Shown: one piece after another, positions 1 through 64,000 of the stretch | Position numbering within the stretch: position 1 is the first letter of the stretch | Layout: each line of letters opens with the position of its first letter | Source: a phage | Strand: one strand, 5' to 3' | NCBI GenBank assembly: GCA_014816185.1 | Contig: GCA_014816185.1_4095.1 | DNA: 64,000 nucleotides | Made by a program: the position numbers and the translations under genes | The notes under the pieces: generated by a model | Database searches by the model: none | What the model saw: the letters and a program-made list of their open reading frames with translations, nothing else | Told to the model about the DNA's origin: nothing

Positions 1-278
<278 letters not shown>

Positions 279-332
279 ATGGGGAGGTTGTGATTCCCGA
301 TTCAGTAGCTTATAAAGCAATTCCGTATGTGT

Positions 333-662
<330 letters not shown>

Positions 663-717
663 GACTGCCAAACAGCTTGAAGTACTTTGTAGTGCTGCAC
701 CTATGCCGACACTTGGC

Positions 718-818
<101 letters not shown>

Positions 819-830
819 TATCTTACTTCT

Positions 831-920
<90 letters not shown>

Positions 921-926
921 TACACT

Positions 927-1352
927 ATGAAATACAACATTGTTAGAATGGTGAACTATGTATTAAAAAACAACGCATGGTCATTGCATGATGTACAATT
1001 AGAAGATATTGGTGAAGTTAGAGTATTTTGCTATGATCCAGATTTGAATCAAACCACAGATTTGAGTAAATGTTTTAATATTTTTCTTGGTTATGAATTC
1101 AATAATCATTTTTATTCATTTGATGTGTATTTTGAAAAAGTTATATTCAGAAGTTATGAATGTGATAATGAAGATTATGATTATGATGACGAATCAATTG
1201 AATTGAATGTTAACGATATTGATACTGAAGAAAAATTCTTCCAGTACTGCCTCGTTAACAACACATTAGGATTAACATTTGATGACATTAGTGCTATCCT
1301 TAAAGTTCAAAGATTGATTCCAGAAGAGGTATTAAATCCGTTAAATGACTAG
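927..1352 (+). CDS. hypothetical protein, paralog family A
   Basis: C-terminal motif FFQY..N..GLT.DD..AIL.V.RLI shared with 1345, 2421 and 2851 ORFs. Confidence 0.6.
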   Translation: MKYNIVRMVNYVLKNNAWSLHDVQLEDIGEVRVFCYDPDLNQTTDLSKCFNIFLGYEFNNHFYSFDVYFEKVIFRSYECDNEDYDYDDESIELNVNDIDTEEKFFQYCLVNNTLGLTFDDISAILKVQRLIPEEVLNPLND

Positions 1353-1710
1353 TCTAATAGTACGTATAATGCAAGATGTTTGTAATAACCTTTATACAGG
1401 CAATTTTGACGATCCGAACATAAAAATATTATGTTATGATGGTTTTACAATGGTACATCCAGCCTATTCAAATAATATCTACGTAGCATATACAGGTGAA
1501 AATCTATTATATCAATTTGATATATATAGTACAATGACAAAGATAATTTTGGATGCATCTAAACCAGCAATCTTTATTGCTTCTCATGATTACCATTACA
1601 CTGAAGAATCACTATTTCAGTACTCAATGATTAATGACATTGGTGGGTTGACATTGGATGAGGTTAATGCTATACTAGCTGTCTCACGTTTGGTTAAAAC
1701 CCACAATTAG
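1345..1710 (+). CDS. hypothetical protein, paralog family A
   Basis: Start overlaps upstream stop; shares C-terminal motif LFQYSMINDIGGLTLDEVNAILAVSRLV. Confidence 0.6.
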   Translation: MTSLIVRIMQDVCNNLYTGNFDDPNIKILCYDGFTMVHPAYSNNIYVAYTGENLLYQFDIYSTMTKIILDASKPAIFIASHDYHYTEESLFQYSMINDIGGLTLDEVNAILAVSRLVKTHN

Positions 1711-1719
1711 GAGATTCAT

Positions 1720-1911
1720 ATGTTCTGGAATTTATTATGCTTGTTTGGTCGTACATTGGTTCTTGCTATTATTCATACACCTGGTATTCGTAATTATGTT
1801 TCTTATGAATTTAAGAAAAATTATCACAACAATACTGAAGTTCGTACAACTAAGATGTGCAAAGACTTCAAGGTAGATGTTCCACCATTCAAGAAGTACG
1901 AGGATGAATAA
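1720..1911 (+). CDS. small protein with hydrophobic N-terminus
   Basis: AGGAG SD upstream; N-terminal hydrophobic stretch. Confidence 0.5.
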   Translation: MFWNLLCLFGRTLVLAIIHTPGIRNYVSYEFKKNYHNNTEVRTTKMCKDFKVDVPPFKKYEDE

Positions 1912-2195
1912 TGGAATTCATTGTTGCACCTGATGAACTTAAAACATTCACGTTCAGAGATAATAACAATTATCCTTATACAAATCATTCATTGAATTCA
2001 TTACATGTTATTGCAATCATTGCATCTGAATACAGGGATAATCCATGTATTGATTTTAAAACCACTGATGGCGAATATACATGGGTGATCCCAAAAGATA
2101 AATATAGTTATCAAGGGGCAGTAGAAATTCGTGACTCGATTCTAAAACAAATCGAAGATGGAAATACTCATCCTAAACTAAACACTCAGTACTGA
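1911..2195 (+). CDS. hypothetical protein
   Basis: TAATG start/stop overlap, GAGGA SD. Confidence 0.55.
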   Translation: MEFIVAPDELKTFTFRDNNNYPYTNHSLNSLHVIAIIASEYRDNPCIDFKTTDGEYTWVIPKDKYSYQGAVEIRDSILKQIEDGNTHPKLNTQY

Positions 2196-2208
2196 AATCG
2201 TTTAACCC

Positions 2209-2264
2209 GATAGCTTCTAGTCAGTACTGATTCCTCCTTATGTATAGAAGCTATCACTTTTTTA
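2209..2264 (+). terminator. hairpin plus T-run
   Basis: Inverted repeat GATAGCTTCTA...TAGAAGCTATC with long loop containing CAGTACTG, followed by CTTTTTTA. Confidence 0.4.
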
Positions 2265-2384
2265 CGTATAATGATATTACCCTCAAATTCATTATATTCG
2301 TTACCCTCTAACAGTATCTTTTTATTCCTCTTGGATGCTGTAATTTAGAAGTTGACTTTTTAACTTCTACTGTGTTATACTTAA

Positions 2385-2411
2385 GGCTGATTCGATGAAT
2401 CGGCCTTTTTT
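2385..2411 (+). terminator. rho-independent terminator-like hairpin
   Basis: GGCTGATTC-GAT-GAATCGGCC stem-loop followed by TTTTTTC, just upstream of the 2421 start. Confidence 0.5.
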
Positions 2412-2420
2412 CTTATATAG

Positions 2421-2849
2421 GTGAATGCAATGAGTTATTTGTTTACTTTAATTGATAAGTATGTTGACATTGTATACCGTCAAGTTTGTAGTGATACGTT
2501 TGAAACAAAAAACCCAATTAGAGATGGCATTTTTGATGTTGTCGTTGGATCATTTTTGAATGGATACACAGAGACATTATACAACAGTAATAATATTTTT
2601 ATTTCAGTTCAATCCAGACATACATCAGACTATGCTGTTAGCATTGATATTTGGGAAAATAATATAGAAATAGATATAACGGAACATACTAACATTCATG
2701 TTGATGATACATTTAATCAATTAACTGAAGAAATGTACTTGCAGTTGAATTTTGTACATGATCTTACAAATATCAGTTATGATACATTAAGGAAAATATG
2801 TTTTCTTAGTGGGGTGATCCGTAGTAATATGAGTAAGGATAGGAAGTGA
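2421..2849 (+). CDS. hypothetical protein, paralog family A
   Basis: SD AGGTGA; C-terminal family A motif. Confidence 0.6.
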   Translation: MNAMSYLFTLIDKYVDIVYRQVCSDTFETKNPIRDGIFDVVVGSFLNGYTETLYNSNNIFISVQSRHTSDYAVSIDIWENNIEIDITEHTNIHVDDTFNQLTEEMYLQLNFVHDLTNISYDTLRKICFLSGVIRSNMSKDRK

Positions 2850-2850
2850 A

Positions 2851-3267
2851 ATGTTAAAAATTCCACCTAAGTCGTTAACACATCTTATTGAATGTGGTGT
2901 AATATTTTCCGAAGGTGATACCTCATCATACACATTGGTCGATGAACCTTATAATTTTTCATACCAATCTTATAAAAATAATTCTAAAATTTCTTGTAGA
3001 TATGCTGAAAACATATTAATAGATGTTTCGTTACATAATGTTCCGAAATTTTACATTGATATCTTTGGTGATTCTTTGACAATTCGAACATATGATTATT
3101 TTATTAATAAAGACCTCTTGAGTCTTCCAATTGAACATGATACTATAGATTCAGAGATGTTCTTTCAACTATCAACAGTTTACGATTTACAGGGTTTAAC
3201 TGTTGAGCAGTTGAATGGAATATTTGAGATTTCACGAAACATACGAAGCAGGAATAAAAATGTCTAA
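2851..3267 (+). CDS. hypothetical protein, paralog family A
   Basis: SD GGAAGTGA; C-terminal motif MFFQLSTVYDLQGLTVEQLNGIFEISRNI. Confidence 0.6.
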   Translation: MLKIPPKSLTHLIECGVIFSEGDTSSYTLVDEPYNFSYQSYKNNSKISCRYAENILIDVSLHNVPKFYIDIFGDSLTIRTYDYFINKDLLSLPIEHDTIDSEMFFQLSTVYDLQGLTVEQLNGIFEISRNIRSRNKNV

Positions 3268-3661
3268 TATTTTAAATGAAAAAACAGTTGATGTTGTTAT
3301 TGGTGTTCTTAACACCGCAACTTCATTTCAGAAGAAACACAGTGTTGTATACTTTGGTGAAGATTGTTGGCTGAACTATACTAATAATTCGTTTATAATT
3401 CGTGTAGAGGCTGATGATATTGGATTAACCGTTCAGGTAGGATGTGCCAAAACTGACAAACAAATCACTGTCATTGTTGATAAACTTACGTCTTCTTTTT
3501 ATGATAGTATAGATGATTGTGAACACTATAGTTCAACATTTTATGATACAGAAGAAGAACATTTTATGGAAAGTACTGTTCAAGAGTTAGCTATTCCATA
3601 TAAGCTAATGAAAGCCGTGAGTGATTTAATTTTAAAATATAAAAAAAATAGGAGTTACTAA
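3260..3661 (+). CDS. hypothetical protein
   Basis: Start moved from track position 3215 to internal ATG with AGGAA SD (MSNILNEK). Confidence 0.55.
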   Translation: MSNILNEKTVDVVIGVLNTATSFQKKHSVVYFGEDCWLNYTNNSFIIRVEADDIGLTVQVGCAKTDKQITVIVDKLTSSFYDSIDDCEHYSSTFYDTEEEHFMESTVQELAIPYKLMKAVSDLILKYKKNRSY

Positions 3662-4107
3662 TGCAATTTAATGGTAAAGTTTCCAAAGTAGGTTTGGTTT
3701 TTGAAAACTGTGAATTTGTTGATATTGATGTAAAGAATGTTTTATGGATGCATATTGCTGATGAGAAGACTCTTTGTAGCCGTTTTTCAAACGGACTGAC
3801 AATTAGTACTGTTATCGGTGAGTTCGGTATTGCATTACGCAGCAATACACCATCGGATTTCATGGACAACTCTACACTGTTAGACCGTTTAAAAATGCGT
3901 GACGTTACACACGTTTATCTATATGATACTAACGGTGTTGAACAGCGTTATGTAGTTGAATGGGCTAATTATAACCTTAGTGATCAATATTCAGTAAACC
4001 AGCGTGTTCAAATCACCCCTGGTGGTAATATTGTGTTTGTTAGTTCAACTGGTAAATTAATCAGTGTAGATGATAAAAACATTGACCTATTCACAGCATA
4101 TAACTAA
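3661..4107 (+). CDS. hypothetical protein
   Basis: AGGAG SD, TAATG overlap with upstream stop. Confidence 0.6.
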   Translation: MQFNGKVSKVGLVFENCEFVDIDVKNVLWMHIADEKTLCSRFSNGLTISTVIGEFGIALRSNTPSDFMDNSTLLDRLKMRDVTHVYLYDTNGVEQRYVVEWANYNLSDQYSVNQRVQITPGGNIVFVSSTGKLISVDDKNIDLFTAYN

Positions 4108-4118
4108 TACGAGCTTCC

Positions 4119-4538
4119 ATGAAAACAATCAAAATTCATTTCAAAGACACTTGGACAGAAGTAAGTACTGGTAATATTCAGGATATTTTATATAGTACTG
4201 AAACTATTCATGTTTATGATGAAGAGACTGCTTCCGAGCAGTTAAAAGTTTTGCATCGTAGTGTTGGTGTGCACACTGAATATGGCATTAAACATACTCG
4301 TGAATTACTTAATACTAATCACATTGAAACCCGTAAAGCAAACTTATCAAAAGAAGAAATGTTCGATTTCATCCTGAACCATAAAGTTCATATTGAGCCT
4401 GATGGGTCTATATGGGAGAACACTGCTGGACAAAAAGTGCTGAAAAAATATCATGTTTCAATTGATAATGTAAAAATGTCAGGGTATGATTTGGAAGATG
4501 CAATTAATGAATATGTATCTAGGCAGAGGGCAAATTGA
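4119..4538 (+). CDS. hypothetical protein
   Basis: ORF in gene-dense plus-strand run. Confidence 0.55.
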   Translation: MKTIKIHFKDTWTEVSTGNIQDILYSTETIHVYDEETASEQLKVLHRSVGVHTEYGIKHTRELLNTNHIETRKANLSKEEMFDFILNHKVHIEPDGSIWENTAGQKVLKKYHVSIDNVKMSGYDLEDAINEYVSRQRAN

Positions 4539-4909
4539 TGAGCTTGATAACATTTACAATTATTTGTTGCATTACTATTGTACTTTGTCGCCTGATTCAT
4601 GTATACTCATATCATAAAGCGTTGCGAATCGAACAAGAGATTTACAACGAAAACCGAGAACCAGAACCAGTCAAGAAGCCACCATCACCTTATGGGTTGA
4701 AACGTGAGATGCATTCTCAAAGTAAAAAGTGGGGTTATGCAATTACTAAAAATGGCTACATCTATACTGCAAGTAATGGTTATTTTCAAATTCACCACGA
4801 ATTAGAAGTGGCAGTTCAAATTTTGTGGGAGATGGAGGACATTGGTGGTTATGAGCGTACTAAGTTTGAATTCATATCAAATGATCCAGGAACTTCACGA
4901 GAAACATGA
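4535..4909 (+). CDS. hypothetical protein with N-terminal TM segment
   Basis: ATGA overlap, GAGGG SD, hydrophobic N-terminus. Confidence 0.5.
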   Translation: MMSLITFTIICCITIVLCRLIHVYSYHKALRIEQEIYNENREPEPVKKPPSPYGLKREMHSQSKKWGYAITKNGYIYTASNGYFQIHHELEVAVQILWEMEDIGGYERTKFEFISNDPGTSRET

Positions 4910-5054
4910 TATAATTGTTGATGTGGAGAAGAAGGAAGTCGTTATGAAAAAGCAAGCATATAGAATTTTAGAAGACTTCCATCTAAAAGCATTTATAATG
5001 AAGTTCTGTACAGATGAACATCTTACCGGACGAGTAATACGTAAGGAGTTGTAA
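4842..5054 (+). CDS. hypothetical small protein (start uncertain)
   Basis: Overlaps previous gene in another frame; internal ATG near 4944 has AGGAAG SD and may be the true start. Confidence 0.3.
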   Translation: MVVMSVLSLNSYQMIQELHEKHDIIVDVEKKEVVMKKQAYRILEDFHLKAFIMKFCTDEHLTGRVIRKEL

Positions 5055-5396
5055 ATGAACTTAAGTTCAACAATTCAGTACTTGAGCAGTAACTTCGAGA
5101 AAATTATTTCTCGCGGTGGGATGATTGTACACCCAGAAACAGAGGAAATGTACATCATTGGATTTGATAAAAATTCTTATGATCAAGTACTTGTAATTTC
5201 CAAGTTAGAAAGTTATAATGAAGTTGTTCAGTTTTGCTGTACCGAATTTGGTATATATATTAAAGACGCTGAAACTAATACAATTTCGCATTATTTTTAC
5301 CACACACTGATGGGTACTAAAGACTTCGGCTTGAAGTTCGATGATTTAGTACAATGTCACTATATGTTTAAAACCTTCCCAGCTAGTGGGCATTAA
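5055..5396 (+). CDS. hypothetical protein
   Basis: AAGGAG SD. Confidence 0.6.
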   Translation: MNLSSTIQYLSSNFEKIISRGGMIVHPETEEMYIIGFDKNSYDQVLVISKLESYNEVVQFCCTEFGIYIKDAETNTISHYFYHTLMGTKDFGLKFDDLVQCHYMFKTFPASGH

Positions 5397-5409
5397 GGAG
5401 TATATCAAT

Positions 5410-6198
5410 ATGAGCAACATTTTCTTCAAAACTATTTCTTTCAAAAAAGCATCTTACTCCTACGCCTACGTTGATGGTAAAGTGCTTAATATTGTACTGG
5501 ATGGTGTTGACGTACCAGTTGAATTTAAAACACATGAAGAAGCAGTTGAAGGTGCTAAAGAATTGAATTCAATTCTTAATGGTGAAGTAAGTCAAAAACA
5601 ACATGTAAAATCTGATTTAGATGTACTTTTGGAAAAAATCAAAACTGGTGAAGTATTAGAAATTTTAGACAACTGTAATGAAAAACTTCGTAATGTAGTT
5701 AATAATGTTCGTGACCAGATTCAAGAAAAAGCACTAGAGCAAGCATTCAAACATGTATCCAAGAATGCTGAATCTCGTATTGACGGTATGGTTAAAAATC
5801 TTGATGATGTACTATCTCATCTCTTTACTAAAGAATACGAACAAGAAGTTGAAGAAGAACCAGTAAAAGAAACTAAAAAAGAAAAACGTAGCTTTGGCTC
5901 AGGTGATGATGTGTTTGGTTTTACGAATGTCCGAACAAGTGCAGATGAACCAAAAGAAATTAGTGAGATGCTCATTGGTGACATGACAACTAAGCAGCTT
6001 CGTAATGAAATTGACAAGTTTGTAACTAGTTGTATCAAATCAGAACGTGCACAAAGTATGTTTAAAAGCATTAGTGAGAACTTTGGTCCAGAAGCAACTG
6101 AGCAGGCACTAACTGCATTTAAAGAATTGATTTATAATGTAGCCATTAGCAATCCAGATAAAACACTTGAAGAAGTTCTACGTGACAATTTCAAATAA
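5410..6198 (+). CDS. hypothetical acidic protein
   Basis: Start moved to ATG with AGGAG SD (MSNIFFK); charged, coiled-coil-like composition. Confidence 0.6.
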   Translation: MSNIFFKTISFKKASYSYAYVDGKVLNIVLDGVDVPVEFKTHEEAVEGAKELNSILNGEVSQKQHVKSDLDVLLEKIKTGEVLEILDNCNEKLRNVVNNVRDQIQEKALEQAFKHVSKNAESRIDGMVKNLDDVLSHLFTKEYEQEVEEEPVKETKKEKRSFGSGDDVFGFTNVRTSADEPKEISEMLIGDMTTKQLRNEIDKFVTSCIKSERAQSMFKSISENFGPEATEQALTAFKELIYNVAISNPDKTLEEVLRDNFK

Positions 6199-6206
6199 TT
6201 AGATAA

Positions 6207-6240
6207 AATTAAAGCCACTACAATGTAGTGGCTTTTTTAT
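6207..6240. terminator. bidirectional terminator between convergent genes
   Basis: AGCCACTAC-AAT-GTAGTGGCT hairpin flanked by A-run and T-run. Confidence 0.6.
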
Positions 6241-7394
6241 TATGCGTTGTAACCAACTATTACGACTGAGCAGTCAAGCGGTTCTACTACTTTAAGAATT
6301 ACATTATCATCTTCATCCACTTGTATTTCACTATGAACTACATGATTGTCTGAAGAATATAATTGAACTTGTGGTAGTGCTTTACCATGTTCAGTTACTG
6401 GAACTGAGATAGAGTACATAGAGTCTTCACCGAGAACCCACTCACTTAAAGTATATTCTTTATGGAAAGGAGTAGTATGCAGTGTTTTTCCGATTATACT
6501 CAAAGAAACAGGTAAATTATCAGTTTGATACACAGTAATATTACCTTCTGCGTCTACAGAAAGATCTACACCAACTTGATATAAGTCACCACTGTATGCT
6601 TGAAGTGCTAAGTACTGTCCACGATCATGAACATCAAATGGAACAACCGCAGAAAATACACCTTCCGAAACAGGTTCAAATTGGGATAGAAGAACTGATG
6701 TAACAAAATCAATATCCTCACCACTTTCAAGAACATCAAATTCCACCACTTTAGTGTTATAATATGGAGAAGTGAGTGTAGCAGTACCTTTCCCTGATTG
6801 TGTGATAACATCAACTGGAATTGTAAATGCATCATTAACAAATTGGGTAGTAAAGTATTCTGTCCCGTCTGGTAATACGATTGTTATTACCATACCGTTA
6901 GTATCAATTTCTGAACCAGTGTTGAATAATTTACCACTAATTGAGTCATTACCAACAAATACTGGTGAAATGAGAATATTATCTATATCACGATCTATAA
7001 TACCACATTCAGGTGTATACATATGATACAAGGTTTGTGAACTACCTAAAATTGTTTTATGTAGCATAAATTTATATACAAATCCAGTATCAGTTTCTTG
7101 TGGCTCTTCAGAATATCCACGAACAAAGAAACAATTTTTATTAATTTCACTTAATAGTTGGTCATTAGTTTTATTGTAATTTAATAGATAACCTTTATTA
7201 TCTTTAGTTGTTATTTGTACTTTACGATATATTATATTAGTTCTTGGATCAACTAAATCATATAATCTATGGCTTCTTTGGCGATAGATTCTAATATTTT
7301 TTAGTCTAGTTCCATCGTTGAGGATTGCACCATCAACAACATAACCACATTCACCAAACTTATAGCGTCCAGCCGCAGCAATTGACCTTGACAT
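6240..7394 (-). CDS. hypothetical protein (384 aa)
   Basis: Only minus-strand gene in the first 39 kb; GGAGGG SD upstream of ATG; divergent promoter region 7395-7510. Confidence 0.65.
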   Translation of the reverse strand: MSRSIAAAGRYKFGECGYVVDGAILNDGTRLKNIRIYRQRSHRLYDLVDPRTNIIYRKVQITTKDNKGYLLNYNKTNDQLLSEINKNCFFVRGYSEEPQETDTGFVYKFMLHKTILGSSQTLYHMYTPECGIIDRDIDNILISPVFVGNDSISGKLFNTGSEIDTNGMVITIVLPDGTEYFTTQFVNDAFTIPVDVITQSGKGTATLTSPYYNTKVVEFDVLESGEDIDFVTSVLLSQFEPVSEGVFSAVVPFDVHDRGQYLALQAYSGDLYQVGVDLSVDAEGNITVYQTDNLPVSLSIIGKTLHTTPFHKEYTLSEWVLGEDSMYSISVPVTEHGKALPQVQLYSSDNHVVHSEIQVDEDDNVILKVVEPLDCSVVIVGYNA

Positions 7395-7510
7395 TTATCC
7401 CTCCATTGGTATAATTATTATAACGTATTTATTATGCATATCCAAAAAATGAGCTTGACTGGTGTATGATTTGGTGTTATCATGTAGTGAATGAATAATG
7501 AGGTGTTTTT

Positions 7511-8095
7511 ATGAATGTTATTGATAATAGATTAGTACTGAAAAATGGAAAAATGACTGTTAAGTTATATAAAGATGAAGCTGATTCTTTTATGGCAAAA
7601 GCGATTGAAAAATCAGAACGATATAAACTTTTGGCTCCAGCAAGTAAATCGCCATATGGTTTTAATCATGCACATAGTCATTTTGTTGGTATGGTGTGTG
7701 AGCACGCATCTTTAGTACTTTTTAATGAAATTGAAAACAATACTGGTATTAAACTTAATATCGATCCAGCATTCCAAAATGAAGCACGTGACGGTGAATG
7801 TGATATTAAGGTAAACAACCTTCGTATTGAAGTAAAAGGTATCAAGTATAAATCATGGACTGACTTTGGACCATGTGTTAGTACTCGACAGTTAAAAAAT
7901 ATCCAGAAAAAAGCTGACGTAATACTATGGGTATTGTATAATGAGAAAAAACAAGAGTTCACGTTTGAGGGATTCAACTATGTAAAAGATATTAGTTCTA
8001 TCCCAGTTGTCCTCACTGGTGTACCAGGGCGACCAATGATTGAAAATCACCCAGTACTCGGTATTATGAAACCACTACAGGAGTTACCATTGTGA
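7511..8095 (+). CDS. hypothetical protein; weak D...ExK nuclease-like motif
   Basis: SD GAGGTG; RDGECD ... RIEVKG resembles a PD-(D/E)xK core, unverified. Confidence 0.5.
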   Translation: MNVIDNRLVLKNGKMTVKLYKDEADSFMAKAIEKSERYKLLAPASKSPYGFNHAHSHFVGMVCEHASLVLFNEIENNTGIKLNIDPAFQNEARDGECDIKVNNLRIEVKGIKYKSWTDFGPCVSTRQLKNIQKKADVILWVLYNEKKQEFTFEGFNYVKDISSIPVVLTGVPGRPMIENHPVLGIMKPLQELPL

Positions 8096-8319
8096 TTACT
8101 GCAACTGTATATCAAGATATCAATGAAGAATTTCATTCTAAAATTGCGTTCTTATCATTTCCTGTACTCCCAGTAGTTGGGTCAACGTTGAATCTTACCA
8201 TTTGTGGGTTTGAGAAATATTATAAAGTTCTAGATATTGAGTACTGTGCTGATGTGTATTCATGTAATAGTGAAATTGCAATTCCAGTATCAATCGATAT
8301 TATTGTAAAAGAGGTTTGA
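8092..8319 (+). CDS. hypothetical small protein
   Basis: GTG start overlapping upstream stop (GTGA), AGGAG SD. Confidence 0.45.
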   Translation: MITATVYQDINEEFHSKIAFLSFPVLPVVGSTLNLTICGFEKYYKVLDIEYCADVYSCNSEIAIPVSIDIIVKEV

Positions 8320-8777
8320 TTATGTTTAAGAATTTTATGGTTATCGTAGCAGTACTGTTTGGTACATCATGTTTTATTTCCCCAGTACACGCAGAAGAAC
8401 AACGTCAAACTATTAAAACTATTGGGACTGGTAAAACTCCCCCTAAACGTACTGCTGACGAATACATGCCTGAAATGCGTGAACGTTATCGTCAGACATA
8501 CAGGGAAAAACATGCTAATGATAAACCCATCAAGAAGCATAAATGGGAAGTTGTTAAATCTCCTTCATTTTGTGCTGGATATGCTAAAGTAAAGATTGAG
8601 CAGCACAAAAACCAGTACTATAAAGATATGTATTCCTTCTATGACTCCAGAATTTCTGACACAGATATGATGGCAGGGAAGGTTGATAAAGAAGAATTTC
8701 TACAAGGCTATGATATGATGGACGATGACAAAATCATGGAATGCGTTGAAGTGTATGAAAAATACAGAGGCTTCTGA
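8316..8777 (+). CDS. secreted protein (signal peptide)
   Basis: N-terminus MIMFKNFMVIVAVLFGTSCFISPVHA then charged mature region. Confidence 0.6.
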   Translation: MIMFKNFMVIVAVLFGTSCFISPVHAEEQRQTIKTIGTGKTPPKRTADEYMPEMRERYRQTYREKHANDKPIKKHKWEVVKSPSFCAGYAKVKIEQHKNQYYKDMYSFYDSRISDTDMMAGKVDKEEFLQGYDMMDDDKIMECVEVYEKYRGF

Positions 8778-9253
8778 TGTTAACAATAGTGTTGTTGGTA
8801 AGTCCATTTGTGTATTTTGTGCTGTATAATATTTTTAGTAATGCTAATCATTTTAAATATGCACAAACAATTGCAAAACATGAAGGATTTTGGAATTTTT
8901 TCCCAGCGTTACTATGCTCATATCTATACCATGAACGCTATTTCATTTTTCCTGAATATAAAAATTATGGTTATGATTCTAAAGTAAATGGTATAATTGA
9001 GTACTGTATAAGAAATTTTCTTAATAATAATGATAACGTCCAAGTAAGAATAGGAAATGGTAATATATCAAGAATAGTTTTCATACCTGATATACAAGAT
9101 CCAATATACTTATATCCATATGATTATAGTATTAGTGTAGGTTGTTCGATACATGGTAGTAAATCTATGTACGATTACTTTATCTTACCACCAACACAAA
9201 TTAGATTAATAGAAAAATATTTGAGGGAAAAGTTTGACAACAAAGATTCTTAG
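8777..9253 (+). CDS. hypothetical protein with N-terminal TM
   Basis: TGATG overlap; hydrophobic N-terminus. Confidence 0.5.
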   Translation: MLTIVLLVSPFVYFVLYNIFSNANHFKYAQTIAKHEGFWNFFPALLCSYLYHERYFIFPEYKNYGYDSKVNGIIEYCIRNFLNNNDNVQVRIGNGNISRIVFIPDIQDPIYLYPYDYSISVGCSIHGSKSMYDYFILPPTQIRLIEKYLREKFDNKDS

Positions 9254-9294
9254 TATTATAATTAACACACCAAGTAACCCAAGGGGGATGGAAA

Positions 9295-9753
9295 ATGGAT
9301 GTATTAGCTACAAATTTCAAACGTAATGTTGAAGAGCGTGAAGGTTATTTTAGTATTAGTGAAGTTGTCGATGACAATTTTAAACAATACATTTTTAATA
9401 GTGCAATTAAATTAAAATGCACAAAAGATTCACCTGATCGTAGCTTTACTAAATGGATTGCGTATTGGGAAGATTCACCAGTTGCAATTGAAATGACTGT
9501 GATTACAACAGTACTTGAAACTGGTTACATCAAAGCCATTATAGTTGATAAGAAAGTCCGTACTCTTGATGAAATTAATCCATATCCAGCCCGAAATTCT
9601 AAAGTTTTTGGTGTGTTGGTTGATGGTAAATTTATGATAGAAAAAGATGCAAAGGAATATGTAATTAATAAACTTCAAACTACATCAGAAAAAAAGGAAG
9701 TAGTGGACCAAAACTCTGTTGATGCAATCAAAAAAGCATGGGGGCTAAAGTAA
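9295..9753 (+). CDS. hypothetical protein
   Basis: SD AGGGGGA. Confidence 0.6.
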   Translation: MDVLATNFKRNVEEREGYFSISEVVDDNFKQYIFNSAIKLKCTKDSPDRSFTKWIAYWEDSPVAIEMTVITTVLETGYIKAIIVDKKVRTLDEINPYPARNSKVFGVLVDGKFMIEKDAKEYVINKLQTTSEKKEVVDQNSVDAIKKAWGLK

Positions 9754-9754
9754 T

Positions 9755-10177
9755 ATGTTCACACTAAGTAATGCAAAATATCTTTTTCTTATTAGTATTA
9801 TTGGTTGGGTTATGGCTCCAGTGCTAAATGCACTGGGGTTTTCCGATGAACATAAACTTTTAAATGTTTCAGGTTTAATTCAGGGTATTTCATGGTATAC
9901 ATTAATTACATTTTCAGTGTGCATCAATACATTTGCCCGTGATTATCGACGTTTGTTATATCTGAAAGTATTTGGAACTACACGATATAGTTTTGTTTAC
10001 ACTTTCATTTTAGTACCGTGTATGTTATATGCATTTGTATTTGATTACTATACATATCTATGGGTATGTGGAACTATGTTTGTTATGTTGGAATACATCA
10101 GAACTGTTCAAAACTCATATGCTGATGAGTTTCATGATCTAGAAGTTAAACGAAAATTAACGGAGCTAAACAAATGA
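9755..10177 (+). CDS. integral membrane protein
   Basis: Multiple hydrophobic segments. Confidence 0.55.
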   Translation: MFTLSNAKYLFLISIIGWVMAPVLNALGFSDEHKLLNVSGLIQGISWYTLITFSVCINTFARDYRRLLYLKVFGTTRYSFVYTFILVPCMLYAFVFDYYTYLWVCGTMFVMLEYIRTVQNSYADEFHDLEVKRKLTELNK

Positions 10178-10599
10178 GAGGCTATAATAAGATTTGTATT
10201 TTTGTATTTTTAGTTTGTGCATTCAATTCGTTTGGTTACTACTGTACAGAAAATAATATTTCATATGGTTTAAATCCTTTGTGGTTTACAATTTCCAATG
10301 TAGCACAAATTGGTATTGCTCTTATGTCTGCACTTATGTTCTGTCCAATTGTCACTATGGATACTGATCATGAAAGGCTTGGATTTCTCCGTGATACTGG
10401 AGACGAACCTTACAGTAGATTGATTGTGTTGTATCCATTTATTGTTATTTTAGGTACTAACATCCAACTTGGGTCATTATCTAATAGTGTTACATCAGCA
10501 GCTATTGCTATATTTGCATTCACATTTTTTATGGTACACAAATCAGTACTTAATTGGTATATCACAAAAATGGCAGAAGAAGGTACTAAAAATACTTGA
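10174..10599 (+). CDS. integral membrane protein
   Basis: ATGA overlap; multiple hydrophobic segments. Confidence 0.55.
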   Translation: MRGYNKICIFVFLVCAFNSFGYYCTENNISYGLNPLWFTISNVAQIGIALMSALMFCPIVTMDTDHERLGFLRDTGDEPYSRLIVLYPFIVILGTNIQLGSLSNSVTSAAIAIFAFTFFMVHKSVLNWYITKMAEEGTKNT

Positions 10600-10624
10600 C
10601 ATAATTTAGTATGTTATATATAAT
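10596..10624 (+). promoter_or_regulatory. sigma70-like promoter
   Basis: TTGACA - 17 nt - TATAAT upstream of the 10659 gene. Confidence 0.5.
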
Positions 10625-10658
10625 TATTTTGTTAAAAACAAATTAGAGTAAGGAACTT

Positions 10659-10910
10659 ATGAACATCGATAAGGTCAAAGAACTTAGTGCTGCACTAATT
10701 AAGAATGAAGAAGTTTGTGAAGAACTTCGCAGTACTATCAAAGTTGAGTACGCACGACTCCAAGGTATGCTTCAAGAATCAGAATGGGTAGTAACTAAAT
10801 CTATCGAAGCAATCTATAAGGATATCGAATCCCTTTTCAACAAGAAAAGTAAGATTGAATCTGATTCATATAACAAACGTAAAGAGTTATCTACTGCACT
10901 TGGTATCTAA
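10659..10910 (+). CDS. hypothetical protein
   Basis: AAGGAA SD; downstream of consensus promoter. Confidence 0.6.
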   Translation: MNIDKVKELSAALIKNEEVCEELRSTIKVEYARLQGMLQESEWVVTKSIEAIYKDIESLFNKKSKIESDSYNKRKELSTALGI

Positions 10911-10984
10911 AAGTATTTGAGATAACAAATAATATGGAGTACAATGTGCTCCTAATTTAATTATCAGCTAAAAAGGAAAACATT

Positions 10985-11245
10985 ATGAAATCTATTCTCG
11001 TTGCAGTTAACCTGGTTGCTTACCCATCTTTCAACTTCAAACAAGTTGTTGCTGATAATCTGAAGAAGATCTGTCCAAACGCTGAATTAACTTTCTGTGT
11101 GTTTGATTCAGAAAAAGTAACTAAAGTTGATCTAAACTATCTTTTGAACGAAGTAAAAAGCGTTTCTGGTGAAAGTAACTTAAAAGTTCTTCATGATATT
11201 GCAGAAGATTATGATGACACTCTAGTAATTTCGGAGAAATTCTAA
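10985..11245 (+). CDS. hypothetical protein
   Basis: AAGGAAA SD. Confidence 0.6.
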   Translation: MKSILVAVNLVAYPSFNFKQVVADNLKKICPNAELTFCVFDSEKVTKVDLNYLLNEVKSVSGESNLKVLHDIAEDYDDTLVISEKF

Positions 11246-11250
11246 ATCAA

Positions 11251-11670
11251 ATGATTACATTCATTCAGTACTTAATCATTAAATTTTTTGGCTATCATAC
11301 GATTGAAGGCAAAGCTACACTCGCACATAAAATCTTTGTAGCATTATGTACGGGTGATTATGACGTATTGAATAAGTACTGTAAATCTAAAGCATGTATT
11401 GATATAATGGCACTTCGTATCTATGAGTGCCGTTCCAATAGATACAATTTTTACCAATACAGATTTGATGAAAAAGAATTTGATAGCATCAAAATGCTAA
11501 AGAATTTATGTAACAATAAAAAGAATATGCATATATCAGAATTTGTTGCTTTGTATTTTTATTTAAAAAGTTCATTGTATATGAACACAATGCAAAGATT
11601 CGATACTAGAATTAATGTATTCACCGATAAAGAATTTTATATATACGATAAATTCTTAGATAAGGTTTAA
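11251..11670 (+). CDS. hypothetical protein
   Basis: ORF in operon context. Confidence 0.5.
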   Translation: MITFIQYLIIKFFGYHTIEGKATLAHKIFVALCTGDYDVLNKYCKSKACIDIMALRIYECRSNRYNFYQYRFDEKEFDSIKMLKNLCNNKKNMHISEFVALYFYLKSSLYMNTMQRFDTRINVFTDKEFYIYDKFLDKV

Positions 11671-11671
11671 T

Positions 11672-12169
11672 ATGACAACTGTTTATATTGATAAACGATT
11701 AAATTTATTGATTACCGATTCTAGAGTTACGTCAACTATACCACGAAACTTATTTGGTTTTTTCCCACTAAGACCAAAATATCAATATGGAGTTGTTAAT
11801 CAAAAAACTTTATATGTACATGACCGTTTATTCAGTGCTAGTGGGGTAGTAAGTGAAATTGATAAAGTACTGGATTGGTTAATTAATAAAGTACCAGTTA
11901 TACCTGACAGAAAGTTAAGTTGCCATTGTGTGCTTCTTTCTAAAGATTATGTTATTCATATGATTTTAACTAAAGGAAAGTTTATTAAAAAACTTGAATA
12001 TCTACATGAAGACTACACTTTCTTTATGGGAAGTGGTGGAGAATACATGCTAGATGCTGCTATTCATGAAGAACATACAACTTTATATGATAAAGTGTTT
12101 AGTACTTTCATGGATGTGCACAACCATGATTGTTTCACAGATGATAATATTAATGTATATCGATTTTGA
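11672..12169 (+). CDS. hypothetical protein
   Basis: SD AAGG. Confidence 0.55.
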   Translation: MTTVYIDKRLNLLITDSRVTSTIPRNLFGFFPLRPKYQYGVVNQKTLYVHDRLFSASGVVSEIDKVLDWLINKVPVIPDRKLSCHCVLLSKDYVIHMILTKGKFIKKLEYLHEDYTFFMGSGGEYMLDAAIHEEHTTLYDKVFSTFMDVHNHDCFTDDNINVYRF

Positions 12170-12190
12170 TTTCGTCATTAGGAGATGTAA

Positions 12191-13156
12191 GTGAAAAAGC
12201 TTGATTTAAATACAATTGCCGAAGAAGTTCTGGATGAATGTTTTGCTAATGAAGAAGTCAACACACTAGAAGCCTTAGATTTCGTTGAAGATAAAGATGA
12301 AAATGAAGGTAAAGTACAAAGCAGTTTCAAATATAATATTACACTTAAGCGACCACCAAATGTTTCCAATGAAGATCTAATTCGTGATATTCAAGCTGGT
12401 ATCAATGTAAAGAAAAACACTGAACTGTTAGTTCGTTACAATTATGGACTGATTATTGATGTAGCAAGTAAATGTACTTGTTATATCCCATTTGAAGATA
12501 AGATTTCATATGGTGTTGAGGGGTTCATGAGAGCACTAAAAACCTTTGATCTTAATAAGAATGTTAAGTTCATTACCTATGCTTCTTCTAGTATTTACAT
12601 GACAGTCTATAACGAAAGTTCTGACGCTAACTATATGGTACACTTCCCACGTTATATGAGTGTTCATAAGATCAAAGTAAAAAGATTCTGTCAGGAATAT
12701 ATGCGTAAACATGGTGTTCGCCCAACTCCTGAAATAATCTCAGAGGGTACTGGGATTGAGATTCAGCATGTTAATAATTGTTTGTTATTTCAAAGCGAAT
12801 ACACTTCGCTGGATGCACCATTAGACGGTGTTACAGATGGTACATTAGGTGACATTATTCATTCACCTGCTTCTGATTTTAACCTCAATGTTGATAGTAT
12901 CCGTGCACCTTTGCGTTATGCTATCAATGAACTGACCAACGAATTGAGTACTAAAGAACGTGAGATTATCCAGCGTGTTCATGGTCTAGGTGAATATGAA
13001 CCTGAAACGCTTCGTGAGATTACTGATAATGGTTTTGTTGATGATAATGGAAAATATGTTAAATCCCGTTCATCAATACACCGAAAGTACAGTGAAGCTA
13101 TGCAAAAGCTTAAGAAGTTAGTACTTGCAAAAGGGTACGAATACGAAGATTTCTAA
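12191..13156 (+). CDS. putative sigma70-family sigma factor
   Basis: GTG start with AGGAG SD; region-2-like segment LVRYNYGLIIDVASKC...GVEGFMRALKTFDLNKNVKFITYASSSI and region-4-like C-terminus; recognised by eye only. Confidence 0.5.
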   Translation: MKKLDLNTIAEEVLDECFANEEVNTLEALDFVEDKDENEGKVQSSFKYNITLKRPPNVSNEDLIRDIQAGINVKKNTELLVRYNYGLIIDVASKCTCYIPFEDKISYGVEGFMRALKTFDLNKNVKFITYASSSIYMTVYNESSDANYMVHFPRYMSVHKIKVKRFCQEYMRKHGVRPTPEIISEGTGIEIQHVNNCLLFQSEYTSLDAPLDGVTDGTLGDIIHSPASDFNLNVDSIRAPLRYAINELTNELSTKEREIIQRVHGLGEYEPETLREITDNGFVDDNGKYVKSRSSIHRKYSEAMQKLKKLVLAKGYEYEDF

Positions 13157-13164
13157 AGAACAAG

Positions 13165-13189
13165 GGTTGGCTTATGCCAACCTTTTTTT
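13165..13189 (+). terminator. rho-independent terminator
   Basis: GGTTGGC-TTAT-GCCAACC followed by TTTTTTT. Confidence 0.6.
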
Positions 13190-13714
13190 ATGGGATGAAG
13201 TAAAAGTTTGTGATATAATTATCTTGTACAATTCTGTTGGCATGATATTCATGTACCTGATCCACTCGAAAACGTAGAGGGCAGTTGAGCAGTCCGACAG
13301 TGCGAACAGCAAAAGAAACCCGTTAGATGTGGGCATAGTTTGAACCCCTCACGGCAATGCGGCTGTATAAAGAACCACGTTAGGATAGCTGGTGGTTCCT
13401 TGATAGACATATAAGGATAACACCTTACGAATTATCTAAGGGAGAGTTATCGAATTTTGTACAGGAAAGTTGCGTCCAAAATTTGAGTACTCACATTAAG
13501 TATTTGATTGCATAGATACTTAATGAAGATACACTATGTTTAAAAGTGTAGACCGTCATATGAAACTGAAGTAGAGAGAAACAGGATGACCCGCTTTCGC
13601 ACTCGTTATGAGTAATCTTCAATGCAATAGCTCTGATACCATCAGCGTCAAATTTCCCTCCTTGTGGGGGGGAAGAAAAATCCCTTCCTCAAATCCCGTC
13701 AATATTAAAAGTCC

Positions 13715-13743
13715 TTGACAGTTATTAATCATTCGCGTAGAAT
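13715..13743 (+). promoter_or_regulatory. sigma70-like promoter
   Basis: TTGACA - 17 nt - TAGAAT upstream of the 13808 gene. Confidence 0.5.
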
Positions 13744-13807
13744 ACGTAGTATTAGAAGCGAACAGACATCTCGAAGAGATGGATGATTAACCATTAAGGA
13801 ATATCCA

Positions 13808-14017
13808 ATGAATTCAGTAATCTTTTTAGTAATAGCTTTTTCTGTTAATTCCGGTGTACAAATAACCCCAATGAATTCCATGAATCAATGCATTGCATTA
13901 CGTGATAGTACATACGAACAAGTAAACAAAGATATTTGGATTACAGTTAGTAAAGAACAAATGTGGTGTTACAATAGTAATACTAAAGAGAAACTTATTG
14001 TGGGTCAAACTAAATGA
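13808..14017 (+). CDS. small protein with hydrophobic N-terminus
   Basis: AAGGAA SD. Confidence 0.55.
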   Translation: MNSVIFLVIAFSVNSGVQITPMNSMNQCIALRDSTYEQVNKDIWITVSKEQMWCYNSNTKEKLIVGQTK

Positions 14018-14244
14018 GTTATGGTGTTCGTTTTGAGATTCGTGCTATTGTTATCAATGACGAGAAACAAGCATCATTAGATGGTGATATACGAGAATTA
14101 TATCTATCATGTATCCGTGCAAAATCTGAAGCCGATGCATTAGCACAAATGTATGGTTTTAACTTTTTTCACGGATACCATTTGGTACGAGTTATCGAAG
14201 TTACAAAAATAATTATAGGTTGTAACAAAGAAGGAATAATATAA
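14014..14244 (+). CDS. hypothetical protein
   Basis: ATGA overlap. Confidence 0.55.
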   Translation: MSYGVRFEIRAIVINDEKQASLDGDIRELYLSCIRAKSEADALAQMYGFNFFHGYHLVRVIEVTKIIIGCNKEGII

Positions 14245-14245
14245 A

Positions 14246-15034
14246 ATGAGCACTATAGATGAATTGATTCGCCGGAATTCAAAATACTACAAACCATCAG
14301 AAATTGTAGGTAACATTACCAAATCAGAGTTTGGTCCAAATACTCGAAAACTCATTCATGTAATGTCACGTGATGGCTTTAAATGTGATTGTTGTGGTGA
14401 ATCCAATGTGGTATTCACTTTACATAAGCACAGTACTAAAGAACGTTATAAATTCAGACCTTATGTACTTAAAGGGAAACGCCTTGTACGCATGACGTTA
14501 GACCATAATGTACTTGACTGTCTTCAGGGCGGTAATGATAAAGAGAACATGACTGCACTGTGTGAAGATTGTAACGCATTACGCCAGCATAAGTTTGCTG
14601 AATACAGTGAGTTTAAACACTGGTATCATAACGCGGATCGTTCAATCGAGCCTGACGTTAACTACTGCTTCATTGAGTACATTAAGAATGCCAAAGATAC
14701 ATACATTCTTAAATCAATGTCACCTATTACCGTGTTTCCTGAGAACCTATTCACTACATTAAAGAATAGTTTTATTGTAGGTGATATTGATGCATTCAAG
14801 TATTTTGACAAAGGTGCAAAACATTTTGAAATTCAATGTCTTAGTACTGCACTATGTGAACTCATTAAAATTTACATAAAAGAGTATTTGGGTATTGACA
14901 ATGTACGTATACCAGAGTATACTTTTTCTATTGAATTCGATTGTGAATCAATCAAAGAGTTTGGAATTCTTTTCAATAAACAAATAGAACTTGCAATTCA
15001 AAACGAAATCAAGTACTATACTACTAACATTTAA
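14246..15034 (+). CDS. HNH endonuclease
   Basis: Cys-rich N-terminus (CDCCGE) and HNH-like motif LDHNVLDCLQGGNDKENMTALCEDCNALRQHK. Confidence 0.6.
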   Translation: MSTIDELIRRNSKYYKPSEIVGNITKSEFGPNTRKLIHVMSRDGFKCDCCGESNVVFTLHKHSTKERYKFRPYVLKGKRLVRMTLDHNVLDCLQGGNDKENMTALCEDCNALRQHKFAEYSEFKHWYHNADRSIEPDVNYCFIEYIKNAKDTYILKSMSPITVFPENLFTTLKNSFIVGDIDAFKYFDKGAKHFEIQCLSTALCELIKIYIKEYLGIDNVRIPEYTFSIEFDCESIKEFGILFNKQIELAIQNEIKYYTTNI

Positions 15035-15049
15035 TCAGAGGAAATTATC

Positions 15050-15232
15050 ATGCAAATTATCATTCTTATCGTTGGCATCATGCTGGGTGTTTACGGTCAC
15101 TCCTGGATGAACGAGAAGTTTCCTAATACGCGTCCTGAGTATTGCAGTTCTGATGTATTCCAGAATGGTGAGAAACCAAAGGAAAGCATTGGTAAAAAGC
15201 TGGATAAAGTACTTGATGTGATCAATGAATAA
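15050..15232 (+). CDS. small membrane protein
   Basis: SD GAGGAA; hydrophobic N-terminus. Confidence 0.5.
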   Translation: MQIIILIVGIMLGVYGHSWMNEKFPNTRPEYCSSDVFQNGEKPKESIGKKLDKVLDVINE

Positions 15233-15242
15233 GGGCCATAAA

Positions 15243-15443
15243 ATGTTTAAACCGAATTCCAATGTTGGTAAGAAAGTTCAATTACTTGAAGATGTATCCA
15301 CCATGAGTGGAATTTTCCCAAGAGGTCACATCATGACTATTATTGCCGAAACATCCCGTGGGTGGGATTTGGAAGATGCTGATGGTAATCGCATCCTTGA
15401 GGCTGGATTCTATGGTCATCGTGAATATAAAATCGTTGATTAA
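15243..15443 (+). CDS. hypothetical protein
   Basis: Start moved to internal ATG (MFKPNS). Confidence 0.5.
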   Translation: MFKPNSNVGKKVQLLEDVSTMSGIFPRGHIMTIIAETSRGWDLEDADGNRILEAGFYGHREYKIVD

Positions 15444-15452
15444 GGATACAAC

Positions 15453-15536
15453 ATGACTTTAGAGATTGTCTTTGGTATTGTTAGCTTAGTCGTCTGTGTG
15501 GGTTGGTTTGGGTATCTGATGATTTTTAGTGATTAA
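15453..15536 (+). CDS. 27-aa hydrophobic micro-protein
   Basis: AAGGA SD 7 nt upstream; MTLEIVFGIVSLVVCVGWFGYLMIFSD; below the ORF-track cutoff. Confidence 0.3.
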   Translation: MTLEIVFGIVSLVVCVGWFGYLMIFSD

Positions 15537-15539
15537 TAC

Positions 15540-15567
15540 TTGACATAAGATATCAGTACTGTATAAT
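15540..15567 (+). promoter_or_regulatory. sigma70-like promoter with CAGTACTG abutting -10
   Basis: TTGACA - 16 nt ending in CAGTACTG - TATAAT. Confidence 0.5.
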
Positions 15568-15612
15568 GTTTATATCAAACGAAATCCACTTTAACAAATG
15601 ATAGGAAATATT

Positions 15613-15891
15613 ATGTCTTTTTCTAAAGAAGAACGTGACCTTATTAAAAAAGCAATTTGGTTTTATGCTAATGAAGGGAAGTGCGATGAAGAAAAAGCAC
15701 GTGAACTGTGTAATATCCTTGAGAAGAAACAAGAACTGAAAGTGTATCGTATCCGTGATTTGGATGAAGGGGATCGTATTGTCCTAGCTGAAACAAAAGA
15801 AGAAGCAGAACAAATCTTCACTGATAAAAACGAAAATCCACATTGGATGGAAGAAGTCTGTGATGTTAAAAAAGGTACTTATATCGATTGA
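15613..15891 (+). CDS. hypothetical protein
   Basis: Start moved to ATG with AGGAAA SD. Confidence 0.55.
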   Translation: MSFSKEERDLIKKAIWFYANEGKCDEEKARELCNILEKKQELKVYRIRDLDEGDRIVLAETKEEAEQIFTDKNENPHWMEEVCDVKKGTYID

Positions 15892-16010
15892 CAGTACTGA
15901 ATAATAGCAGTATTATGTTTTATATAAAAGGGAATGCAGTGAAAGGAAAGACAGCATAATCGTACTCGTCACTGCGTTCCCGCCCTTTTAAATTAAATGA
16001 GGAATTAACT

Positions 16011-16319
16011 ATGTTTCAAACTAACACTCAAGGTTTTGTAATCATCGATTTGAATCAAAACAGCGGTCATTGGATGAAACCTACTGACGCATGTATGCAG
16101 TTTGATTTCTTAGGTTACAAAATTAGTGTAAGTACTGGTGCTTCTGTACTGAGAGGTGGTTGTATCGTTGAACATCTGGTAACTGATCCAGAAGGTCGTG
16201 AGTATGAAATCGCAGGTTCAGTACAAGATGCCATTATGTTTGTATGTCAGCGTGAAATGAATGGTTCGAATTCAAATGCACTGACTCATGCTCTTTCTCA
16301 AGAAGTGGAGGTTCGTTAA
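16011..16319 (+). CDS. hypothetical protein
   Basis: SD GAGGAA. Confidence 0.6.
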   Translation: MFQTNTQGFVIIDLNQNSGHWMKPTDACMQFDFLGYKISVSTGASVLRGGCIVEHLVTDPEGREYEIAGSVQDAIMFVCQREMNGSNSNALTHALSQEVEVR

Positions 16320-16564
16320 TGAAATACATTTTAGCAGTACTCGTCGCATTTCTACTCACTGCATGTGATGCTTCTACCAAAGAACGTACAAGTGATTTTG
16401 TTCTACCTGCTGAATTAAAAGAAGCAGGGTGTAAGATTTATCGTATGCAACAAGATGGTGCTGGTGCGACTTTATACACTGTGTACTGTCCTAATGCAAA
16501 TACAAGTACTGGATACACTAGCGGTAAAACACGAATCAACACTTCCGTAATTCATGGAGAATAA
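16319..16564 (+). CDS. putative lipoprotein
   Basis: Signal peptide with lipobox LTAC (MKYILAVLVAFLLTAC). Confidence 0.6.
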   Translation: MKYILAVLVAFLLTACDASTKERTSDFVLPAELKEAGCKIYRMQQDGAGATLYTVYCPNANTSTGYTSGKTRINTSVIHGE

Positions 16565-16566
16565 CA

Positions 16567-16935
16567 ATGAGCCTTGATACAACACGTGCAGCAGATTTAT
16601 TAACTCGTCTGAATGATGAAGAATATCTTGCTGAGATAAAGTACAAGCTTGACAAACTTGTTCGAAGTGCTGAAGTAATTGAAGTTGAAGGTCACTTACC
16701 GATGGATCAATACCATAGGTTCAAGGAAGATATGGTTTATTATCCTAATGAAATTTGGATTGAGTGGCAACATTGGACTAACAAAACTCTTCGCATTGAA
16801 GGGTATTGTGTGAAGTATGAAAGTTCACCTGGTGATGTTACAAAAACTCTATCAATTTGGTGTACAAAAACAAATGAACTCGTTGAGGTGAATTTGAATT
16901 ATATGAATGGATTCCGTTGGGGTGATGTTAAATGA
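16567..16935 (+). CDS. hypothetical protein
   Basis: SD GGAGA. Confidence 0.6.
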   Translation: MSLDTTRAADLLTRLNDEEYLAEIKYKLDKLVRSAEVIEVEGHLPMDQYHRFKEDMVYYPNEIWIEWQHWTNKTLRIEGYCVKYESSPGDVTKTLSIWCTKTNELVEVNLNYMNGFRWGDVK

Positions 16936-17207
16936 TTAAAAAACTCTTGACTGGAATCATTGTGTGCAGTACAATGTTTCTTACAGCATGTAATGATGAC
17001 GGCAGGTTTAGTGCAAAAGACTTAGTTCGTCAGGATTGTACATTCACAGGTAAGTCTTTTATTAACGAGTATGAAATATGTACACAATCAGGTCGTATCT
17101 GTGGTGGTTGGGAAAAACGTCAGGAGCGATTGTATGTATATGAATGCCCTGGACATCACAACAAAGTACTAAGCACACACAAACTTGTTTATGATAAGGT
17201 TGAATAA
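16932..17207 (+). CDS. putative lipoprotein
   Basis: ATGA overlap; signal peptide with lipobox LTAC. Confidence 0.6.
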   Translation: MIKKLLTGIIVCSTMFLTACNDDGRFSAKDLVRQDCTFTGKSFINEYEICTQSGRICGGWEKRQERLYVYECPGHHNKVLSTHKLVYDKVE

Positions 17208-17422
17208 TGACTACCAATGAAATGATGCAGGTTATTTGGGATAAAGGTTGTGATATTAAAATCACTAGTACTGATGTTCGTGTATTCAAAACTGAATATA
17301 TGGAGTACTTGGATCTTGATACTTATAATAATATTGTATCAATCGAACACAAAGGTGCAGTACTGGAAACGATTGATGTAGTACTCAAGAAAGCTACCGA
17401 CCTATTAGGAGTGGCAGTGTGA
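17207..17422 (+). CDS. hypothetical protein
   Basis: TAATG overlap. Confidence 0.55.
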   Translation: MTTNEMMQVIWDKGCDIKITSTDVRVFKTEYMEYLDLDTYNNIVSIEHKGAVLETIDVVLKKATDLLGVAV

Positions 17423-17565
17423 ATAACAAAGAGTGGGAAGATTACCGCAAGAAGTGCCGAGAGTTTGATAAAGAACTCACAGGTGCAGTGAACGGGGTAA
17501 TGTGGGTATCTGCAATTATTGCAGTACTTGGTTTGGGTGCTATTATTATTAATAAATTATTGTAA
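17419..17565 (+). CDS. 48-aa protein with C-terminal TM segment
   Basis: GTG start overlapping upstream stop, AGGAG SD; below ORF-track cutoff. Confidence 0.35.
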   Translation: MNNKEWEDYRKKCREFDKELTGAVNGVMWVSAIIAVLGLGAIIINKLL

Positions 17566-17573
17566 GGACTAAT

Positions 17574-17774
17574 ATGTTTACTTTATATCTTGCAGTAGTA
17601 CTAACTAATGGTGAAATCACTCGCACCGTTGGTGAAGGTGTATATAAAACACCTGATCAGTGTTACTCTGCAACTCATTGGCCTCGTGATGCTGGTGATG
17701 AATCTCGCACTGAATACAAATGTATGAAGGTTAAAGGTGACTTTGTAAATCTAAAGGTTATTGAGACTAAGTAA
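17574..17774 (+). CDS. hypothetical protein
   Basis: SD AAGGA. Confidence 0.55.
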   Translation: MFTLYLAVVLTNGEITRTVGEGVYKTPDQCYSATHWPRDAGDESRTEYKCMKVKGDFVNLKVIETK

Positions 17775-18292
17775 TGGATATTAATGAGTTGTTGAAATTA
17801 GTGTTTAATCGTGAACGCCGCGATACAAGACCAATTGAATATCAAGATGTGATATGCATTGAAACTGATTTCTGTTATGGTAAAACAACTCATGACCTTT
17901 TGAATCTCTCTGGAAAACGCTATGCTGATGTTTGTTTTTCAGAGAGAAGTGATGGTTCAGAAATAACGAGTACTGATATTGTTTGTTACGCACGCAGTGC
18001 TGATAAATCTTATGAAATAGAACTTATATATTCCCCTAGTTCTAAAACAAATCATCACCGCCATATTTTATATGATGTTTACACACCACCTGGTATTGCT
18101 GAATATTTTGTTATTGATTATAGTACTGAAGAAAATGTGTTTCAACAAAGTTTGATTCATAACTTTGAGGTTAATGATCCATTAGTGCCAAAGTTATTCA
18201 AACTACTTGACACCATCGATGTTGATTTTGAATTTGTTATGTGTATTAGAACTTCTTTATTCAATGAATTCATGGAACTTTTTAATATATGA
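17774..18292 (+). CDS. hypothetical protein
   Basis: TAATG overlap. Confidence 0.6.
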   Translation: MDINELLKLVFNRERRDTRPIEYQDVICIETDFCYGKTTHDLLNLSGKRYADVCFSERSDGSEITSTDIVCYARSADKSYEIELIYSPSSKTNHHRHILYDVYTPPGIAEYFVIDYSTEENVFQQSLIHNFEVNDPLVPKLFKLLDTIDVDFEFVMCIRTSLFNEFMELFNI

Positions 18293-18510
18293 ATAGATAC
18301 TATGTTGTGTATGAACACGTCTCTGAATTTAATAACATACGAGGTTATTCCAGAGTTGTCACAAAGATGGATGTATTCATTCGTGCTCTTAGTGAAGTGG
18401 ATGCACTGTTTAAATTGTTTGATGAAATTACAAAGTATAACACACCCAAAACACACCGCTATGTGGAAACTGTACATAGCATTATGCTAACTGAAAGTGA
18501 TGAGGAATGA
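18289..18510 (+). CDS. hypothetical protein
   Basis: ATGA overlap. Confidence 0.55.
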   Translation: MNRYYVVYEHVSEFNNIRGYSRVVTKMDVFIRALSEVDALFKLFDEITKYNTPKTHRYVETVHSIMLTESDEE

Positions 18511-18513
18511 TAA

Positions 18514-18732
18514 ATGAATTTATATCTAGTTGAAGGTTTAGTACAAGTCTATAAACCAGAAGGTGAAGGTCAACGTTTTTCACACGTAGAAGAATTTAAG
18601 TACGTTGTACAGGCTGATGGTCAGTACGATGCGGAAATTCAAGTAGATGAATCATTCCGTAAGAAAAATGAAATTGGTAAATTTCAATACCAGAACTTAC
18701 AATATAAAGTATGGCCTAGTATAAATGACTAA
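18514..18732 (+). CDS. hypothetical protein
   Basis: SD GAGGAA. Confidence 0.55.
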   Translation: MNLYLVEGLVQVYKPEGEGQRFSHVEEFKYVVQADGQYDAEIQVDESFRKKNEIGKFQYQNLQYKVWPSIND

Positions 18733-18940
18733 GATGTGGTGGTGTCATGGTGTATATAACGTGTATGTAAATGGTAGATATAAAATGTCTAGTACCTATG
18801 CAAGACGTGTTAATGCGAACAACCAAGTTGATGCTGCTTGTGAGATCATTGAGTGGTATGCTGAGTTCAATGCACCTGACTATATGTACGAAATAGTTAC
18901 AATAAATGTTGTACAAATCGATACATCTTTGATACAATAA
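18725..18940 (+). CDS. hypothetical protein
   Basis: Short overlap with upstream gene. Confidence 0.45.
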   Translation: MTKMWWCHGVYNVYVNGRYKMSSTYARRVNANNQVDAACEIIEWYAEFNAPDYMYEIVTINVVQIDTSLIQ

Positions 18941-18972
18941 CCACATCAAAAAAATTGCATCTGAGGATACTT

Positions 18973-19635
18973 ATGTTAGTTAATCTTAATTTCATCACTT
19001 CACCTGACTGGGCATTACGTGGAGTTTCTTTAAACTTCAAGGAAACTATGTTTGACTACATTGGTGAGTGTACATTGGTAAATGCAACTTTTGATCCAAA
19101 TCATCCGTTTTGGGCTGAAATTCATGATCCAAATGTAAACAACAATACATCTGTTATGACTATTGTCCAGACTAAACATGCAGGTATCCTTGCAGGTTAT
19201 CGACCTGCACATGCAATTGAACACTTCACTGATTACGATGTCGTGGATGAATACCCAATGATCCATGAAGATGGAAGTCTATACACATCTGAAGACTTCC
19301 GTGCTATCTTTAATAGTACTGATGATATTCTACCAAGTGGACGTCCACGTCCTGAGTCTTATCTTATGCATCCATCTTATGGTGTAGCAGATACGCTTGA
19401 ACAGATTATGAATAAGTACAAGAACCTAATTGAAGGTCCAGAAGAAATTGTCCTGTGCTATCACCCAGTACTGAAGTCTGAACAACCAAAGGATGGTGGA
19501 TGGCGTTGGCATAAGAATGGTGAGTATATCGGTACTAAACGAAGTAAAGAACGTTTTGAGTACTTGTATGATGAGCCAGATGTTGATGTGGTTTTGTGTT
19601 ATAATTTTATTAAGGTGAAAAAGAAATGTATCTAG
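18973..19635 (+). CDS. hypothetical protein
   Basis: Start moved to ATG after GAGGA SD. Confidence 0.55.
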   Translation: MLVNLNFITSPDWALRGVSLNFKETMFDYIGECTLVNATFDPNHPFWAEIHDPNVNNNTSVMTIVQTKHAGILAGYRPAHAIEHFTDYDVVDEYPMIHEDGSLYTSEDFRAIFNSTDDILPSGRPRPESYLMHPSYGVADTLEQIMNKYKNLIEGPEEIVLCYHPVLKSEQPKDGGWRWHKNGEYIGTKRSKERFEYLYDEPDVDVVLCYNFIKVKKKCI

Positions 19636-19868
19636 TACTAAGTTTTGTTGTTGCACTATTGTTTATGTTCTATCCTACACTAGTGGCATTAGCCACTAGA
19701 CGAACGATGGTAGATCTCACTACTGTATTCTTGCTAAACGTGGCATTAGTACTGGTTTCTATTATCATTCCAGTGAGCTTTACAGTTATTGATATTATTT
19801 CGGTATTACTCTTCGTGTTAAGTTATCTTATGCTTATTGAAGAAACAAATGTTGACAAACGTTCGTAG
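19626..19868 (+). CDS. membrane protein
   Basis: Two hydrophobic segments; SD AAGGTG. Confidence 0.5.
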   Translation: MYLVLSFVVALLFMFYPTLVALATRRTMVDLTTVFLLNVALVLVSIIIPVSFTVIDIISVLLFVLSYLMLIEETNVDKRS

Positions 19869-19926
19869 TACTATATAATGGTTCCTGTAGTCTGAAACTT
19901 AACACTTAAACTTGAGGTAAAAAAAT

Positions 19927-20253
19927 ATGCTATCAGTACTAATTTCAATTCCGTCTTTAATTCTGATTTGGCTTCTGGTTTACGAATGCTTCATTACTGA
20001 TGATAATGATAAAAAAGAGTTCTCTGAGTTGTTTATGCTTGATTCACCGATTGTGCGTATTTTCTATGCAGTCGTTGTGGTTTCAGTAATTGTATGGGTT
20101 TTGAGTTTTATCTTCCCACTCGGTGCAGTAGTTAAAACTTTGGATTTAGTTGAGAACTTTGTTGCAATTATGTGGCTAATCAAAGCACTATTTGCAGGAA
20201 ATGTTAAAATTTGGATTGATATTATCAAATTCAAGTTCACGAATAAGATGTAA
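19927..20253 (+). CDS. membrane protein
   Basis: SD GAGGTAA; hydrophobic. Confidence 0.55.
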   Translation: MLSVLISIPSLILIWLLVYECFITDDNDKKEFSELFMLDSPIVRIFYAVVVVSVIVWVLSFIFPLGAVVKTLDLVENFVAIMWLIKALFAGNVKIWIDIIKFKFTNKM

Positions 20254-20331
20254 CAGTGAAAATATCTCTATAGTATTAAATACTTCTGTACATATATATA
20301 GTACAGAAGTATTTCTCGTTAGAGGTTTGTT

Positions 20332-20691
20332 ATGAAGAGTTATATAAAATTAATAGCACTTGTGTGTGCATTATTTTCATGTTTTAGTTATGGTGCAGCA
20401 GCAGAAACATATTGTCGTAGTACTAAGGGAACGTGGCATGTATTGACTAACGACCCTAGAAATGGTAAAAATATAGTTGTTGATGGTGTGATTTATCGTT
20501 TTAAAGTAGAAAGTATTATCGGTAATAAAAAAATCTCGACTTATAGAGATGATTCTGGTACATTAGCAAACGTAATATTAATTGTAGACCCAAGAACTGG
20601 TAATGGTGATATCTATATAGTAATTTACTTGGACTCATCGGTACGCCGTGACCTAGATATAGATAAATTGAACTTACACTGTGAAATATAG
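20332..20691 (+). CDS. secreted protein, paralog of 21083 ORF
   Basis: Signal peptide; conserved Cys near both ends; IVVDGVIYRF aligns with IVYIDGQSYTF. Confidence 0.6.
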   Translation: MKSYIKLIALVCALFSCFSYGAAAETYCRSTKGTWHVLTNDPRNGKNIVVDGVIYRFKVESIIGNKKISTYRDDSGTLANVILIVDPRTGNGDIYIVIYLDSSVRRDLDIDKLNLHCEI

Positions 20692-20702
20692 GACTTAAAA
20701 AA

Positions 20703-21080
20703 ATGGTAAACACTATTTTACTTTTGTTGTTGAATATTCCAATTATTCTGTCTTTTTTAATTTCTATTTTTATGGCAGGATATTGTTTAGTTGCAGTAAT
20801 TCATTTCATTTTAACAAACAAATATGTCCTAATTTCTAAGCTTGATTCTATTTTTGCTTGCGATTCGATTGCTTATAACTTGTGGTTAATTTGTTCTTGC
20901 ATTATGGGAGTAACTTTCCTTCTGTATGTATTTGATGTCCTTGACCAAAAGTTCGTATACATCAGTACTGGATTGGCTCTTTATCCTGCTACGTGGTACT
21001 TGATTTACGTTGGTGATATATGGTATAGTACTTATAAAGAATATCAGTACAAGAAATCACTTAACATTGGAGGAAAATAA
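20703..21080 (+). CDS. membrane protein
   Basis: Multiple hydrophobic segments. Confidence 0.5.
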   Translation: MVNTILLLLLNIPIILSFLISIFMAGYCLVAVIHFILTNKYVLISKLDSIFACDSIAYNLWLICSCIMGVTFLLYVFDVLDQKFVYISTGLALYPATWYLIYVGDIWYSTYKEYQYKKSLNIGGK

Positions 21081-21082
21081 TC

Positions 21083-21433
21083 ATGAAAATTATTTTATTT
21101 TTTGTATGTATGTTAATGTGTGGATTGTCATATGCTGAACCATTGGAAGGTTTAGTTTGTACAGATGGTAATATTAAACATATCTATCAAGGTGATAGTG
21201 ACGATCGAGATATTGTATATATTGATGGACAATCATATACGTTTGTTAAAGAGCATACAGTAGGCGACATTAGCTTCACTGAGTTTTCTAACGACACAGA
21301 CCCTAACTTCTTAGCGTTTATTGAAGTAGATGTATATGAAGATAGTAATGGCACACAATATGCTAAATTAGTTATGATGCGTCGTGGTGCTAAAGAAACT
21401 AGTTTTGGTGGCTTGTGTAAATATAAGGATTGA
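21083..21433 (+). CDS. secreted protein, paralog of 20332 ORF
   Basis: SD GGAGGAA; signal peptide MKIILFFVCMLMCGLSYA. Confidence 0.6.
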   Translation: MKIILFFVCMLMCGLSYAEPLEGLVCTDGNIKHIYQGDSDDRDIVYIDGQSYTFVKEHTVGDISFTEFSNDTDPNFLAFIEVDVYEDSNGTQYAKLVMMRRGAKETSFGGLCKYKD

Positions 21434-21437
21434 TATT

Positions 21438-21629
21438 ATGTTGATTTATCAAAGTGATAATATTCGTGTTATGCAGCATCCCTACTTACAAATCTTTGAT
21501 GTGCAGCAGTATATGGAAGGTGATGACCCAAGAACCTATGGTCGTAAGTATGATTACTTCACTGTAAAGCAGTGTAAAAATATTAACGAAGTACGACAAT
21601 TAGTTCAAGAACTTCAAAACAAAGGTTGA
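21438..21629 (+). CDS. hypothetical small protein
   Basis: Start moved to ATG after AAGGA; stop codon sits inside the terminator hairpin. Confidence 0.45.
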   Translation: MLIYQSDNIRVMQHPYLQIFDVQQYMEGDDPRTYGRKYDYFTVKQCKNINEVRQLVQELQNKG

Positions 21630-21647
21630 CTTCGGTCAGCCTTTTTT
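21624..21647 (+). terminator. UUCG-tetraloop terminator with embedded -35
   Basis: GGTTGAC-TTCG-GTCAGCC plus T-run; TTGACT in the stem lies 18 nt upstream of TATAAT (21650-21655). Confidence 0.65.
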
Positions 21648-21683
21648 GTTATAATTCTCTTAATAAATTAGAGGATTTTAATT

Positions 21684-22124
21684 ATGTATGTATATCGTTT
21701 TGAACTTAAATTTAGTTACATTGAACCTAACTTAGATCCTGCACGAACTGTAGGTCCGTTTGCACGGTATTCAACCAGATACAGTACTAAAAATGGATTT
21801 GACCGTTTGCTTATGACTACACCTTCTCAATTCCAACCTGAACCAACTGAGGATGGGATCTATTCAATCAAAAGTGGATGGGTATTTGGCTGTCAAAGTT
21901 TGAAAGATTTGTTCAGATTCTTCACTATGGACTTGGGTAAATTGCATCGTGCTGGGTTTGCTATATCTGTATATGAAGTTCCAGACCACCATGTAGACAT
22001 TGGTCGTAATCAGGTTCAGTACTATTGCGGTAGTGCTAAATTAGTTCGTATCATGTCAGTTAAGGAAGCAAAGGATGAGTTCCGACAAAGTAAAAGAGAA
22101 ACACATGAGGTAATATATGGATAA
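21684..22124 (+). CDS. hypothetical protein
   Basis: SD AGAGGA. Confidence 0.6.
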   Translation: MYVYRFELKFSYIEPNLDPARTVGPFARYSTRYSTKNGFDRLLMTTPSQFQPEPTEDGIYSIKSGWVFGCQSLKDLFRFFTMDLGKLHRAGFAISVYEVPDHHVDIGRNQVQYYCGSAKLVRIMSVKEAKDEFRQSKRETHEVIYG

Positions 22125-22461
22125 AACTCAAATAGAATTAAAGAAATTTGTTTCATTCTATTTTCCTGATGACCCACGTAATTCACAAAAAGATATTGAA
22201 TATTATAATATCCTATCTAAACAGTTAATGAGAAAGTTTCAACAGTGTTTAACTATATTCAATACAGATGGAAGACGTAGATACCGAATCGTTTCAATGA
22301 ATGATGAAAACGCAAATTTCTTTGATTACGATGTAGTTTTTAGAGCATATAATGATGATCGTATAAAATTAAATTATGATCAAATTATACTTGACCTGAA
22401 TGTTATATGTGTTATAATCACTCACGTAGCCGAACTTAATGGTTTTAAAGAATGGTATTGA
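22117..22461 (+). CDS. hypothetical protein
   Basis: Overlaps upstream gene end. Confidence 0.55.
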   Translation: MDKTQIELKKFVSFYFPDDPRNSQKDIEYYNILSKQLMRKFQQCLTIFNTDGRRRYRIVSMNDENANFFDYDVVFRAYNDDRIKLNYDQIILDLNVICVIITHVAELNGFKEWY

Positions 22462-22475
22462 ATAGAGGATAACAT

Positions 22476-22742
22476 ATGAAGCTTAAATTACAATATAATG
22501 GATTTACTTTACGTAATGATACTGAATTTATTAATCGTTCTCCTGGTGCTGAACTGTTTTTACGAGAGATGAACATTCCTTTCATCATTACTACAGTGGG
22601 CGACCGTGAAGTTCTACAATATGCAGAGCATCCGATTATTGATGTTCCTTGGTACTCTGAGCATATGTACATGGATATGGCACGTCGCTACAACTGTAAG
22701 TTCGTAGTTGAAGGTGATAAAATTACAGTCGAATTTAAATAA
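22476..22742 (+). CDS. hypothetical protein
   Basis: SD AGAGGA. Confidence 0.55.
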   Translation: MKLKLQYNGFTLRNDTEFINRSPGAELFLREMNIPFIITTVGDREVLQYAEHPIIDVPWYSEHMYMDMARRYNCKFVVEGDKITVEFK

Positions 22743-22754
22743 GGTAAATTAAAA

Positions 22755-23048
22755 ATGATCAGTACTTCAGTTAATGAAAGCATCGTCGCTGACGTAGAAA
22801 TGGTTAAAGAATGTGCAGATGAAACTCTTCGTGATATGTACATTAATGATTTAATTACTGAATACGGTAGTCGTGGTGTACACGAATTTATTCGTTTAAG
22901 TGGAGAGTTGATGAAAAATCGAATTCGTATGAAGCTTAACGTACATCCAAAAGCATGGGCATTTACATTAAAATACGCAGAAGATATTGTGAATTTGCGT
23001 CGAACTGAAGTATATGAACGTTTGCACAATGGTATGTTAGATAAATGA
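22755..23048 (+). CDS. hypothetical protein
   Basis: SD AAGG. Confidence 0.55.
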   Translation: MISTSVNESIVADVEMVKECADETLRDMYINDLITEYGSRGVHEFIRLSGELMKNRIRMKLNVHPKAWAFTLKYAEDIVNLRRTEVYERLHNGMLDK

Positions 23049-23056
23049 TTGTAAAA

Positions 23057-23088
23057 AAGGAATTCTTAAATGAATTCCTTTTTGTTTA
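23057..23088 (+). terminator. rho-independent terminator
   Basis: AAGGAATTC-TTAAAT-GAATTCCTT plus TTTTGTTT. Confidence 0.55.
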
Positions 23089-23100
23089 TAAGGTATAGTA

Positions 23101-23322
23101 ATGAAATATATAGTACTTGTACTGATATTATTCAGTACTGTTGTAAGTGCTAAACAAAAAGAATATGTTAAATGTATAAATTATGAAGAGAAATATGTTG
23201 AAACATATAAAAAAAGTATAATTAAAAACGTTTCGATTACTAACAGAGCAACAATCATTGTACTTAAAAATGGGTTAATTATGCTATATAAACCACACGT
23301 TAAATGTGAAATTATTAATTGA
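23101..23322 (+). CDS. small secreted protein
   Basis: Signal peptide MKYIVLVLILFSTVVSA. Confidence 0.55.
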   Translation: MKYIVLVLILFSTVVSAKQKEYVKCINYEEKYVETYKKSIIKNVSITNRATIIVLKNGLIMLYKPHVKCEIIN

Positions 23323-23329
23323 GGAAATT

Positions 23330-23902
23330 ATGAATCGTAAAGGTCGTTTTAAAGTATCAAAAAAGAACAAAAGTTCTAGGTTTAAACCTATTGTTTTAAC
23401 AGTTAAATCTAACAAAGAATTAACTGCACTTAGTAAAAAGATAATTTCATCTAAGATTGAAGTATCATACGTAAATTCATTAAAATATATGAATGTCAAA
23501 CCACTGGACCAACTCATTTCACTTATATTTGAACGTAATGATTTTGAGATATCAGTAGATGATTATAGAGCCTATAATGCTGGTTTCATTAATGTTACTT
23601 GTAATAAAAAACTAACTGAGTTGGAAAATTTGTCATGTATAATAAATCTAGATAAAGGTGTTGTGAAGTACCATTTTGTACATTTCACTAATATCAATAA
23701 TGGAATGGGTGTACAATCCAGACCTATAGTGCCTACGTGTGATGTTACTAAATTAGCAAAGCTCAATGATGAAGAATATTTTCAAGAAAGCATTGTAACT
23801 GAGCATTTAGATGATATAATAGCTACTTACAAAGAATGCATATGGGTGTTGAATGCTATAAAACCTAAATTGTGTTTAATGAATATTGTTCGTGATTTAT
23901 GA
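23330..23902 (+). CDS. hypothetical protein
   Basis: Start moved to ATG after GAGGAA (MNRKGRFK). Confidence 0.55.
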   Translation: MNRKGRFKVSKKNKSSRFKPIVLTVKSNKELTALSKKIISSKIEVSYVNSLKYMNVKPLDQLISLIFERNDFEISVDDYRAYNAGFINVTCNKKLTELENLSCIINLDKGVVKYHFVHFTNINNGMGVQSRPIVPTCDVTKLAKLNDEEYFQESIVTEHLDDIIATYKECIWVLNAIKPKLCLMNIVRDL

Positions 23903-23915
23903 ATGGGGAATCGTA

Positions 23916-24359
23916 ATGAGTTGGGTAAATGTTAATAGTATTGAACTTAACGAACAAGATATTTTTGCATTTGTAAATTTAACTAATAACACAGTACTAA
24001 AAGGGCGTTTGTTCAGTGCTAGTGATGGGTACAAATGGATCTCTTTGATGGATGATAGTGGTGTGATTTATAATGTAATGCAATTACCCCAATGGGTATA
24101 TAGTAACACTGCTGACGATGTTCTTACCGCAGTTATGCGTGAGTTTGAAAAACTCCCAGGTGGTGATATCAAAAACAAAGTTTTTAATGCAGAACGTAAA
24201 AATTATACAGCACAGCAGTTGGAATCCCTTGCCATTGCTGCTTATCAAGCTGCTATTAAGAAGCCAGAGTGCGTTATTCTTAAGTATGTACCAGACTTAA
24301 AACTTACGTTGGAAGACATGGATGCATTCATTTTTACATCTGAACTTGATCAGTACTAA
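23916..24359 (+). CDS. hypothetical protein
   Basis: Start moved to internal ATG (MSWVNV). Confidence 0.5.
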   Translation: MSWVNVNSIELNEQDIFAFVNLTNNTVLKGRLFSASDGYKWISLMDDSGVIYNVMQLPQWVYSNTADDVLTAVMREFEKLPGGDIKNKVFNAERKNYTAQQLESLAIAAYQAAIKKPECVILKYVPDLKLTLEDMDAFIFTSELDQY

Positions 24360-24474
24360 TTTAACTTTGGGACAACCATTCTTATTATGATATAATGTTT
24401 TATGTCATTCGATATAAATGACAACGGAACTATAAATATTATAGTAAAATTTATCTCTTATAGGAGTTATAAAA

Positions 24475-24858
24475 ATGGTTGATAAATGGAATAAGAAAGA
24501 TCCATCACATGATGTTGATATTTCTGGTCTAGACAATGCACATAAGCACAAGTATCTAGATTCACTAGGTCTTCTAAAACCAGACCAAAGTCTTGCACAT
24601 GATCGTCCATCCCGTGAAAAAGCATTTAGCCTAGAATCACTAGGTCATGAGCTTAATCGTGTGTTTGAGGATCACCCAATCTATGTACGTGATATTATCG
24701 AGAAACTTAAAGTAACTCCTAAAGAGCACTTTAAAGCAACTGTACACTCTGCATTCCGTGCATTACATGAATCTCTAAAGAAAACTCACAATCTTCGTAA
24801 AATTCATGATGAAATCGTGAATGCAATCGAAAGTGAAAAACATAAGTTCAAGAAGTAA
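24475..24858 (+). CDS. hypothetical protein
   Basis: SD AGGAG. Confidence 0.6.
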   Translation: MVDKWNKKDPSHDVDISGLDNAHKHKYLDSLGLLKPDQSLAHDRPSREKAFSLESLGHELNRVFEDHPIYVRDIIEKLKVTPKEHFKATVHSAFRALHESLKKTHNLRKIHDEIVNAIESEKHKFKK

Positions 24859-24864
24859 TAAAAA

Positions 24865-24890
24865 GGGGTTGACTAAGGTCAGCCCTTTGT
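24865..24890 (+). terminator. terminator, variant of the TTGACT hairpin family
   Basis: GGGGTTGAC-TAAG-GTCAGCCC then TTTGTTG. Confidence 0.55.
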
Positions 24891-24927
24891 TGTATCATAA
24901 ATTCTCAATATAACTGAGGTATCATAT

Positions 24928-25041
24928 ATGCAAGGTTTGAAATTTGTAGTTGCTGCACTCATCGCCGCAGTACTGGTTGGTGGTGTATTCTATGTAGTGG
25001 ATCAAAAAGTAAATCCACCTGCACAAGAACAATCTAAGTAA
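24928..25041 (+). CDS. 37-aa single-TM micro-protein
   Basis: GAGG SD; sits alone between two terminators; MQGLKFVVAALIAAVLVGGVFYVV... Confidence 0.35.
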   Translation: MQGLKFVVAALIAAVLVGGVFYVVDQKVNPPAQEQSK

Positions 25042-25048
25042 CAAAATA

Positions 25049-25076
25049 AGGTTGACTTCGGTCAGCCTTTTCTTTA
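25049..25076 (+). terminator. UUCG-tetraloop terminator
   Basis: GGTTGAC-TTCG-GTCAGCC plus T-run. Confidence 0.6.
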
Positions 25077-25103
25077 TACTATAAATATAGACATAGAGAA
25101 AAA

Positions 25104-26381
25104 ATGAAATCTATGGAGAGAAATCAAATGCCAAGTAATTTTACTGATAAAAATGGTGGTAACATGGCTGGTCACTCTGATAAATGGAGTGAACGCAACC
25201 GCCGTCCAAATAGTTATCAAGCAGGTCAAGGTTCACGTGGATCACGTAACCAAGGAACTGGTCTAGCTGGTAAAGCAAACGCAGAAGCAGGTGAAGTTAA
25301 GAGTACTGAGAACATGACTGAGCTAGAAAAGCTACGTTATGTTAATTCATTGGGACTTCTTAATGCTACACAAAAACAACGCCTAGCTGATATGGAACGT
25401 GAAGAAAAAGAAAAATCTGCTCCTGCTAAAGAAGAACCAAAACAAGAAGCACCAAAGGCGGTTAACCCTGTCAAAGAACTGTCGGATAAGTTAGGTAAGA
25501 TTTTTGCTAATAAACCACAACTTATCCAAGGTATTGTGAAAGAATTGCAATCTGTACCTAAAGAAGAATTAAAAGTCAAAGCACAAGCTGTGCTTGATGC
25601 AATGAGTGGAAATACCAGTACTGAACCAACTGAAGTATTCAGTACTATAATGCGTGCACTTGAAGGTACGCAACAAGGTGATGTGCCTGCACAAGAGGAA
25701 GTAAGTCTTGAAAGCGTACTTAAAACATTTGATAGTATTGGTAAAGAAGACCGTGCTAATGCTCAAAAAGTTAAGAATGTACTAGCTAAGTTAGAAAACC
25801 GTCTGGAAGGTAAAGACGATAAGATTAAATTAGTATCTGATGCAGTTAACGATGCACTTAAATCTTATGTACAAGGTGAAAAGAGTCGTTTTGTAACTGC
25901 AATGGATGCTGCATTCAATACTATGAAAAAGTATGAAGCTGATCATGGTGAGAAGGTTACACGAGATGGTTATCTGATGCGTGATGATGAAGAAGGTGCA
26001 GTAGAACAGAACGATGTTCATTCAGACGAAGAAATTGATGACATGGAAGCTGAACTGTCACAAGACCGCCAAATGACTGAAAAATCCCATAACGAACTAC
26101 AGAAATTAATGCAATGGGTTGCAGATGTTGGTGAAAAAGCTGGTGCTGATAAGAAGAGTATAAACCGAAATCTTAGTTGGATTAAAGATAAAGTTGGTAA
26201 CAACGCTCGTAAACTACAAAAAGCGTGGACTGATGTAGTGAATGGTGCTGTTGATATTGATGTTGAATCCGGTGAGGCATATGATTATGCATTGACTACA
26301 CTTGATGACTCTTTCCGTGATTACGAAAATGGAAATGTAACTCCTTGGGAAAAGGACATCATGAGCAAATACGGTAAATGA
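25104..26381 (+). CDS. hypothetical acidic protein (425 aa)
   Basis: Long ORF, highly charged, coiled-coil-like. Confidence 0.6.
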   Translation: MKSMERNQMPSNFTDKNGGNMAGHSDKWSERNRRPNSYQAGQGSRGSRNQGTGLAGKANAEAGEVKSTENMTELEKLRYVNSLGLLNATQKQRLADMEREEKEKSAPAKEEPKQEAPKAVNPVKELSDKLGKIFANKPQLIQGIVKELQSVPKEELKVKAQAVLDAMSGNTSTEPTEVFSTIMRALEGTQQGDVPAQEEVSLESVLKTFDSIGKEDRANAQKVKNVLAKLENRLEGKDDKIKLVSDAVNDALKSYVQGEKSRFVTAMDAAFNTMKKYEADHGEKVTRDGYLMRDDEEGAVEQNDVHSDEEIDDMEAELSQDRQMTEKSHNELQKLMQWVADVGEKAGADKKSINRNLSWIKDKVGNNARKLQKAWTDVVNGAVDIDVESGEAYDYALTTLDDSFRDYENGNVTPWEKDIMSKYGK

Positions 26382-26388
26382 TAAAACA

Positions 26389-26417
26389 AAAGGTTGACTT
26401 CGGTCAGCCTTTTTTTG
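26389..26417 (+). terminator. UUCG-tetraloop terminator
   Basis: AAAGGTTGAC-TTCG-GTCAGCCTTT plus TTTTT. Confidence 0.65.
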
Positions 26418-26452
26418 TAAATACAAAAGAGGAATTAAGAAGAGGGATTACA

Positions 26453-26704
26453 ATGAAAAAATATATTATATTTGGAATTGTATTATTTTCCAGTACTGCT
26501 TATGGTGCAGATTATCATTGCTCCGTAGCAAGGCAGGATTTCAGAAATGGGGAGTTCTATACTACCTCATACACAAAAGGAATAATACACGACACCGACA
26601 GAACTATTGGATTTAATGCGTTTGACAACAAAGATTCATATACTTCAGGTATACTATCTGAGCGTAAGACTGATGTAATGGGAATAGAAAAAGAGTTCCG
26701 GTGA
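26453..26704 (+). CDS. small secreted protein
   Basis: Start moved to ATG after AGAGGG; signal peptide MKKYIIFGIVLFSSTAYG. Confidence 0.5.
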   Translation: MKKYIIFGIVLFSSTAYGADYHCSVARQDFRNGEFYTTSYTKGIIHDTDRTIGFNAFDNKDSYTSGILSERKTDVMGIEKEFR

Positions 26705-26714
26705 TTCAGTAGCA

Positions 26715-27038
26715 ATGTGCAATGGCATTGAAAGTACTAAAACAATTTATTATAATAATGAACGTAACTATCGTTTTCATAATTTAACCACAAATAAAAG
26801 TTTACTATTTTACAATTGTAAAGAAGTAATACTCCCATCAGACAATAGCTGTACTCCAACTAATCAACCCCCAGCACAATGTAATACTCCCTCTGAACCT
26901 GATAAAAATAAAAAAGACAAAGATAAAGATAAAAAAGAAGACAAAAAACCTTTAAAAGATAAAAAGAAAGATAAAAAACCTAATCCGTTTAAAAATAATA
27001 AACAAGCACAACCCGATATGACGTGTAAAATAAAATAA
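26715..27038 (+). CDS. Lys/Asp-rich low-complexity protein
   Basis: ORF with KKDKDKDKKEDKK tract; weak SD. Confidence 0.35.
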   Translation: MCNGIESTKTIYYNNERNYRFHNLTTNKSLLFYNCKEVILPSDNSCTPTNQPPAQCNTPSEPDKNKKDKDKDKKEDKKPLKDKKKDKKPNPFKNNKQAQPDMTCKIK

Positions 27039-27047
27039 GGATATATA

Positions 27048-27467
27048 ATGAAAAAGATTTTTTTAAGTATTATTTTAGTACTTTTTAGTTTTAATGTATA
27101 TGCAGCAGATGCTAAACAGGTTGCAAATACAGTAAAAGATGTTATAGTAGATAATGCTCCTACATTAGAGGAAATTGGGGTAAAAACTTGTGATATAGTA
27201 ATATATAATTTAGTTAATGATGAACGAGTTATGTTGAATACGTATGAACAAGTAGTCCCATTGGTTGAATCTGGTGATGCTTTTAGATTTACATATAAAG
27301 TTAAATTAACAGGAGGGGTTGAAGTTAATCTTGACATTGATACCGCTTCAGTACTAAAAGATAAACTAGGATATGTGTTCAATCGTATTCGTGAAGAAGG
27401 TCATCTTAAGTATGTTTATGAAAGTAAAATACTAAAACGTGCAATAGTTATAGAAAACTGTAAATGA
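27048..27467 (+). CDS. secreted protein
   Basis: SD AAGGA; signal peptide MKKIFLSIILVLFSFNVYA. Confidence 0.6.
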   Translation: MKKIFLSIILVLFSFNVYAADAKQVANTVKDVIVDNAPTLEEIGVKTCDIVIYNLVNDERVMLNTYEQVVPLVESGDAFRFTYKVKLTGGVEVNLDIDTASVLKDKLGYVFNRIREEGHLKYVYESKILKRAIVIENCK

Positions 27468-27475
27468 TAATAAAA

Positions 27476-27501
27476 GGGTTGACTTCGGTCAGCCTTTTTT
27501 G
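27476..27501 (+). terminator. UUCG-tetraloop terminator with embedded -35
   Basis: GGGTTGAC-TTCG-GTCAGCC plus T-run; TATGAT 18 nt after TTGACT. Confidence 0.65.
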
Positions 27502-27536
27502 TTATGATGTTGGTATTAACTACAGAGGATAAAGTA

Positions 27537-28178
27537 ATGACTAAGCAAGACATATTCAAAACTTTAATTGACATTTTGCGTCCATCAAAAACTCGTTGTG
27601 CGATGGAGTTTGATATTCCTTATGCTGAACGCGTAATCTTTCCACAAGTTAAAGCTGCTGGACTTACTTTTCTTGGAATGGGGATGTACTCTGTAGTAGT
27701 TGAACATAAAAACTATCCTGGACGTGCATTTAAAGTAACCACTTCACGCTGGGATGGTTTTCGTGCTTATGCAAAGTACTGCATTGAAAACGCAGGAACC
27801 AAGTTTCTTCCAGTGATCTACAGTGCCAACGAACAAGGAAACTTTGGATGGTATGAGATGGACAAGTACTATCCTATAATTAAACAAAAAAATAATTATG
27901 ATGACTTTGTTAGTACTAAAATTGGAGATTTATATTCTTATGCACATGCTGGTCAGTACGCTACTTCAGTGAATGATATGCGTGGTAATTCTGAAGAGAT
28001 TGCTATTGCGACGGTCGCTGCTAACATCATGAAAGAGTTTCACGGGCGTTTTGTACCAGACATTCATTCAAGTAATGTAATGATGGATAAAGATGGGAAT
28101 GTATTCATTACTGATCCTCTTTCGTGTGATGTGCGTAGAGAAATACCAATTACTGAAGAAGATCCAGTTTTTTATTGA
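27537..28178 (+). CDS. hypothetical protein
   Basis: Track start at 27504 lies inside the -10; moved to ATG after GAGGAT. Confidence 0.6.
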   Translation: MTKQDIFKTLIDILRPSKTRCAMEFDIPYAERVIFPQVKAAGLTFLGMGMYSVVVEHKNYPGRAFKVTTSRWDGFRAYAKYCIENAGTKFLPVIYSANEQGNFGWYEMDKYYPIIKQKNNYDDFVSTKIGDLYSYAHAGQYATSVNDMRGNSEEIAIATVAANIMKEFHGRFVPDIHSSNVMMDKDGNVFITDPLSCDVRREIPITEEDPVFY

Positions 28179-28239
28179 CAGAACTGATGTTCTGGTGTAT
28201 TCTTAATAAACCATAAAAATTGCGGTAAAGGATAAAATC

Positions 28240-28521
28240 ATGCGTTCATTTGAAAACTTAATAGGTAAGCATCTTTTATCTGAAATTGATGCAGACGTTA
28301 AAGAATTATCCAAATCAAAAAGTTACATTCATTTGGATGAACTGTTTATTAAGTACGGTGAGATTGGTTTTAAGTCATTATTTGTTTTTACTATGAAAGT
28401 ACATAGTTTAAAGTACTTTGATTTGAGTACTAAAGATGGTGAACCGAATCTATATTACATGTATTACCTTAAGAACAAAGATGAAGCTAATACATTACTC
28501 TCTGAATATATATTGGGGTAA
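28240..28521 (+). CDS. hypothetical protein
   Basis: SD AAGGA. Confidence 0.55.
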   Translation: MRSFENLIGKHLLSEIDADVKELSKSKSYIHLDELFIKYGEIGFKSLFVFTMKVHSLKYFDLSTKDGEPNLYYMYYLKNKDEANTLLSEYILG

Positions 28522-28523
28522 AA

Positions 28524-28862
28524 ATGGAACAATATTTTGAATTAATAAACAAAGTATCATTTTATGTAGTATCTTTGGTTTGGGTGTATTATATGTTTTG
28601 CTATATTATTGCATTCTTCCGATATACTACTTTATATGAACGTATCTACTATGATGCCCCAATTTCATTCTTGATGTTTTGTGCATGTACGTGGGGAATA
28701 TTAGAAGTACTGATATGTGGGTATAGTACTGATGAATTAAATCTGGTATCGGTGTTGACTGGGTTTTCATTTGTTGTTATGATAGCTGCCGTTCCAGTAT
28801 GGTTGTTCTTTGGACTAGTTCATCGCATTGATATATGGCGTTCTAATATCCCTGAAAAGTAA
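28524..28862 (+). CDS. small 3-TM membrane protein, family M
   Basis: About 112 aa, three hydrophobic segments, basic C-terminus RSNIPEK. Confidence 0.6.
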   Translation: MEQYFELINKVSFYVVSLVWVYYMFCYIIAFFRYTTLYERIYYDAPISFLMFCACTWGILEVLICGYSTDELNLVSVLTGFSFVVMIAAVPVWLFFGLVHRIDIWRSNIPEK

Positions 28863-28871
28863 GGATTGGTA

Positions 28872-29213
28872 ATGATTTATTACACTAACATGTTTGCCTA
28901 TGCTGTTGCTTGCATTTACATTGTGTACTTCTTATTCGGTGGAGTACTGTGCTTCTTTAAGTACAAAACGTTGTTCAACCGAATGTACCCAAATCATCCA
29001 ATTGTAGTTGTACTTTTGATTCTTTCAGTTTCTCAAATAATCGTTGAAACTACAATGGGTATCAGTAGTGTACATTATAGTTTTGGCACTATAGTAATTA
29101 TTACTATGCTTATTGCATACATTTTAGTACTTGGATATGGTATCTTTGGTAATATTGGTATGAAAATGTATCATCGAATTAAAACATTACGTGATAATCT
29201 ACCGGAGCGTTGA
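28872..29213 (+). CDS. small 3-TM membrane protein, family M
   Basis: ATG after AAGGA; C-terminus RDNLPER. Confidence 0.55.
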   Translation: MIYYTNMFAYAVACIYIVYFLFGGVLCFFKYKTLFNRMYPNHPIVVVLLILSVSQIIVETTMGISSVHYSFGTIVIITMLIAYILVLGYGIFGNIGMKMYHRIKTLRDNLPER

Positions 29214-29214
29214 T

Positions 29215-29559
29215 ATGTATAATTTGAACCTAATCTCATATATTATAACAACACTGTTTACATTCTATGCCTTTGTTGGTATAATCCTACTGTACTTTAA
29301 ATTTTATAAAGTGTTTAACCGTTTCTATCCTTCAATGGAGAATGAGTTTTTCTTTGTGTTGTACGTAGGTTACACATTAATGGCTACATGTTTCACTGTA
29401 GCCGATGGTGTCATCGGCATTAAAACTGATTCCCCAAATGGTAGTACGCTGGTTGCATTTATTCTTACTGGATTCCTTGCAACTTATATTGCCTTCATTA
29501 CAACATGGTCAGTGGTTGAATTTCTCTTGCGACTACGAAAGAATATGCCGAATCGATAG
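29215..29559 (+). CDS. small 3-TM membrane protein, family M
   Basis: ATG after GGAG; C-terminus RKNMPNR. Confidence 0.55.
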   Translation: MYNLNLISYIITTLFTFYAFVGIILLYFKFYKVFNRFYPSMENEFFFVLYVGYTLMATCFTVADGVIGIKTDSPNGSTLVAFILTGFLATYIAFITTWSVVEFLLRLRKNMPNR

Positions 29560-29568
29560 GAGACATAT

Positions 29569-29823
29569 ATGTTTGCGTTGCGTAATAAAAACACTAAAGA
29601 ATTATTATGTATTGATACCGTATGGGATTGTGCGGGTTCAACTACAGTTCTTGAAGAAGGAACTGGATATTGCGTGTTTGTTGTACATGATAGGAATGAA
29701 CTCGAATTATTACTTGCTGAGTTCAATGCTGGTGGTAATCCTAACAGTACTGAATACCCTGAGATTATCAATCCAGCACCTCCAGGTTCATATGAAATCC
29801 TACCACTATGGGTGTTGAAATAA
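29569..29823 (+). CDS. hypothetical protein
   Basis: SD AGGAGA. Confidence 0.55.
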   Translation: MFALRNKNTKELLCIDTVWDCAGSTTVLEEGTGYCVFVVHDRNELELLLAEFNAGGNPNSTEYPEIINPAPPGSYEILPLWVLK

Positions 29824-39455: not shown

Positions 39456-39527
39456 TGTATCCTCCAAATGTAAATCGTTATTATATTTAGGACAAAAAAA
39501 TGCCAGTACAAGGCACTGGCATAAAAT

Positions 39528-40697
39528 CTAAGCAGAAGGCATATCCTTCATCTTAATAAATGAAAATTGTGTACCAGTATTTGTGGTTTGATCAGTAAAA
39601 TATGAATTACTACCAGCCCAGTACAATTCATTATTAACTATACAATATATAACAGAACTCGAACTCTGTGAATACACACGACTTATATTTGATGGTTCTA
39701 CTCCAGTACTGAACTGAACCGAACCCAACTGTGAACTTGGTATCACATCAGTTGGTCTACCTAAACCATTAACACCAGCCCCACCACCACATGTATATAT
39801 CCCAGTACTATCAGTTGATATATTAACATAACCATTTCCAGCATTTTCAAATAGTATTTCACTGGGAACAACACCAAATCCTGTAAGATCTATTTTCCTG
39901 AATGTAGTATAAACCGTAGAACCGCCAACACCTCTTCCACCATAATCATTAGAACCAGCCATATAGATACTATATCCAGAACTTCCTAAACATAATAACT
40001 GTACGTTGTCATATAATATTTGCATAGATATAACGTTATCAGGAATACTCAATACCGTAAAAGTAGTTAAAGAAGAACTTCCAATATTACTACCAACCGA
40101 TGTTCCACATCTGTAGTACTTACCGCCCTTTATATAATGGAATGATGAACCACCTAATTTATGTGCTCCTATTGCACTTACCTCAGTATCTATGAGAATG
40201 GGAGATACAACTTTGTTATTAACACCTAACTCAGATCTACTGTTCATACCGAACCCATATAAACGACCATCTAACATCAATATTAGTGTACTACCGGAAG
40301 TACCCGCTGACGTAAATTCTATATTCTTTATTTGCGACACGTCAATACCTACAAATAATGAAGTTACTTCAGTCCAGTTAACATATGAACCACTAGCCCC
40401 AAAATATCCACCCATGTATAGACCTGCACAATATAATTTATTATCAACAGTCTTTATTAATGTACCGGATACACACGCCCAAAAATCATCAACTTCATAG
40501 GGTACATGTACCCAACCACCTAATACATCACTAGCATCCCCTGTACCTAATTTATAGTTCGAACCAGAACCACGCATGTACATATTCCCTGTACTATAAA
40601 GTAATCCGACATGTAATTGACTACCATCCAATTTCTTTATTTCAGGAAGAGTTGGTTTAATATTTCCGTACTTTAACATTCTTCCAAAAGGTAACAT
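39528..40697 (-). CDS. RCC1-like repeat protein, MLPF family
   Basis: Start set at conserved MLPFGRM (track ORF reads through the upstream cassette); AAGGAGG SD; GxNxxGQLG-type motifs. Confidence 0.7.
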   Translation of the reverse strand: MLPFGRMLKYGNIKPTLPEIKKLDGSQLHVGLLYSTGNMYMRGSGSNYKLGTGDASDVLGGWVHVPYEVDDFWACVSGTLIKTVDNKLYCAGLYMGGYFGASGSYVNWTEVTSLFVGIDVSQIKNIEFTSAGTSGSTLILMLDGRLYGFGMNSRSELGVNNKVVSPILIDTEVSAIGAHKLGGSSFHYIKGGKYYRCGTSVGSNIGSSSLTTFTVLSIPDNVISMQILYDNVQLLCLGSSGYSIYMAGSNDYGGRGVGGSTVYTTFRKIDLTGFGVVPSEILFENAGNGYVNISTDSTGIYTCGGGAGVNGLGRPTDVIPSSQLGSVQFSTGVEPSNISRVYSQSSSSVIYCIVNNELYWAGSNSYFTDQTTNTGTQFSFIKMKDMPSA

Positions 40698-40775
40698 AAT
40701 TCCTCCTTTATTCATTATACTATATTTAATACAAATAAGAAAGCCAGTACAAAGTACTGGCATAGTTTTATAGTA

Positions 40776-41885
40776 TTATTTCGGCATTGTAATTGCAGAC
40801 CATGAGTTCGTGGTAATAGGACCTGGTACATACAAAAAAGAACCACAAGCATAAATTTGATTATTACCATCAAATACTATACTAAAATGTGCACATGTGT
40901 ATAATGATGATTTTTCTGGGTTGTAATTATCTAAAGTTAGTGTATTGGTGAATCTACTCAAACCACCTCCCGAACCATTTCTACCAAATTCACCAGTACT
41001 GTATATCTTTCCTTCGGTTGTTGCGTACATATTAACATATGAAGTCGCACTTGATTTTGATATTTTATGTATCTTACTATCAATAGTAGTGGAGTTAAAT
41101 GCAAATGGATATACTTGTGTGTTCGTTGTAATACCGTTACCAAGTTGACCAATATACTGCCAACCTGCGTTGTATATATTGCTGGCTGAATAAGCAAGAG
41201 TACCAGTACTGTTACCACCAAATAGTTTAACACTTGTTAACCTGCTTACTAGTGTAGTATACTGTCCTGGACTTACGCCAAGTGAACCATACCCACTGCT
41301 CCCGCAACCGAGAAGTTCATTATTTGATGTTAATATTAATGTGTTATTCTGTGTACCCAATATATCAAGAACTGTATTAGCTCCGGTATTAATAACTGAA
41401 ACAAAAGTACTCTGAGCCGTGGAATACCCACCACCGAGTGAATAGTTACCATTCATGCCTCTACCATAAACAATCGAACCACTAGCATCAACGTAGTGCA
41501 TTGTATCTGCACCAATTGATATCATTTTAATATTAGATATATGTGGAAATGAAGAAGTAACATTCAAACCACCCAACGGAATCATAGTATTTCCTGTGCC
41601 TAATTGTGTGGTAACTCCATGCATTATGAATTCTTCACCCTTGAGATAAAGAATATTGTACGCCCCAGCCCATGCATCAGTAACACCTTCTGAAATTAAT
41701 ATCCAAGTATTTCTTGTTGCTGTATTTTCAACGTTTAACTGAAAATACGTATTAACCCCACAACCATAAAGTGAGCCATCACCATAGAGGACGTACAAAT
41801 TATCAAGACCGCACAGTACTTTCTTTATCTTTGGAGCTTCAGGTGCAATATTTCCGTACTTAATCATTCTAACAAAAGGTAACAT
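40776..41885 (-). CDS. RCC1-like repeat protein, MLPF family
   Basis: Start at MLPFVRM; motifs GVNTYFQLN and GWQYIGQLGNG. Confidence 0.7.
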   Translation of the reverse strand: MLPFVRMIKYGNIAPEAPKIKKVLCGLDNLYVLYGDGSLYGCGVNTYFQLNVENTATRNTWILISEGVTDAWAGAYNILYLKGEEFIMHGVTTQLGTGNTMIPLGGLNVTSSFPHISNIKMISIGADTMHYVDASGSIVYGRGMNGNYSLGGGYSTAQSTFVSVINTGANTVLDILGTQNNTLILTSNNELLGCGSSGYGSLGVSPGQYTTLVSRLTSVKLFGGNSTGTLAYSASNIYNAGWQYIGQLGNGITTNTQVYPFAFNSTTIDSKIHKISKSSATSYVNMYATTEGKIYSTGEFGRNGSGGGLSRFTNTLTLDNYNPEKSSLYTCAHFSIVFDGNNQIYACGSFLYVPGPITTNSWSAITMPK

Positions 41886-41956
41886 ATTTCCCTCCTTATT
41901 CATTATACTATATTTAATACAAATAAGAAAGCCAGTATCAAGTACTGGCCTATATT
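41886..41956 (-). promoter_or_regulatory. conserved terminator-promoter-SD cassette (representative)
   Basis: Minus-strand sense GCCAGTACTTGATACTGGC hairpin + TTTCTTATTTG, then ATATAGTATAATGAATAAGGAGGGAA + ATG; near-identical copies in 40698-40775, 42695-42765, 43909-43980, 45145-45216, 46405-46475, 47625-47695, 48836-48905, 51227-51297, degenerate at 39456-39527. Confidence 0.65.
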
Positions 41957-42694
41957 TTAGACTGAATTGTTAGGATAATATCTCCCACGTCCCCATATTA
42001 TTCGCACAGCACCACCACCAGCAGCCGTATAAGAAAAATTATCCCATATACTACCACCACCACCATACATCTTACCAGCACCACCACTACCAGCACCACC
42101 ATTATATGAACCATCGTATCTACCGCCAATACCATTAGCACCTTGAACAATGATACCAGTACCACCACCCGTACCAATGAACGAGGTATTATAGAATGCA
42201 CCACCACCACCGCCGCCCCCAGCACCATTTTCACCAGTGATTGCATCTCCGTTACCACCTTTACCAGTGTAGCCACCAGCACCACCACCAATGACTGCAC
42301 CACCACTTACACCAGCGTTGCCCCCATTACCACCACCATCATTAATAGCGTTAGCAGCTTTCCCACCTAGTCCACCAACCCTATATTCACCAGTGAAGCT
42401 AACACATAGTTTTTCAGTTCCACGATATAAACCGTTTTCAACTGGTGTAGTAGTGTTGGGATGTGTAAGAGAAACACTTAAGTACTCACCACTAGTAACC
42501 GGAATATTATTACGCCACGATAAGCCGCCACCAGCACCACGTTGACCACCCGGCGAAATAACACATACTGATATTTCGGTAACGCCAGCAGGAACTGTAA
42601 ATTGTGTTGTTCCTATTGTCGTGATTAATTGTTCACCATGTGGCTTATATTCAATTTTATTCCCGTACTTAACCATTCTTCCAAAAGGTAACAT
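41957..42694 (-). CDS. Gly-rich protein with MLPF N-terminus
   Basis: N-terminus MLPFGRMVKYGN; body is Gly-rich low complexity rather than RCC1 repeats. Confidence 0.65.
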   Translation of the reverse strand: MLPFGRMVKYGNKIEYKPHGEQLITTIGTTQFTVPAGVTEISVCVISPGGQRGAGGGLSWRNNIPVTSGEYLSVSLTHPNTTTPVENGLYRGTEKLCVSFTGEYRVGGLGGKAANAINDGGGNGGNAGVSGGAVIGGGAGGYTGKGGNGDAITGENGAGGGGGGGAFYNTSFIGTGGGTGIIVQGANGIGGRYDGSYNGGAGSGGAGKMYGGGGSIWDNFSYTAAGGGAVRIIWGRGRYYPNNSV

Positions 42695-42765
42695 AATTCC
42701 CCTCCTTATTCATTATACTATATTTAATACAAATAAGAAAGCCAGTATCAAGTACTGGCGTAATG

Positions 42766-43908
42766 TCAATAAGTATCCCAAGGTAATGGTGTCTTCCTAA
42801 ATCCATACCTGGTTGTGCTCGCACCATCACCAGCAATGTATCTACCTATACCACATTGGTATAACTCTGTACTACTACATATAGCACCACCTATAGTACC
42901 ACTACTCCACTGAATTATATTAGAATATGTTATTGGTAAATCACTACATTTAGTATATACAGCAACGGTAGAAGCACCACTAATACCACCAAACATACTT
43001 CGGTTAGCACCAGTGTAATATATACCATCTGGACTCATAAATGCAGAGGTGTAAGTTGTACTGCAATCCACTGGACTTCTTATTGTATTAAGATCGCCTG
43101 GGTATGTCCTGACACCAAAGGTGTATACATTACCATCAGTTGTAATACCATTACCTAACTGCCCACTGCTTTGTCCACCACATGTAAGCAACAATGCAGA
43201 ACCAGAAACAATTGCAGTAGCATTATACGAAGTACCCATTGCAATAGAAGCACCAGACAATAGTTTTGGTGTAACGATAGCTGTTGTATTACCCTGGCCT
43301 AATTCACCATTTGTGTTTCGTCCCCATGCGTATATAGAAGTTGTATCCAAGCGACATAGTACTGAACCATAACTAAACGTATATCGCATGTCATTTACAG
43401 CAGAAGGCAAATTAACCTTAGTTGCAACACTAATAACACCGCCAGTAACACCACTGTTTGCGTTCATGTTACGACCATATGCATATAAAGAACCATCTGA
43501 AGTTTTAATATGCATCATACCATCTGTGCAATATAATGCATCGATGCTATCCACCGCAACCGGACCCATACTGGCAGTTATATCGGTCCACCCAAGAGTA
43601 GTAGTACTAGAAATTAAGTTATTTCCTGCATATAGTATTCTATTATTATTAGTAACTACCACTGTATATCTAGCAGTAACTCCAATTAATCGAACATCAG
43701 TATATATCTTAGACCACGCACCTAGTGAATTTGTATTTGCATCCAAAAAGCCTAACTGCCCATCTGTATTGTATCCAATACCCCATGCATCACCTGCACT
43801 GTCCAATAACACTTCATGTGAAAAGCCAATCTTAAAATCTTTTATTGTAGGAACTACTGGAACTGGTGCTATATTCCCGTACTTAACCATTCTTGCAAAA
43901 GGTAACAT
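42766..43908 (-). CDS. RCC1-like repeat protein, MLPF family
   Basis: GYNTDGQLGF, GRNTNGELGQG, GGQSSGQLGNG. Confidence 0.75.
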   Translation of the reverse strand: MLPFARMVKYGNIAPVPVVPTIKDFKIGFSHEVLLDSAGDAWGIGYNTDGQLGFLDANTNSLGAWSKIYTDVRLIGVTARYTVVVTNNNRILYAGNNLISSTTTLGWTDITASMGPVAVDSIDALYCTDGMMHIKTSDGSLYAYGRNMNANSGVTGGVISVATKVNLPSAVNDMRYTFSYGSVLCRLDTTSIYAWGRNTNGELGQGNTTAIVTPKLLSGASIAMGTSYNATAIVSGSALLLTCGGQSSGQLGNGITTDGNVYTFGVRTYPGDLNTIRSPVDCSTTYTSAFMSPDGIYYTGANRSMFGGISGASTVAVYTKCSDLPITYSNIIQWSSGTIGGAICSSTELYQCGIGRYIAGDGASTTRYGFRKTPLPWDTY

Positions 43909-43980
43909 AATTCCCCTCCTTATTCATTATACTATATTTAATACAAATAAGAAAGCCAGTATCAAGTACTGGCATTCTTT

Positions 43981-45144
43981 TTAAAATGGTGAATCTATTA
44001 CAAATACTAAGCTATTAATACCACCATATGTGACATCAGCCCCAGTACTATATACAAAATTACCATCAGTTATATAAGTACGGTTATACCCACCTGACAT
44101 TTGTGATTTACTATAATCAAAACCATCAGGTACGATTGCTTTGGTATATACTAATGCGTTAGTAGATGTACCAACACCTAACATACCAGCTTGTGTTGAT
44201 TGGTTGTAGCCACAACAATATATACCATCTGTTGTAGCAATAACTTGGTTATAATATGAAGTATTATGGGCCATACTGAGTACATCACCTGGTGGCATTA
44301 GGGAAGCAGTTTGAACAGCAAATGCTCTTATATCAGTACTATTCACTCCATCTGCCTGTGCACCAAATCTTTTCGCCCCACCATTGGCAATTATGGTTTT
44401 TCCATTTGGATCAGTACCAATAGCCATCGCCATTGAATTGTTATTATTTACATAGTACTCGATATTAATTACACTCCTTAGACTCGTAGGAGCACTAGTG
44501 TATACTGTATATAGAGAAGTACCACTAGTGCTAATTGCATTGACACGGCCTGTATAGTATAACCAACCGTTAGCAGTAACATAACCATGCATTAGATTAC
44601 TTGCAAACAATTTAAATGGTAATTGGTCTTCTTCAGTAGAGACTGTGCTCTGGACGAATTTAGTATTAACGTTGTTAGTTGTTGTCCCATTACCTAACTG
44701 ACCTTCTGCCCCTGCCCCAGTACTCCATATTGTTCGATCTGAAAGTAATACACTTGTAGTCTGATTACTAACTGCCATATCTAATATTGGTAATGTTAAT
44801 GTATTGAATGTTGGCATAGCAGAAGTCCACACTGATACGGCTGCCCCTGTCATACCAACAGTAGTTGACGAACCACTGTACCATATTTCATTGTTGAATT
44901 TCTTAATAACCAAAGAAGTGGTACTTAACCAAAAATCTTCAACACCAGAAGTACTTAACGTCCATGTAGTAACGGTTTCTTTGTGACCTAAACCCAAAAG
45001 ACCATTTGAATTCTGACCACGTACATATAAATCCCCACTGCTTGTTAAAACTGCAACGTTGTAGTTATTGGCGAGTATTTTTTTAAATTTCGGTGGTGCT
45101 GGTGCTATATTCCCGTACTTAACCATTCTTGCAAAAGGTAACAT
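43981..45144 (-). CDS. RCC1-like repeat protein, MLPF family
   Basis: GQNSNGLLGLG, GAGAEGQLGNG; C-terminus LVFVIDSPF. Confidence 0.75.
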   Translation of the reverse strand: MLPFARMVKYGNIAPAPPKFKKILANNYNVAVLTSSGDLYVRGQNSNGLLGLGHKETVTTWTLSTSGVEDFWLSTTSLVIKKFNNEIWYSGSSTTVGMTGAAVSVWTSAMPTFNTLTLPILDMAVSNQTTSVLLSDRTIWSTGAGAEGQLGNGTTTNNVNTKFVQSTVSTEEDQLPFKLFASNLMHGYVTANGWLYYTGRVNAISTSGTSLYTVYTSAPTSLRSVINIEYYVNNNNSMAMAIGTDPNGKTIIANGGAKRFGAQADGVNSTDIRAFAVQTASLMPPGDVLSMAHNTSYYNQVIATTDGIYCCGYNQSTQAGMLGVGTSTNALVYTKAIVPDGFDYSKSQMSGGYNRTYITDGNFVYSTGADVTYGGINSLVFVIDSPF

Positions 45145-45216
45145 AATTCCCTCCTTTATTCATTATACTATATTTAATACAAAAAGAAAAGCCAGTACTG
45201 AGTACTGGCTATTATA

Positions 45217-46404
45217 TTATAATTGTCGGGGTGTATCTAGTACATATCTAGTTGTACTAGGACCACCATCATCATAAGTTCCGGTTGAATATATATTTTT
45301 CATATCAGTTAGAAATGTACGATATGAACCTCTATATATTTTTATTTTATCATACATAGAATATGTTATTTGTGTAGGCATTGGACATGCAGTAAACTTA
45401 CCAACAGTTGCACTAGTACCAATACCCAATGAACCAGCATAACTACTGGCATTTAAACCAGTTGCATATACACCAGTACTCGTAATTAGTATACTAGATT
45501 GTGGTGGGTATCCAGTATGAATTGAATACAAAGTACCGGGTGGTAACGTAGTACTGTTATTTCCTAAAACTCCATTAACAGAGCTAGATGTAGTGTTATT
45601 TCCCCATGCCCCATTATTAGCTAACCCACCGACAAGGAACTGACGTGCTCCTGTATTTGGATTTTCAACTAAAGCACTTACTGCACCAGTTGAGCATCCT
45701 GTGTATTGTAACGTTTTTGTGTATGTTGTACTTGGTTGATATAAAGTATATTCATTATATGAAGTCCATGTAGTCGCGGAACTTATACCGGATGTAACAC
45801 CACCAATATATAAATTATTTTGTTTATCAAACATCAATACACAGTTATTTGTTGACTGTATTTGTGCAATATCAACATTAGGTGTGACCGCTTTTACAAA
45901 TGAACCATCGGTTATTTCATAAGTAGTTCCCGTTCCATCGGCGAATTGTCTAGCACTGTTCCACCCTGTACTCCATATTGTATTATTATCCATTAATACC
46001 GTAAACCACGTAGTACCTCCATACATCTGTTTAATTGAAGTACTTGAACTTTGTGTGTACAAATTTTCAATATATTGGTTATAACTTAAAAACGTAGTAG
46101 TACTTGTTGGTAAACCAATATGAGAACCATATCCACAATAAAAATAATTTAAGTCATTGTCTTTTACTAATAAAGTTCCTTGTGTAAGCCAGCAATCGTT
46201 AACGTTTTCTCTAATTAATGTCCATGATTTTAATGCAGTGTTGTTTCCTCTACCGAATTTCCCAAAACTATTATTCCCACGTGCATATAGTTGACCATCC
46301 GTATACAGAACCACAACATCTAAATCAGTTGGGATTATTTTCTTAATTTGAAGTGGTACTGGGGCAATATTCCCATAATTCATCATTCTTGCAAAAGGTA
46401 ACAT
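45217..46404 (-). CDS. RCC1-like repeat protein, MLPF family
   Basis: N-terminus MLPFARMMNYGNIAP; repeat-rich Gly/Asn/Thr composition. Confidence 0.7.
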   Translation of the reverse strand: MLPFARMMNYGNIAPVPLQIKKIIPTDLDVVVLYTDGQLYARGNNSFGKFGRGNNTALKSWTLIRENVNDCWLTQGTLLVKDNDLNYFYCGYGSHIGLPTSTTTFLSYNQYIENLYTQSSSTSIKQMYGGTTWFTVLMDNNTIWSTGWNSARQFADGTGTTYEITDGSFVKAVTPNVDIAQIQSTNNCVLMFDKQNNLYIGGVTSGISSATTWTSYNEYTLYQPSTTYTKTLQYTGCSTGAVSALVENPNTGARQFLVGGLANNGAWGNNTTSSSVNGVLGNNSTTLPPGTLYSIHTGYPPQSSILITSTGVYATGLNASSYAGSLGIGTSATVGKFTACPMPTQITYSMYDKIKIYRGSYRTFLTDMKNIYSTGTYDDGGPSTTRYVLDTPRQL

Positions 46405-46475
46405 AAATTCCTCCTTTATTCATTATACTATATTTAATACAAATAAGAAAGCCAGTATCAAGTACTGGCATTAAA

Positions 46476-47624
46476 TCATTGTATAAATGACATATCAACT
46501 TCTGTATAACTAAGAATGTTTTGTCCAGCAATTCCCCCCATTACTACCATAGCATACCCACAATAATATAATTGCTCAGTGTCCGTAAGTATAAGTGAAC
46601 CAGATGGAGTGCGTACCAAATTACACGAACTATTAAACGAAGTATACGAAGGAGTATATGAGTACTGATTAATATTATTACCAACACCTAATTGACCAAA
46701 TCCATTCGACCCAGATGCGTATAGAACTTCATCACCTTTAGCTATATGTGATGCCATGTTACTAACACACGTATATAGAGTATAAACTCCTGAACTCAAT
46801 AATGTCGGAGTTTTGTATTGTATATCGGTAGATGAAGAAGTACCACCTGTGCCAAATTCGTTCCCGTATTGTGCACCGAACTGTTTACCACAAGCGTACA
46901 AATTATTATCCGATTTAATAAAAAATGTACTTTGATAACTTACATCAAAATCTATAACATCCGAAGCAATCATCGTCACCCCAGTAATAGAAGTTTGATT
47001 ACCTGTACCTAACTGATAGTAATAGTTAAAACCACAACCCCATAAAGTATTATCTTCTTTTAGGTATATGTTACCAACTGCCTTTTTAACCGAAGTTATA
47101 GTATCTACCCTTTTGAATGTGTTAAAAGAATTAATGTTTGTACCATCACCAAATGATGATAGGTTCGAGTTATTGTTAACTCCACAACAATACAACGTAC
47201 CATCGTTTGTTATCAAATTCACCTTCATATCATTAAAACTACTCATGTATTTTATATCAGAAACATTAATACCACCTGATGTTATCCACGTAGTACAGTC
47301 CGTCCACAAAGTTTTTGTATCAGTTACACCAGTGAATGCCTTCGTGTTACCAGTGATAAAAACTTTTCCAGTACCTTTCTCTTCATACAATTGACAACTA
47401 CTACTGTTATCTTCCAATAGAACTCGTTTAACATTCTCCGCACAAAGAATAAATTTACTCGATGCTACACCTGTACCAGTACCCCAATTCGTCGCAGAAG
47501 ATGCATACAACTTATTAGTATAAGTATCATGAAGATACATAGAATCACTTGAATATATTTTAAAACGCCTATCCTTACCAGGGGCAATATTCCCATAATT
47601 CATCATTCTTACAAAAGGTAACAT
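46476..47624 (-). CDS. RCC1-like repeat protein, MLPF family
   Basis: GFNYYYQLGTG, GSNGFGQLGVG. Confidence 0.75.
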   Translation of the reverse strand: MLPFVRMMNYGNIAPGKDRRFKIYSSDSMYLHDTYTNKLYASSATNWGTGTGVASSKFILCAENVKRVLLEDNSSSCQLYEEKGTGKVFITGNTKAFTGVTDTKTLWTDCTTWITSGGINVSDIKYMSSFNDMKVNLITNDGTLYCCGVNNNSNLSSFGDGTNINSFNTFKRVDTITSVKKAVGNIYLKEDNTLWGCGFNYYYQLGTGNQTSITGVTMIASDVIDFDVSYQSTFFIKSDNNLYACGKQFGAQYGNEFGTGGTSSSTDIQYKTPTLLSSGVYTLYTCVSNMASHIAKGDEVLYASGSNGFGQLGVGNNINQYSYTPSYTSFNSSCNLVRTPSGSLILTDTEQLYYCGYAMVVMGGIAGQNILSYTEVDMSFIQ

Positions 47625-47695
47625 ATTTCCCTCCTTTATTCATTATACTATATTTAATACAAATAAGAAAGCCAGTACAGTGTACTGGCATTATA

Positions 47696-48835
47696 TTATT
47701 TCCACGGTAGAAGTGAATCAGGAACCCTTGTTGGTACAGTAGTTGAAGACATTCCAGTAAGATTGGGTACACCACATGTGTATAAATTATTATATTCGTC
47801 AACTAACATCGTATAAGAATAGCTCTTACAAAAACTACTAAGATTACTACCTTCTAATGCAGTAAGATCCATTTCAGCGAATGATGTTATATACATATCA
47901 GTTGTACCAATACCACATTGACCATTTGAATTAAGGCCACATGAAAATAACTTATTATTATTATTAATTATACAGGATGGTCCGGTAAGGTTTGTCCCAA
48001 GCTCACCCACCAACTCCACTTCTCCTTGGAATGATAAATTTGGAATTAATGTACTCATTGGGGCTACTGACCTATTTCCTGTACCTGCTTGTCCATAGTC
48101 GTTAATAGATGCAACTTTAACATTACCATCATTAAGAAATATATAAGAAGTTTCATTTGTATTGACTGCTTTAATTGCATTACTAATCGAAGTATCTTGT
48201 GTAAATGTGAGCAAGTTTTGTGTCGTCGTTCCTGATACAAACGTTCTACCTGCATACCAATATGAACCATCATTTAGTACTAATCCAGTACTATATATTG
48301 CACAACCAGCACTGATAACATTTTCTATTGTACTATAGGTGAATCGTGAAACGCTTGAAGTTGATCCATTCCCAAAAACACCACCAGTACCAGCACCACA
48401 GTAGAACCACTTTCCATTTTTTAAAAATACACGCATACACGAAGATATCACAACACTATCAATATCATCTGCACTGACACCGAAATCAGTAAAGTTCTGT
48501 GTTATATCAACCCAAACGCCGTTAGTGTTTGAAGATAGTATTGGAATAACAGTACGTCTACCAGTGTACCAAATAGTACCATCTTTCTTTATAGCAATTG
48601 TTCCTTGTACCCCACCCCAATATCGTGTAACATTTGAGTTGACAAGAGTCCATTCAGTTGAAGAGTCCAATGAACCATTACCACTTTGTCCATATGCTGA
48701 AGAACCAAACCAATATAGATTGCCATTTGTGTGTAAATAAAATTTGGCATCAGCAGAACATTGTAACCTGTTTTTAGGTAGAATCAGTTCAGGTGCGATA
48801 TTCCCGTACTTAACCATTCTTGCAAAAGGTAACAT
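47696..48835 (-). CDS. RCC1-like repeat protein, MLPF family
   Basis: Start set at MLPFARM (track ORF extends into cassette); GLNSNGQCGIG. Confidence 0.7.
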   Translation of the reverse strand: MLPFARMVKYGNIAPELILPKNRLQCSADAKFYLHTNGNLYWFGSSAYGQSGNGSLDSSTEWTLVNSNVTRYWGGVQGTIAIKKDGTIWYTGRRTVIPILSSNTNGVWVDITQNFTDFGVSADDIDSVVISSCMRVFLKNGKWFYCGAGTGGVFGNGSTSSVSRFTYSTIENVISAGCAIYSTGLVLNDGSYWYAGRTFVSGTTTQNLLTFTQDTSISNAIKAVNTNETSYIFLNDGNVKVASINDYGQAGTGNRSVAPMSTLIPNLSFQGEVELVGELGTNLTGPSCIINNNNKLFSCGLNSNGQCGIGTTDMYITSFAEMDLTALEGSNLSSFCKSYSYTMLVDEYNNLYTCGVPNLTGMSSTTVPTRVPDSLLPWK

Positions 48836-48905
48836 ATTCCCTCCTTTATTTGTTATACTATATTTAATACAAATAAGAAAGCCAGTACTCTGTACTGGCA
48901 TTATG

Positions 48906-50015
48906 TTATTTTGGTAAATCAATTTTAGTAAAGACTGCAACATCCTCGATTGCACCTGGAATGGCGTAATACGATCCAGTACTATACACATCTCCATTTT
49001 TGGTTAATATCGATGTCAAACCATCACTAAAAAGAACATCCCTAATCTCACTAACTTCAACGGGTAATTGTAAATTGGTAGCACTATATATAGCACCAGT
49101 TTGAGAATTGTTTAATCCCAAACCACGGTTCGCCCCAACACCCTTCTGATATGTACTAGTAATTACCATTTGTGTAGCAGTATTTAAGGCAGGTGAATTC
49201 GTCATAAACAACGGAGAACTATTAGGCAAAGTACTTAAAGGAACTGCACGGAATGTAGTCGTACCTGAACTAAGAAAGTTTGGAGTTTGACCACATACGA
49301 AATATGATGTACCATTATAGTAATTTAATGCATTACCACCAATGGCTGCATCGATTACACCAGAACTACGCAATCCCCAAGTGTTAATTTGTGTTTGGTT
49401 CCCCGTACCATGCTGCCCACTACTATTCCATCCAGAACTATATAGCTTATTATCTAATGTAAGATACATACTATCATTCGCATTGGTCATTACTTTACGA
49501 ACGTTCGTAGCACATTGAGTTAATGTGTAAATTGATGATGAACCAATACCCAAAGAACCACGATATCCATTATCTCCTGCACCATAGAGTACTGAATTAG
49601 TGCTAAGTACAAATATTAAACCATTTGTACATACAATATTAGCAATTTCACTTACTGGTATAGCATTGGTAAACCAATTAGTTCTTTCAACTAATACAGT
49701 ACTGTAAGAAGTAGTTGTAGAAGATGAGAACCAGTACGTTTGACCTGATGTCCATATCGTATTATCATTTTTAATAATAACAAGTGTACGATCACCCACG
49801 AAAAAATTAGAAACATCTGCACTTACTAATGTCCACGAAGACACCGTGTTGGTATTACCATTTCCAGATTCACCACCTTGATTTCTACCTATGTAATATA
49901 AATCATGTGAATCAGTCAATAAGAATTGGCCTTGGGTAGAAGCACCAACTTTAATTATTTTTTTAGGACCAGGGACAATATTTCCATACATAATCATTCT
50001 TCCAAAAGGTAACAT
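48906..50015 (-). CDS. RCC1-like repeat protein, MLPF family
   Basis: Start at MLPFGRM; GWNSSGQHGTG; only 8 nt from upstream gene stop, no cassette. Confidence 0.7.
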   Translation of the reverse strand: MLPFGRMIMYGNIVPGPKKIIKVGASTQGQFLLTDSHDLYYIGRNQGGESGNGNTNTVSSWTLVSADVSNFFVGDRTLVIIKNDNTIWTSGQTYWFSSSTTTSYSTVLVERTNWFTNAIPVSEIANIVCTNGLIFVLSTNSVLYGAGDNGYRGSLGIGSSSIYTLTQCATNVRKVMTNANDSMYLTLDNKLYSSGWNSSGQHGTGNQTQINTWGLRSSGVIDAAIGGNALNYYNGTSYFVCGQTPNFLSSGTTTFRAVPLSTLPNSSPLFMTNSPALNTATQMVITSTYQKGVGANRGLGLNNSQTGAIYSATNLQLPVEVSEIRDVLFSDGLTSILTKNGDVYSTGSYYAIPGAIEDVAVFTKIDLPK

Positions 50016-50023
50016 ATTCCCTC

Positions 50024-51226
50024 CTATTGTTGCCATAACTGCGATGGCATTAATGTTAGTGTAGTAATACTATAAGTGCCATCTGGCAATCTACCACCAT
50101 TTCCATTCCAGCCACCACATGCATATAATTTATAATCTTTAGTAATTATTATGGTTCTGCTCCAATCTTTAGATGCCATAAGAACATTGTCATAACCACC
50201 ACTTATTGCACTAAGATTAAAAATATTCCAAGTTCTAACTAATGTATTAGTTCCATTACCTTCTTGACCATATGAGTTAGCACCACTACTTCTAACATAT
50301 GGTGCGTATTGTGCCATAGGTGCACCAATTGATGCATTTCCCATATTACTTGGACAAATAAAAGTACTGTACTTACTTACATCAACCGTGACCGATGTGT
50401 TCCTAATTGGTGTTAGCTGATTTACCGATGTAGTCGTACCATTACCAGCTTGTCCAGAACTGTTAGCCCCGCTATAATATACAGACCCACCAGTAGTAAA
50501 CCACCAAGTAACATCGTATGTAGTACTAATATGTTCTACATTACTAATCACGAATTTGTTCAAATATACAACAGAACTACCACCACATCCACTTTCACCA
50601 AAGTTATCCTTACCACAAAACCATGCATCTTTATTTGATTTGATATAGTGCGTTCCTTGTAATGAACATGCCATATGTGTAACTTCACCCATATTAGTCA
50701 TAACTGTGAGTGTAGGGATGGAATTTTTATTCCCAGAGCCACATTCACCATTAGTATTTCTTCCACACGCAATTACTCTACCATCGGTTAATAATATTCT
50801 AGTACTTTCACCTATATATACACTCTTGATCATATTAGCCATAACACCTATTTTATTAAATGCAACAGTAACATCAGTCCATGTTGTCAAATAACCATTA
50901 ACAGGTGTTGCATCTCCATAATCAGAAAATGCACCAACCGACCCAGTGTAGTATATTTTATTATCCAAATCAATCATCAATGAACCTTGAACACCAAGCC
51001 AAAAGGCTGCACAGTTCCTTGCAAGTACTGTAAATGACGAAACTGCTGCTGAATTCCCAAGACCAAATTGATAAAAGTTATTACTACCATAACCATATAA
51101 AGTATTAGTTGGGTTATGGAGATACATACAGTTTGTATAATGTTGTTGTAAAACATCTGAGAACTCTACAGGTTCTGGACCTGGTGCAATATTTGCGTAC
51201 TTAACCATTCTTCCAAAAGGTAACAT
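50024..51226 (-). CDS. RCC1-like repeat protein, MLPF family
   Basis: GSNNFYQFGLG, GRNTNGECGSG, GANSSGQAGNG, GANSYGQEGNG. Confidence 0.75.
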   Translation of the reverse strand: MLPFGRMVKYANIAPGPEPVEFSDVLQQHYTNCMYLHNPTNTLYGYGSNNFYQFGLGNSAAVSSFTVLARNCAAFWLGVQGSLMIDLDNKIYYTGSVGAFSDYGDATPVNGYLTTWTDVTVAFNKIGVMANMIKSVYIGESTRILLTDGRVIACGRNTNGECGSGNKNSIPTLTVMTNMGEVTHMACSLQGTHYIKSNKDAWFCGKDNFGESGCGGSSVVYLNKFVISNVEHISTTYDVTWWFTTGGSVYYSGANSSGQAGNGTTTSVNQLTPIRNTSVTVDVSKYSTFICPSNMGNASIGAPMAQYAPYVRSSGANSYGQEGNGTNTLVRTWNIFNLSAISGGYDNVLMASKDWSRTIIITKDYKLYACGGWNGNGGRLPDGTYSITTLTLMPSQLWQQ

Positions 51227-51297
51227 ATTTCCCTCCTTTATTCATTATACTATATTTAATACAAAAAGAAATGCCAGTATCAAGTACTGGCATAATA

Positions 51298-52476
51298 TTA
51301 TCGGTTAAATTTAAAATCTGTTATGTGTGTCCATGTATGATTTAATGGTGTACTCAATGGTGTAAAGCCAGCAGGGTCTGACCACGTTGAACCACATGCG
51401 TACATAAATTGATTGCCAGTACAATCCATTATAGCATAAGAACGTGTTGCTGTACCACATTTGAATCCAACTGCACTACTTGGGGTCGGTAATACTTCAA
51501 ATGTAGGTGCATTTGAAGTATTACCCCCATTTTTTGTTCCAGCTATGTACAGAACTCCATTAGTATCAATGATTAAGTTAGTCCAATATGCTTGTTCTCG
51601 ACCAGCATAAAAATATGTTAAATCACCGGGTACAAATGGTAACGTACCTTTATATAGTGTAGTATTAACATCCACTGGTGCTCCAGATACACCCCATGAA
51701 CTCATATAGTTTCTCCCACTTGCGTAGAATGTAGTTCCTTTACCGTAAAGTATTAATGATGCATGACTTGTTCGCATTGCATTATATTCAAACTCAGGAT
51801 CATCAGTAGCGTCCTTAAAAATCTGTGTCCATGTTGTTATATAGCCAGTAGTTGTAACACCCATTTGATAATAATAATTATCACCAGTAGCATAGAATTG
51901 TTTAGGGCCAGTTTGTACAATTGCATTCCTATTAGTTAACCAAAAATCTAATGTATTAGTCATGATCTTGGTGGGTGTGAAATTCGCCACGGTATTTCCT
52001 TTTCCGAAATAACCCTTAGCGTTATCTCCATGACCCCATAAATCACCATTAGTTGTGCGTAGGAATAATGTACCAGAATTGAATACAACTTTTTCTATAG
52101 TACTTATATCAATACCAACAGAAGTGTAATTCGTTGTAAAATCTTGAAAAGTACCCCAAAAATTAGATGAACCATTAAACATGACTTGACTACCAGTGTA
52201 CTTCACTTTATTATCTTTAGTGATAAGTAATGTCCCCCACGATGCCGCGAACATTAACTTAACATTTTCCATAACAAAGTATGGCTTACCGTATGCTGAC
52301 GCGGTAGAGTTCAAACCTAATAGTTGTCTATTATTACTACAACCCCATACTTCGCCGTTATCCAAAAGCATCAACATAGTAGGTTTACCAGATAATACAG
52401 ACAAAAAGAAATCTTTTGGTGTTGGTACACCAGGTGCAATATTCCCATAATCAAACATTCTAACAAAAGGTAACAT
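51298..52476 (-). CDS. RCC1-like repeat protein, MLPF family
   Basis: First gene of the array; MLPFVRMFDYGNIAP; divergent promoter region 52477-52579. Confidence 0.7.
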   Translation of the reverse strand: MLPFVRMFDYGNIAPGVPTPKDFFLSVLSGKPTMLMLLDNGEVWGCSNNRQLLGLNSTASAYGKPYFVMENVKLMFAASWGTLLITKDNKVKYTGSQVMFNGSSNFWGTFQDFTTNYTSVGIDISTIEKVVFNSGTLFLRTTNGDLWGHGDNAKGYFGKGNTVANFTPTKIMTNTLDFWLTNRNAIVQTGPKQFYATGDNYYYQMGVTTTGYITTWTQIFKDATDDPEFEYNAMRTSHASLILYGKGTTFYASGRNYMSSWGVSGAPVDVNTTLYKGTLPFVPGDLTYFYAGREQAYWTNLIIDTNGVLYIAGTKNGGNTSNAPTFEVLPTPSSAVGFKCGTATRSYAIMDCTGNQFMYACGSTWSDPAGFTPLSTPLNHTWTHITDFKFNR

Positions 52477-52579
52477 AATTCCCTCCTTTATTCATTATAT
52501 CATATTTACCTCCTAAAGAAAACCCTTGACACCCTTTCAGTACTGGTGTACTATAGAAGGAATATAAGGAGAACTGTAC

Positions 52580-52807
52580 ATGACAACTACACTTAAGTAC
52601 TACATTAATACTCTAAATGAACTAGAGTACGCGAAGTTTCTCGCGGATAGTTCGTGGCTAATTGAGCTAAAAACACATAACAGTACTGGATGTAACCTTA
52701 TGCTGAACAATGCACTTGATACCCTTGTAGTGAGTATTTTACACAGCAACATCTGCGGGAATAGCAATAAACAATTATCAAAAATCTTAGTACTGGTAGC
52801 TCTATGA
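52580..52807 (+). CDS. small protein, array member (divergent)
   Basis: AAGGAG SD; TTGACA-N17-TACTAT promoter upstream; KYYINTLNELEY N-terminal motif. Confidence 0.55.
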   Translation: MTTTLKYYINTLNELEYAKFLADSSWLIELKTHNSTGCNLMLNNALDTLVVSILHSNICGNSNKQLSKILVLVAL

Positions 52808-53016
52808 ACACTATGAACATTGAACAGTACTACATCGATGCACTACCAACAAAAGGTCTACGAGAAAGCCTACTGTATACACAAAATAATTATATAAACT
52901 TCAAACATTGTCCTAAACTCTTGAACTCGTACAGGAATAATAAAATAAGAAATGCTGTACAAGGGGTAGAAAGTATGCAATACTATTACATCCTAACCCT
53001 TTTAATCGAGCACTAA
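52804..53016 (+). CDS. small protein array paralog
   Basis: MNIEQYYIDALP; ATGA overlap. Confidence 0.55.
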   Translation: MNTMNIEQYYIDALPTKGLRESLLYTQNNYINFKHCPKLLNSYRNNKIRNAVQGVESMQYYYILTLLIEH

Positions 53017-53017
53017 T

Positions 53018-53203
53018 ATGTATAAAGAATTCTACTGTAGTAAGCTGCACAAACAATACAGAGATTCATTTCCAAATGAACCTATGGATATGAATAGTCC
53101 CTTTTATAAATTTGACTTCAGACTGGAGACACGTTATGCAATAGAACATCAATTTCCTGAAACTAAGTACTTATCTATCATGAACCTCATCTTTAAGTTC
53201 TAA
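53018..53203 (+). CDS. small protein array paralog
   Basis: MYKEFYCSKL. Confidence 0.55.
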   Translation: MYKEFYCSKLHKQYRDSFPNEPMDMNSPFYKFDFRLETRYAIEHQFPETKYLSIMNLIFKF

Positions 53204-53214
53204 AAGAGTACTAT

Positions 53215-53427
53215 ATGAAAACTATGAACATACACCAGTACTACTTAGATATTCTCCCTAAAGATGTACAGTTCATCCTTAAACAAGAATACAGTACTTT
53301 AAAAAACCTTAAAAGAACCGCACCGAATGTATTAATCCTGCACCAAGAAAATGTAGTTGATAATATTCTACAAGGTGTACCAGGGACCGAGTACTTTAAC
53401 ATAATAAGGCTAATTACATTACCATGA
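53215..53427 (+). CDS. small protein array paralog
   Basis: MNIHQYYLDILP. Confidence 0.55.
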   Translation: MKTMNIHQYYLDILPKDVQFILKQEYSTLKNLKRTAPNVLILHQENVVDNILQGVPGTEYFNIIRLITLP

Positions 53428-53609
53428 ATCATATATTATACTATTACCAAAATCTATCCGACAGGGACAAGTACACCCACAACTCCAATGTATGGTACTA
53501 CAAACGCGGTAGTATAAGAGACAAACAACATTACTTCTGTATTGCTATAAAAGAAGCACTAACAACTAAGTACACGTACAGAGCAGTACTGAAACTTATT
53601 GATATGTAA
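53424..53609 (+). CDS. small protein array paralog
   Basis: ATGA overlap; C-terminus YRAVLKLIDM. Confidence 0.55.
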   Translation: MNHILYYYQNLSDRDKYTHNSNVWYYKRGSIRDKQHYFCIAIKEALTTKYTYRAVLKLIDM

Positions 53610-53619
53610 AGAGAATACT

Positions 53620-53802
53620 ATGAGCATTGAATTGTACTTAAGTAAATTACAGCCTGGCGATAGATTCATCTACAATAAGTTCGAATTCAACTACAAGAAC
53701 GGGAGCAACAAATATCGTCGAGGATACCTATATACAAGCACAAGAGATGCACAAAACGAAAAGTACACATACAGAGAAGTACTTAAACTAATCTCTATTT
53801 GA
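53620..53802 (+). CDS. small protein array paralog
   Basis: Start moved to MSIELYLSKL; C-terminus YREVLKLISI. Confidence 0.5.
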   Translation: MSIELYLSKLQPGDRFIYNKFEFNYKNGSNKYRRGYLYTSTRDAQNEKYTYREVLKLISI

Positions 53803-53810
53803 GGTAATAT

Positions 53811-53996
53811 ATGAATACATTTGAGTACTATACCAATAAACTATCTATGCCTGAAAGATCTCATCTCTATGTGTGGAGAAATGCGTATAAAAGCGGCAAT
53901 AAACTTATACAAAGAAATTCCCTTACAGTGTGTACAAATTTAATTAAAGCAGAGTACCGCACATATATTGAAGTACTCAAACTGATAGCAATATAA
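53811..53996 (+). CDS. small protein array paralog
   Basis: MNTFEYYTNKL; C-terminus YIEVLKLIAI. Confidence 0.55.
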   Translation: MNTFEYYTNKLSMPERSHLYVWRNAYKSGNKLIQRNSLTVCTNLIKAEYRTYIEVLKLIAI

Positions 53997-54004
53997 GGTA
54001 CTCT

Positions 54005-54184
54005 ATGCAAGAATTCTATATCTATAACCTCCAGCACAAAGATAGATACAACTATAATAAATTCCAAAGGTACTACACAGTCGGGAACAAAAGAGATAAA
54101 AAACGTTATCTACTCTCGTGTACAGTAGAAGCACAAAACGAAAAGTACACGTACAGAGAAGTACTTAAACTAATCTCAATCTAA
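54005..54184 (+). CDS. small protein array paralog (59 aa)
   Basis: Missed by ORF track; MQEFYIYNL...EKYTYREVLKLISI with AAGG SD. Confidence 0.5.
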   Translation: MQEFYIYNLQHKDRYNYNKFQRYYTVGNKRDKKRYLLSCTVEAQNEKYTYREVLKLISI

Positions 54185-54191
54185 GGTAGAC

Positions 54192-54380
54192 ATGAACACT
54201 TTTGAGTACTACTTCAATAAACTAAACCACATAGAACAAAGTATGCACAACTCATTTATTCAGCACCATCAATCATCTGCACATGGAATTAAAAATATAT
54301 CGATTGAGATTATCACTACCCGTGTACTGTCATCTGAACGTTATATGTATATTGATGTACTGAAACTCATCTCTATGTAA
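54192..54380 (+). CDS. small protein array paralog
   Basis: MNTFEYYFNKL; C-terminus YIDVLKLISM. Confidence 0.55.
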   Translation: MNTFEYYFNKLNHIEQSMHNSFIQHHQSSAHGIKNISIEIITTRVLSSERYMYIDVLKLISM

Positions 54381-54388
54381 GGAATAAT

Positions 54389-54568
54389 ATGCAAGAATAC
54401 TATATAGAACACATAAGCATTAAAGACCGTTTCATGTACGACACCTTCGTGAAGTACTACAACCTGGCAACTAATAGTACTAAAAATATTAATCTCAATA
54501 GCTGCATTCATCACGCACTAACAAAAGATAATCCCTTCAGGGAAATCCTCGCTCTCGCATCTGTATAA
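54389..54568 (+). CDS. small protein array paralog (59 aa)
   Basis: Missed by ORF track; MQEYYIEHIS...LNSCIHHAL... with AAGGAA SD. Confidence 0.5.
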   Translation: MQEYYIEHISIKDRFMYDTFVKYYNLATNSTKNINLNSCIHHALTKDNPFREILALASV

Positions 54569-54578
54569 AGGAAACCAA

Positions 54579-55238
54579 ATGAAACTTAATGCACACAGCA
54601 AACAATACCTTAAGCACTTTAAGTACCTCAACAGTATTCAAGCAGAATCTATTACATCTGCATATACGTATCACCCAAATGTACTAAAGAAACGAAATAA
54701 AAAGAAAAAATCCAGAAATGTTCTCGTATCTAAGAACCTCAAATCGTACTTGAAGAAAAATAATATAGCTCTTGCTTTTATTAATATCTATAATACTGAT
54801 TTAAAAGTATTGAGTACTAATACCAGCACAAAAGCACTAAAGAATGCATCTATCTATATACACATGGATAATATCCCGTGCACTATAATTCTATCTTTCG
54901 GGAATGTATACTTCTTCGGGAATTGTAATAGCACCCATGATATCAGTACTGCACAATTCCAAATCGGCGATATGTACTGCATGGGTTCAGAAAAAATACA
55001 CGATAACATGCACTTCTTCCAAAAGCAACGTACTAACGAAACTGATACAGTACTGCAATTCCTAAAAGAACTACAAAACAAAGAATTAACACCAGAAGAA
55101 GAATTCATGTACAGTACTGTAATCGATAATCCAGAACTCTATAAAAACGCGTACAATCTAACAAAACATGTACAGGAACTTATCAGTACTGATAAGAAAT
55201 TTCATCACCTCATTACGTATATTTCAAACTATGTATAA
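54579..55238 (+). CDS. hypothetical protein (219 aa) embedded in small-ORF array
   Basis: Longer ORF with Lys-rich segment; not obviously a family member. Confidence 0.55.
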   Translation: MKLNAHSKQYLKHFKYLNSIQAESITSAYTYHPNVLKKRNKKKKSRNVLVSKNLKSYLKKNNIALAFINIYNTDLKVLSTNTSTKALKNASIYIHMDNIPCTIILSFGNVYFFGNCNSTHDISTAQFQIGDMYCMGSEKIHDNMHFFQKQRTNETDTVLQFLKELQNKELTPEEEFMYSTVIDNPELYKNAYNLTKHVQELISTDKKFHHLITYISNYV

Positions 55239-55404
55239 AGAATTCTACCTCTCGTACCTTAATTCCGATATAGTAACATCCAATACCTTCAGTACTAAAA
55301 TTATCTATAATGAAGTAATGAAAGAATGTATTAAAGGTGCTATTAACCCTAAAGATACGTATGACTTGTACTATGCAGTACTAACCCTTGTTTTCACGAA
55401 ATAA
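55231..55404 (+). CDS. small protein array paralog
   Basis: Start moved to MYKEFYLSYL, overlapping upstream stop. Confidence 0.5.
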   Translation: MYKEFYLSYLNSDIVTSNTFSTKIIYNEVMKECIKGAINPKDTYDLYYAVLTLVFTK

Positions 55405-55412
55405 CACATAAT

Positions 55413-55604
55413 ATGAATAACCACAAAGAATACTACATAGAGAAACTCCCAATGTATCTCCAACACCTTGTACCAACAGAACCATTGCGTATAGAAAAAG
55501 ACTACGAAAAAGACTACTTCGTTAAGTGCACTAAATCCTCGATAGATATTGAGGACTATAATCGAGTACTGTATCACATCCTTTTACTAATATATAAGTA
55601 CTAA
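55413..55604 (+). CDS. small protein array paralog
   Basis: MNNHKEYYIEKLP. Confidence 0.55.
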   Translation: MNNHKEYYIEKLPMYLQHLVPTEPLRIEKDYEKDYFVKCTKSSIDIEDYNRVLYHILLLIYKY

Positions 55605-55605
55605 T

Positions 55606-55794
55606 ATGAATAACCACAAAGAATACTACACACAATTTCTCCCCAGTATTTTTGAACACTACGCCAGATATAAAGTCCCTCTGGATAACGATTTGGCAGT
55701 ACTGGGATTCAATAATTGCATAGAACGCAGTATAGAAAATAGTAGTAGCTATGACCAATTATATAACACTATCCTACTTATATTCAGGTACTAA
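55606..55794 (+). CDS. small protein array paralog
   Basis: MNNHKEYYTQFLP; FNNCIERSI. Confidence 0.55.
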   Translation: MNNHKEYYTQFLPSIFEHYARYKVPLDNDLAVLGFNNCIERSIENSSSYDQLYNTILLIFRY

Positions 55795-55795
55795 T

Positions 55796-55984
55796 ATGCA
55801 TAAAGAATACTACACAAAATATTTCCCAATGTACCTCAGTACTAATCTATTAGATAAACCTCGCGGTATCAATGCTCAAAACGATAAAGTGTACTTTACT
55901 ATGTGCACTAAAGCATGTATACTAGATTTTGATAGCTATCATCGAGTACTGTATCATACACTGTACCTAGCTTTCGTGTACTAA
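55796..55984 (+). CDS. small protein array paralog
   Basis: Start moved to MHKEYYTKYFP. Confidence 0.5.
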   Translation: MHKEYYTKYFPMYLSTNLLDKPRGINAQNDKVYFTMCTKACILDFDSYHRVLYHTLYLAFVY

Positions 55985-55994
55985 AGAGGCCAAT

Positions 55995-56201
55995 ATGAAC
56001 GAACAGAAAGAATTTTACACCAAACACCTCAGTGCATCAGAACAAATGTTTCTAAGGAGTGTATCACCTTTACGTTTAGATACACCACACGCCAGAGATT
56101 GCTTTAATAATTGTATACGTATTACTCTAGAAGCTTTAGAAAACAATAACAAAAATATTCAGTACTCAGGCGTAATGGGACTAATATTCTTCTATGAATA
56201 A
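55995..56201 (+). CDS. small protein array paralog
   Basis: MNEQKEFYTKHLSASEQMF; near-duplicate of 56575 copy. Confidence 0.55.
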   Translation: MNEQKEFYTKHLSASEQMFLRSVSPLRLDTPHARDCFNNCIRITLEALENNNKNIQYSGVMGLIFFYE

Positions 56202-56382
56202 CAAAGAATTCTACTTAAACCATCTGGAACTAAACTCCCAAATGCTTATACCACTAAACCCAATAGATATCAAGGATAAGAAAAATACCAAACAATTCCA
56301 CTACCACACACTATGTGCTATCAACCCAGATTATAATACATATAAACTGTACTACATTCTCGCCCTAATATACAGGTACTAA
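56194..56382 (+). CDS. small protein array paralog
   Basis: MNNKEFYLNHL; 8-nt overlap with upstream gene. Confidence 0.55.
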   Translation: MNNKEFYLNHLELNSQMLIPLNPIDIKDKKNTKQFHYHTLCAINPDYNTYKLYYILALIYRY

Positions 56383-56383
56383 C

Positions 56384-56569
56384 ATGCATAGAGAATACTA
56401 CACACAATTTGTTAAAGGGAACTACAAACACGCCGTCCCCGTAAACCCCTTAAATTCTAATGACCCAAGTACTATATTCTTGTTCCATGACGCAATACGT
56501 ACAGTACTCAATACTAAAGATGAACAGGTGCAGTACGTATTCTTACTATTACTTATATACAGACACTAA
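56384..56569 (+). CDS. small protein array paralog
   Basis: MHREYYTQFV. Confidence 0.55.
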   Translation: MHREYYTQFVKGNYKHAVPVNPLNSNDPSTIFLFHDAIRTVLNTKDEQVQYVFLLLLIYRH

Positions 56570-56574
56570 CTAAT

Positions 56575-56784
56575 ATGAATACAGAACATAAAGAATTCTA
56601 CTCCAAACACCTCAGCCCATCAGAACAAATGTTTCTAAGGACTACAGCACCTTTAAGTACTGATACATATTTCGGCAGAGTATGCTACAATAATTGTATT
56701 CAAATGACTTTAAACGCAAACGCCAATAATAACAGTACTAATATGTACTCCGGCATCATAGGTATACTATTTCTATATGAATAA
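56575..56784 (+). CDS. small protein array paralog
   Basis: MNTEHKEFYSKHLSPSEQMF. Confidence 0.55.
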   Translation: MNTEHKEFYSKHLSPSEQMFLRTTAPLSTDTYFGRVCYNNCIQMTLNANANNNSTNMYSGIIGILFLYE

Positions 56785-56959
56785 AGAACATAAAGACTTC
56801 TACATAAGAAAACTGACATTCGTCCCCGTAAAAATATATAAAGAATGCGACCCAAGATTATACCTATGGCACTTCAATGAGTGCATAAAAGATTCTATAT
56901 ACCCTAAGAACTACAAAGAACAATTGATCTCAGTACTAACACTAGTACTATCATATTAA
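56777..56959 (+). CDS. small protein array paralog
   Basis: MNKEHKDFYIRKL; FNECIKDSI. Confidence 0.55.
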   Translation: MNKEHKDFYIRKLTFVPVKIYKECDPRLYLWHFNECIKDSIYPKNYKEQLISVLTLVLSY

Positions 56960-56972
56960 TAGAGATAATACT

Positions 56973-57164
56973 ATGCATAAAGACTATAAAGAGTACTATA
57001 TAAGTAAACTAAAAGAAAACGAACAAGCATGGGTTAACAATTTAATCCCCCTGGCAATGACTCAATACGAATTTAATATGTGTACAAAGATTGTTTTAAC
57101 TAGTAATGATATCTCTAATACGTACTACTTCCTATTAAGAGTACTATATGGTACTTTGAAATAA
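56973..57164 (+). CDS. small protein array paralog
   Basis: MHKDYKEYYISKL; FNMCTKIVL. Confidence 0.55.
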   Translation: MHKDYKEYYISKLKENEQAWVNNLIPLAMTQYEFNMCTKIVLTSNDISNTYYFLLRVLYGTLK

Positions 57165-57175
57165 TAAGGTATACT

Positions 57176-57382
57176 ATGCAGAACATAAAAAACTATAAAG
57201 AGTACTATATAAGTAAACTACCACCGACTGACCAAGCATGGATTAGATCTATAATAGTACTGGCATTTAATAGATATGCATTTAATAGATGTACCGAGAT
57301 TGCTATAGACCCTTATAATATTAAAGAGAATGTACAGCATAATCAGTACTACTATATGTTAATGCTTATATATAGGAAGTAA
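57176..57382 (+). CDS. small protein array paralog
   Basis: MQNIKNYKEYYISKL; FNRCTEIAI; last member. Confidence 0.55.
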   Translation: MQNIKNYKEYYISKLPPTDQAWIRSIIVLAFNRYAFNRCTEIAIDPYNIKENVQHNQYYYMLMLIYRK

Positions 57383-57504
57383 TTCAACATATAGACAGGG
57401 GAAGCTCCGCAGGGAAAGCATTGGACAGGCTTTAACATATGTTATATATGTTAAAATTCAGCCTGGACAAATGCGATCACTAGGATTCTCCCCAGGCTAA
57501 ACCC

Positions 57505-57785
57505 CGTAATCATATGTAGTCATAAGTAATCATATATAAACATTTAAGTAATCATTTATAATCACAGTAGTGATCAGTATTGAGTACTAGAGTGTAATAG
57601 AGTACAGGAATGTGCACGTTTAATCAAGAACGTAGCAGTACTGCCCCAAAAGTATTCAGTACTGAAGGTGGCGATATCCCACTAAGTAGGCAGAGGAAGT
57701 CTGCCGTACTTTGTAGTTTCCAAGCTCCTTTTCCATTTTGCAAATTACATCAAATGTAATCAAAAGTAATCACGCAATGATTAGT
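57505..57785. repeat. cluster of GTAATCA short repeats with inverted copy
   Basis: GTAATCA recurs at least five times (about 57506, 57526, 57548, 57756, 57766) plus inverted repeat TAATCACGCAATGATTA. Confidence 0.5.
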
Positions 57786-58048
57786 ACTGAATTATTACTT
57801 TCACCTTAATTTCAATTACCCTTTTACCCTTCGGGGTAAAATTCAATTACCCCTTGAGGCTCCAGCAAAAAGTTGGTTAGTACTCCATCCTAAATCTCGA
57901 TCCTAAAAATTTTGGAGTACCTATGAAATAAAAGTTGGATCTTCGAAAGTTGAAATTTACGTTGGGACGTTTATGATTTGTGGGATATAATGATGTTTGT
58001 AGTCGGGTAGTTCTCAAGAATATCAGTACTGAAAGATGAAAGAAAGTT

Positions 58049-58077
58049 ATTGACTTTATGATTCAGTACTGTATAAT
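58049..58077 (+). promoter_or_regulatory. orphan sigma70-like promoter
   Basis: TTGACT - 17 nt ending in CAGTACTG - TATAAT with no ORF of 60 aa or more downstream. Confidence 0.45.
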
Positions 58078-58473
58078 GTTCTACATAGCTTCAAGGGGTG
58101 ATGAGTTGCTGCGAACAATTCATTTACTCTACCTCCTGTCGTGAGACAGTACAGAAAAGATAGTTCCTCCTGTGGTGGTACATCTTTTTGAACCTCATAT
58201 GAAAATCGTAATAACAGTACTGATATTAACAGAATGGTATCAGTACTGATTTTAATCTAAAGCATTATGCCACCAGCTTGTGCTGGTGGATTCCCTCTAA
58301 CAGTATTCAGTACTACATGATAGTCTTCATCCTCCTAGGGTAACATAGTGAGGGCTATGATGGCAGTACTGAATACTCCCTTTCAAAAGATAGATCTATG
58401 GTATAGTACTGACGGATTTTGGGTGTAGTTACCCTGGATGGATTTTGGACGTAGATATGTCTAGCCCTCCAGA

Positions 58474-58600
58474 AGTCTGGAAGTAAAGATGGCTATCCAT
58501 CTAGACGGCTAAACGGCTAGATTTCTGGATGGCTGGATGGCTAGACGTTTGGACGGCTAAACGTCTAGATGGTTACACGTCTGGAAGTATAGACGGCTAA
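58474..58600. repeat. dense array of CTAGACG / GGCTAAACG short direct and inverted repeats
   Basis: GTCTGGAAGTA flanks both ends; internal CTAGACGTTT-N7-AAACGTCTAG inverted repeat; GGATGGCT and GGACGGCTAAACG units. Confidence 0.5.
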
Positions 58601-58779
58601 ATCAAAATTTTATTTTGTTTTTTCCAATAGTTCCCCTACCGCGTGGGGATAGTTTCCCCGCAGTATCTGGAGTTAGATTTTTCTGAATCTGGAATCATTA
58701 TCTTATAAACTGGGGGCAATGTCAACGGCCTGGACGGATATTTTTAAAAATTTTTTCAGTACTGAATTTTGGGCGTAAC

Positions 58780-58840
58780 TATGCACCCGGTGGGCTTGAG
58801 TCTTTCTCGACTTGATGGAACTATTATACAGTACTGGAAA
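58780..58840. repeat. intergenic repeat TGCACCCGGTGGG...CAGTACTGG, copy 1
   Basis: Shares TGCACCCGGTGGG(C/T)TTAG ... TTGATG ... ATTAT.CAGTACTGG with copies near 60928 and 63348. Confidence 0.5.
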
Positions 58841-59223
58841 AATAAAGCAATACCCTGGATGAAAAAAGTTTTAATTAATTTGCTTGCTATCCTGGGCCGG
58901 ACTATGGTACTATATTTCAGTACTGAGAAAGTGCGTTAACCTGCTAGGGTGCGGGAGTGTATCCTTTTTAAATTTTATGAATTTTGGACGGATCTTCCCA
59001 CCCCCTGGGGTATCCGCTTTCTCGCGTCTATGTAGTAATTATACGCTTTTTTAGTACTGAGTCAATAGCTAAAAACAAAATAATTGAAAATAATTTAACG
59101 CGTTTAAACGGCCTGTAACGCCCTGGATTGTTGGGAGTGGTGCAAATGTATAGCTTAGGTGTATTAATGCGTTAGAATGCGATTGAGGCCGTTTTACGGG
59201 GTGTAGTAGTGATTTGGTTGATT

Positions 59224-59310
59224 CAGTACTGAATAATAGTACTCCTATATAGAAAGATAGTTCCCCTGGATGGTTGCAGTACTGAATAATAGTACTCCTA
59301 TATAGAAAGA
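59224..59310. repeat. 34-bp direct repeat, two copies
   Basis: CAGTACTGAATAATAGTACTCCTATATAGAAAGA at 59224-59257 and 59277-59310. Confidence 0.6.
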
Positions 59311-59341
59311 AAACTATTTTAAAAGTATTTGTAGAAAGTAC

Positions 59342-64000: not shown

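Follow-up and report, generated by a model that had tools for sequence, protein, structure and literature searches.

An RpoD-like sigma factor of Asteriusvirus jumbo phages and a candidate class of middle promoters

Judged from its sequence, the protein encoded by the open reading frame (ORF) analyzed here is a genuine member of the sigma-70 family but not an orthologue of RpoD, and its DNA-reading surfaces appear to have been rebuilt. The gene lies in a stretch of 64,000 nucleotides, in the following called the window, which belongs to an Asteriusvirus jumbo phage, a giant E. coli phage of the PBECO4/121Q type. We consider it evenly balanced whether this early RpoD-like sigma factor redirects the host RNA polymerase to a discrete class of "middle" promoters of replication genes (class 2, see below). 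This class is the best candidate target of the protein and seems a better one than the promoter-like cassettes of an RCC1-like gene array, for which a phage sigma factor had originally been suggested. The question bears on how giant phages without an RNA polymerase of their own time their gene expression.

Positions 11500-14000 of the window are 98.6-99.8% identical to Asteriusvirus genomes from Escherichia and Salmonella (PBECO4, 121Q, phAPEC6, Sharanji, SD-15_S21, and others). With 121Q gp167, which is annotated as "RNA polymerase sigma factor" and encoded by a CDS of the same length (966 nt including the stop codon), the protein shares ~99% identity, and it carries such an annotation already in about 20 near-identical phage genomes. 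Full-length homologues with 30-60% identity are present in other Rak2-like jumbo phages (RaK2, K64-1, 7t3, GAP32, CBB, BF, and XbC2), with 44% identity to the RaK2 protein and 35% to that of GAP32, in each case across 98% or more of the length, and a range of 30-45% for the proteins of RaK2, GAP32, 7t3, and XbC2. From the RpoD-like sigma factors of the Rak2-like phages or Group 2.2 (121Q gp167, those of PBECO4 and phAPEC6, Sharanji WNN14470.1, RaK2 ORF244, GAP32_490, and CBB_513) it does not differ in substance; this is the same gene, and the sigma factors of the clade have in common the layout of regions 2, 3, and 4, an insertion in region 4.2, and the loss of a tryptophan dyad. Group 2 jumbo phages have been described as lacking an RNA polymerase and encoding a minimal gp55-type sigma factor as well as an RpoD-like one (PMC7824862), the latter being a hallmark of Group 2 according to the Sharanji paper (PMC11895373). 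In phage CBB, the orthologue CBB_513 is located in the predicted early region (PMC5259590). Since the gene is annotated in many genomes and treated as known in these papers, its identification as a sigma factor gene is correct but already known. Promoter or sigma factor analyses are absent from the RaK2 genome paper, and our literature searches found neither an experimental study of a member of this sigma family nor transcriptome or start-site data for an Asteriusvirus.

Several methods agree on the family membership. In Pfam searches, the strongest region was Sigma70_r3 (E = 2.1e-9; 37.8 bits, exceeding the gathering cut-off), followed by Sigma70_r2 at residues 80-140 (E = 7.1e-5; 23.0 bits and thus just under the cut-off of 24) and a Sigma70_r4 match (E = 8.4e-4), which is partial (profile positions 4-27 of 50) because the insertion in region 4.2 splits the domain; beyond the insertion, the rest of the domain can be aligned. 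Sigma70_r1_1 and Sigma70_r1_2 of Pfam did not match the ORF. The NCBIfam model RpoD_Cterm matched residues 79-282 with 8.6e-25, its 87.7 bits comparing with an equivalog cut-off of 354, and PRK05658 scored 64 against a cut-off of 555; the RpoS, SigB/F/G, and FliA models of NCBIfam also matched, all with scores far below their equivalog cut-offs. The lack of Pfam matches for regions 1.1 and 1.2 and the scores far under the RpoD cut-offs indicate that the GenBank label "RpoD" of some records is a family-level name and not a statement of orthology. In the PHROG search, the ORF matched only PHROG_351, "RNA polymerase sigma factor" (5.9e-59, residues 1-317), and no gp55-type PHROG. Also, phmmer against PDB sequences retrieved 58 sigma factor chains, the best being RpoD with 9e-17. 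The AlphaFold2 model has a mean pLDDT of 69 and contains confident helical sigma-2 (~50-147), sigma-3 (154-199), and sigma-4 (232-314) domains, whereas its N-terminal residues 1-49 and the 3.2 linker (201-236) are disordered. With this model, all of the 50 best Foldseek matches in the PDB were sigma factors, foremost sigma-S and sigma-A from structures of holoenzymes (best 4.3e-9, sigma-S); their TM-scores are low (~0.35) because the domain arrangement of the free model differs from the holoenzyme-bound form. The region 2 profile, the helix-turn-helix (HTH) of region 4, and the overall fold thus all identify a sigma-70-family protein. The original prediction of a sigma70-family protein with region-2-like and region-4-like segments is thereby confirmed; both segments are real, region 3 is present as well, and the proposed HMM search against the sigma70 regions yielded sigma-domain matches instead of no significant hits. 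Via regions 2 and 4, the protein would be expected to bind the host core RNA polymerase.

To compare the protein at the residue level, the ORF was aligned with 12 phage homologues and residues 373-613 of E. coli sigma-70; a second alignment contained cellular homologues. The equivalents of N383, D403, G408, G411, F427, T429, Y430, A431, and P453 of sigma-70 are invariant or nearly so in the phage family. With E. coli RpoD (sigma-70) and RpoS (sigma-S), the phage protein shares the order of regions 2, 3, and 4 and the equivalents of N383, D403, G408, F427, Y430, A431, P453, and R584. The overall identity to bacterial group 1/2 sigma factors is ~24%, and the phage protein differs from these by the missing Pfam match for region 1.1/1.2, an 8-aa insertion in the HTH turn, and substituted -10 and -35 readers. 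The dyad W433/W434 is replaced by S133/S134 in our ORF and by TT, AA, or AS in other clades, its loss extending to 13/13 aligned phage sequences, and Q437 and T440 have become M137 and Y140. Residues Y155 and V158 occupy the positions of H455 and E458, the extended -10 readers of sigma-70. In region 4.2, the R584 equivalent (R293) is kept, whereas E585, R586, R588, and Q589 are changed to S294, S295, H297, and R298. Among W433, W434, Q437, T440, R584, E585, R588, and Q589, R584 is therefore the sole residue with a retained equivalent, which is not the pattern of an RpoD. The insertion in the turn of the HTH has the consensus G[FY]xDxxGKxV and was found in 13/13 aligned phage sequences (from Asterius, RaK2, 7t3, GAP32, and XbC2) and in none of the aligned cellular homologues. 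AlphaFold2 predicts it as a short beta-hairpin, with pLDDT values of ~84-88 for the insertion as well as for the region 4 helices (254-264, 274-280, and 293-314). At its N-terminus, the family carries a conserved acidic segment, MKKLDLNxIxDEVLDECF. The positions of the regions and of the transcription and translation signals discussed below are listed in Table 1.

Table 1. Location of the sigma factor gene, its protein regions, and associated sequence signals in the window
Feature	Position	Strand	Remarks
Sigma-70-type promoter	10596..10624	+	TTGACA-17-TATAAT, perfect (12/12 matches); head of the gene block including the sigma gene
Sigma-70-type promoter	10917..10945	+	TTGAGA-17-TACAAT, 10/12 matches; directly 5′ of the four-gene unit 10985-13156
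Shine-Dalgarno sequence	12180..12184	+	AGGAG, 6 nt 5′ of the GTG start of the sigma gene
Sigma-70-family sigma factor CDS	12191..13156	+	321 aa; GTG start; orthologue of 121Q gp167
Region 2	12425..12631	+	aa 79-147; N84, D103, G108, G111, F127, Y130, and A131 conserved
Region 3	12650..12868	+	aa 154-226
Region 4	12884..13132	+	aa 232-314; recognition helix 293-314
Family-specific insertion	13025..13060	+	D279-V290; net +8 aa vs. sigma-70; turn of the region 4.2 HTH
Intrinsic terminator	13162..13189	+	GC-rich hairpin and T-run; closes the sigma transcription unit
Class-2 promoter	13192..13219	+	GGGATG-16-TATAAT with TGTGA; directly 3′ of the sigma terminator; candidate sigma target
Class-2 promoter	24369..24396	+	GGGACA-16-TATAAT with TGA; 5′ of gene 24475-24858
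Class-2-like promoter	57964..57991	+	GGGACG-16-TATAAT; followed by ~890 nt without called gene
Class-1 variant, terminator-embedded	21613-34705		GGGTTGACTTCGGTCAGCCC-TTTTTGC-TATAAT
Class-1 variant, followed by 5′ hairpin	59335-63806		AAAGTACTTGCAA-N16-GTATAATGTTTTACAT

The sigma factor gene is the last one in a co-oriented block, and between the promoter at 10917 and position 13162 no terminator-like sites were found. Promoters with sigma-70 consensus are dense around the gene. Together with the two promoters at 10596 and 10917 and the terminator at 13162, this points to an early gene, which is most likely transcribed by the host sigma-70 holoenzyme.

For a survey of promoters, we used 350 kb of OR844650.1, a genome with 97.6% identity, in which genes were called crudely and the upstream intergenic segments analyzed. 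Class 1 (early), TTGAC[AT]-N16-18-TAnAAT, comprises 51 sites compared to 7.3 expected. Class 2 can be written as G(G/A)GACA(A)-N16-TATAAT and usually has TGn in front of the -10 element; in the form G[AG]GACA-N15-17-TAnAAT it was found 18 times, compared to 2.3 ± 1.7 in Markov simulations, and in 18/18 cases the site was co-oriented with the next downstream gene. The two classes were contrasted among all sites of the form NNGAC[AT]-spacer-TAnAAT, with 20 sites having GG or GA and 51 having TT at the first two positions. TGn precedes 16/20 GG/GA sites and 10/51 TTGAC[AT] sites (p = 4e-6), and a spacer of 16 nt is present in 17/20 and 24/51, respectively (p = 0.004). At position -13, G occurs in 32/51 TTGAC[AT] sites and in 0/20 GG/GA sites (p = 4e-7), class 2 always having A or C there. 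Class 2 hence forms a discrete population rather than a tail of class 1. Its sites are directly followed by genes for the large subunit of topoisomerase II, for primase, SSB, and two exonucleases, for the gp55-like late sigma factor, and for Lon-like and ClpP-like proteases as well as a nudix hydrolase, a set which is typical of a "middle" regulon; four structured ncRNA paralogs also lie downstream of such sites.

The third class (late) is represented by ATAAATA, the most enriched heptamer of the upstream segments apart from ribosome binding sites (29 segments, 18.6-fold). It is located 29-47 nt 5′ of the start codon in 23/28 sites, mostly before large genes, and a position count of these 28 sites conserves only ATAAATA and an upstream T-rich tract. 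The sequence TATAAATA occurs twice in the window, compared to 13.6 ± 3.7 expected, both times just 5′ of orthologues of two 121Q virion-protein genes; in the 350 kb it occurs 14 times, of which 10 are intergenic and just 5′ of genes, and it is strongly avoided elsewhere. The gp55-like sigma factor has a gene of its own at another place of the genome (PHROG_12791, 2.7e-154; 121Q gp591). For annotation purposes, three promoter classes can thus be separated in Asteriusvirus genomes. In the CBB paper, a "divergent RpoD-like" class with TGAAACG and TATA was described 5′ of DNA-synthesis genes and of the gp55-like gene (PMC5259590), and class 2 corresponds to it. As a motif of the window, TGAAAC, the "-35" of CBB and GAP32, is not enriched (50 matches vs. 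51.8 expected); its Asteriusvirus equivalent is GGGACA/GAGACA.

Which promoter class the phage sigma factor reads we infer from these sequence patterns. The mechanism proposed would start at consensus early promoters, from which the host sigma-70 holoenzyme transcribes the sigma gene. The protein would then attach to the host core RNA polymerase via regions 2 and 4 and redirect it to the phage-specific middle class G(G/A)GACA-N16-(TGn)TATAAT, the altered -35 specificity resulting from the substituted residues of the recognition helix and from the beta-hairpin insertion in region 4.2. Class 2 would thereby drive the genes of replication and nucleotide metabolism, the gene of the gp55-like late sigma factor, and the four structured ncRNA genes, giving a three-step cascade from host sigma-70 via the phage RpoD-like sigma factor to the gp55-like sigma factor acting on the ATAAATA late promoters. 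In its most specific form, the proposal states that hairpin and replaced recognition helix together create a new -35 specificity, namely G(G/A)GACA for Asteriusvirus, TGGAACG for Mimasvirus, and TGAACA for Alcyoneusvirus, and that the protein is the master switch for replication genes, late sigma factor, and ~450-nt RNAs despite having no W dyad; this we advance tentatively, with slightly more doubt than confidence.

Since the protein keeps a full, modified region 4, its targets are expected to contain a -35-like element. In sigma-70, R584 presumably contacts the ACA of the -35 hexamer, while E585, R588, and Q589 are presumed to read its first positions. The R584 equivalent is kept in the phage protein and so is the ACA in class 2, whereas other residues stand in place of E585, R588, and Q589, and TT at the beginning of the -35 hexamer has given way to GG or GA. 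The changes in region 4.2 would therefore fit those in the class-2 -35 element. A comparison of clades points in the same direction. At a distance of 16-17 nt from TATAAT, the -35 element reads GGGACA in Asteriusvirus, TGGAACG in GAP32 and XbC2, and TGAACA, TGAACG, or TGAATA in the RaK2-like phage KP13-7, these sites being located 5′ of the gp55-like gene or of neighboring genes of the replication module, with few promoters per clade. Clades with different region 4.2 helices thus also have different hexamers, and TGGAACG of GAP32 and XbC2 matches the TGAAACG class reported for CBB. The gp55-like gene of Paride, a PA5oct-like phage, is preceded by a canonical promoter, TTGACT-17-TAAAAT. Of the 251 records that matched the sigma factor (tblastn, E ≤ 10), at most 2 are from Pseudomonas phages, whereas a gp55-like gene was found in 11 Pseudomonas records; the PA5oct paper gives TTGAC/TATAATA promoters only. 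Both the -35 variation between clades and the pattern in Paride and the other Pseudomonas phages would fit the sigma cascade.

Other observations on these promoters and on the protein count against a link between them. With a perfect TATAAT, TGn in most cases, and 4/6 of the sigma-70 -35 positions, class-2 promoters could probably be used by host sigma-70 unaided. The phage sigma factor, on its part, is devoid of the TGn readers (H455 and E458 changed to Y and V), of the -12 readers (Q437 and T440 changed to M and Y), and of the W433/W434 melting dyad. Also, any clade-specific activator could give rise to the same -35 pattern.

According to the original prediction, the phage sigma factor would take the host core polymerase in a -35-independent manner to -10-only cassettes (TTAAATATAGTATAATGAATAAAGGAGG) in front of the RCC1-like paralogs, an explanation which we regard as very doubtful. 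The array consists of 11 paralogs on the minus strand (39528 to 52476), and RCC1-family Pfam matches were obtained for 2/3 paralogs tested. The cassette layout is present 5′ of 10/11 paralogs and is nearly identical in nine of them, consisting of a hairpin GCCAGTAC..GTACTGGC, a T-rich run, GTATTAAATATAGTATAATGAATAAAGGAGG, and the ATG; the tenth cassette, at the head of the array, is divergent and has TGATATAAT, and the paralog starting at 50015 is without a cassette. That conserved TATAAT cassettes lacking a -35 element exist in the array was rightly noted, and they are strongly constrained, since the mean identity of the 62 nt in front of the paralogs is 89%, compared to 26% for the proteins. 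This constraint speaks for the explanation, as does the combination of a perfect TATAAT with neither -35 nor TGn, which unaided sigma-70 should use poorly; moreover, some non-standard reading of the -10 element is conceivable for a sigma factor that has lost its -12 and TGn readers. The role assigned to the sigma factor found no support in our analysis, however. The -10 context of the cassettes (AGTATAATG), with G at -13 and no TG, is that of the early class. In its form GTATAATG, this context matches the ordinary TTGAC-type promoters and not class 2, the one discrete non-canonical class of the genome. Promoters without -35 would also not require a region 4 that is complete, conserved in the family, and equipped with a specialized insertion. 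In our survey of the upstream segments of the genome, the cassette type was confined to the array, and yet the sigma factor is conserved in clades for which one RCC1-like gene has been reported, such as GAP32 (PMC7247149). Alternatively, the array could be transcribed from the single head promoter with TGATATAAT by read-through of weak terminators, or by re-initiation helped by the AT-rich upstream tract, or the gp55-like sigma factor could use TTAAATA, which is present in each cassette and one mismatch away from the late ATAAATA. A similarity of the RCC1 cassette to a few late promoters (ATAAATATAGTATA) had suggested that it may be a late-type promoter; by the 28-site count, this resemblance is not a feature of the late class.

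A second alternative to the redirection toward class 2 is that the phage protein serves as a general stand-in for host sigma-70 on TTGACA/TATAAT promoters once sigma-70 has been inactivated or outcompeted, with no promoter class of its own. Its closest profile relatives are indeed the RpoD and RpoS groups, window and genome are packed with sigma-70-type promoters (the class-1 excess given above), and the residues of region 2 that align with what we take to be the -11A pocket of sigma-70 (F127, D120, K123, K126, and Y130) are largely kept. However, the specificity residues W433, W434, Q437, T440, H455, E458, E585, R586, R588, and Q589 are all replaced family-wide, which together with the HTH insertion makes a specificity identical to that of sigma-70 unlikely. 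An AsiA-like anti-sigma factor was not detected either, although tblastn with a T4 AsiA query sequence is a weak test here (best E = 0.86). Overall, we regard a mere stand-in as rather unlikely. Highly improbable in our view is a third reading, in which the protein mainly shuts off the host by occupying the core enzyme and displacing the sigma factors of the host, with no productive promoter recognition of its own. The missing promoter-melting W dyad and the predicted early expression would agree with it, but regions 2.4, 3, and 4.2 including the insertion are conserved across clades at 30-45% identity, which argues for selection on the DNA-reading surfaces and not on core binding only. Moreover, ECF-type sigma factors also have no W dyad and still open promoters.

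The proposed redirection of the host polymerase to class 2 resembles two known regulatory systems of phages. T4 transcribes its middle genes by appropriation of sigma-70 through MotA and AsiA and its late genes with gp55, gp33, and gp45. The late promoters with ATAAATA are of T4 type, a gp55-like sigma factor is encoded, and, as in T4, a distinct middle class changes the -35 element that is read and keeps a sigma-70-type -10. The difference is that T4 remodels region 4 of the host sigma-70 via AsiA and MotA, while the phage studied here encodes a whole sigma factor with an altered region 4. In the Bacillus phage SPO1, the early phage sigma factor gp28 replaces the primary sigma factor on the host core RNA polymerase and turns on the middle genes, before a further phage sigma system drives the late genes. 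The logic of this cascade is the same as that proposed here. However, gp28 is a small, divergent sigma factor and the phage protein a full RpoD-like one, and no close sequence relationship between them was seen. A passage summarizing the SPO1 cascade is contained in PMC13401047. If the phage sigma factor reads G(G/A)GACA/TGnTATAAT, this would represent a sigma cascade of the SPO1 kind that runs in E. coli and uses an unusual region 4 and no melting dyad, and it might provide orthogonal promoter/sigma pairs for the engineering of E. coli.

The non-coding region 3′ of the sigma gene was further searched against Rfam, which gave nothing credible at gathering thresholds or with E up to 10. By eye, blocks resembling conserved parts of RNase P had been perceived in this region; no Rfam model supports them. 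The four structured RNAs downstream of class-2 sites, paralogs of ~450 nt, are flagged here as an unannotated and previously undescribed ncRNA family.

The element directly 3' of the sigma gene, which encodes an RpoD-like sigma-70-family factor, has three further non-coding paralogs in the Asteriusvirus genome; these were located in OR844650.1, a 97.6% identical genome, of which 350 kb were analysed as sequences L008-L014. Each of the four paralogs is preceded by its own class-2 promoter (G(G/A)GACA-N16-TGnTATAAT) and ends in a CCCCTGCGGGGGG hairpin followed by CCCGTCAA. Extended blocks are unchanged across the four paralogs, and two-sided compensatory changes were found by RNAalifold at 27 of the 76 predicted pairs in an alignment of only these four sequences. 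No ORF was found in the paralogs, nor did they match any Rfam family, even at E ≤ 10. Judged from their sequences, they look like an undescribed family of structured non-coding RNAs. A class-2-like promoter at 57964 is likewise followed by about 890 nt without a called gene, within which a degenerate tandem repeat array of 16-nt and 24-nt units (AGATGGCTAAACGTCT) occupies positions 58439-58598. This stretch may represent a further non-coding RNA or a repeat related to replication or packaging.

Coordinates of the features (plain numbers refer to the window, L numbers to the analysed sequences of OR844650.1)
Feature	Position	Strand	Remark
Non-coding element, ~500 nt	13222-13720	+	Directly 3' of sigma gene
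Paralogous non-coding element	L013:11480-12060	-	
Paralogous non-coding element	L010:28380-28860	-	
Paralogous non-coding element	L012:8160-8650	-	
HNH endonuclease gene (121Q gp170)	14246-15034	+	~1.1 kb downstream of sigma gene
Combined terminator-promoter cassettes, nine copies	21613-34705	+	
TATAAATA copy	24431-24438	+	Just 5' of orthologue of annotated 121Q virion structural protein gene
TATAAATA copy	25080-25087	+	Just 5' of orthologue of annotated 121Q virion structural protein gene
RCC1-like array, 11 paralogs	39528-52579	-	
Class-2-like promoter GGGACG-16-TATAAT and gene-free stretch	57964-58880	+	
Promoters with recurrent AGTACT	59335-63806 (+); also 15525-15571, 19837-19883, 30190-30236		

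The octamer TATAAATA is strongly avoided, with 2 copies in the 64 kb window versus 13.6 ± 3.7 expected and 14 in the 350 kb of L008-L014. The window genes behind the two copies are orthologues of 121Q gp199 and gp201, and the most enriched heptamer of upstream regions is ATAAATA. The TATAAATA/ATAAATA sites are late promoters of the T4 type, and the separate gp55-like sigma factor presumably recognises them.

In the terminator-promoter cassettes (GGGTTGACTTCGGTCAGCCC-TTTTTGC-TATAAT), the -35 hexamer TTGACT lies within the terminator stem, so that each terminator hairpin also provides the next promoter. The RCC1-like paralogs share only 17-32% protein identity; the 62-nt cassettes 5' of them (hairpin, T-run, TTAAATATAGTATAATGAATAAAGGAGG) have a mean identity of 89%, the N-terminal peptide MLPFGRM.KYGNI is likewise conserved, and the junction at 50016-50023 is without a cassette. 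The cassette hairpin also contains AGTACT, a ScaI-like motif often present as the palindrome CAGTACTG and found at fixed positions within promoters, either immediately 5' of the -35 (AAAGTAC-TTGCAA) or immediately 5' of the -10 (CAGTACTG-TATAAT). This motif could be a regulator site or a component of promoter recognition. A conserved GC-rich hairpin in the 5'-UTR lies downstream of many AGTACT-bearing early promoters.

As in the window, an HNH endonuclease gene lies 3' of the sigma gene of GAP32, there immediately, and this pairing may reflect conservation of the neighbourhood or a hotspot for homing endonucleases. Upstream of the sigma gene, a tRNA-Thr (TGT) gene was detected at 837-910 (+) by ARAGORN and Rfam.

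Follow-up and report, generated by a model that had tools for sequence, protein, structure and literature searches.

The stretch of DNA analysed here, referred to as the window, is 64 kb long, and open reading frames (ORFs) of at least 60 aa cover 89% of it. The initial annotation had described positions 13190–13714 as free of such ORFs, and we found none overlapping them; the longest ORFs there encode 54 and 53 aa, both on the − strand. The whole region without ORFs of at least 60 aa spans 651 bp (13157–13807) and ranks second in size among the gaps of the window. It follows a sigma-factor gene (12191–13156, + strand), whose intrinsic terminator lies on the same strand at 13162–13185 and consists of a 10-bp stem with five G-C pairs, a 4-nt loop and a T-run. 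A terminator after the sigma-factor gene is also annotated in phages G17 and UE-S1, and in the window it marks the 5′ boundary of an RNA transcription unit. On the other side is a sigma-70-type promoter, TTGACA-N17-TAGAAT (13715–13743, + strand), with 11 of 12 matches to the consensus. This promoter serves the small genes that begin downstream on the same strand, from 13808 onwards, and is the 3′ boundary of the unit, outside the core of the RNA family. The position of the segment between these two signals is thus as first described. The same holds for its base composition: the GC content of 13190–13714 is 0.402, compared with 0.375 and 0.324 for the 525-bp flanks and 0.347 for the whole window, which places it at the 94th percentile of 525-bp windows. 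The conserved RNA core (13256–13704) has a GC content of 0.421.

Two further features were seen downstream of the RNA. A second small conserved element, found 3′ of the RNA in many copies, occupies 13744–13800 and has a hairpin with a GCGAAC / CGUAG-like loop or stem; in the window it reads ACGTAGTATTAGAAGCGAAC, followed by the CATCTCGAAGAGATG hairpin. It is common to the phage copies (CBB, GAP32, BF and XbC2; L013–L017) and to copies in bacterial chromosomal islands (L078–L094), and in several phages a TTGACT promoter then follows. Two genes 3′ of the RNA there is an ORF of 262 aa (14246–15034), the counterpart of which in phage 121Q, gp170, is annotated as an HNH endonuclease. This is a free-standing homing-endonuclease-like gene and is not linked with other copies of the RNA.

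We consider it very probable that the segment holds a gene for a structured RNA of ~477 nt (∼13226–13702, + strand), based on conservation, on nhmmer and covariance-model hits, and on covariation. The gene has a promoter of its own, a feature missed by the initial annotation: an extended −10 element, TG-a-TATAAT, at 13211–13219 (+ strand) without a good −35 element. All copies have TATAAT upstream, and it is invariant in an alignment of nine sequences; TnTGnTATAAT is found upstream of nearly all of 42 phage copies, and TGTCCTATACT is found at the promoter position in island copies. The start of the RNA at ∼13226–13228 is predicted from this promoter, that is, inferred and not measured. The conserved region spans the promoter to the tail CAAAUCCCGUCAA (13690–13702), and the consensus end of the family is CAAAUCyCGUCAr. 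The RNA is ∼480 nt long in the window copy and 440–620 nt across the family.

The 3′ end is less clear. In 33 of 65 copies an intrinsic terminator lies between a hairpin that we call P15 and the C-run/G-run hairpin P14. The window copy lacks an intrinsic terminator, which leaves its 3′ end undefined, and a longer transcript that has this RNA as its 5′ part is conceivable. Where the terminator is present, it is upstream of the still conserved P14 hairpin and tail, and this conservation is not explained by a simple model in which the RNA ends at the terminator. No transcriptome of any phage carrying the family was found in the literature searched, and transcription as well as its start and end points are inferred.

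The region shows no sign of coding for protein. Across family members the median longest ORF is 56 aa and codon periodicity is absent. The possibility that UAAGGGAG is a Shine–Dalgarno-like sequence ahead of a small ORF was rejected because neither a start codon nor a frame after it is conserved. The annotations of 121Q, G17, CBB and BF leave the RNA region empty. Several other GenBank records, among them SHEFM2K, BAU.Micro_ELP-22, E9.1, JP4 and SD-15_S21, have 3–5 "hypothetical proteins" over the homologues of 13250–13710. These ORF calls over the RNA gene are almost certainly spurious, and the annotation can be corrected accordingly.

The window belongs to an Asteriusvirus jumbo phage. Its identity over the query is 100% with Escherichia phage SHEFM2K and ∼99% with 121Q and PBECO4. 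In a blastn search of 50,697 phage records the segment matched only Rak2-like jumbo phages with genomes of 310–386 kb, which infect Escherichia, Salmonella, Erwinia, Yersinia, Serratia, Pectobacterium, Cronobacter, Xanthomonas and Klebsiella. The RNA family was found in 62–71 jumbo-phage records, and every Rak2-like jumbo phage checked has 3–5 matching places in its genome. The core of ∼450 nt is ∼70% identical between genera, and the flanks cannot be aligned. The set grew to 133 hits and 65 non-redundant full-length copies when IMG/VR, metagenomes and GTDB genomes were scanned for motifs and the finds were confirmed by an nhmmer profile. Plasmids gave no match to the family.

Phage 121Q has four copies, at 90.3, 192.8, 247.5 and 326.6 kb. 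Each of them occupies a gap in the annotation and is on the + strand; the fourth is flanked by genes on the opposite strand. No second copy was found within the 64-kb window by blastn, nhmmer or the covariance model, and the other paralogues lie outside it. The genes next to the RNA differ from paralogue to paralogue. Paralogues within one genome are 61–74% identical and cluster as orthologous groups, each with one copy from many genera; one such group contains BF, XbC2, GAP32, CBB and five uncultivated genomes. Because these groups span genera, the duplications must be older than the genera, with each copy kept ever since.

Copies of the RNA are also found outside phage genomes. Full-length copies (265–304 bits) were identified in Serratia fonticola (a complete chromosome), Serratia sp. 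2723, Enterobacter chinensis, Silvania hatchlandensis, Enterobacteriaceae RIT714, Buttiauxella and other MAGs, and, among 5,426 complete E. coli genomes, in two. These copies reside in integrative islands of Enterobacterales chromosomes, with a single copy per island. The order is an integrase, the RNA on the same strand, and then, convergently, a CI-like S24 repressor. Some of the integrases are of the tyrosine type (398–432 aa), the others large serine recombinases (558–703 aa). Farther along the islands there are an HTH protein, unknown proteins, an LprI-like protein and a small resolvase. Analysis of the island genes with Pfam, PHROGs and PADLOC showed that only the integrase and the repressor are constant.

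One of the E. coli islands, in strain LR-29-1 (L152; NZ_AP027515.1, 3467142–3491515), is ∼10 kb long (7959–18303 of the locus) and lies between ffs (SRP RNA) and ybaA. It contains an integrase disrupted by IS3, the unannotated RNA (∼12000–12460 of the locus), and DUF4326, DUF488 and dual-OB genes. The DUF488 and dual-OB genes match the PADLOC candidate defence system PDC-M45.

A tblastn search with all island ORFs against 121Q and the window found no protein common to the islands and 121Q; the only matches were spurious ORFs inside the RNA and one unrelated DUF4326 match. The RNA gene is thus the only thing common to the phage and the small islands. One paralogue from a Xanthomonas jumbo phage is 77% identical to the copy in an Enterobacter island, which indicates that exchange between phages and islands has been recent relative to the age of the family.

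The initial annotation had also noted several stem-forming stretches, and these are real. The folding energy of the single sequence is unremarkable (z = −1.69 for the + strand and −1.33 for the − strand) and hence uninformative, so the case for a structure rests on the comparison of homologues, which had been proposed as a check. RNAalifold analysis of 42 copies predicted 64 pairs, 39 of which show compensatory double changes. Using an alignment of 65 non-redundant (<97% identity) full-length copies (A4), we derived 16 helices from covariation, with 78 pairs including the two pseudoknots PK1 and PK2. Standard pairs are found in 95.7% of 4,936 cells, compared with 38–45% when the 3′ partners are slid by 1–3 columns, and in 60 of the 78 pairs both partners have changed. 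The covariation score reaches 0.566, compared with 0.07–0.10 for the slid control and 0.19 for the shuffled control, and none of 500 shuffles reached it. The shuffle control ignores the relatedness of the sequences, whereas the slid control keeps it and gives the same answer. G-U outnumbers A-C by 374 to 47 cells, from which we conclude that the + strand is the folded strand; the promoter is on the same strand. Sequence comparison thus supports a predicted fold with at least 16 helices and three pseudoknots that is under selection at the RNA level.

The 5′ domain (13262–13427, this and all following features on the + strand) contains the helices P1 (13265–67/13277–79), P2 (13289–91/13301–03), P3 (13306–10/13362–66), P4 (13320–23/13351–54), P5 (13331–33/13345–47), P6 (13372–78/13392–98) and P7 (13412–15/13424–27). 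P2, P3 and P4 are 99.6–100% paired in the 65 sequences, with compensatory changes. Mutual-information analysis revealed two more contacts. One is a long-range contact between AUG (13357–59) and CAU (13408–10), with a column pair (280–344) that is GC in 51 and AU in 14 sequences. The other is the third pseudoknot, PK3, in which the loop of P6 (13383–13387) pairs with 5 nt just 5′ of UAAGGGAG (13433–13437). Its column pair 307–389 is UA in 28, GC in 26 and AU in 5 sequences. Since MAFFT misaligns the loops, PK3 was tested without an alignment: the duplex mean with a sequence's own loop was 4.35 compared with 3.39 with the loops of other sequences, a difference reached in none of 2000 permutations. 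The single-stranded UAAGGGAG (13437–13444) is itself invariant, with AAGGGA the same in all 65 sequences. It is followed by P8 (13444–46/13490–92; helix 8), which is 98.9% paired with all three pairs compensatory. P8 (13444–13492) encloses a recurrent module, UUUUGUACA..AAAGUUGCGUCCAAAAUUUG, which in other members is found either here or inside P13.

The 3′ core (13494–13628, helices 9–15) is the best conserved part of the RNA, while the 5′ leader and the internal module are variable. A covariance model of the 3′ core (R1) scores the window copy at 114.7 bits. The loop of the P9 hairpin (13494–13525) pairs with a downstream strand to form PK1 (13507–12 × 13623–28), which is 99.5% paired with compensatory changes at all six pairs, for example UA in 33 and CG in 32 sequences. 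P10 (13530–50) follows, and then PK2, which lies within the loop of P12 (13555–59 × 13586–90) and is 100% paired with three compensatory pairs. The remaining helices of the core are P11 (13567–71/13617–21), P12 (13574–78/13594–98) and P13 (13601–03/13611–13). PK1 could be either intra- or intermolecular. Its sequences differ among the paralogues of one genome, which fits either neutral compensated drift or a need to avoid cross-pairing.

Downstream of the core, the P15 hairpin CUGAU-ACC-AUCAG (13633–13645) ends in the first of two similar 3′ motifs, ..AUCAGCGUCAA, and is followed by the conserved C-run/G-run hairpin P14 (∼13654–13675). Helix 16 of this P14/P15 segment is 97.8% paired, with only C-G/U-G changes. 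The two motifs have the consensus AUCAnCGUCAr and AUCyCGUCAr. Invariant unpaired segments include UAAGGGAG, GAUAGACAUAU and GAAACnG...ACCCGCUU. Three further candidate interactions did not hold. A helix between 5′ GAUGAG and 3′ CUCGUC is unsupported, since the G[A/U]UGAG and C[U/C]CGUC variants are uncompensated. A symmetric kissing loop, which would be a palindromic signature of an RNA-only homo-oligomeric assembly (nanocage), at the conserved UGUACA (at the GUAC position) was rejected because AUAC and UUAC variants break the palindrome. Complementarity of CUCGUCAG to CUGACGAG of 16S rRNA was dropped, as it is a chance-level 8-mer and the GUCAA variants do not fit.

Judged by Rfam 15 and the searchable literature, the RNA belongs to no known family. 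A scan of the whole window with the 4227 Rfam 15 models at gathering threshold, including those for ROOL, GOLLD, OLE, group I and II introns, RNase P, tmRNA, 6S and riboswitches, gave only a tRNA-Thr at 837–909. Searching 13100–13850 at E-values up to 10 gave only chance-level hits (at most 20 bits), mostly on the upstream terminator, and seven divergent family members searched at E-values up to 1 had no hit inside the RNA. An Rfam scan had been proposed at the outset; its negative outcome shows only that the RNA is not a member of the curated families. ARAGORN likewise found tRNA-Thr alone in the window and no tmRNA. This tRNA-Thr(UGU) (837–910) is the last of a phage tRNA cluster that sits at 72–78 kb in 121Q. 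Since ARAGORN reported nothing at the locus, a tmRNA or tRNA-like RNA was rejected. A group I intron was rejected as well, because the RNA is intergenic, has its own promoter, has unrelated flanks between copies and gives no RF00028 hit. Searches of the literature (jumbo-phage genome papers for CBB, UE-S1 and others, papers on ROOL and GOLLD, and structured-RNA surveys) found the family undescribed, although an anonymous entry among 10,006 viral structured-RNA candidates (PMC10690425) cannot be excluded. Within these limits it is an undescribed family of large pseudoknotted RNAs that falls within the known kind of ornate phage RNAs.

The closest comparisons are with ROOL and GOLLD. ROOL is an RNA of several hundred nt that is encoded by phages or prophages, defined by covariation, has multiple pseudoknots and no partner, and is of unknown function (10.1101/2024.12.08.627333). 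The RNA in the window shares these features: it is several hundred nt long, phage-borne, multi-pseudoknotted, without a protein partner and defined by covariation. There is no match in sequence or structure, however, and the family is found in jumbo phages of Enterobacterales, whereas ROOL is found in Firmicutes or rumen phages. The family also differs from ROOL in having 3–5 diverged paralogues per genome that are not beside tRNA islands. Like GOLLD, it is a large phage or prophage RNA of unknown function with one conserved and one variable part. Unlike GOLLD it is ∼480 nt rather than >800 nt long, has no embedded or adjacent tRNA, has its own extended −10 promoter and is multicopy, and there is no covariance-model match. 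Of the features typical of ROOL and GOLLD, a length above 400 nt with a covariation-supported structure including pseudoknots is present, as is a phage or prophage-like location without a constant protein partner. Adjacency to tRNA islands is not: the only tRNA in the window is 12 kb upstream, and none of the copies in 121Q (90, 193, 247 and 327 kb) neighbours the tRNA cluster at 72–78 kb.

Long non-coding RNAs are known from a relative of the phages studied here. PA5oct, a Pseudomonas jumbo phage related to the Rak2 clade, has four ORF-free RNAs of 236–619 nt (ncRNA001–004) that were verified by RNA-seq, and two of its long RNAs make up 2–5% of the phage reads; their function is unknown (PMC7318152). 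The Rak2-related phages therefore do make abundant long ncRNAs. Homology to the PA5oct RNAs was rejected, since nhmmer with --max gave no hit and the R1 model with filters off gave at best 9.4 bits (E = 0.18). The PA5oct loci compared (L076, 14452–14902; L077, 617–1235) are unrelated in sequence and in core structure. PA5oct ncRNA004 has a C-run/G-run hairpin followed by a tail of ∼25 nt, a superficial likeness to the 3′ end of the RNA in the window.

The initial annotation had offered a choice between a structured non-coding RNA and a regulatory region. The covariation among homologues supports the former. A cis-regulatory role is not favoured, because the genes beside the RNA, and the direction in which they run, change among paralogues and island copies whereas the RNA itself is kept. 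What is observed is a gene-like unit with its conservation, fold, strand, copy number and distribution, and we consider it rather probable, though by no means settled, that this unit is an independent RNA gene transcribed by the host whose folded product acts in trans. Host RNA polymerase would transcribe the RNA from the extended −10 promoter; as this promoter would need no phage factor, synthesis of the RNA would begin as soon as infection does. The transcript is predicted to fold compactly, into 16 or more helices and three pseudoknots, with unpaired segments that are invariant. The folded RNA itself would be the product and act in trans, like ROOL and GOLLD. Its target would most likely be some part of the translation, RNA-decay or defence machinery that Enterobacterales cells have in common, which it would bind or mimic, or else the RNA would form an RNA-only assembly, since no partner protein travels along with it and it is present equally in lytic jumbo phages and in small islands. 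The trans action and the nature of the target are inferences, and the host-directed reading rests on absence of evidence, namely the lack of a partner gene and of a constant neighbour.

We can also imagine a more far-reaching version, which we regard as possible and no more than tentative. Here the RNA would represent a new class of ornate RNA, either a ribozyme or an RNA-only quaternary assembly in which PK1 is intermolecular, with 4–5 paralogues that differ in their PK1 loops and target a core host machine. The islands that carry the RNA, one of them with the candidate defence genes PDC-M45, would then exploit or counterfeit the RNA of the phage, either as satellites or as defence elements.

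Another possibility is that each copy is an origin of replication, with the RNA forming a persistent RNA-DNA hybrid near its 3′ end that is processed by RNase H into the primer of the leading strand. On islands, a copy would let the island be replicated by, or compete with, the replisome of the jumbo phage. ColE1 RNA II is ∼500 nt long and has its own promoter, features that the RNA in the window resembles. In anatomy, though in nothing more, the family is comparable to ColE1 RNA II and the transcripts of the T4 R-loop origins oriF–oriG in being a structured transcript of ∼500 nt with its own promoter and a G-rich/C-rich 3′ element, here an invariant G-run/C-run element, and in belonging to a phage that encodes RNase H and has several copies along its genome. 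The 4–5 copies are spaced 55–110 kb around genomes of 350 kb in one orientation, and 121Q encodes a UvsW-like helicase and T4-like replisome genes besides RNase H. Such an origin would also fit the conserved sequence beyond the internal terminator, as well as an RNA gene that is the sole item common to phage and small islands. Yet priming is not known to need three pseudoknots and invariant unpaired nucleotides along all 480 nt, and the tertiary structure is far more conserved than priming requires. There is neither an AT-rich unwinding element nor iterons beside the 3′ end, and, unlike for ColE1 RNA II, there is no antisense regulator and no mapped origin. The T4 origin transcripts are not known to be conserved structured RNAs. 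A role as origin primer is therefore unlikely in our judgement.

The size, the density of pseudoknots and the strictly invariant unpaired nucleotides are typical of large ribozymes, and a catalytic core could process the RNA itself or act on other RNA, with the motifs AUCAnCGUCAr and AUCyCGUCAr as substrate or processing sites for the same active site. The two motifs do vary together (UGUCAG for both in L039, CGACAA for both in L084), but these parallel changes are few and one of them (C to U) is also neutral for the local helices. There is no likeness to any Rfam ribozyme family, and flanking exons or repeated cleavage products cannot be inferred from sequence, which leaves catalysis as quite an unlikely explanation. 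A cis-acting leader for the genes from 13808 onwards, for example a processive antitermination or attenuation element, could be suspected from the lack of a terminator in the window copy, which is upstream of genes on the same strand, and from the possibly regulated terminator hairpin that many copies hold. We find this very unlikely, as the downstream genes have a separate near-consensus promoter, situated 3′ of the RNA, they differ for every paralogue, and the genes faced by the fourth copy in 121Q and by every island copy are on the opposite strand; known leaders are also far smaller than 480 nt with three pseudoknots. That the segment is instead a DNA-level element, such as a repeated recombination or packaging site, or the remnants of small genes is hardly tenable. 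It is repeated in the genome, and ORFs have been called over it in some records. However, compensatory pairing on one strand (374 G-U versus 47 A-C) is not expected for a DNA site or a protein, the ORFs are short, unconserved and without codon periodicity, and nothing is annotated here in the careful records (121Q, G17, CBB, BF).

RNAs that are large, elaborately folded and without a known function are rare. The well-known examples are OLE, GOLLD, ROOL and raiA, each of which opened new RNA biochemistry. The present family is unusual for its kind in being multicopy and anciently paralogous, in its strictly invariant single-stranded motifs, and in being common to lytic jumbo phages and integrative islands. 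These three traits suggest a strongly selected function at the interface between phage and host or between phage and island. The phages that carry it can be cultured and are held in collections (121Q, PBECO4, G17, phAPEC6 and SHEFM2K), with hosts that include E. coli, so that genetics, RNA-seq and cryo-EM are immediately feasible.

Two other parts of the window contain non-coding features. The largest gap without ORFs is found at 57383–59068 (1686 bp) and contains 16/24-nt tandem repeats at 58487–58582 with the unit AGATGGCTAAACGTCT. Short pieces of this gap match other jumbo phages, at the ends of their records or in annotated direct terminal repeats, and T5-like Vibrio phages, at their genome ends. 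The gap is probably a genome-terminus or terminal-repeat boundary region. Repeated motifs of 12–18 nt are found amid very small genes at 60400–61900 (for example at 60474–60485, 61033–61061 and 61835–61863), a region that also includes an ORF-free gap of 426 bp (60790–61215). They resemble promoter or intergenic elements reiterated within an array of early genes.

Follow-up and report, generated by a model that had tools for sequence, protein, structure and literature searches.

Introduction

Large lytic phages usually carry many free-standing homing endonuclease genes. Among the described nucleases of this kind, the EDxHD family, which includes the free-standing Hef of T4-related phages, has the intron-encoded I-Bth0305I as its prototype (PMC3239194, PMC2988022). 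The catalytic residues of I-Bth0305I are E170, D196, N208, H213 and D222 (PMC3239194). A related fold is found in Vsr of E. coli, which acts on its own as a repair nickase and has a zinc site of its own as well as residues that intercalate into DNA. In phage T4, the mob and seg genes are promoter-less cassettes with embedded promoters (PMC2988022). In addition, T5orf172 homing endonucleases carry zinc-finger arrays of the CapR/DUF723 type (PMC10448857), and the PeSL elements of T4-like phages combine a stem-loop terminator with a near-consensus sigma70 promoter in about 50 nt (PMC2839356, PMC4122927).

Here we analysed a stretch of 64,000 nucleotides of phage DNA (GenBank assembly GCA_014816185.1, contig GCA_014816185.1_4095.1), referred to as the window, in which two open reading frames had been pointed out by a first-pass annotation as free-standing homing endonuclease candidates, one with an HNH motif (ORF1) and one with a Vsr/DUF559-like core (ORF2). 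The window is from an Asteriusvirus (121Q/PBECO4/G17-type jumbo coliphage), with 96-99% identity to Asteriusvirus genomes and a GC content of 34.7%. Coordinates are those of the window, and all genes, domains, promoter-like sites and terminator/promoter units given below lie on the plus strand. No paralogues of ORF1, ORF2, the small gene p78 upstream of ORF2 or the P-loop NTPase downstream of it were found within the window. A 650-nt stretch at 13157-13807 is without genes; an Rfam search and folding of this stretch gave nothing significant.

Both ORFs are indeed free-standing, with intron or intein context absent, and the comparison of insertion sites (empty sites, decayed copies and nuclease replacement at the ORF2 slot) supports their candidacy as homing endonucleases. 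We consider it probable that ORF1, as a T4-Mob-like HNH endonuclease, and ORF2 are selfish nuclease genes of the free-standing homing-endonuclease type, whose catalytic classes are unrelated and which have reached different points in the cycle of invasion, fixation and decay. We infer that both proteins are enzymatically active at target sites of their own, and that their mobility is driven by the nucleases rather than passive.

The HNH domain of ORF1

ORF1 (14246-15034) starts with ATG and encodes a protein of 262 aa, consisting of an N-terminal Cys4-zinc HNH domain and a variable C-terminal half. The HNH motif noticed earlier is real, and the coordinates given for its ORF are exact. The HNH (beta-beta-alpha-Me) catalytic core is located at 14363-14605 (about aa 40-120) and contains the residues C47, C50, D86, H87, N101, C106, C109 and N110. 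In an alignment of the 39-member family, the columns of the pattern C47xxC50...D86-H87...N101...C106xxC109-N110 are invariant or at least 90% conserved, and the four cysteines, which form a Cys4 zinc site (CxxC...CxxC) of the Pfam HNH/HNH_5 type, are invariant. The features of the HNH superfamily, namely the D-H general base, the structural Asn, the distal metal-ligand Asn/His and the beta-beta-alpha fold, are all found in ORF1. The sequence of ORF1 alone scores below threshold in Pfam, with 15.7 bits for HNH (cut-off 21.4) and 15.1 bits for HNH_5 (cut-off 27.5); at E<=0.01, HNH_5 is matched by 36 of the 39 family members and HNH by 32 of 39. A search of the ORF1 sequence against the PDB gave nothing useful. 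The C-terminal half is poorly modelled (pLDDT 30-70), and no fold is assignable to it because of this low model confidence. This divergent half is presumably the DNA-recognition domain. In sister genomes, both ORF1 and ORF2 had already been labelled as nucleases by the depositors.

The predicted Vsr-like domain of ORF2

ORF2 (33541-34659) starts with ATG and encodes a protein of 372 aa, predicted to be a free-standing Vsr-like (EDxHD-class) endonuclease. The Cys cluster and the Vsr-like core reported in the first pass are confirmed. The cluster, formed by C219/H222/C224 and C241/C243/C244, is located in a zinc-ribbon (treble-clef type) module at 34093-34275 (about aa 185-245), and is followed by the Vsr-like nuclease domain at 34303-34659 (about aa 255-372) with E270, D285, E296-x-D298, H302, D320 and K323. 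All seven of these nuclease-domain residues are nearly invariant, the set from E270 to D320 being at least 90% conserved among 23 relatives, and C241 and C244 of the zinc ribbon are nearly invariant as well. Catalytic residues are thus present and conserved on alignment in both ORFs.

The AlphaFold model of ORF2 has a pLDDT of 80.5, and fold comparison placed the C-terminal domain among Vsr-like alpha/beta nuclease folds. The spacing from D285 to H302 is 17 residues, the same as between D196 and H213 of I-Bth0305I (PMC3239194). Residues of the two proteins were equated by spacing and conservation rather than by superposing them residue by residue, and the assignment of the E is the least certain. 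No Pfam match was obtained for ORF2, DUF559 being touched by only 1 of the 23 relatives (E 0.008), and no PDB nuclease was found by sequence at E<=10 with either ORF2 or a profile of its relatives. Therefore, the class of ORF2 rests on fold and motif. Searches of NCBIfam and PADLOC were uninformative, with no PADLOC match for ORF2. The PHROGs matched by ORF2 are phrog_9084 'homing endonuclease' (E 4e-16) and phrog_7140 'intron encoded nuclease', and relatives of its catalytic core are present in 350 phage records, some of them annotated as EDxHD or VSR homing endonucleases. Judged from the modelled fold and the motif, ORF2 is a predicted nuclease of the Vsr-like/EDxHD class and not 'HNH', as it is called in PHROG 559 and several GenBank records.

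The region equivalent to the zinc ribbon matches the Pfam models DUF4379 in 12, CapR in 6 and DUF723 in 5 of the 23 relatives. ORF2 would be a modular protein, in which an N-terminal and central region ending in a zinc ribbon related to the CapR/DUF723/DUF4379 DNA-binding 'beads' is fused to the C-terminal Vsr-like domain. The gene has a GC content of 29.3%, below that of its flanks and of the window. At 99.7-100% identity it is found only in the phages G17, Sharanji and JP4, and a full-length homologue of 44% identity is located in an unrelated genomic context.

Alleles of the ORF1 locus and a predicted embedded promoter

ORF1 is embedded in a polycistronic run and starts 1 nt past the stop of o76 (14014-14244), a 76-aa ORF directly upstream which matches phrog_28392 (unknown function) and has no Pfam match. 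The two genes are gained and lost together. In Turkey5 and JNE01 the block 14006-15030 is exactly absent as one piece, with the flanks aligning on both sides and about 75 nt containing a consensus promoter in its place. In A4, the copy of ORF1 is internally deleted and has lost the HNH half. Elsewhere in Asteriusvirus, about 30 genomes have ORF1 at a single conserved location, and its alleles fall into two classes which track the two species groups. Compared with the copy in MJ, its nucleotide identity is 96.4% in the HNH half and 76.6% in the C-terminal half. Distant homologues in other jumbo phages, including RaK2-like ones, are non-syntenic and often present in two copies.

A sigma70-type promoter-like site (TTGACA-17-TATACT, 11/12 match) is located in the 3' end of ORF1 at 14895-14923 and is predicted to drive o60 (15050) and the genes downstream of it. 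In MJ and in the A4 remnant this site has the perfect consensus, despite surroundings that are only 77% identical. In JNE01 and Turkey5, which lack ORF1, an intergenic consensus promoter is found at the equivalent position, so that all configurations have one consensus promoter 110-140 nt upstream of o60. From these sequence comparisons, ORF1 appears to be a promoter-less cassette which took the place of an intergenic promoter and harbours a predicted promoter for the downstream gene within its own sequence, and the internal site would function as such. Since the A4 remnant retains the segment holding the promoter, this suggests that the promoter, and not the protein, is what selection keeps in A4. 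We propose that a promoter-less two-gene block of o76 and ORF1 was inserted between o69 and o60, resulting in displacement of the intergenic promoter. With the promoter for the downstream gene now inside the 3' end of ORF1, retention of ORF1 would be favoured, and the gene would have become fixed in most of the genus.

Terminator/promoter units and the p78-ORF2 cassette

ORF2 is the second gene of a module that begins with p78 (33312-33548), a 78-aa ORF whose stop overlaps the ATG of ORF2 by 8 nt. Together, p78 and ORF2 form a cassette of 1.4 kb between two copies of a terminator/promoter unit of about 50 nt. The left unit (33245-33300), a PeSL-like terminator hairpin with promoter, contains the hairpin, a T-run, TTGACT (33256-33261), an 18-nt spacer and TATAAT (33280-33285), and is annotated as a terminator in G17. 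The right unit (34659-34715) has a TATAATC variant (C at 34700) which travels with ORF2-type genes. The order of the unit is hairpin, T-run and TTGACT-18-TATAAT, followed by SD and ATG, with the -35 hexamer inside the hairpin stem, and the hairpin has a folding energy of -18.3 kcal/mol (z -5.1). Allowing up to 3 mismatches, the window contains 5 copies of the 33-nt core GGGTTGACTTCGGTCAGCCCTTTTTGCTATAAT, where 0 would be expected, and nucleotide-level conservation of this core extends to jumbo phages infecting several host genera. Nine copies of the unit are located between 21.6 and 34.7 kb; units mark the boundaries of every configuration of the interval from DenV to the NTPase gene, and every allele of the slot is bracketed by them. 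ORF2 and the NTPase had each been placed behind a terminator-promoter unit of its own. The units exist as described, but ORF2 does not have one to itself, as the left unit precedes p78. For ORF1 no unit is found at all, the gene following directly on o76. On sequence grounds, the units at 33245-33300 and 34659-34715 may function like PeSL elements, outside the T4-like lineage in which PeSLs were defined.

The small gene p78 is single-copy and restricted to Asteriusvirus, with 92-100% identity in 28 of 29 records; a PDB search with it gave nothing useful, and it has no Pfam match. In all intact genomes examined, the next gene after p78 is a large nuclease-type ORF, which starts immediately or at most 45 nt downstream, and both p78 and the nuclease are absent in SP27 and EC.P1. 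Only G17, Sharanji and JP4 share the cassette of p78 and ORF2 itself, with identities of 98.8-99.9%. In SP27 the site is empty; only one unit is present there, the right flank is identical, and the -10 box and the ribosome-binding site lie on either side of the junction. In EC.P1 the whole stretch from DenV to the NTPase is gone, and in WPEC3 a frameshifted fossil of 52 nt remains of the 3' end of ORF2. Other relatives have at least 10 different nuclease-type genes in this slot, some of the EDxHD type with different DNA-binding regions and others belonging to phrog_681, and further HNH genes are located in a neighbouring intergenic gap. The occupants PBECO4 gp306, 121Q gp221, phAPEC6 gp019 and WPEC3_125 are phrog_681 'endonuclease' members; a reading of them as T5orf172/GIY-YIG-like, from a DG(Y/C/W)(T/S)ET motif, was unconfirmed by Pfam. 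In addition, gp218 and gp219, two non-nuclease modules of the DenV-NTPase interval, are variably present and unit-bounded.

The flanks of the cassette are of mosaic ancestry. The window equals G17 over 33028-35002 (2 SNPs), the empty-site phage SP27 over 34701-37900 (2 SNPs) and JP4 from about 33939 onward. Near the junction, only three bases (33237, 33240 and 34700) differ between SP27 and the occupied allele, and the right side is identical for kilobases; therefore no obvious disrupted or immune target site is seen. No flank polymorphisms tracking occupancy, as would be expected of target or immunity marks, were found, and the allele of the NTPase is independent of occupancy. The NTPase (phrog_1250, 34728-35498), whose presence just downstream of ORF2 is confirmed, is a conserved flanking gene outside the mobile module.

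Proposed mobility and alternative explanations

Based on these configurations, we propose a route by which the ORF2 module may spread. Expression of p78 and ORF2 would start from the promoter of the composite terminator/promoter unit, an identical unit being located after the module. In a mixed infection, ORF2 would cut a related genome without the module in or near the DenV-NTPase interval. Recombinational repair from the ORF2-bearing genome would then copy the module and some flanking sequence into the cut genome, for which homology would be available in the repeats of the unit and in the conserved genes on either side. The same repeats might also lead to loss or gain by unit-to-unit recombination independent of the nuclease, as described for the PeSL elements of T4-like phages.

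This last process alone could account for much of the pattern if the nucleases were passengers, carried along by PeSL-type shuffling between units and by the homologous recombination that normally takes place when phages co-infect a cell. ORF1 and ORF2 would then not promote their own spread, and might cut competitor or host DNA or have no role. Direct repeats enclose the ORF2 module and could explain its gain and loss by themselves, and the bracketing units are common to all slot alleles and to the non-nuclease modules gp218 and gp219. In addition, the SP27 junction falls in the zone from the -10 box to the ribosome-binding site, where crossovers were reported for PeSL mini-circles (PMC2839356), and no target or immunity difference can be distinguished near it. 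However, nearly all occupants of the slot are nuclease genes, drawn from at least two catalytic families, an enrichment which is unexpected under neutral shuffling, and extra HNH genes occupy a neighbouring gap in relatives. ORF1 shows the same series of empty, decayed and occupied sites yet has no flanking units, and both proteins have kept their catalytic residues. We therefore regard a pure passenger role as rather unlikely, although shuffling and homing are not mutually exclusive. A different use of the same units is to see the DenV-NTPase slot as a dedicated nuclease exchange site, in which p78 partners whichever nuclease follows it, enzymes of two catalytic superfamilies unrelated to each other, EDxHD/Vsr-like and phrog_681, are interchangeable, and the units serve as recombination handles; p78 would be, for example, a translationally coupled targeting, regulatory or self-immunity subunit. 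Locus L015 (P0016) was considered as an independent second locus of a p78 paralogue with a nuclease, but a gp219 homologue upstream shows it to be nothing other than this left-hand neighbourhood, as found in a divergent relative, and the argument that p78 travels with the nuclease was dropped accordingly. We judge a dedicated exchange site to be unlikely; if it were true, modular shuffling of the PeSL type would extend to RaK2-like jumbo phages.

For ORF1, its single conserved position, the agreement of its allele classes with the two species groups, its homologues across RaK2-like jumbo phages and its place within a polycistronic run without a unit of its own would also fit a domesticated HNH protein, useful for instance in DNA processing, repair or packaging, which is inherited vertically and was secondarily lost in a few lineages. 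The gene is dispensable, however, with no functional copy in Turkey5, JNE01 and A4, and it is an internal mosaic of an HNH half with 96% and a C-terminal half with 77% identity. Its distant homologues are non-syntenic and often duplicated, and what the A4 remnant keeps is the segment holding the promoter. Such domestication is accordingly quite improbable. A coupling of ORF2 with the NTPase had been called speculative in the first-pass annotation, and this caution was right. ORF2 and the NTPase gene are neighbours on one strand, and the NTPase resembles STAND/AAA families weakly, below the threshold, as might be expected if nuclease and NTPase were the two components of a defence or anti-defence system. 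However, a terminator/promoter unit separates them; the NTPase occurs without ORF2 in SP27 and EC.P1, where it directly follows the unit, and in many others, and in other phages it stands beside unrelated nucleases. The NTPase of the window is 100% identical to those of JP4 and the empty-site phage SP27, whereas its identity to the one in G17, which has the same ORF2, is only 97%, and the only PADLOC signal for the pair was P-loop noise for the NTPase. As co-occurrence is lacking, the pairing is contradicted, and we consider such a system extremely improbable.

Selfish nuclease genes of the homing-endonuclease type are thus our preferred reading of ORF1 and ORF2. They are optional insertions and part of ordinary phage biology, with ORF2 in an unusually busy swap site, and they belong to known kinds of nucleases, so that no new kind of system is revealed. 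The observations bear on how the genomes of jumbo phages become mosaic and on annotation quality. As the series of empty, occupied, fossil and replaced alleles at one slot is found in culturable coliphages, EDxHD homing is directly testable by crosses.

Comparison with known systems

The closest class for ORF2 is the EDxHD family. In contrast to I-Bth0305I, ORF2 is free-standing, its DNA-binding region ends in the CapR/DUF723/DUF4379-related zinc ribbon and not in NUMOD/HTH, and beyond the core it continues into an additional tail of about 30 aa with high conservation; a profile of the ORF2 relatives gave no significant sequence match to 3R3P. Compared with E. coli Vsr and DUF559-type proteins (1CW0, 3HRL), ORF2 has a sequence identity of only 8-21%, and differs from the stand-alone Vsr in being a multidomain phage protein in a mobile cassette. 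Similar to the T5orf172 homing endonucleases with CapR/DUF723-type zinc-finger arrays, the relatives of ORF2 use the same 'beads on a string' kit (PMC10448857), which in ORF2 is joined to an EDxHD/Vsr-like catalytic domain instead. The signs of domain shuffling between nuclease genes and the location of these genes at mosaic breakpoints also resemble the 'nuclease genes at boundaries of genetic exchange' of that work (PMC10448857).

ORF1 resembles the T4 Mob proteins (mobA-E, PMC2988022) in having an N-terminal HNH domain with a distinct C-terminal region and in its arrangement as an intergenic promoter-less cassette in a polycistronic message. As in T4, an intergenic promoter appears to have been displaced, a replacement promoter is predicted inside the nuclease gene, and related phages without the gene exist. 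ORF1 differs from Mob in its lineage, which is Asteriusvirus and not Tevenvirinae, in the small upstream gene o76, and in having no detectable homology to Mob beyond the HNH core. A T4-like arrangement with a predicted embedded promoter would thus be present in an unrelated phage lineage. The terminator/promoter units share with the PeSLs of T4-like phages (PMC2839356, PMC4122927) a stem-loop terminator with a near-consensus sigma70 promoter in about 50 nt, many copies in a plastic region, a location at the boundaries of indels and replacements, and a crossover between the -10 box and the SD/ATG. They differ in belonging to a RaK2-like jumbo phage lineage, in the -35 hexamer inside the hairpin stem, and in a core conserved at the nucleotide level across jumbo phages, and they point to PeSL-like regulatory repeats outside T4-like phages.

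Genomic context of the two nuclease genes

Megablast placed the window in Asteriusvirus, the genus of the 121Q/PBECO4/G17 jumbo coliphages with genomes of roughly 350 kb. The 64-kb window is AT-rich (GC about 35%) with tightly packed short ORFs. Identity to other members is 96-99% around the locus of the HNH gene ORF1, and coverage is much patchier around that of the second nuclease gene, ORF2. The positions given in the first-pass annotation for ORF1 (14246-15034, + strand, 262 aa), ORF2 (33541-34659, + strand, 372 aa) and a P-loop NTPase ORF (34728-35498, 256 aa) were confirmed. Both nuclease genes are free-standing as proposed there, with no surrounding intron or intein.

A tRNA gene lies at 837-909, and the sign of the GC skew flips near 38-39 kb, coinciding with a switch of coding strand. 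The phage sigma factor gene (12191-13156) is unusually divergent between allele classes, showing 68.6% DNA identity to vB_Ec-M-J and 57-74% protein identity to Turkey5, JNE01 and A4, against 90-98% for genes a few kb away. Between it and o69, a gene flanking the ORF1 locus, is a 650-nt gene-free stretch (13157-13807). Its identity to vB_Ec-M-J is 90.9%, higher than that of the genes on either side, the sigma gene at 68.6% and o69 at 83%. This stretch opens with a terminator (13162-13185), closes with a promoter-like site (13715-13743) and includes an 85.6% match to Pectobacterium phage CBB (13298-13487). An Rfam search gave no family, and folding gave a z-score of only -1.4; the stretch is a possible non-coding element that has escaped annotation. 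A tandem array of six ORFs (104-122 aa each) at 35566-37609, whose starts and stops overlap or abut, encodes hydrophobic, apparently membrane-spanning products. Paralogy is clear for the first two, which share 77% identity over 83 nt, and the copy number differs among relatives, one member being missing from PBECO4 and phAPEC6.

ORF1, a putative HNH nuclease gene with a predicted internal promoter

ORF1 alone scored 15.7 bits against the Pfam HNH cut-off of 21.4, and is therefore under threshold. In PHROGs it matched phrog_35175 along with thirteen more families labelled 'HNH endonuclease'. Searching 1.84 billion representative proteins (E<=1e-3) revealed a small family of 93 proteins, with homology mostly within residues 30-150. 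In a 39-member alignment C47, C50, H87, G95, N101, C106, C109 and N110 are invariant, and conservation reaches at least 90% at T84 and D86. This bears out the HNH motif noticed earlier and is a signature of the Cys4-zinc HNH type, CxxC...DH...N...CxxCN. By tblastn, about 30 Asteriusvirus genomes carry ORF1, always at the same position, in two allele classes of 96-100% and about 80% amino acid identity. Homologues of 26-42% identity were found in RaK2-like jumbo phages of Yersinia, Erwinia, Serratia, Cronobacter, Salmonella, Pectobacterium and Xanthomonas, often as two copies per genome. Around the homologue in Yersinia phage fHe-Yen9-03, no homologues of the window neighbours of ORF1 were detected.

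A functional ORF1 is missing from three divergent Asteriusviruses, Turkey5, JNE01 and A4. In Turkey5 and JNE01 the similarity to the window ends at ~14005 and restarts at ~15031; therefore, the block of ORF1 and o76, the 76-aa ORF just upstream (14014-14244), is precisely absent. In its place are ~75 nt with a predicted consensus promoter (TTGACA-17-TATAAT) feeding the flanking gene o60. A4 keeps o76 and only residues 181-258 of ORF1, indicating deletion of the HNH half. Comparison with vB_Ec-M-J at the DNA level yields 96.4% identity for the HNH half and only 76.6% for the C-terminal half. Therefore, ORF1 itself is mosaic, as would be expected if the specificity domain were exchanged or fast-evolving.

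Exactly one consensus-type promoter is predicted 110-140 nt upstream of o60 in every configuration. In the window it lies inside the 3' end of ORF1 (14895-14923, TTGACA-17-TATACT), in MJ it is a perfect consensus in the ORF1 3' end, in A4 a perfect consensus within the kept remnant, and in JNE01 and Turkey5 it is in the intergenic spacer.

ORF2 belongs to a Vsr-like nuclease class

ORF2 has no Pfam match; its PHROG matches are phrog_559 ('HNH endonuclease'), phrog_9084 ('homing endonuclease') and phrog_7140 ('intron encoded nuclease'), and Foldseek ranked Vsr first, weakly. In an alignment of 22 relatives the N-terminal two-thirds are highly variable, and C241, C244, E270, D285, E296, Y297, D298, G299, H302, D320 and K323 are nearly invariant. 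The EDxHD family of Vsr-like homing endonucleases is defined by E170, D196, H213 and D222 of its prototype I-Bth0305I, with N208 replacing Vsr H64 (PMC3239194). E270, D285, E296/D298, H302 and D320 of ORF2 fit this pattern, with a D-to-H spacing of 17 in both, and from conservation and spacing rather than residue-level superposition we infer that they are equivalent to the catalytic residues.

Relatives of the zinc-ribbon and nuclease core occur in 350 phage records, mainly large myophages of Firmicutes, and a few depositors labelled them 'homing endonuclease EDxHD' or 'VSR endonuclease'. The earlier 'Vsr/DUF559-like' call is correct. The label 'HNH endonuclease' carried by PHROG 559 and some GenBank records names the wrong catalytic class and mismatches the catalytic domain found; GenBank/RefSeq examples on this family are EcMJ_562 and RaK2. 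Zinc-finger domains among the relatives include the treble-clef zinc finger DUF4379 (12 of 23), CapR (6 of 23) and DUF723 (5 of 23). The same DNA-binding kit is used by T5orf172 homing endonucleases, described by Barth et al. as zinc-finger 'beads on a string' (PMC10448857).

The last roughly 55 residues of ORF2 (aa 320-372, 34498-34659), DKIKTEYAI(N/K)NGYNFIRIAYYEDH..L.SFL.L....P.KQIVQIYGEVQI, are almost identical, in two sub-variants, among relatives only 30-60% identical elsewhere. Strong constraint could explain this, as could recurrent gene conversion in which the 3' end and the adjacent unit are converted together.

Terminator/promoter units and the nuclease slot

The roughly 50-nt unit AAAGGGTTGACTTCGGTCAGCCCTTTTTGCTATAATnATTTCATCAAC is repeated at 31963, 33245 and 34659. 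Its 33-nt core gave five matches at <=3 mismatches in the window and none in shuffles, and a looser search found nine copies, all on the + strand, within 13 kb (21.6-34.7 kb; 21626, 24869, 25052, 26394, 27479, 31974, 32557, 33256 and 34670). The hairpin has a folding energy of -18.3 kcal/mol (z -5.1), with a -35-like TTGACT inside the stem and TATAAT 18 nt further. The terminator-promoter units of the first-pass annotation are thus real as repeat and hairpin, but ORF2 does not have its own: the gene next to the left unit (33245-33300) is p78 (33312-33548), a 78-aa ORF. ORF1 is without any unit and starts 1 nt past o76. A roughly 45-nt unit core shows 86-97% nucleotide identity in jumbo phages of Klebsiella, Erwinia, Yersinia, Pectobacterium and Serratia, and likewise in roughly 253-kb Vibrio phages, there under an annotated DNA ligase gene.

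The unit brackets every module between the DenV-type pyrimidine-dimer glycosylase gene (32032-32547) and the NTPase, and the content of this slot varies from phage to phage. EC.P1 has a single unit only and SP27 has gp218, gp219 and one unit; the window, G17, Sharanji and JP4 have gp219, a unit, p78 with ORF2, and a second unit. This 1.4-kb unit-to-unit stretch is intact only in G17, Sharanji and JP4 (98.8-99.9% identity). vB_Ec-M-J carries p78 and a 60% identical ORF2 orthologue, L019, L017, SHEFM2K and CRJP21 carry p78 and other EDxHD-type nucleases with unrelated N-terminal regions, and PBECO4, 121Q/UB, phAPEC6/slurp01, Turkey3 and WPEC3 have nucleases of a different family, phrog_681. The suggested insertion-site comparison thus yielded relatives without the genes, Turkey5 and JNE01 for ORF1 and SP27 and EC.P1 for ORF2. 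The phrog_681 occupant of phAPEC6 is labelled 'exonuclease ABC C subunit', which mismatches the catalytic domain found.

PBECO4 gp306 is 84% identical to the first 32 residues of ORF2 but has the other catalytic end, which indicates domain shuffling. In WPEC3 (L010), a frameshifted 52-nt fossil of an ORF2-type 3' end (~4154-4205, equal to window 34608-34659) stands directly before the unit and NTPase, and the slot is now occupied by a different nuclease. This fossil is direct evidence of replacement. A full-length ORF2 homologue (44% identical) lies in a contig otherwise without similarity to the window. GC content is lower in ORF2 (29.3%) and p78 (32.5%) than in the NTPase gene (39.3%).

A further nuclease gene, a 414-nt HNH endonuclease gene (phrog_2255), lies between o95 and DenV in JP4, vB_Ec-M-J, EC.P1 and WPEC3. 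The corresponding gap in the window (31964-32031) is its empty site, and UB has a 195-nt remnant annotated HNH. DenV itself occurs in two forms, of 516 nt and about 435 nt.

Neighbouring genes as possible partners

Functional coupling of ORF2 with the NTPase, rightly called speculative before, is not supported: the NTPase stands directly behind the unit in phages without ORF2 and beside unrelated nucleases in others, its allele does not track ORF2, and a unit (34659-34715) separates the two. PADLOC and NCBIfam gave only generic P-loop noise for it. Another possible partner is p78, whose stop overlaps the ORF2 ATG by 8 nt. This single-copy gene is confined to Asteriusvirus. Across 29 records its identity is 92-100% in 28 and 81% in EJP2, and it is much better conserved than the gene that comes after. 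All intact genomes examined have a large nuclease-type ORF behind p78, its start usually overlapping the p78 stop, and both are absent from SP27 and EC.P1. The deletion-rich Salmonella SD phages are the only ones that have p78 without a nuclease, and WPEC3 has a nuclease without p78. No match was found in Pfam, NCBIfam or PADLOC, nor by sequence in the PDB, and the PHROG family it belongs to, phrog_34150, is without a known function. p78 could be a nuclease partner, or merely the conserved gene behind which nucleases insert. Movement of p78 with a nuclease to a second locus was dropped after that locus was checked.

Mobility of the cassette and comparison with known systems

Mismatch maps against G17, JP4 and SP27 revealed that the window equals G17 over 33028-35002 (2 SNPs) and diverges after, the NTPase gene showing 23 mismatches. 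The window also equals JP4 from ~33939 to 37900 (about 5 SNPs), but its p78 differs from that of JP4 by 10 mismatches, and it equals the empty-site SP27 over 34701-37900 (2 SNPs). Thus, different backgrounds carry the same cassette, and one identical background occurs both with and without it. These alignments are direct evidence that the cassette recently moved horizontally or was lost; mosaicism alone does not imply that the nuclease was the driver. Near the junction only three bases differ between SP27 and the window, at 33237, 33240 and 34700, the first two being synonymous in the last codons of gp219, and no target or immunity determinant could be inferred. Free-standing endonucleases can cleave at a site that is hundreds to thousands of bases away from their gene (PMC2988022).

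Taken together, this jumbo phage carries two putative free-standing nuclease genes of known homing-endonuclease classes, ordinary in kind, and both were already called nucleases in sister-genome annotations. The comparison adds sharper class assignments, rejection of the NTPase coupling and a ready experimental system. ORF1 appears to be a Mob-like HNH gene, nearly fixed and stabilised by its embedded predicted promoter. The same pattern is known from T4, in which cassettes of free-standing endonuclease genes lack a promoter, have displaced the intergenic one, and carry the promoter of the downstream gene within the endonuclease coding sequence, favouring retention (PMC2988022). ORF2 appears to be an EDxHD/Vsr-like gene of patchy distribution that recently came to occupy a nuclease hot spot with PeSL-like repeats at its borders. 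The SP27 junction follows the left unit of the window up to CATCAAC and its right unit thereafter, placing the crossover between the -10 box and the ribosome-binding site, the same zone in which PeSL mini-circle crossovers were reported in T4-like phages (PMC2839356; PMC4122927).

Follow-up and report, generated by a model that had tools for sequence, protein, structure and literature searches.

Seven predicted exported small proteins clustered in an Asteriusvirus jumbo coliphage, with a possible role in guarding the envelope of the infected cell

Why should a giant phage of Escherichia coli concentrate, within about 11 kb of its genome, seven small genes whose products appear to be destined for the envelope of the host? 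The question arises from a stretch of 64,000 nucleotides (contig GCA_014816185.1_4095.1 of GenBank assembly GCA_014816185.1; hereafter the window), which belongs to an Asteriusvirus jumbo coliphage of the 121Q/PBECO4 group with 99% identity to JP4/phAPEC6. The seven open reading frames all lie on the + strand, begin where the first-pass annotation had placed them and are each preceded by a Shine-Dalgarno-like motif (Table 1). That annotation had ascribed signal peptides to all seven, a lipobox LTAC to two and paralogy with conserved Cys pairs to another two, surmising that such proteins often exclude superinfecting phages by blocking receptors or DNA entry. In existing annotation every gene of the cluster is labelled hypothetical, and the sequences fall into at least six unrelated small-protein families, so that the cluster is heterogeneous and not one system. 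The same + strand block also holds many small multi-pass membrane proteins.

Exported proteins were sought with a rule-based scan. To be flagged, a protein needed a positively charged n-region, 8 or more uncharged hydrophobic residues as its core, and then either a lipobox or small residues at -3/-1, and it had to lack any transmembrane (TM) segment further on. Among the 134 gene calls of the window, the scan flags the seven plus one further protein (8316), that is, 7 of 28 inside the region versus 1 of 106 outside (Fisher p = 6e-5, the boundaries being post hoc). A close relative, EC22.5-2, was scanned in the same way over its whole genome of 352 kb, taken without annotation; here 18 of 591 gene calls are flagged, and the densest 28-gene window is the homologous region, with 7 flagged (gene-order permutation p = 0.00085). 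The known o-spanin is recovered among these calls as a positive control, and some of the others resemble membrane anchors, which is a caveat on our home-made heuristic. Such anchors elsewhere in the genome favour the view that we are dealing with an artefact, in which uncleaved anchors or chance hydrophobic stretches pass for signal peptides and the clustering only reflects an AT-rich region full of small ORFs. This view is scarcely credible given the o-spanin control and the permutation statistic, and it is further opposed by the conservation of the relevant features in orthologs. The five putative secreted proteins have a positive n-region, an h-region of about 8-15 uncharged hydrophobic residues and small residues at -3/-1; orthologs from five to six further lineages of Asteriusvirus keep the K/R as well as the hydrophobic core (maximum 8-residue hydropathy >= 2.6) and the character of the cleavage site at 13-50% signal-peptide identity, the lowest values (13-17%) being those of p20332 and p27048. 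All Cys of the mature domains are kept in orthologs, with the exception of the most distant p16932 homolog (3 of 5), and the conserved mature Cys count is even in most of the seven proteins. The lipid Cys, moreover, is invariant in 82 aligned members of the p16319 family. Judging from sequence, all seven small proteins very probably reach the host cell envelope: p20332, p21083, p23101, p26453 and p27048 as putative Sec/SPase-I secreted, disulfide-stapled periplasmic proteins, and p16319 and p16932 as putative lipoproteins. The signal peptides of the first-pass annotation, which had proposed signal peptide and lipobox prediction as a check, are thus borne out by their anatomy in the scan and their persistence in diverged orthologs, and its LTAC lipobox is present in both lipoproteins.

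Table 1. Genes, promoters and hairpin elements of the cluster, in window coordinates; a slash marks the predicted cleavage site.
Feature	Position	Strand	Description
Sigma-70-like promoter	15888..15916	+	TTGACA-17-TATTAT, 11/12 consensus match, intergenic gap
p16319	16319..16564	+	81-aa lipoprotein precursor (predicted), lipobox LTAC, Cys16, Asp at +2; family phrog_902
p16932	16932..17207	+	91-aa lipoprotein precursor (predicted), lipobox LTAC, Cys20, Asn at +2, four further Cys
Sigma-70 consensus promoter	19852..19879	+	TTGACA-16-TATAAT, 12/12, ahead of unit 19927-21629
Context gene	19927..20253	+	108-aa multi-pass membrane protein, first in unit holding p20332 and p21083
p20332	20332..20691	+	119-aa secreted (predicted), signal peptide ~1-24 (YGAAA/E or SYG/AA), Cys pair near both ends of mature domain
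Context gene	20703..21080	+	125-aa membrane protein, ~3 TM segments, between the two paralogs
p21083	21083..21433	+	116-aa secreted (predicted), signal peptide ~1-18 (SYA/EP), predicted eight-stranded beta-barrel
Hairpin element AAGGTTGACTTCGGTCAGCCTTTT	21622..21645	+	terminator-like, conserved; ends unit 19927-21629
p23101	23101..23322	+	73-aa secreted (predicted), signal peptide ~1-17 (VSA/KQ)
Hairpin copy	26390..26413	+	between virion-protein gene 25104-26381 and p26453 unit
p26453	26453..26704	+	83-aa secreted (predicted), signal peptide ~1-18 (AYG/AD), single mature Cys
p26715	26715..27038	+	107 aa, no signal peptide, five conserved Cys, Lys/Asp-rich tail
p27048	27048..27467	+	139-aa secreted (predicted), signal peptide ~1-19 (VYA/AD), conserved pair Cys48 + penultimate Cys
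Hairpin copy	27475..27498	+	1 mismatch; closes three-gene unit 26453-27467

Are these proteins parts of the virion, or do they act within the infected cell? The promoter at 15888 precedes a tightly packed gene block (16011-19868) that is home to both lipoprotein genes, and the hairpin element AAGGTTGACTTCGGTCAGCCTTTT contains an embedded -35-like TTGACT followed by TATAAT; this hairpin/promoter element is found in 7 copies in the window versus 0 expected and bounds transcription units. From these motifs, the genes for the exported proteins are probably transcribed from sigma-70-type promoters. Since the two virion-protein genes of the region are likewise preceded by sigma-70-like promoters, such promoters do not in themselves point to early timing. 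Virion mass spectrometry of phAPEC6 has detected gp035c and gp037c of the region, and does not list gp032c (p27048), gp034c (p26453), gp040c (p23101) or gp047c (p21083), a check that covers four of the seven proteins, those annotated in phAPEC6. The strong sigma-70-like promoters, together with the absence of the checked proteins from the virion, fit an action in the infected cell.

The two lipoproteins differ in their distribution. The family of p16932, the lipobox of which is conserved in orthologs, occurs only in Asteriusvirus-related jumbo phages. p16319 matches the profile of phrog_902 (E = 1.4e-13), a family of uncharacterised function with which it shares three invariant Cys and the signature of a lipid Cys followed by LPxELxDCK(I/V)Y ... 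VVRCPNSxTxT..GK. Clustered at 50% identity, this family yields at least 286 clusters, every named member being a phage protein, and it extends to Felixounavirus/Mooglevirus, rV5-like, Certrevirus, Vibrio and Erwinia jumbo phages, and thus to phages of enterobacteria, Vibrio and Erwinia, as well as to phages of Acinetobacter; tblastn with p16319 matched 582 phage records, with no T1-like or lambdoid phage in the organism summary or among the matches listed. It is without Pfam entry, PDB sequence match or structural neighbour, the family profile retrieving nothing at E <= 10 from PDB chains. Of 150 representatives of the family, 132 carry a lipobox-like motif. In E. coli, Asp at position +2 leads to inner-membrane retention of lipoproteins, a sorting rule that is reportedly owed to Yamaguchi in 1988, Seydel in 1999 and Terada in 2001. 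Because Asp is found at +2 in p16319 and in every Asteriusvirus ortholog, the protein is predicted to be retained in the inner membrane, facing the periplasm, while p16932, having Asn, is predicted to proceed to the outer membrane by default. The +2 residue varies within phrog_902 (of the 132, D in 36, S in 24, E in 20 and T in 16, with Asn in Mooglevirus Sf13), and therefore membrane location may differ between hosts.

Could the two lipoproteins, seated in the outer membrane, obstruct the receptor of their own phage from within the periplasm, in the manner of Llp/Cor-type lytic conversion? T5 Llp and the Cor proteins of T1, phi80 and N15 are likewise small phage lipoproteins (about 60 residues when mature) with a disulfide, made in the infected cell, and block FhuA; p16319 and p16932 are also small and predicted to contain a disulfide. 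Other annotators have labelled orthologs of p16319, p16932 and p26453 as 'Cor superinfection exclusion protein' (EcMJ_513) or 'lytic conversion lipoprotein' (fEgEco12 g526, g528 and g556), and hhalign of the p16319 family with T5 Llp (34 columns, probability 77%) covers mostly the signal peptide, reaching 14 residues past it. Against this, BLASTP of p16319 with T5 Llp returns no alignment; the alignments with T1 Cor span residues 2-24 only in BLASTP and, for the family in hhalign, 20 columns that are all signal peptide and lipobox; and the family profile matches no chain of the PDB, in which FhuA-Llp complexes are presumably present. On these comparisons, the "Cor" and "Llp" labels would seem to derive essentially from signal-peptide similarity, and in the case of p26453 the protein lacks any lipobox. 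The Cys residues of Llp and Cor lie near the N- and C-termini, whereas the predicted disulfide of p16319 staples a central hairpin, and they have Ser at +2 where p16319 has the Asp that predicts the inner membrane. In T5, llp borders directly on oad (pb5), and in T1 cor is found among the tail genes, by ST31-ST33 (PMC11990801); here no receptor-binding or tail-fibre gene adjoins the lipoprotein genes, the neighbours of which are small hypothetical genes. All this renders receptor plugging of the Llp/Cor type quite improbable. Phages of different genera and hosts, moreover, use different receptors, and the spread of the p16319 family across them argues against the block of one specific receptor.

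What survives of the first-pass idea that envelope proteins block receptors or DNA entry is the conserved anatomy for export; the block itself is unsupported, as no known exclusion family (Llp, Cor, Imm, Spackle, SieA-type) is matched by any of the seven proteins, nor does any exclusion or defence model of Pfam, PHROGs, NCBIfam or PADLOC hit them, and no receptor-binding gene is a neighbour. By analogy with known systems, superinfection exclusion or envelope protection by the cluster is nevertheless plausible. The genes for 'immunity to superinfection' of phage vB_Ec-M-J are extra genes that are absent from the window, one of which scores below threshold against Imm_superinfect (15.7 vs 27.9 bits). 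A spanin identity of the seven proteins was considered and rejected: the spanins of 121Q are genes 511/512, elsewhere at 245.3-246.0 kb (PMC6139136). Rz1-type o-spanins are likewise small phage lipoproteins of the outer membrane, but here an i-spanin gene is missing from the neighbourhood, no TM segment is encoded by the gene that separates those for the two lipoproteins, and the sequence is not proline-rich.

The p16319 family offers a clue of another kind. Its occurrence across genera and hosts, with homologs that sit among early or DNA-metabolism genes without a conserved neighbour, suggests a target that is conserved in hosts and not specific to one phage. This would suit a takeover of the envelope for the phage's own cycle, independent of competitors, in which host periplasmic enzymes or machines (lytic transglycosylases, proteases, nucleases, Lol/Bam/Lpt, transporters) are inhibited or redirected, or envelope-located defences are countered, keeping the cell intact and productive through the long latent period of a jumbo phage. 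The many small multi-pass membrane proteins encoded in the same + strand block agree with it, and the MliC-like barrel discussed below could equally inhibit a host muramidase. However, the five secreted families are confined to the phage group and diverge quickly, which an arms race with competitors fits at least equally. We consider such a takeover possible, with a good deal less than an even chance of being the main explanation.

For four of the seven exported proteins no functional clue has emerged. The mature domain of p23101, of 56 aa, has a conserved N- and C-terminal Cys pair and 41-49% identity between lineages; p27048, found in Asteriusvirus only, has 40%. The start of p26453 is an internal ATG within the ORF 26378-26704, and is credible given that the terminator-like hairpin takes up the portion of the ORF ahead of it and that AGAGGG precedes position 26453. 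The next gene, p26715, follows the stop of p26453 at a distance of 11 nt in the +1 frame, and may be its split or frameshifted continuation. The median identity of the exported proteins to fEgEco12 is 69% vs 88% for their soluble neighbours, a difference that is not significant (p = 0.057, 0.07 and 0.35).

A more specific clue comes from p20332 and p21083. They align in hhalign with a probability of 94.6% over their full length and of 81% (E = 1e-5) without signal peptides, and their two Cys are invariant in a joint alignment of 20 sequences from both groups, which supports at the sequence level the paralogy and the conserved Cys pair noticed at first pass. Of the membrane proteins in the same unit, the 125-aa protein has no detectable relationship with that encoded at 19927. 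A moderately confident model of p21083, built from the 20 sequences, is an eight-stranded antiparallel beta-barrel resembling the MliC/PliC fold, which has about 85-100 residues; its strand 1 (24-28) contains Cys26 and its strand 8 (106-114) Cys112. The fold may be extended to p20332 because it is a paralog, and both proteins are predicted to be MliC/PliC-like barrels that a disulfide closes by joining strand 1 to strand 8, a bond that is common to MliC, PliC and ACP (PMC5507604). Like MliC/PliC (PDB 3oe3, 4mir, 2f09), the motif-less ACP of Neisseria (6gq4) and PhiA of Brucella (7dpy), p21083 is predicted to be periplasmic, with about 95-100 residues when mature; its sequence identity to them is 3-7%, and these are bacterial proteins whereas p21083 comes from a virulent phage. 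The motifs SxSGAxY (loop 4) and YxxxTKG (strand 6) are absent from the 20-sequence alignment, the Pfam MliC model has no match at E <= 1 in any of the 20 members, and a PDB profile search with the family found no match. ACP inhibits lysozyme though without the family motifs (PMC5507604), and PhiA, of the same fold, displays no inhibition in vitro (PMC8334348).

Which enzyme could such barrels inhibit? Asteriusvirus encodes a GH24 T4-type lysozyme, annotated in 121Q as baseplate hub/tail lysozyme (PMC12805682). In T4, Spackle (gp61.3) is an early periplasmic protein that is cleaved from its signal peptide and has one disulfide; it inhibits the tail lysozyme and leads to superinfection exclusion (PMC7677548). 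On the model of Spackle acting on gp5, p20332 and p21083 would attach to a peptidoglycan hydrolase of the periplasm and inhibit it, most likely the GH24 T4-type lysozyme that is carried or encoded by their own phage group and its competitors. The analogy would be functional, for Spackle is an alpha-helical bundle that acts allosterically whereas p20332 and p21083 are predicted to be all-beta, with no relation in sequence or fold. Spackle-like inhibition of muramidase is the most concrete mechanistic idea that the cluster offers.

The presence of a GH24 lysozyme in the phage beside a predicted lysozyme-inhibitor fold also permits a different reading, whereby some of the proteins control the timing of lysis as antiholin-like or endolysin-regulating periplasmic factors, with the MliC-like barrels restraining the phage's own enzyme until lysis. 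T4 RI, the periplasmic antiholin of lysis inhibition, is a parallel to the present proteins, which are also small and predicted to be secreted into the periplasm. Superinfection-induced lysis inhibition has precedents in T4 and N4 (10.1101/2025.11.12.688109). Yet the spanin genes are about 150 kb distant in 121Q, so the genes of the cluster are not in a lysis cassette; Pfam and PHROGs reveal no similarity to RI or to holin/antiholin families, and no holin was found nearby. Lysis timing is thus an unlikely function. Even less can be said for an immunity-like protection of the infected cell from non-phage periplasmic toxins, such as T6SS muramidase/amidase effectors or bacteriocins, for which generic fold similarity is the sole basis. 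There is no effector gene nearby, and we know of no precedent for virulent phages carrying T6SS or bacteriocin immunity genes; we deem this very improbable.

The explanation that we favour, tentatively and at somewhat less than even chance, is that the region constitutes a hot-spot of non-structural accessory genes, the products of which would be exported into the envelope of infected E. coli to protect or remodel it in the face of another attack, which amounts to superinfection exclusion taken broadly, with p20332 and p21083 serving as lysozyme inhibitors. A bolder form of this explanation, which we hold to be rather unlikely, is that p20332 and p21083 are the first phage-encoded muramidase inhibitors of MliC/PliC fold, an independent beta-barrel counterpart of Spackle blocking incoming GH24 tail lysozyme or lysis from without, and that the p16319 family is a widespread class of lipoproteins, which would sit at the periplasmic face of a membrane and act there on a conserved envelope machine.

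Jumbo phages are being considered for therapy, and over 80% of their genes are without assigned function. About 40% of the predicted exported proteins of this phage sit in the region, in 3% of the genome, and it is these proteins that most likely govern the response of an infected cell when a second phage arrives, a matter that bears on the design of phage cocktails. If the barrels indeed inhibit phage-type lysozymes, Spackle-like exclusion would have been reached twice with unrelated folds, and new inhibitors of GH24 enzymes would be at hand. Hundreds of phage genes would gain an annotation together if the large p16319 family, which has no Pfam model, were assigned a target.

The first-pass annotation had flagged at least seven small proteins with signal peptides across 16319-27467; the seven, all encoded on the + strand, are here named by gene start: the predicted lipoproteins p16319 and p16932, and the predicted secreted proteins p20332, p21083, p23101, p26453 and p27048. 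All seven open reading frames were found at the proposed starts, each with a Shine-Dalgarno-like motif 5' of it. For p26453 the start is the right one, because a longer frame from 26378 crosses the terminator-like hairpin at 26390-26413 and AGAGGG lies 5' of 26453. Our own rule-based scan, applied with strict settings to the 134 gene calls of the window, recovered the predicted anatomy of a signal peptide in all seven, and the lipobox L-T-A-C is present in p16319 and p16932, as had been claimed; the other five combine an n-region with Lys, a hydrophobic core without charge and small residues at -3 and -1. The scan flagged these seven genes and one more (8316-8777), that is 7 of 28 genes inside the region versus 1 of 106 outside (Fisher p = 6e-5, with boundaries chosen by the earlier reader), for which reason it was repeated on a whole genome, the 352-kb record of EC22.5-2, taken without annotation and sharing 97% identity with the window across the region. 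There, 18 of 591 gene calls were flagged, some of them resembling membrane anchors, not cleavable signal peptides; the o-spanin, its sequence as in the spanin survey, was recovered among them as a positive control. The densest 28-gene window of EC22.5-2, with 7 flagged genes, is the homologous region, and since permutation of gene order reached this density in just 0.085% of 20,000 trials, the clustering of predicted exported proteins is real: roughly 40% of those of the phage lie within ~3% of its genome.

Positions of the features and N-terminal motifs of the predicted exported proteins (window positions unless stated otherwise; a slash marks the predicted cleavage point)
Feature	Position	Strand	Remark
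p16319 N-terminus			MKYILAVLVAFLLTAC followed by D; lipobox L-T-A-C
p16932 N-terminus			MIKKLLTGIIVCSTMFLTAC followed by N; lipobox L-T-A-C
p20332 cleavage context			SYG/AA or AAA/E
p21083 cleavage context			SYA/EP
p23101 cleavage context			VSA/KQ
p26453 cleavage context			AYG/AD
p27048 cleavage context			VYA/AD
Near-perfect sigma-70 consensus promoter	15888	+	Intergenic gap, ahead of 16011-19868 including both lipoprotein genes
Sigma-70 consensus promoter, 12/12	19852	+	Intergenic gap, ahead of 19927-21629
Hairpin AAGGTTGACTTCGGTCAGCCTTTT, seven copies	21622-21645; 25048-25071; 26390-26413; 27475-27498; 31970-31993; 33252-33275; 34666-34689	+
'Virion structural protein' genes	24475-24858; 25104-26381		JP4/121Q annotation
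Extra small genes of fEgEco12 and vB_Ec-M-J	8500-8736; 10525-11081		Positions in the compared stretches of these phages (L003/L004)

Could these signals be an artefact of prediction? Orthologs were taken from six other Asteriusvirus phages (JP4, 121Q, fEgEco12, vB_Ec-M-J, JNE01 and A4), and for the two lipoproteins also from EJP2. Their N-terminal segments diverge, with identity down to 13-17% for p20332 and p27048, and always retain K/R, a hydrophobic core (maximal 8-residue hydropathy >=2.6) and either a lipobox or small residues around the cleavage site. The mature-domain Cys are all kept across orthologs, except in the most distant p16932 homolog (3 of 5), and their conserved number is even in six of the seven proteins (2, 4, 2, 2, 2, 2), as might be expected for periplasmic DsbA substrates. 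This conservation argues for genuine export signals in the seven, and an artefact is among the explanations to which we give the smaller weights. As to other genes, that at 8316-8777, which probably starts at 8322, encodes a clear signal peptide (VHA/EE), 13808-14017 and 17574-17774 encode short hydrophobic N-termini without charge plus a conserved Cys pair and are possibly exported or anchored, and 15050-15232 encodes an N-terminal membrane anchor; all four lie outside the seven.

The stretch 16000-28000 is 99.3% identical over its full length to Escherichia phage JP4 and 96.9-99.1% identical to phAPEC6, SP27, 121Q and PBECO4, all Asteriusvirus jumbo myoviruses of ~350 kb; GC content of the window is ~33%, and between 1 and 39 kb nearly every gene lies on the + strand. 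In the JP4/121Q annotation the genes from 16.3 to 27.5 kb are all labelled 'hypothetical protein' except two 'virion structural proteins' (see table), the papers on phAPEC6 and fEgEco12 mention neither lipoproteins nor signal peptides nor exclusion, and in the papers searched on this phage group we found no discussion of the exported families. Of the proteins encoded in this region, gp035c and gp037c figure in the virion proteome of phAPEC6, whereas gp032c, gp034c, gp040c and gp047c (corresponding to p27048, p26453, p23101 and p21083) are absent from it; it is uninformative on p16319, p16932 and p20332, because these genes are unannotated in the searched record (MK817115, 25863-37862), in which their DNA is 99% identical. 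The smaller and the larger virion protein are gp037c and gp035c, respectively, detected by mass spectrometry, and may be paralogous, for they seem by eye to share motifs (YLDSLGLLKPDQ / YVNSLGLLNATQ; IIEKLKVTPKEHFK / IVKELQSVPKEELK); the larger varies from 417 to 606 aa between phages, and its phAPEC6 label, 'chromosome segregation protein', is wrong. A spanin role for the cluster lipoproteins was rejected, the spanin pair of 121Q being genes 511/512 at 245 kb, far from genes 175-204 of this region; that the cluster would control the timing of lysis we regard as improbable.

The cluster does not derive from one expanded family. Once signal peptides were removed, p20332 and p21083 remained the sole related pair by hhalign, no relation being seen for any other pairing of the seven proteins with one another or with the weaker candidates 13808 and 17574, and consequently at least six families are present. 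The paralogy of p20332 and p21083, proposed in the first-pass annotation, holds over a full-length alignment with both Cys in register: their ortholog alignments match with 94.6% probability (E = 7e-8), or 81% (E = 1.2e-5, 51 columns) without signal peptides, and p20332 also matches the PHROG of p21083 (E = 0.0025). A tandem duplication of a unit comprising membrane protein and barrel is unsupported, the adjoining membrane proteins 19927 and 20703 not being detectably related; p16319 and p16932 have the string 'YxCP' in common without profile similarity. None of the seven, six of which fall in PHROGs of unknown function, scored above threshold in Pfam, NCBIfam or PADLOC; with PDB sequence searches added and neighbours included, there were only sub-threshold matches driven by the signal peptide, for example to the TrbK entry-exclusion lipoprotein (15.8 vs 23 bits). 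Members of the p16932 family occur only in jumbo phages that are related to Asteriusvirus and come from Escherichia, Salmonella and Klebsiella, and p27048 has just two clusters among 5.8 billion proteins. The p23101, p26453 and p27048 families diverge fast between lineages, with mature-domain identity of 41-75%; the exception is p16932, at 96-100% apart from the distant EJP2 homolog. Median identity to fEgEco12 across the region is 69% for the seven exported proteins versus 88% for soluble neighbours, a trend that is not significant in three comparisons (p = 0.057, 0.07, 0.35), so that faster evolution of the exported proteins was not retained.

Other annotators have named the p16319 ortholog EcMJ_513 'Cor superinfection exclusion protein', and fEgEco12 g526, g528 and g556 (orthologs of p16319, p16932 and p26453) 'lytic conversion lipoprotein'. 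We checked these labels against the sequences of T1 Cor and T5 Llp. By BLASTP, p16319 aligns with Cor over residues 2-24 only, which comprise signal peptide and lipobox, and gives no alignment with Llp; by hhalign, the 82-sequence p16319 alignment matches Cor over 20 signal-peptide columns and Llp over 34 columns with 77% probability, too weak to claim, extending 14 residues beyond the lipid Cys (PKDIKCEAYYMQD vs LPxELxDCKIYxM). In Llp and Cor a Cys near the N-terminus pairs with one near the C-terminus, whereas the two Cys of p16319 flank a central hairpin, and p26453 has no lipobox at all despite its ortholog's label. Moreover, llp and cor adjoin receptor-binding or tail genes (PMC11990801), unlike the genes of p16319, p16932 and p26453. 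With the likeness confined to the signal peptide or barely past it, the Cor and Llp labels are not supported, and receptor blocking of the Llp/Cor type is another explanation of smaller weight.

The p16319 family extends well beyond Asteriusvirus. It was found by tblastn in 582 phage records, including Felixounavirus/Mooglevirus, Certrevirus, CR9-like, Erwinia jumbo, Acinetobacter and many Vibrio phages, and a profile run against 1.84 billion cluster representatives retrieved 286 proteins at E <= 0.001, nearly all of 75-125 residues; named members are all phage proteins called 'hypothetical' or 'lipoprotein', and in Pfam the family matches just the generic lipid-attachment site, in PDB no sequence at all. 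A lipobox-like motif is present in 132 of the best 150 matches, and in the alignment of 82 sequences, with consensus C..T...T..Y.LPxELxDCKIY....L.VVRCPNSxTxT..GK, the only three invariant columns are the lipid Cys and two further Cys. By the +2 rule of E. coli, Asp at this position retains lipoproteins in the inner membrane, a location predicted for the Asteriusvirus orthologs of p16319, which all have Asp at +2; elsewhere in the family the residue varies (D 36, S 24, E 20 and T 16 of 132, and Asn in Mooglevirus Sf13). Homologs in other phages sit among early or DNA-metabolism genes, and a search for a conserved neighbour found none. The family is common to phages of different genera and hosts, which use different receptors, so that the plugging of a single receptor is improbable and a conserved target in the envelope would be likelier. 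Takeover of the envelope for the phage's own cycle is an unlikely role for the cluster as a whole, if less so than lysis timing.

Profile searches with the ortholog sets of p20332 and p21083 retrieved 19 proteins, all of this phage group. An AF2 model of p21083 built from a 20-sequence alignment (pLDDT 78, pTM 0.66; pLDDT 80-90 across most of the mature domain) predicts eight beta-strands, the first containing Cys26 and the last Cys112. Its MliC/PliC-like fold matches are interleaved with other eight-stranded barrels (erythrocruorin linkers, pallilysin, a T6SS immunity protein, Cap15, staphostatin and avidins), and a BFVD search returned uncharacterised phage proteins only; immunity to non-phage toxins is a further explanation of smaller weight. 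Three loop residues, D38, G61 and G90, are invariant or nearly so in both paralog groups; they map to the beta2-3, beta4-5 and beta6-7 connections, and the topology of an up-and-down barrel hints that all three may lie at the barrel end matching the inhibitory loop 4 of MliC; turn glycines can be conserved for structural reasons alone. The disulfide between beta1 and beta8 is preserved in MliC, PliC and ACP, MliC/PliC proper being defined by SxSGAxY in loop 4 and YxxxTKG in strand 6, motifs without which ACP inhibits lysozyme (PMC5507604). The paralogs would thus have location, size, topology and disulfide position in common with MliC/PliC; unlike these, they lack both motifs, and because they also match neither the Pfam MliC model nor any PDB sequence, we do not file them as members and propose that they may work in a similar way. 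A precedent is Spackle of T4, a small exported disulfide-bonded protein, helical and unrelated to MliC/PliC, which causes exclusion of incoming phages by inhibiting their tail lysozyme, gp5 (PMC7677548). A plausible target is the GH24 T4-type lysozyme that Asteriusvirus phages encode and that 121Q annotates as baseplate hub/tail lysozyme (PMC12805682). By analogy with Spackle, and given this lysozyme, p20332 and p21083 could inhibit a muramidase in the periplasm and so bring about exclusion or guard against lysis from without; no other function is likelier for the pair, and this one is still doubtful. Caution is in order: the eight-stranded barrel is a common binding scaffold, the p21083 model rests on 20 related sequences, and no in-vitro inhibition was seen with PhiA, which has the same fold (PMC8334348).

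The 24-nt hairpin element of the table occurs in seven + strand copies in the window versus 0 expected. It resembles an intrinsic terminator, its stem contains a -35-like TTGACT and a TATAAT-like hexamer follows most copies checked, so that every copy may serve both as the end of a transcription unit and as the start of the one after it; a stretch with the element matches a 'redundant repeat' feature of Pectobacterium phage CBB. Unit 19927-21629 ends at one copy, and copies bracket 26453-27467, which therefore makes one unit of p26453, p26715 (encoded at 26715-27038) and p27048. These signals suggest transcription of the cluster by host RNA polymerase; they do not fix its timing, because the two virion-protein genes carry the same ones. 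Within the last unit, p26715 follows p26453 by 11 nt in the +1 frame and has no signal peptide, five conserved Cys and a Lys/Asp-rich tail, while p26453 has the signal peptide and one Cys, making six jointly; 'FYNCKEV' of p26715 is similar to the strand with the C-terminal Cys in p20332, p23101 and p27048. The two may represent a split gene or a programmed +1 frameshift: four genomes have an identical junction, TTCCGGTGA, despite variable flanks, and this and the overlap window of 17-23 nt are suggestive, with no recognised slippery site present at the junction.

Between the p23101 ortholog and the large virion-protein gene, fEgEco12 and vB_Ec-M-J carry extra small genes, two of which are annotated 'immunity to superinfection' in vB_Ec-M-J; one scores 15.7 bits against Pfam Imm_superinfect (cut-off 27.9) and the other has no Imm match. 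Both are weakly supported and absent from the window. The region acts as a hot-spot for the insertion of small membrane or envelope genes. The + strand block as a whole is rich in envelope-targeted small proteins, and an array at 28524-29559 and 35566-38346 encodes small membrane proteins of ~113 aa with three TM segments: hhalign shows clear paralogy of 28524, 28866 and 29191 (probability 100%), to which 35566, the first of ~8 similar-looking genes at 35.5-38.3 kb, is weakly related (55-71%), and 37975, the sole other gene compared from that run, shows no match. On the - strand, 39528-52476 holds a tandem array of ~11 paralogous genes of ~245-430 aa, most products beginning MLPF(A/G/V)RM(V/M/I)(K/N)YGNI; a relative is an 'RCC1 repeat domain protein' in the EJP2 annotation.

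Phage-encoded exported accessory proteins are already a known kind, represented by Llp, Cor, Spackle, Imm and RI, and the families of this cluster are new to it. For the cluster as a whole we tentatively favor a role in envelope protection or exclusion, at somewhat short of even chances. Two points may interest specialists: the predicted MliC/PliC-like barrel in a virulent phage, and how large and widespread the putative lipoprotein family of p16319 is, for which Pfam has no model.

Follow-up and report, generated by a model that had tools for sequence, protein, structure and literature searches.

AcrZ, MgrB, CydX and KdpF are microproteins with a single transmembrane (TM) helix that bind larger membrane proteins, while Fst, TisB and Hok are type I toxins. 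In phage T4, superinfection exclusion involves Imm and Sp, which are small, non-essential proteins, expressed early and targeted to the inner membrane or the periplasm. The genomes of T4-like phages also contain promoter-early stem-loops (PeSLs), for which promoter, terminator and mini-circle-forming activities have been shown experimentally, and which lie on either side of ORFans that vary from one sister phage to another (PMC2839356, PMC4122927). ORF192 of RB49, for instance, has two flanking PeSLs and is absent from phi1 (Arbiol et al. 2010, PMC2839356; Comeau et al. 2014, PMC4122927).

Here we analysed a 37-codon micro-gene located between two virion protein genes of a jumbo phage and compared its surroundings with these systems. 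We consider it reasonably probable that it is a genuine accessory gene, restricted to the genus Asteriusvirus, which encodes a 37-residue single-pass inner-membrane microprotein within an autonomous cassette of the PeSL type.

The micro-gene and its neighbours

The window, meaning the whole 64-kb stretch of DNA that was analysed, is AT-rich (30-40% GC), with small genes tightly packed on the + strand. The 4-kb stretch from 23000 to 27000, which was searched, is 100% identical to Escherichia phage JP4 (PQ330092.1) and 94-99.7% identical to phAPEC6, SP27, G17, PBECO4 and 121Q. All six are jumbo myophages of the genus Asteriusvirus, with genomes of ~350 kb. The following features surround the micro-gene:

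24431..24438, + strand: left late-promoter motif TATAAATA, T4-type, 37 nt upstream of the left virion protein gene
24475..24858, + strand: left flanking gene, encoding a 127-aa virion structural protein, homologue of 121Q gp199 and phAPEC6 gp037c (phrog_16530, E 4e-56)
24863..24888, + strand: upstream hairpin, 11-bp stem with a UAAG loop and a -35 box in its 5' arm; putative terminator of the left gene
24869..24898, + strand: predicted sigma-70-type promoter of the micro-gene, with -35 TTGACT (24869-74), an 18-nt spacer and -10 TATCAT (24893-98)
24916..24919, + strand: Shine-Dalgarno (SD) sequence GAGG, 8 nt 5' of the ATG
24928..25041, + strand: micro-gene, ATG to TAA, 37 codons, MQGLKFVVAALIAAVLVGGVFYVVDQKVNPPAQEQSK; predicted single TM segment at residues 6-24 and a 13-residue polar C-terminal tail
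25048..25069, + strand: downstream hairpin, 9-bp stem with a C(UUCG)G tetraloop, followed by UUUUCUUUAU; putative terminator of the micro-gene
25052..25087, + strand: predicted promoter region of the right gene, TTGACT-N17-TATACT (-35-like and, at 25075-80, -10-like), overlapping TATAAATA at 25080-87
25128..26381, + strand: right flanking gene, encoding a virion structural protein, homologue of 121Q gp201 and phAPEC6 gp035c; alternative ATG at 25104

An earlier sequence-only reading had proposed a 37-codon ORF with its own SD at this position, and both are indeed present. It had also taken the ORF to be unannotated and easily missed by length cutoffs, which is wrong: the micro-gene is a known, annotated ORFan within a PeSL-like cassette. 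It corresponds to JP4_CDS0180, 121Q gp200 (AIT14090.1), phAPEC6 gp036c and G17_00113, and is a CDS in PBECO4, SHEFM2K, ELP-22 and further records as well. The identical 37-aa protein (100%) was found in 19 records, and gene callers predict it in 139 blocks of a public gene collection, with an unchanged genomic context in every block. It has a PHROG of its own, phrog_35037, which it matches end to end (E 2.2e-29, residues 1-37 on profile positions 1-37). The product is labelled 'hypothetical protein' in 121Q, phAPEC6, JP4 and phrog_35037, and no family in Pfam, PHROGs or NCBIfam assigned a function to it. CcmD_alt, Myco_arth_vir_N and Phr_nterm were discarded as sub-threshold matches to the hydrophobic segment only, and a hit to the Rfam family MicX (both strands, 23 bits where the gathering score is 75) as an artefact of one hairpin resembling another. 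In the literature searched we found no discussion of the micro-gene; a spanin survey that names 121Q and PBECO4 contains no link to it. A phage Tn-seq preprint covers PhiKZ only.

The two flanking genes are paralogues, as phrog_16530 matches both: the right gene, which matches phrog_20398 with an E-value of 2e-179, also matches phrog_16530 (E 6e-38). Both products have been detected in purified phAPEC6 virions by ESI-MS/MS, gp037c with 5 peptides (48% coverage) and gp035c with 8 peptides (28.8% coverage). The micro-protein, gp036c, is absent from this virion proteome, which is weak evidence, as small hydrophobic proteins are often missed.

Repeated hairpins and putative promoters

Neither hairpin was matched in stability by any of 200 shuffled sequences, the upstream one reaching -18.0 kcal/mol (z -5.7) and the downstream one -12.4 kcal/mol (z -5.1). 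T-rich tails follow both, the U-tract of the upstream hairpin being interrupted (UUUGUUGU). The downstream hairpin was picked up by a terminator scan, and in the G17 record both carry a terminator annotation (the upstream one by ARNold). The micro-gene had been described in the sequence-only reading as flanked on both sides by UUCG-tetraloop terminators. This holds in part: a strong hairpin stands on each side and the downstream loop is C(UUCG)G, but the upstream loop is UAAG. The hairpins are stable, as expected of terminators, but appear not to be merely terminators, since each carries a -35 TTGACT with a -10-like box 17-18 nt downstream.

The hairpin core GGTTGACnnnnGTCAGCC (GGTTGAC-NNNN-GTCAGCC) is found in 8 copies in the window, all on the + strand, versus 0.01 expected, and both hairpins of the micro-gene belong to this repeat. 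The copies span 21.6-34.7 kb, where the genes are small and hypothetical apart from a T7-type kinase and homing endonucleases. Alignment of all 8 yielded the consensus AAAAGGGTTGACTTCGGTCAGCCCTTTTTGCTATAAT, then ATTTCATCAAC, then AGAGG and finally ATG; read as a promoter, it takes the form TTGACT...TGCTATAAT, followed by AGAGG and the ATG. The -35 TTGACT lies in the 5' arm of the stem and the -10 box follows 17-18 nt later, with a perfect TATAAT in half of the copies (4/8) and often an extended TG. With the -35 inside the stem and the -10 and SD behind it, the same ~60-nt module would act both as the terminator of the upstream gene and as the sigma-70 promoter and SD of the downstream gene. 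Judged by this architecture, the repeats are predicted to combine terminator and promoter in one element, as PeSLs do in T4-like phages. A limited search of the Asteriusvirus and RaK2-like literature returned no description of such elements.

The predicted promoter of the micro-gene agrees with the consensus at 10 of 12 positions and is conserved in all JP4-type genomes examined. Its -10, TATCAT, is a 5/6 match, so the strength of the promoter in JP4 is uncertain. In the divergent allele carried by fEgEco12 and related phages (see below) the promoter reads TTGACT-N18-TATAAT, with a perfect -10 at the same spacing. The sequence-only reading had called the micro-gene self-contained, and this applies more strongly than was claimed, as the upstream hairpin brings a predicted promoter as well. 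The papers describing JP4, fEgEco12 and phAPEC6 yielded no promoter, terminator or expression data.

A different motif precedes the virion genes. TATAAATA, which is the T4 late-promoter consensus, occurs twice in the 64 kb versus 13.6 +/- 3.7 expected, and the two copies, at 24431 and 25080, stand in front of the left and the right virion gene. For RaK2-like phages, the proposed late motif is ATAAATA/TATAAATA (PMC5259590). UE-S1, fEgEco12, JNE01, Turkey5 and Klebsiella phage K64-1 all retain the combination of hairpin and TATAAATA before the right gene. Since each virion gene lies behind this motif, the micro-gene would be an early-type cassette wedged between two late genes, and the hairpins may insulate it and the two virion genes transcriptionally from one another. 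The related jumbo phage PA5oct is transcribed by the host RNA polymerase, with TTGAC/TATAATA promoters at mapped transcription start sites (PMC7318152). By analogy, these data support early transcription of the micro-gene by the host polymerase.

Coding evidence and variation of the locus

Phages of the fEgEco12/WPEC/vB_Ec-M-J clade carry a syntenic ORF of equal length, MQGTKFIIAALIAAVVVGTVCYSIDTYINTPSVEQTK, with 22 of 37 residues identical (59%) and a match to phrog_35037 (E 3e-14). Between the two alleles, 43 of 111 nt are different but only 15 of 37 residues, and the nucleotide differences are distributed over the three codon positions as 14/7/22, an excess at the third position (p = 0.012). 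We counted 18.5 synonymous differences over 26.8 synonymous sites and 24.5 nonsynonymous differences over 84.2 nonsynonymous sites, which gives a dN/dS of ~0.2. When 20,000 random derivatives with 43 substitutions were simulated, none had 15 or fewer amino acid changes, and 0.5% kept both an open frame and TM-grade hydrophobicity. The antisense open frame, 48 codons long in JP4, is reduced to 20 in the other allele; conservation between the alleles is limited to the reading frame of the micro-gene. Of the leader, TGAGGTAT, which contains the SD, is kept in both allele groups and the remainder diverges. That the protein hardly varies among JP4/121Q-clade phages is little evidence on its own. 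In each clade the variants are few and mostly nonsynonymous singletons in the C-terminal tail (~5 nonsynonymous to 1 synonymous), so that recent constraint is not demonstrable. The comparison between clades nevertheless shows that the 37-codon ORF is a real gene under purifying selection, in agreement with the claim of a real, separately punctuated micro-gene in the sequence-only reading.

The gene is predicted to encode a single-pass membrane protein, as had also been proposed. The 19-residue Kyte-Doolittle mean (KD19) of the hydrophobic core, residues 6-24, is 2.75 in JP4 versus 2.52 in fEgEco12; the exchanges between alleles in this segment are among V, I and L, and one hydrophobic segment is retained. 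Hydrophobicity was rejected as evidence for coding: 13 of 154 short ATG-initiated ORFs on the mostly non-coding minus strand also reach a KD19 of at least 2.0, so that a TM-like segment alone is weak evidence. Residues A10, L11, I12, A13, A14, V15, V17 and G18 are invariant between the alleles, and A10, A14 and G18 form a small-xxx-small face of the helix, which suggests helix-helix packing. The tail residues D25, N29, P31, E34 and Q35 are invariant too. With a net charge of the tail of 0 in JP4 and -1 in the other allele the topology is ambiguous, and the charge pattern slightly favours an N-in/C-out orientation.

The interval between the two virion genes, to which we refer as the slot, differs widely among relatives:

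JP4, 121Q, G17 and others: micro-gene alone; 269 nt, two hairpins
UE-S1: empty; 89 nt, one hairpin
ph0011: empty, judged by an alignment coverage similar to that of UE-S1
fEgEco12, vB_Ec-M-J, WPEC3/5, BF17 and others: divergent micro-gene, 87-aa polytopic membrane protein and 98-aa signal-peptide protein
EC.P1: the three genes of the fEgEco12 type and an HNH/NUMOD4 endonuclease
UB: 257-aa zinc-finger/T5orf172-like, endonuclease-like protein
JNE01: 101-aa signal-peptide protein and a 28-aa TM ORF
Turkey5: TM ORFs of 25 aa and 28 aa
Klebsiella phage K64-1 (another genus): 100-aa signal-peptide protein between two hairpins

At least six configurations can be distinguished, with a hairpin as the left boundary in all of them and as the right boundary in most. 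UE-S1, ph0011, UB, JNE01 and Turkey5 lack the micro-gene and keep both structural genes. Between clades, the DNA of the micro-gene is 62% identical versus 86-88% for the flanking genes, which points to replacement of the cassette and not to vertical divergence. Taken together, the configurations indicate a cassette that is dispensable and exchangeable, its alternative cargoes being mostly small proteins with predicted membrane or periplasmic locations.

An exhaustive HMMER search of 1.84 billion representatives returned a single real relative of the micro-protein, the chimeric allele P0001, MQGLKFVVAALIAAV|VVGTVCYSIDTYINTPSVEQTK, which is 37 aa long and in frame. A second match, P0002, is a 656-aa repeat protein aligned over residues 12-33 only and was judged spurious. 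The chimera occurs in 19 contigs, where the 87-aa, 98-aa and HNH genes follow it. Its nucleotide alignment is of the 121Q type up to codon ~9 (...GTAGTTGCTGC) and of the fEgEco12 type thereafter, which places the crossover at about codon 9-10. Recombination thus occurs inside the ORF too, and the hybrid it gives is in frame. By the same HMMER search, the micro-gene family is restricted to the Asteriusvirus lineage.

Two further ORFs in the window had been listed as similar, unannotated micro-ORFs:

15453..15536, + strand: second micro-ORF, 27 aa, MTLEIVFGIVSLVVCVGWFGYLMIFSD, within an unannotated gap of JP4
17419..17565, + strand: third micro-ORF, 48 aa, whose GTG start overlaps the stop upstream of it; TM segment at the C-terminal end; JP4_CDS0159

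Both are small and have one hydrophobic segment, but they are homologous neither to the 37-aa ORF nor to one another. The first of them is carried by 29 Asteriusvirus records and conserved to at least 78% aa identity, with its frame, length and AAGGA SD retained (pS 0.21, pN 0.10-0.12). JP4 indeed has no annotation for it, and a single one of the 29 records does. A 28-aa paralogue with the common motif GWFGYLM is found in the slots of JNE01 and Turkey5. For the second of the pair the description as unannotated was mistaken, since in addition to its JP4 locus tag it has a family, phrog_38271 (E 2e-36), and its KD19 reaches 2.48 at residues 26-44.

Possible roles and comparison with known systems

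A course of events compatible with these observations can be outlined. Late transcripts of the left virion gene, started at the TATAAATA promoter, would stop at the upstream hairpin, the structure of which is seen and the function of which is presumed. Given TTGACT in the 5' arm of this hairpin and TATCAT 18 nt downstream, the host sigma-70 RNA polymerase could start a transcript of ~170 nt early in infection, a timing suggested by the promoter class and by related phages. The GAGG at -8 would then drive translation of the 37-aa protein, its coding nature being established by selection. The transcript would end at the C(UUCG)G hairpin with its U-tract, and the TATAAATA motif behind it would serve the right virion gene. 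The protein would enter the host inner membrane, probably with its N-terminus inside and its C-terminus outside, and its A10/A14/G18 face may pack on another TM helix, which could be its own or belong to a membrane protein of the host or the phage. Such packing might alter a function of the envelope, for example in the exclusion of superinfecting phages or in host takeover; such packing in the host inner membrane, with outcomes of this kind, is proposed with low confidence. By analogy with PeSLs, the repeated hairpins would provide portable homology for recombination, which would explain why the slot holds different cargo across relatives.

A more specific version seems doubtful to us. In it, the protein is a minimal modulator whose A10-A14-G18 face docks on a particular host inner-membrane protein, such as a component for DNA entry or a membrane-bound defence sensor, and blocks superinfection or immunity; separately, the hairpin with the -35 in its stem would act as an integron-like linker by which self-expressing envelope-effector cassettes are swapped between Asteriusvirus and Alcyoneusvirus, including exchanges inside the micro-gene. 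One record of the phages with three genes in the slot labels the 87-aa neighbour 'immunity to superinfection'. This neighbour is an ORFan confined to the same nine phages, and guilt by association was rejected, the label coming from a single record and being unsupported by Pfam, PHROG and NCBIfam models. An immunity of the T4 Imm type was likewise set aside: neither the micro-protein nor the 87-aa protein had a Pfam, PHROG or NCBIfam match to the Imm family (Imm_superinfect in Pfam) at E <= 0.1-1.

The genes directly on either side of the micro-gene encode virion proteins that mass spectrometry has confirmed, and TATAAATA precedes both. This location would also suit a late accessory of the two paralogues, that is, a helper for assembly or membrane anchoring, made by read-through from the left late promoter and not from an early promoter of its own. 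The imperfect -10 of the JP4 type agrees with this, as does the interruption of the upstream U-tract, through which termination may leak. However, the upstream hairpin is the stronger of the two, five relatives keep both structural genes and no micro-gene, and in the fEgEco12 clade the micro-gene is preceded by TTGACT-N18-TATAAT, the canonical form, and is the first gene of an operon for membrane and secreted proteins; the missing signal in the phAPEC6 virion proteome is a weak point in the same direction. We regard such a late role as unlikely. We are similarly sceptical of a membrane-damaging peptide, either a type I toxin or a minimal holin/antiholin, that would depolarise or permeabilise the host membrane. 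The micro-protein is strongly hydrophobic (KD19 2.75), and the small size, N-terminal TM helix and short polar C-terminal tail are reminiscent of the type I toxins Fst, Ldr and TisB. However, no strong antisense promoter was found (of the stronger minus-strand promoter-like sites, which were the ones listed, none falls within 24079-26407), the mRNA has no unusual degree of structure (fold z -1.0), and Pfam, PHROGs and NCBIfam contain no toxin or holin family that matches. The neighbours are virion proteins and hypothetical genes, with no lysis genes annotated nearby, and the invariant Ala/Gly face resembles a helix-packing motif rather than a pore-lining amphipathic helix. The micro-gene thus shows the hallmarks of neither a type I toxin-antitoxin system nor a holin/lysis cassette, and the toxin-like role implied by the sequence-only reading finds no specific support.

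Two further explanations touch on the nature of the product itself. If the hydrophobic segment acted as an export signal, the conserved 13-residue tail could be active in the periplasm, either released or displayed. The invariant tail residues, a weak resemblance to the Phr signal region (TIGR04429, with an E-value of 0.019 that falls well short of the cut-off) and the presence of signal-peptide proteins among the other cargoes of the slot speak for such a precursor. It is very improbable, however, in view of a 19-residue core that exceeds the typical h-region of a Sec signal, the lack of an AxA-type cleavage motif on inspection of the sequence, and the sub-threshold level of the family match. 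Finally, the ORF could be non-functional, a chance frame in the spacer between two regulatory hairpins, given that TM-like short ORFs are common in the AT-rich DNA of the window, as seen on its minus strand, and that the locus is dispensable in several relatives. Against this, the length, start, stop and SD are conserved between alleles that are 38% divergent in DNA, the substitutions are concentrated at third positions, none of the random derivatives was as conservative, and even the chimeric allele is in frame. The substitution pattern appears to bring this explanation close to refutation already, and we give it almost no credence.

The preferred reading, an accessory microprotein in an autonomous PeSL-type cassette, is more useful for its context than for the gene alone, which adds another uncharacterised small membrane ORFan to those of jumbo phages and is already in databases. 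The locus provides a clean example, in two genera, of PeSL-like terminator/promoter modules beyond T4-like phages, and it would illustrate the transcriptional insulation of two late virion genes within an otherwise early region. What carries over is the composite hairpin/promoter module with the -35 in its stem, conserved in both jumbo-phage genera, together with the hypervariable slot and the natural in-frame chimera found there. The slot lends itself to searches for superinfection-exclusion or host-envelope effectors and offers a natural 'landing pad' for the engineering of therapeutic-candidate phages.

Compared with single-TM microproteins of the AcrZ, MgrB, CydX and KdpF kind and with the toxins Fst, TisB and Hok, the micro-protein has the same general build, 30-50 residues with one TM helix and a short polar tail. 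Unlike these, it lies in the context of a predicted phage early promoter and not in a chromosomal operon or a toxin-antitoxin locus; no antisense RNA signal was found, and there is no sequence relationship. The likeness to T4 Imm and Sp lies in small size, dispensability, probable early expression and a predicted membrane location, and in the fEgEco12 clade the micro-gene heads an operon with the 87-aa polytopic membrane protein and the 98-aa signal-peptide protein. Imm is twice the size of the micro-protein, and neither the latter nor its partners show any detectable homology to these families.

The closest resemblance is to PeSLs. As in these, a repeated intergenic stem-loop terminator is combined with an A-rich stretch, sigma-70 -35 and -10 boxes at N17-18, an SD and an ATG. 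The elements are clustered among small non-essential ORFans, bracket single small ORFs and are co-oriented with transcription, and they coincide with insertions, deletions and replacements between close relatives. A stable stem-loop, joined sigma-70 boxes, co-oriented repeats and boundaries at indels and replacements are thus all found at this locus. In classical PeSLs, however, the stem-loop lies upstream of the -35, whereas in JP4 the -35 is inside the 5' arm of the stem. The loop downstream of the micro-gene is a C(UUCG)G tetraloop, and some copies continue with the T4-type TATAAATA instead of, or besides, a -10. Finally, PeSLs were described in Tevenvirinae, whereas the putative elements presented here belong to an Asteriusvirus jumbo phage of ~350 kb.

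Late-promoter motifs and the virion-protein genes beside the micro-gene

The T4-type late-promoter consensus TATAAATA is strongly depleted in the window, where two copies stand against 13.6 +/- 3.7 expected. Each copy lies shortly upstream of one of the two MS-verified virion-protein genes on either side of the 37-aa membrane micro-gene, in surroundings that are otherwise early-looking.

24431-24438, TATAAATA, left-hand copy
24475-24858, left-hand virion-protein gene
25080-25087, TATAAATA, right-hand copy
25128-26381, right-hand virion-protein gene

The two virion-protein genes are paralogues, both matching phrog_16530, and their products have the motifs SLGLL... and ...VTPKEHFKA / SVPKEELKV in common. 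Among relatives, the right-hand protein ranges from 417 to 517 aa.

Small genes and their annotation

Two further small ORFs bear on the annotation of the Escherichia phage JP4 record (PQ330092.1).

15453-15536, + strand, 27-aa transmembrane ORF (MTLEIVFGIVSLVVCVGWFGYLMIFSD), not annotated in JP4
26378-26704, + strand, JP4_CDS0182, 108 aa as annotated

The 27-aa ORF is kept in 29 Asteriusvirus genomes, with amino acid identity as low as 78%, and is annotated in one of them. It is apparently translationally coupled with its upstream gene (TAAGGATACAACATG), and a perfect TTGACA-N16-TATAAT stands downstream of it. In phages JNE01 and Turkey5, a 28-aa paralogue, with GWFGYLM in common, occupies the gp199/gp201 slot, the interval of variable cargo between the two virion-protein genes. 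As for JP4_CDS0182, its annotated start looks wrong; the hairpin at 26392-26409, when translated, gives the N-terminus of the protein (...KVDFGQPFF...). The true start is likely the ATG at about 26450 (MKKYIIFGIVLFSSTAYG...), which gives an 83-aa signal-peptide protein, annotated as such in 121Q (gp202).

The offset between the window and the JP4 record is 63072 at about 15-17 kb and 63074 at about 23-27 kb, which reflects either a 2-nt indel relative to PQ330092.1 between these regions or a window that derives from a near-identical sister genome.

Tandem paralogue families

Two longer stretches of the window consist of tandem paralogues.

39528-52476, - strand, about ten paralogues of 375-433 aa matching phrog_4219
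52804-57382, + strand, about 20 paralogues in direct succession, 59-78 aa each

For the three paralogues of the first stretch that were tested, matches to phrog_4219, 'regulator of chromosome condensation' (RCC1-like), had E values of 7e-49 to 9e-102. Candidate orthologues are the several 'DNA condensation proteins' of ~40 kDa in the phAPEC6 virion proteome. The second stretch is a large tandem family of small genes of unknown function, whose proteins fall into BLASTP clusters of 14 and 6 and carry an N-terminal (K)EYY..KL and a C-terminal VL.LI motif. One 219-aa gene, which matches phrog_29152 (function unknown), breaks up the array.

Hairpin/promoter elements, endonucleases and other genera

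At 33254-34685, two copies of the hairpin/promoter element, a GGTTGAC-loop-GTCAGCC repeat with the -35 in its 5' arm, enclose a unit that holds an annotated homing endonuclease.

33541-34659, JP4_CDS0203, homing endonuclease (ORF list)

HNH and T5orf172-like endonuclease genes are also present in the gp199/gp201 slot of EC.P1, UB and chimeric contigs. The hairpin/promoter module is also kept in further genera of RaK2-like jumbo phages.

1117-1560 of the Klebsiella phage K64-1 sequence (L040), module
1883-1930 of the Salmonella phage Munch sequence (L041), module

In K64-1, the module stands ahead of TATAAATA and a gp201 homologue, as it does in the window.
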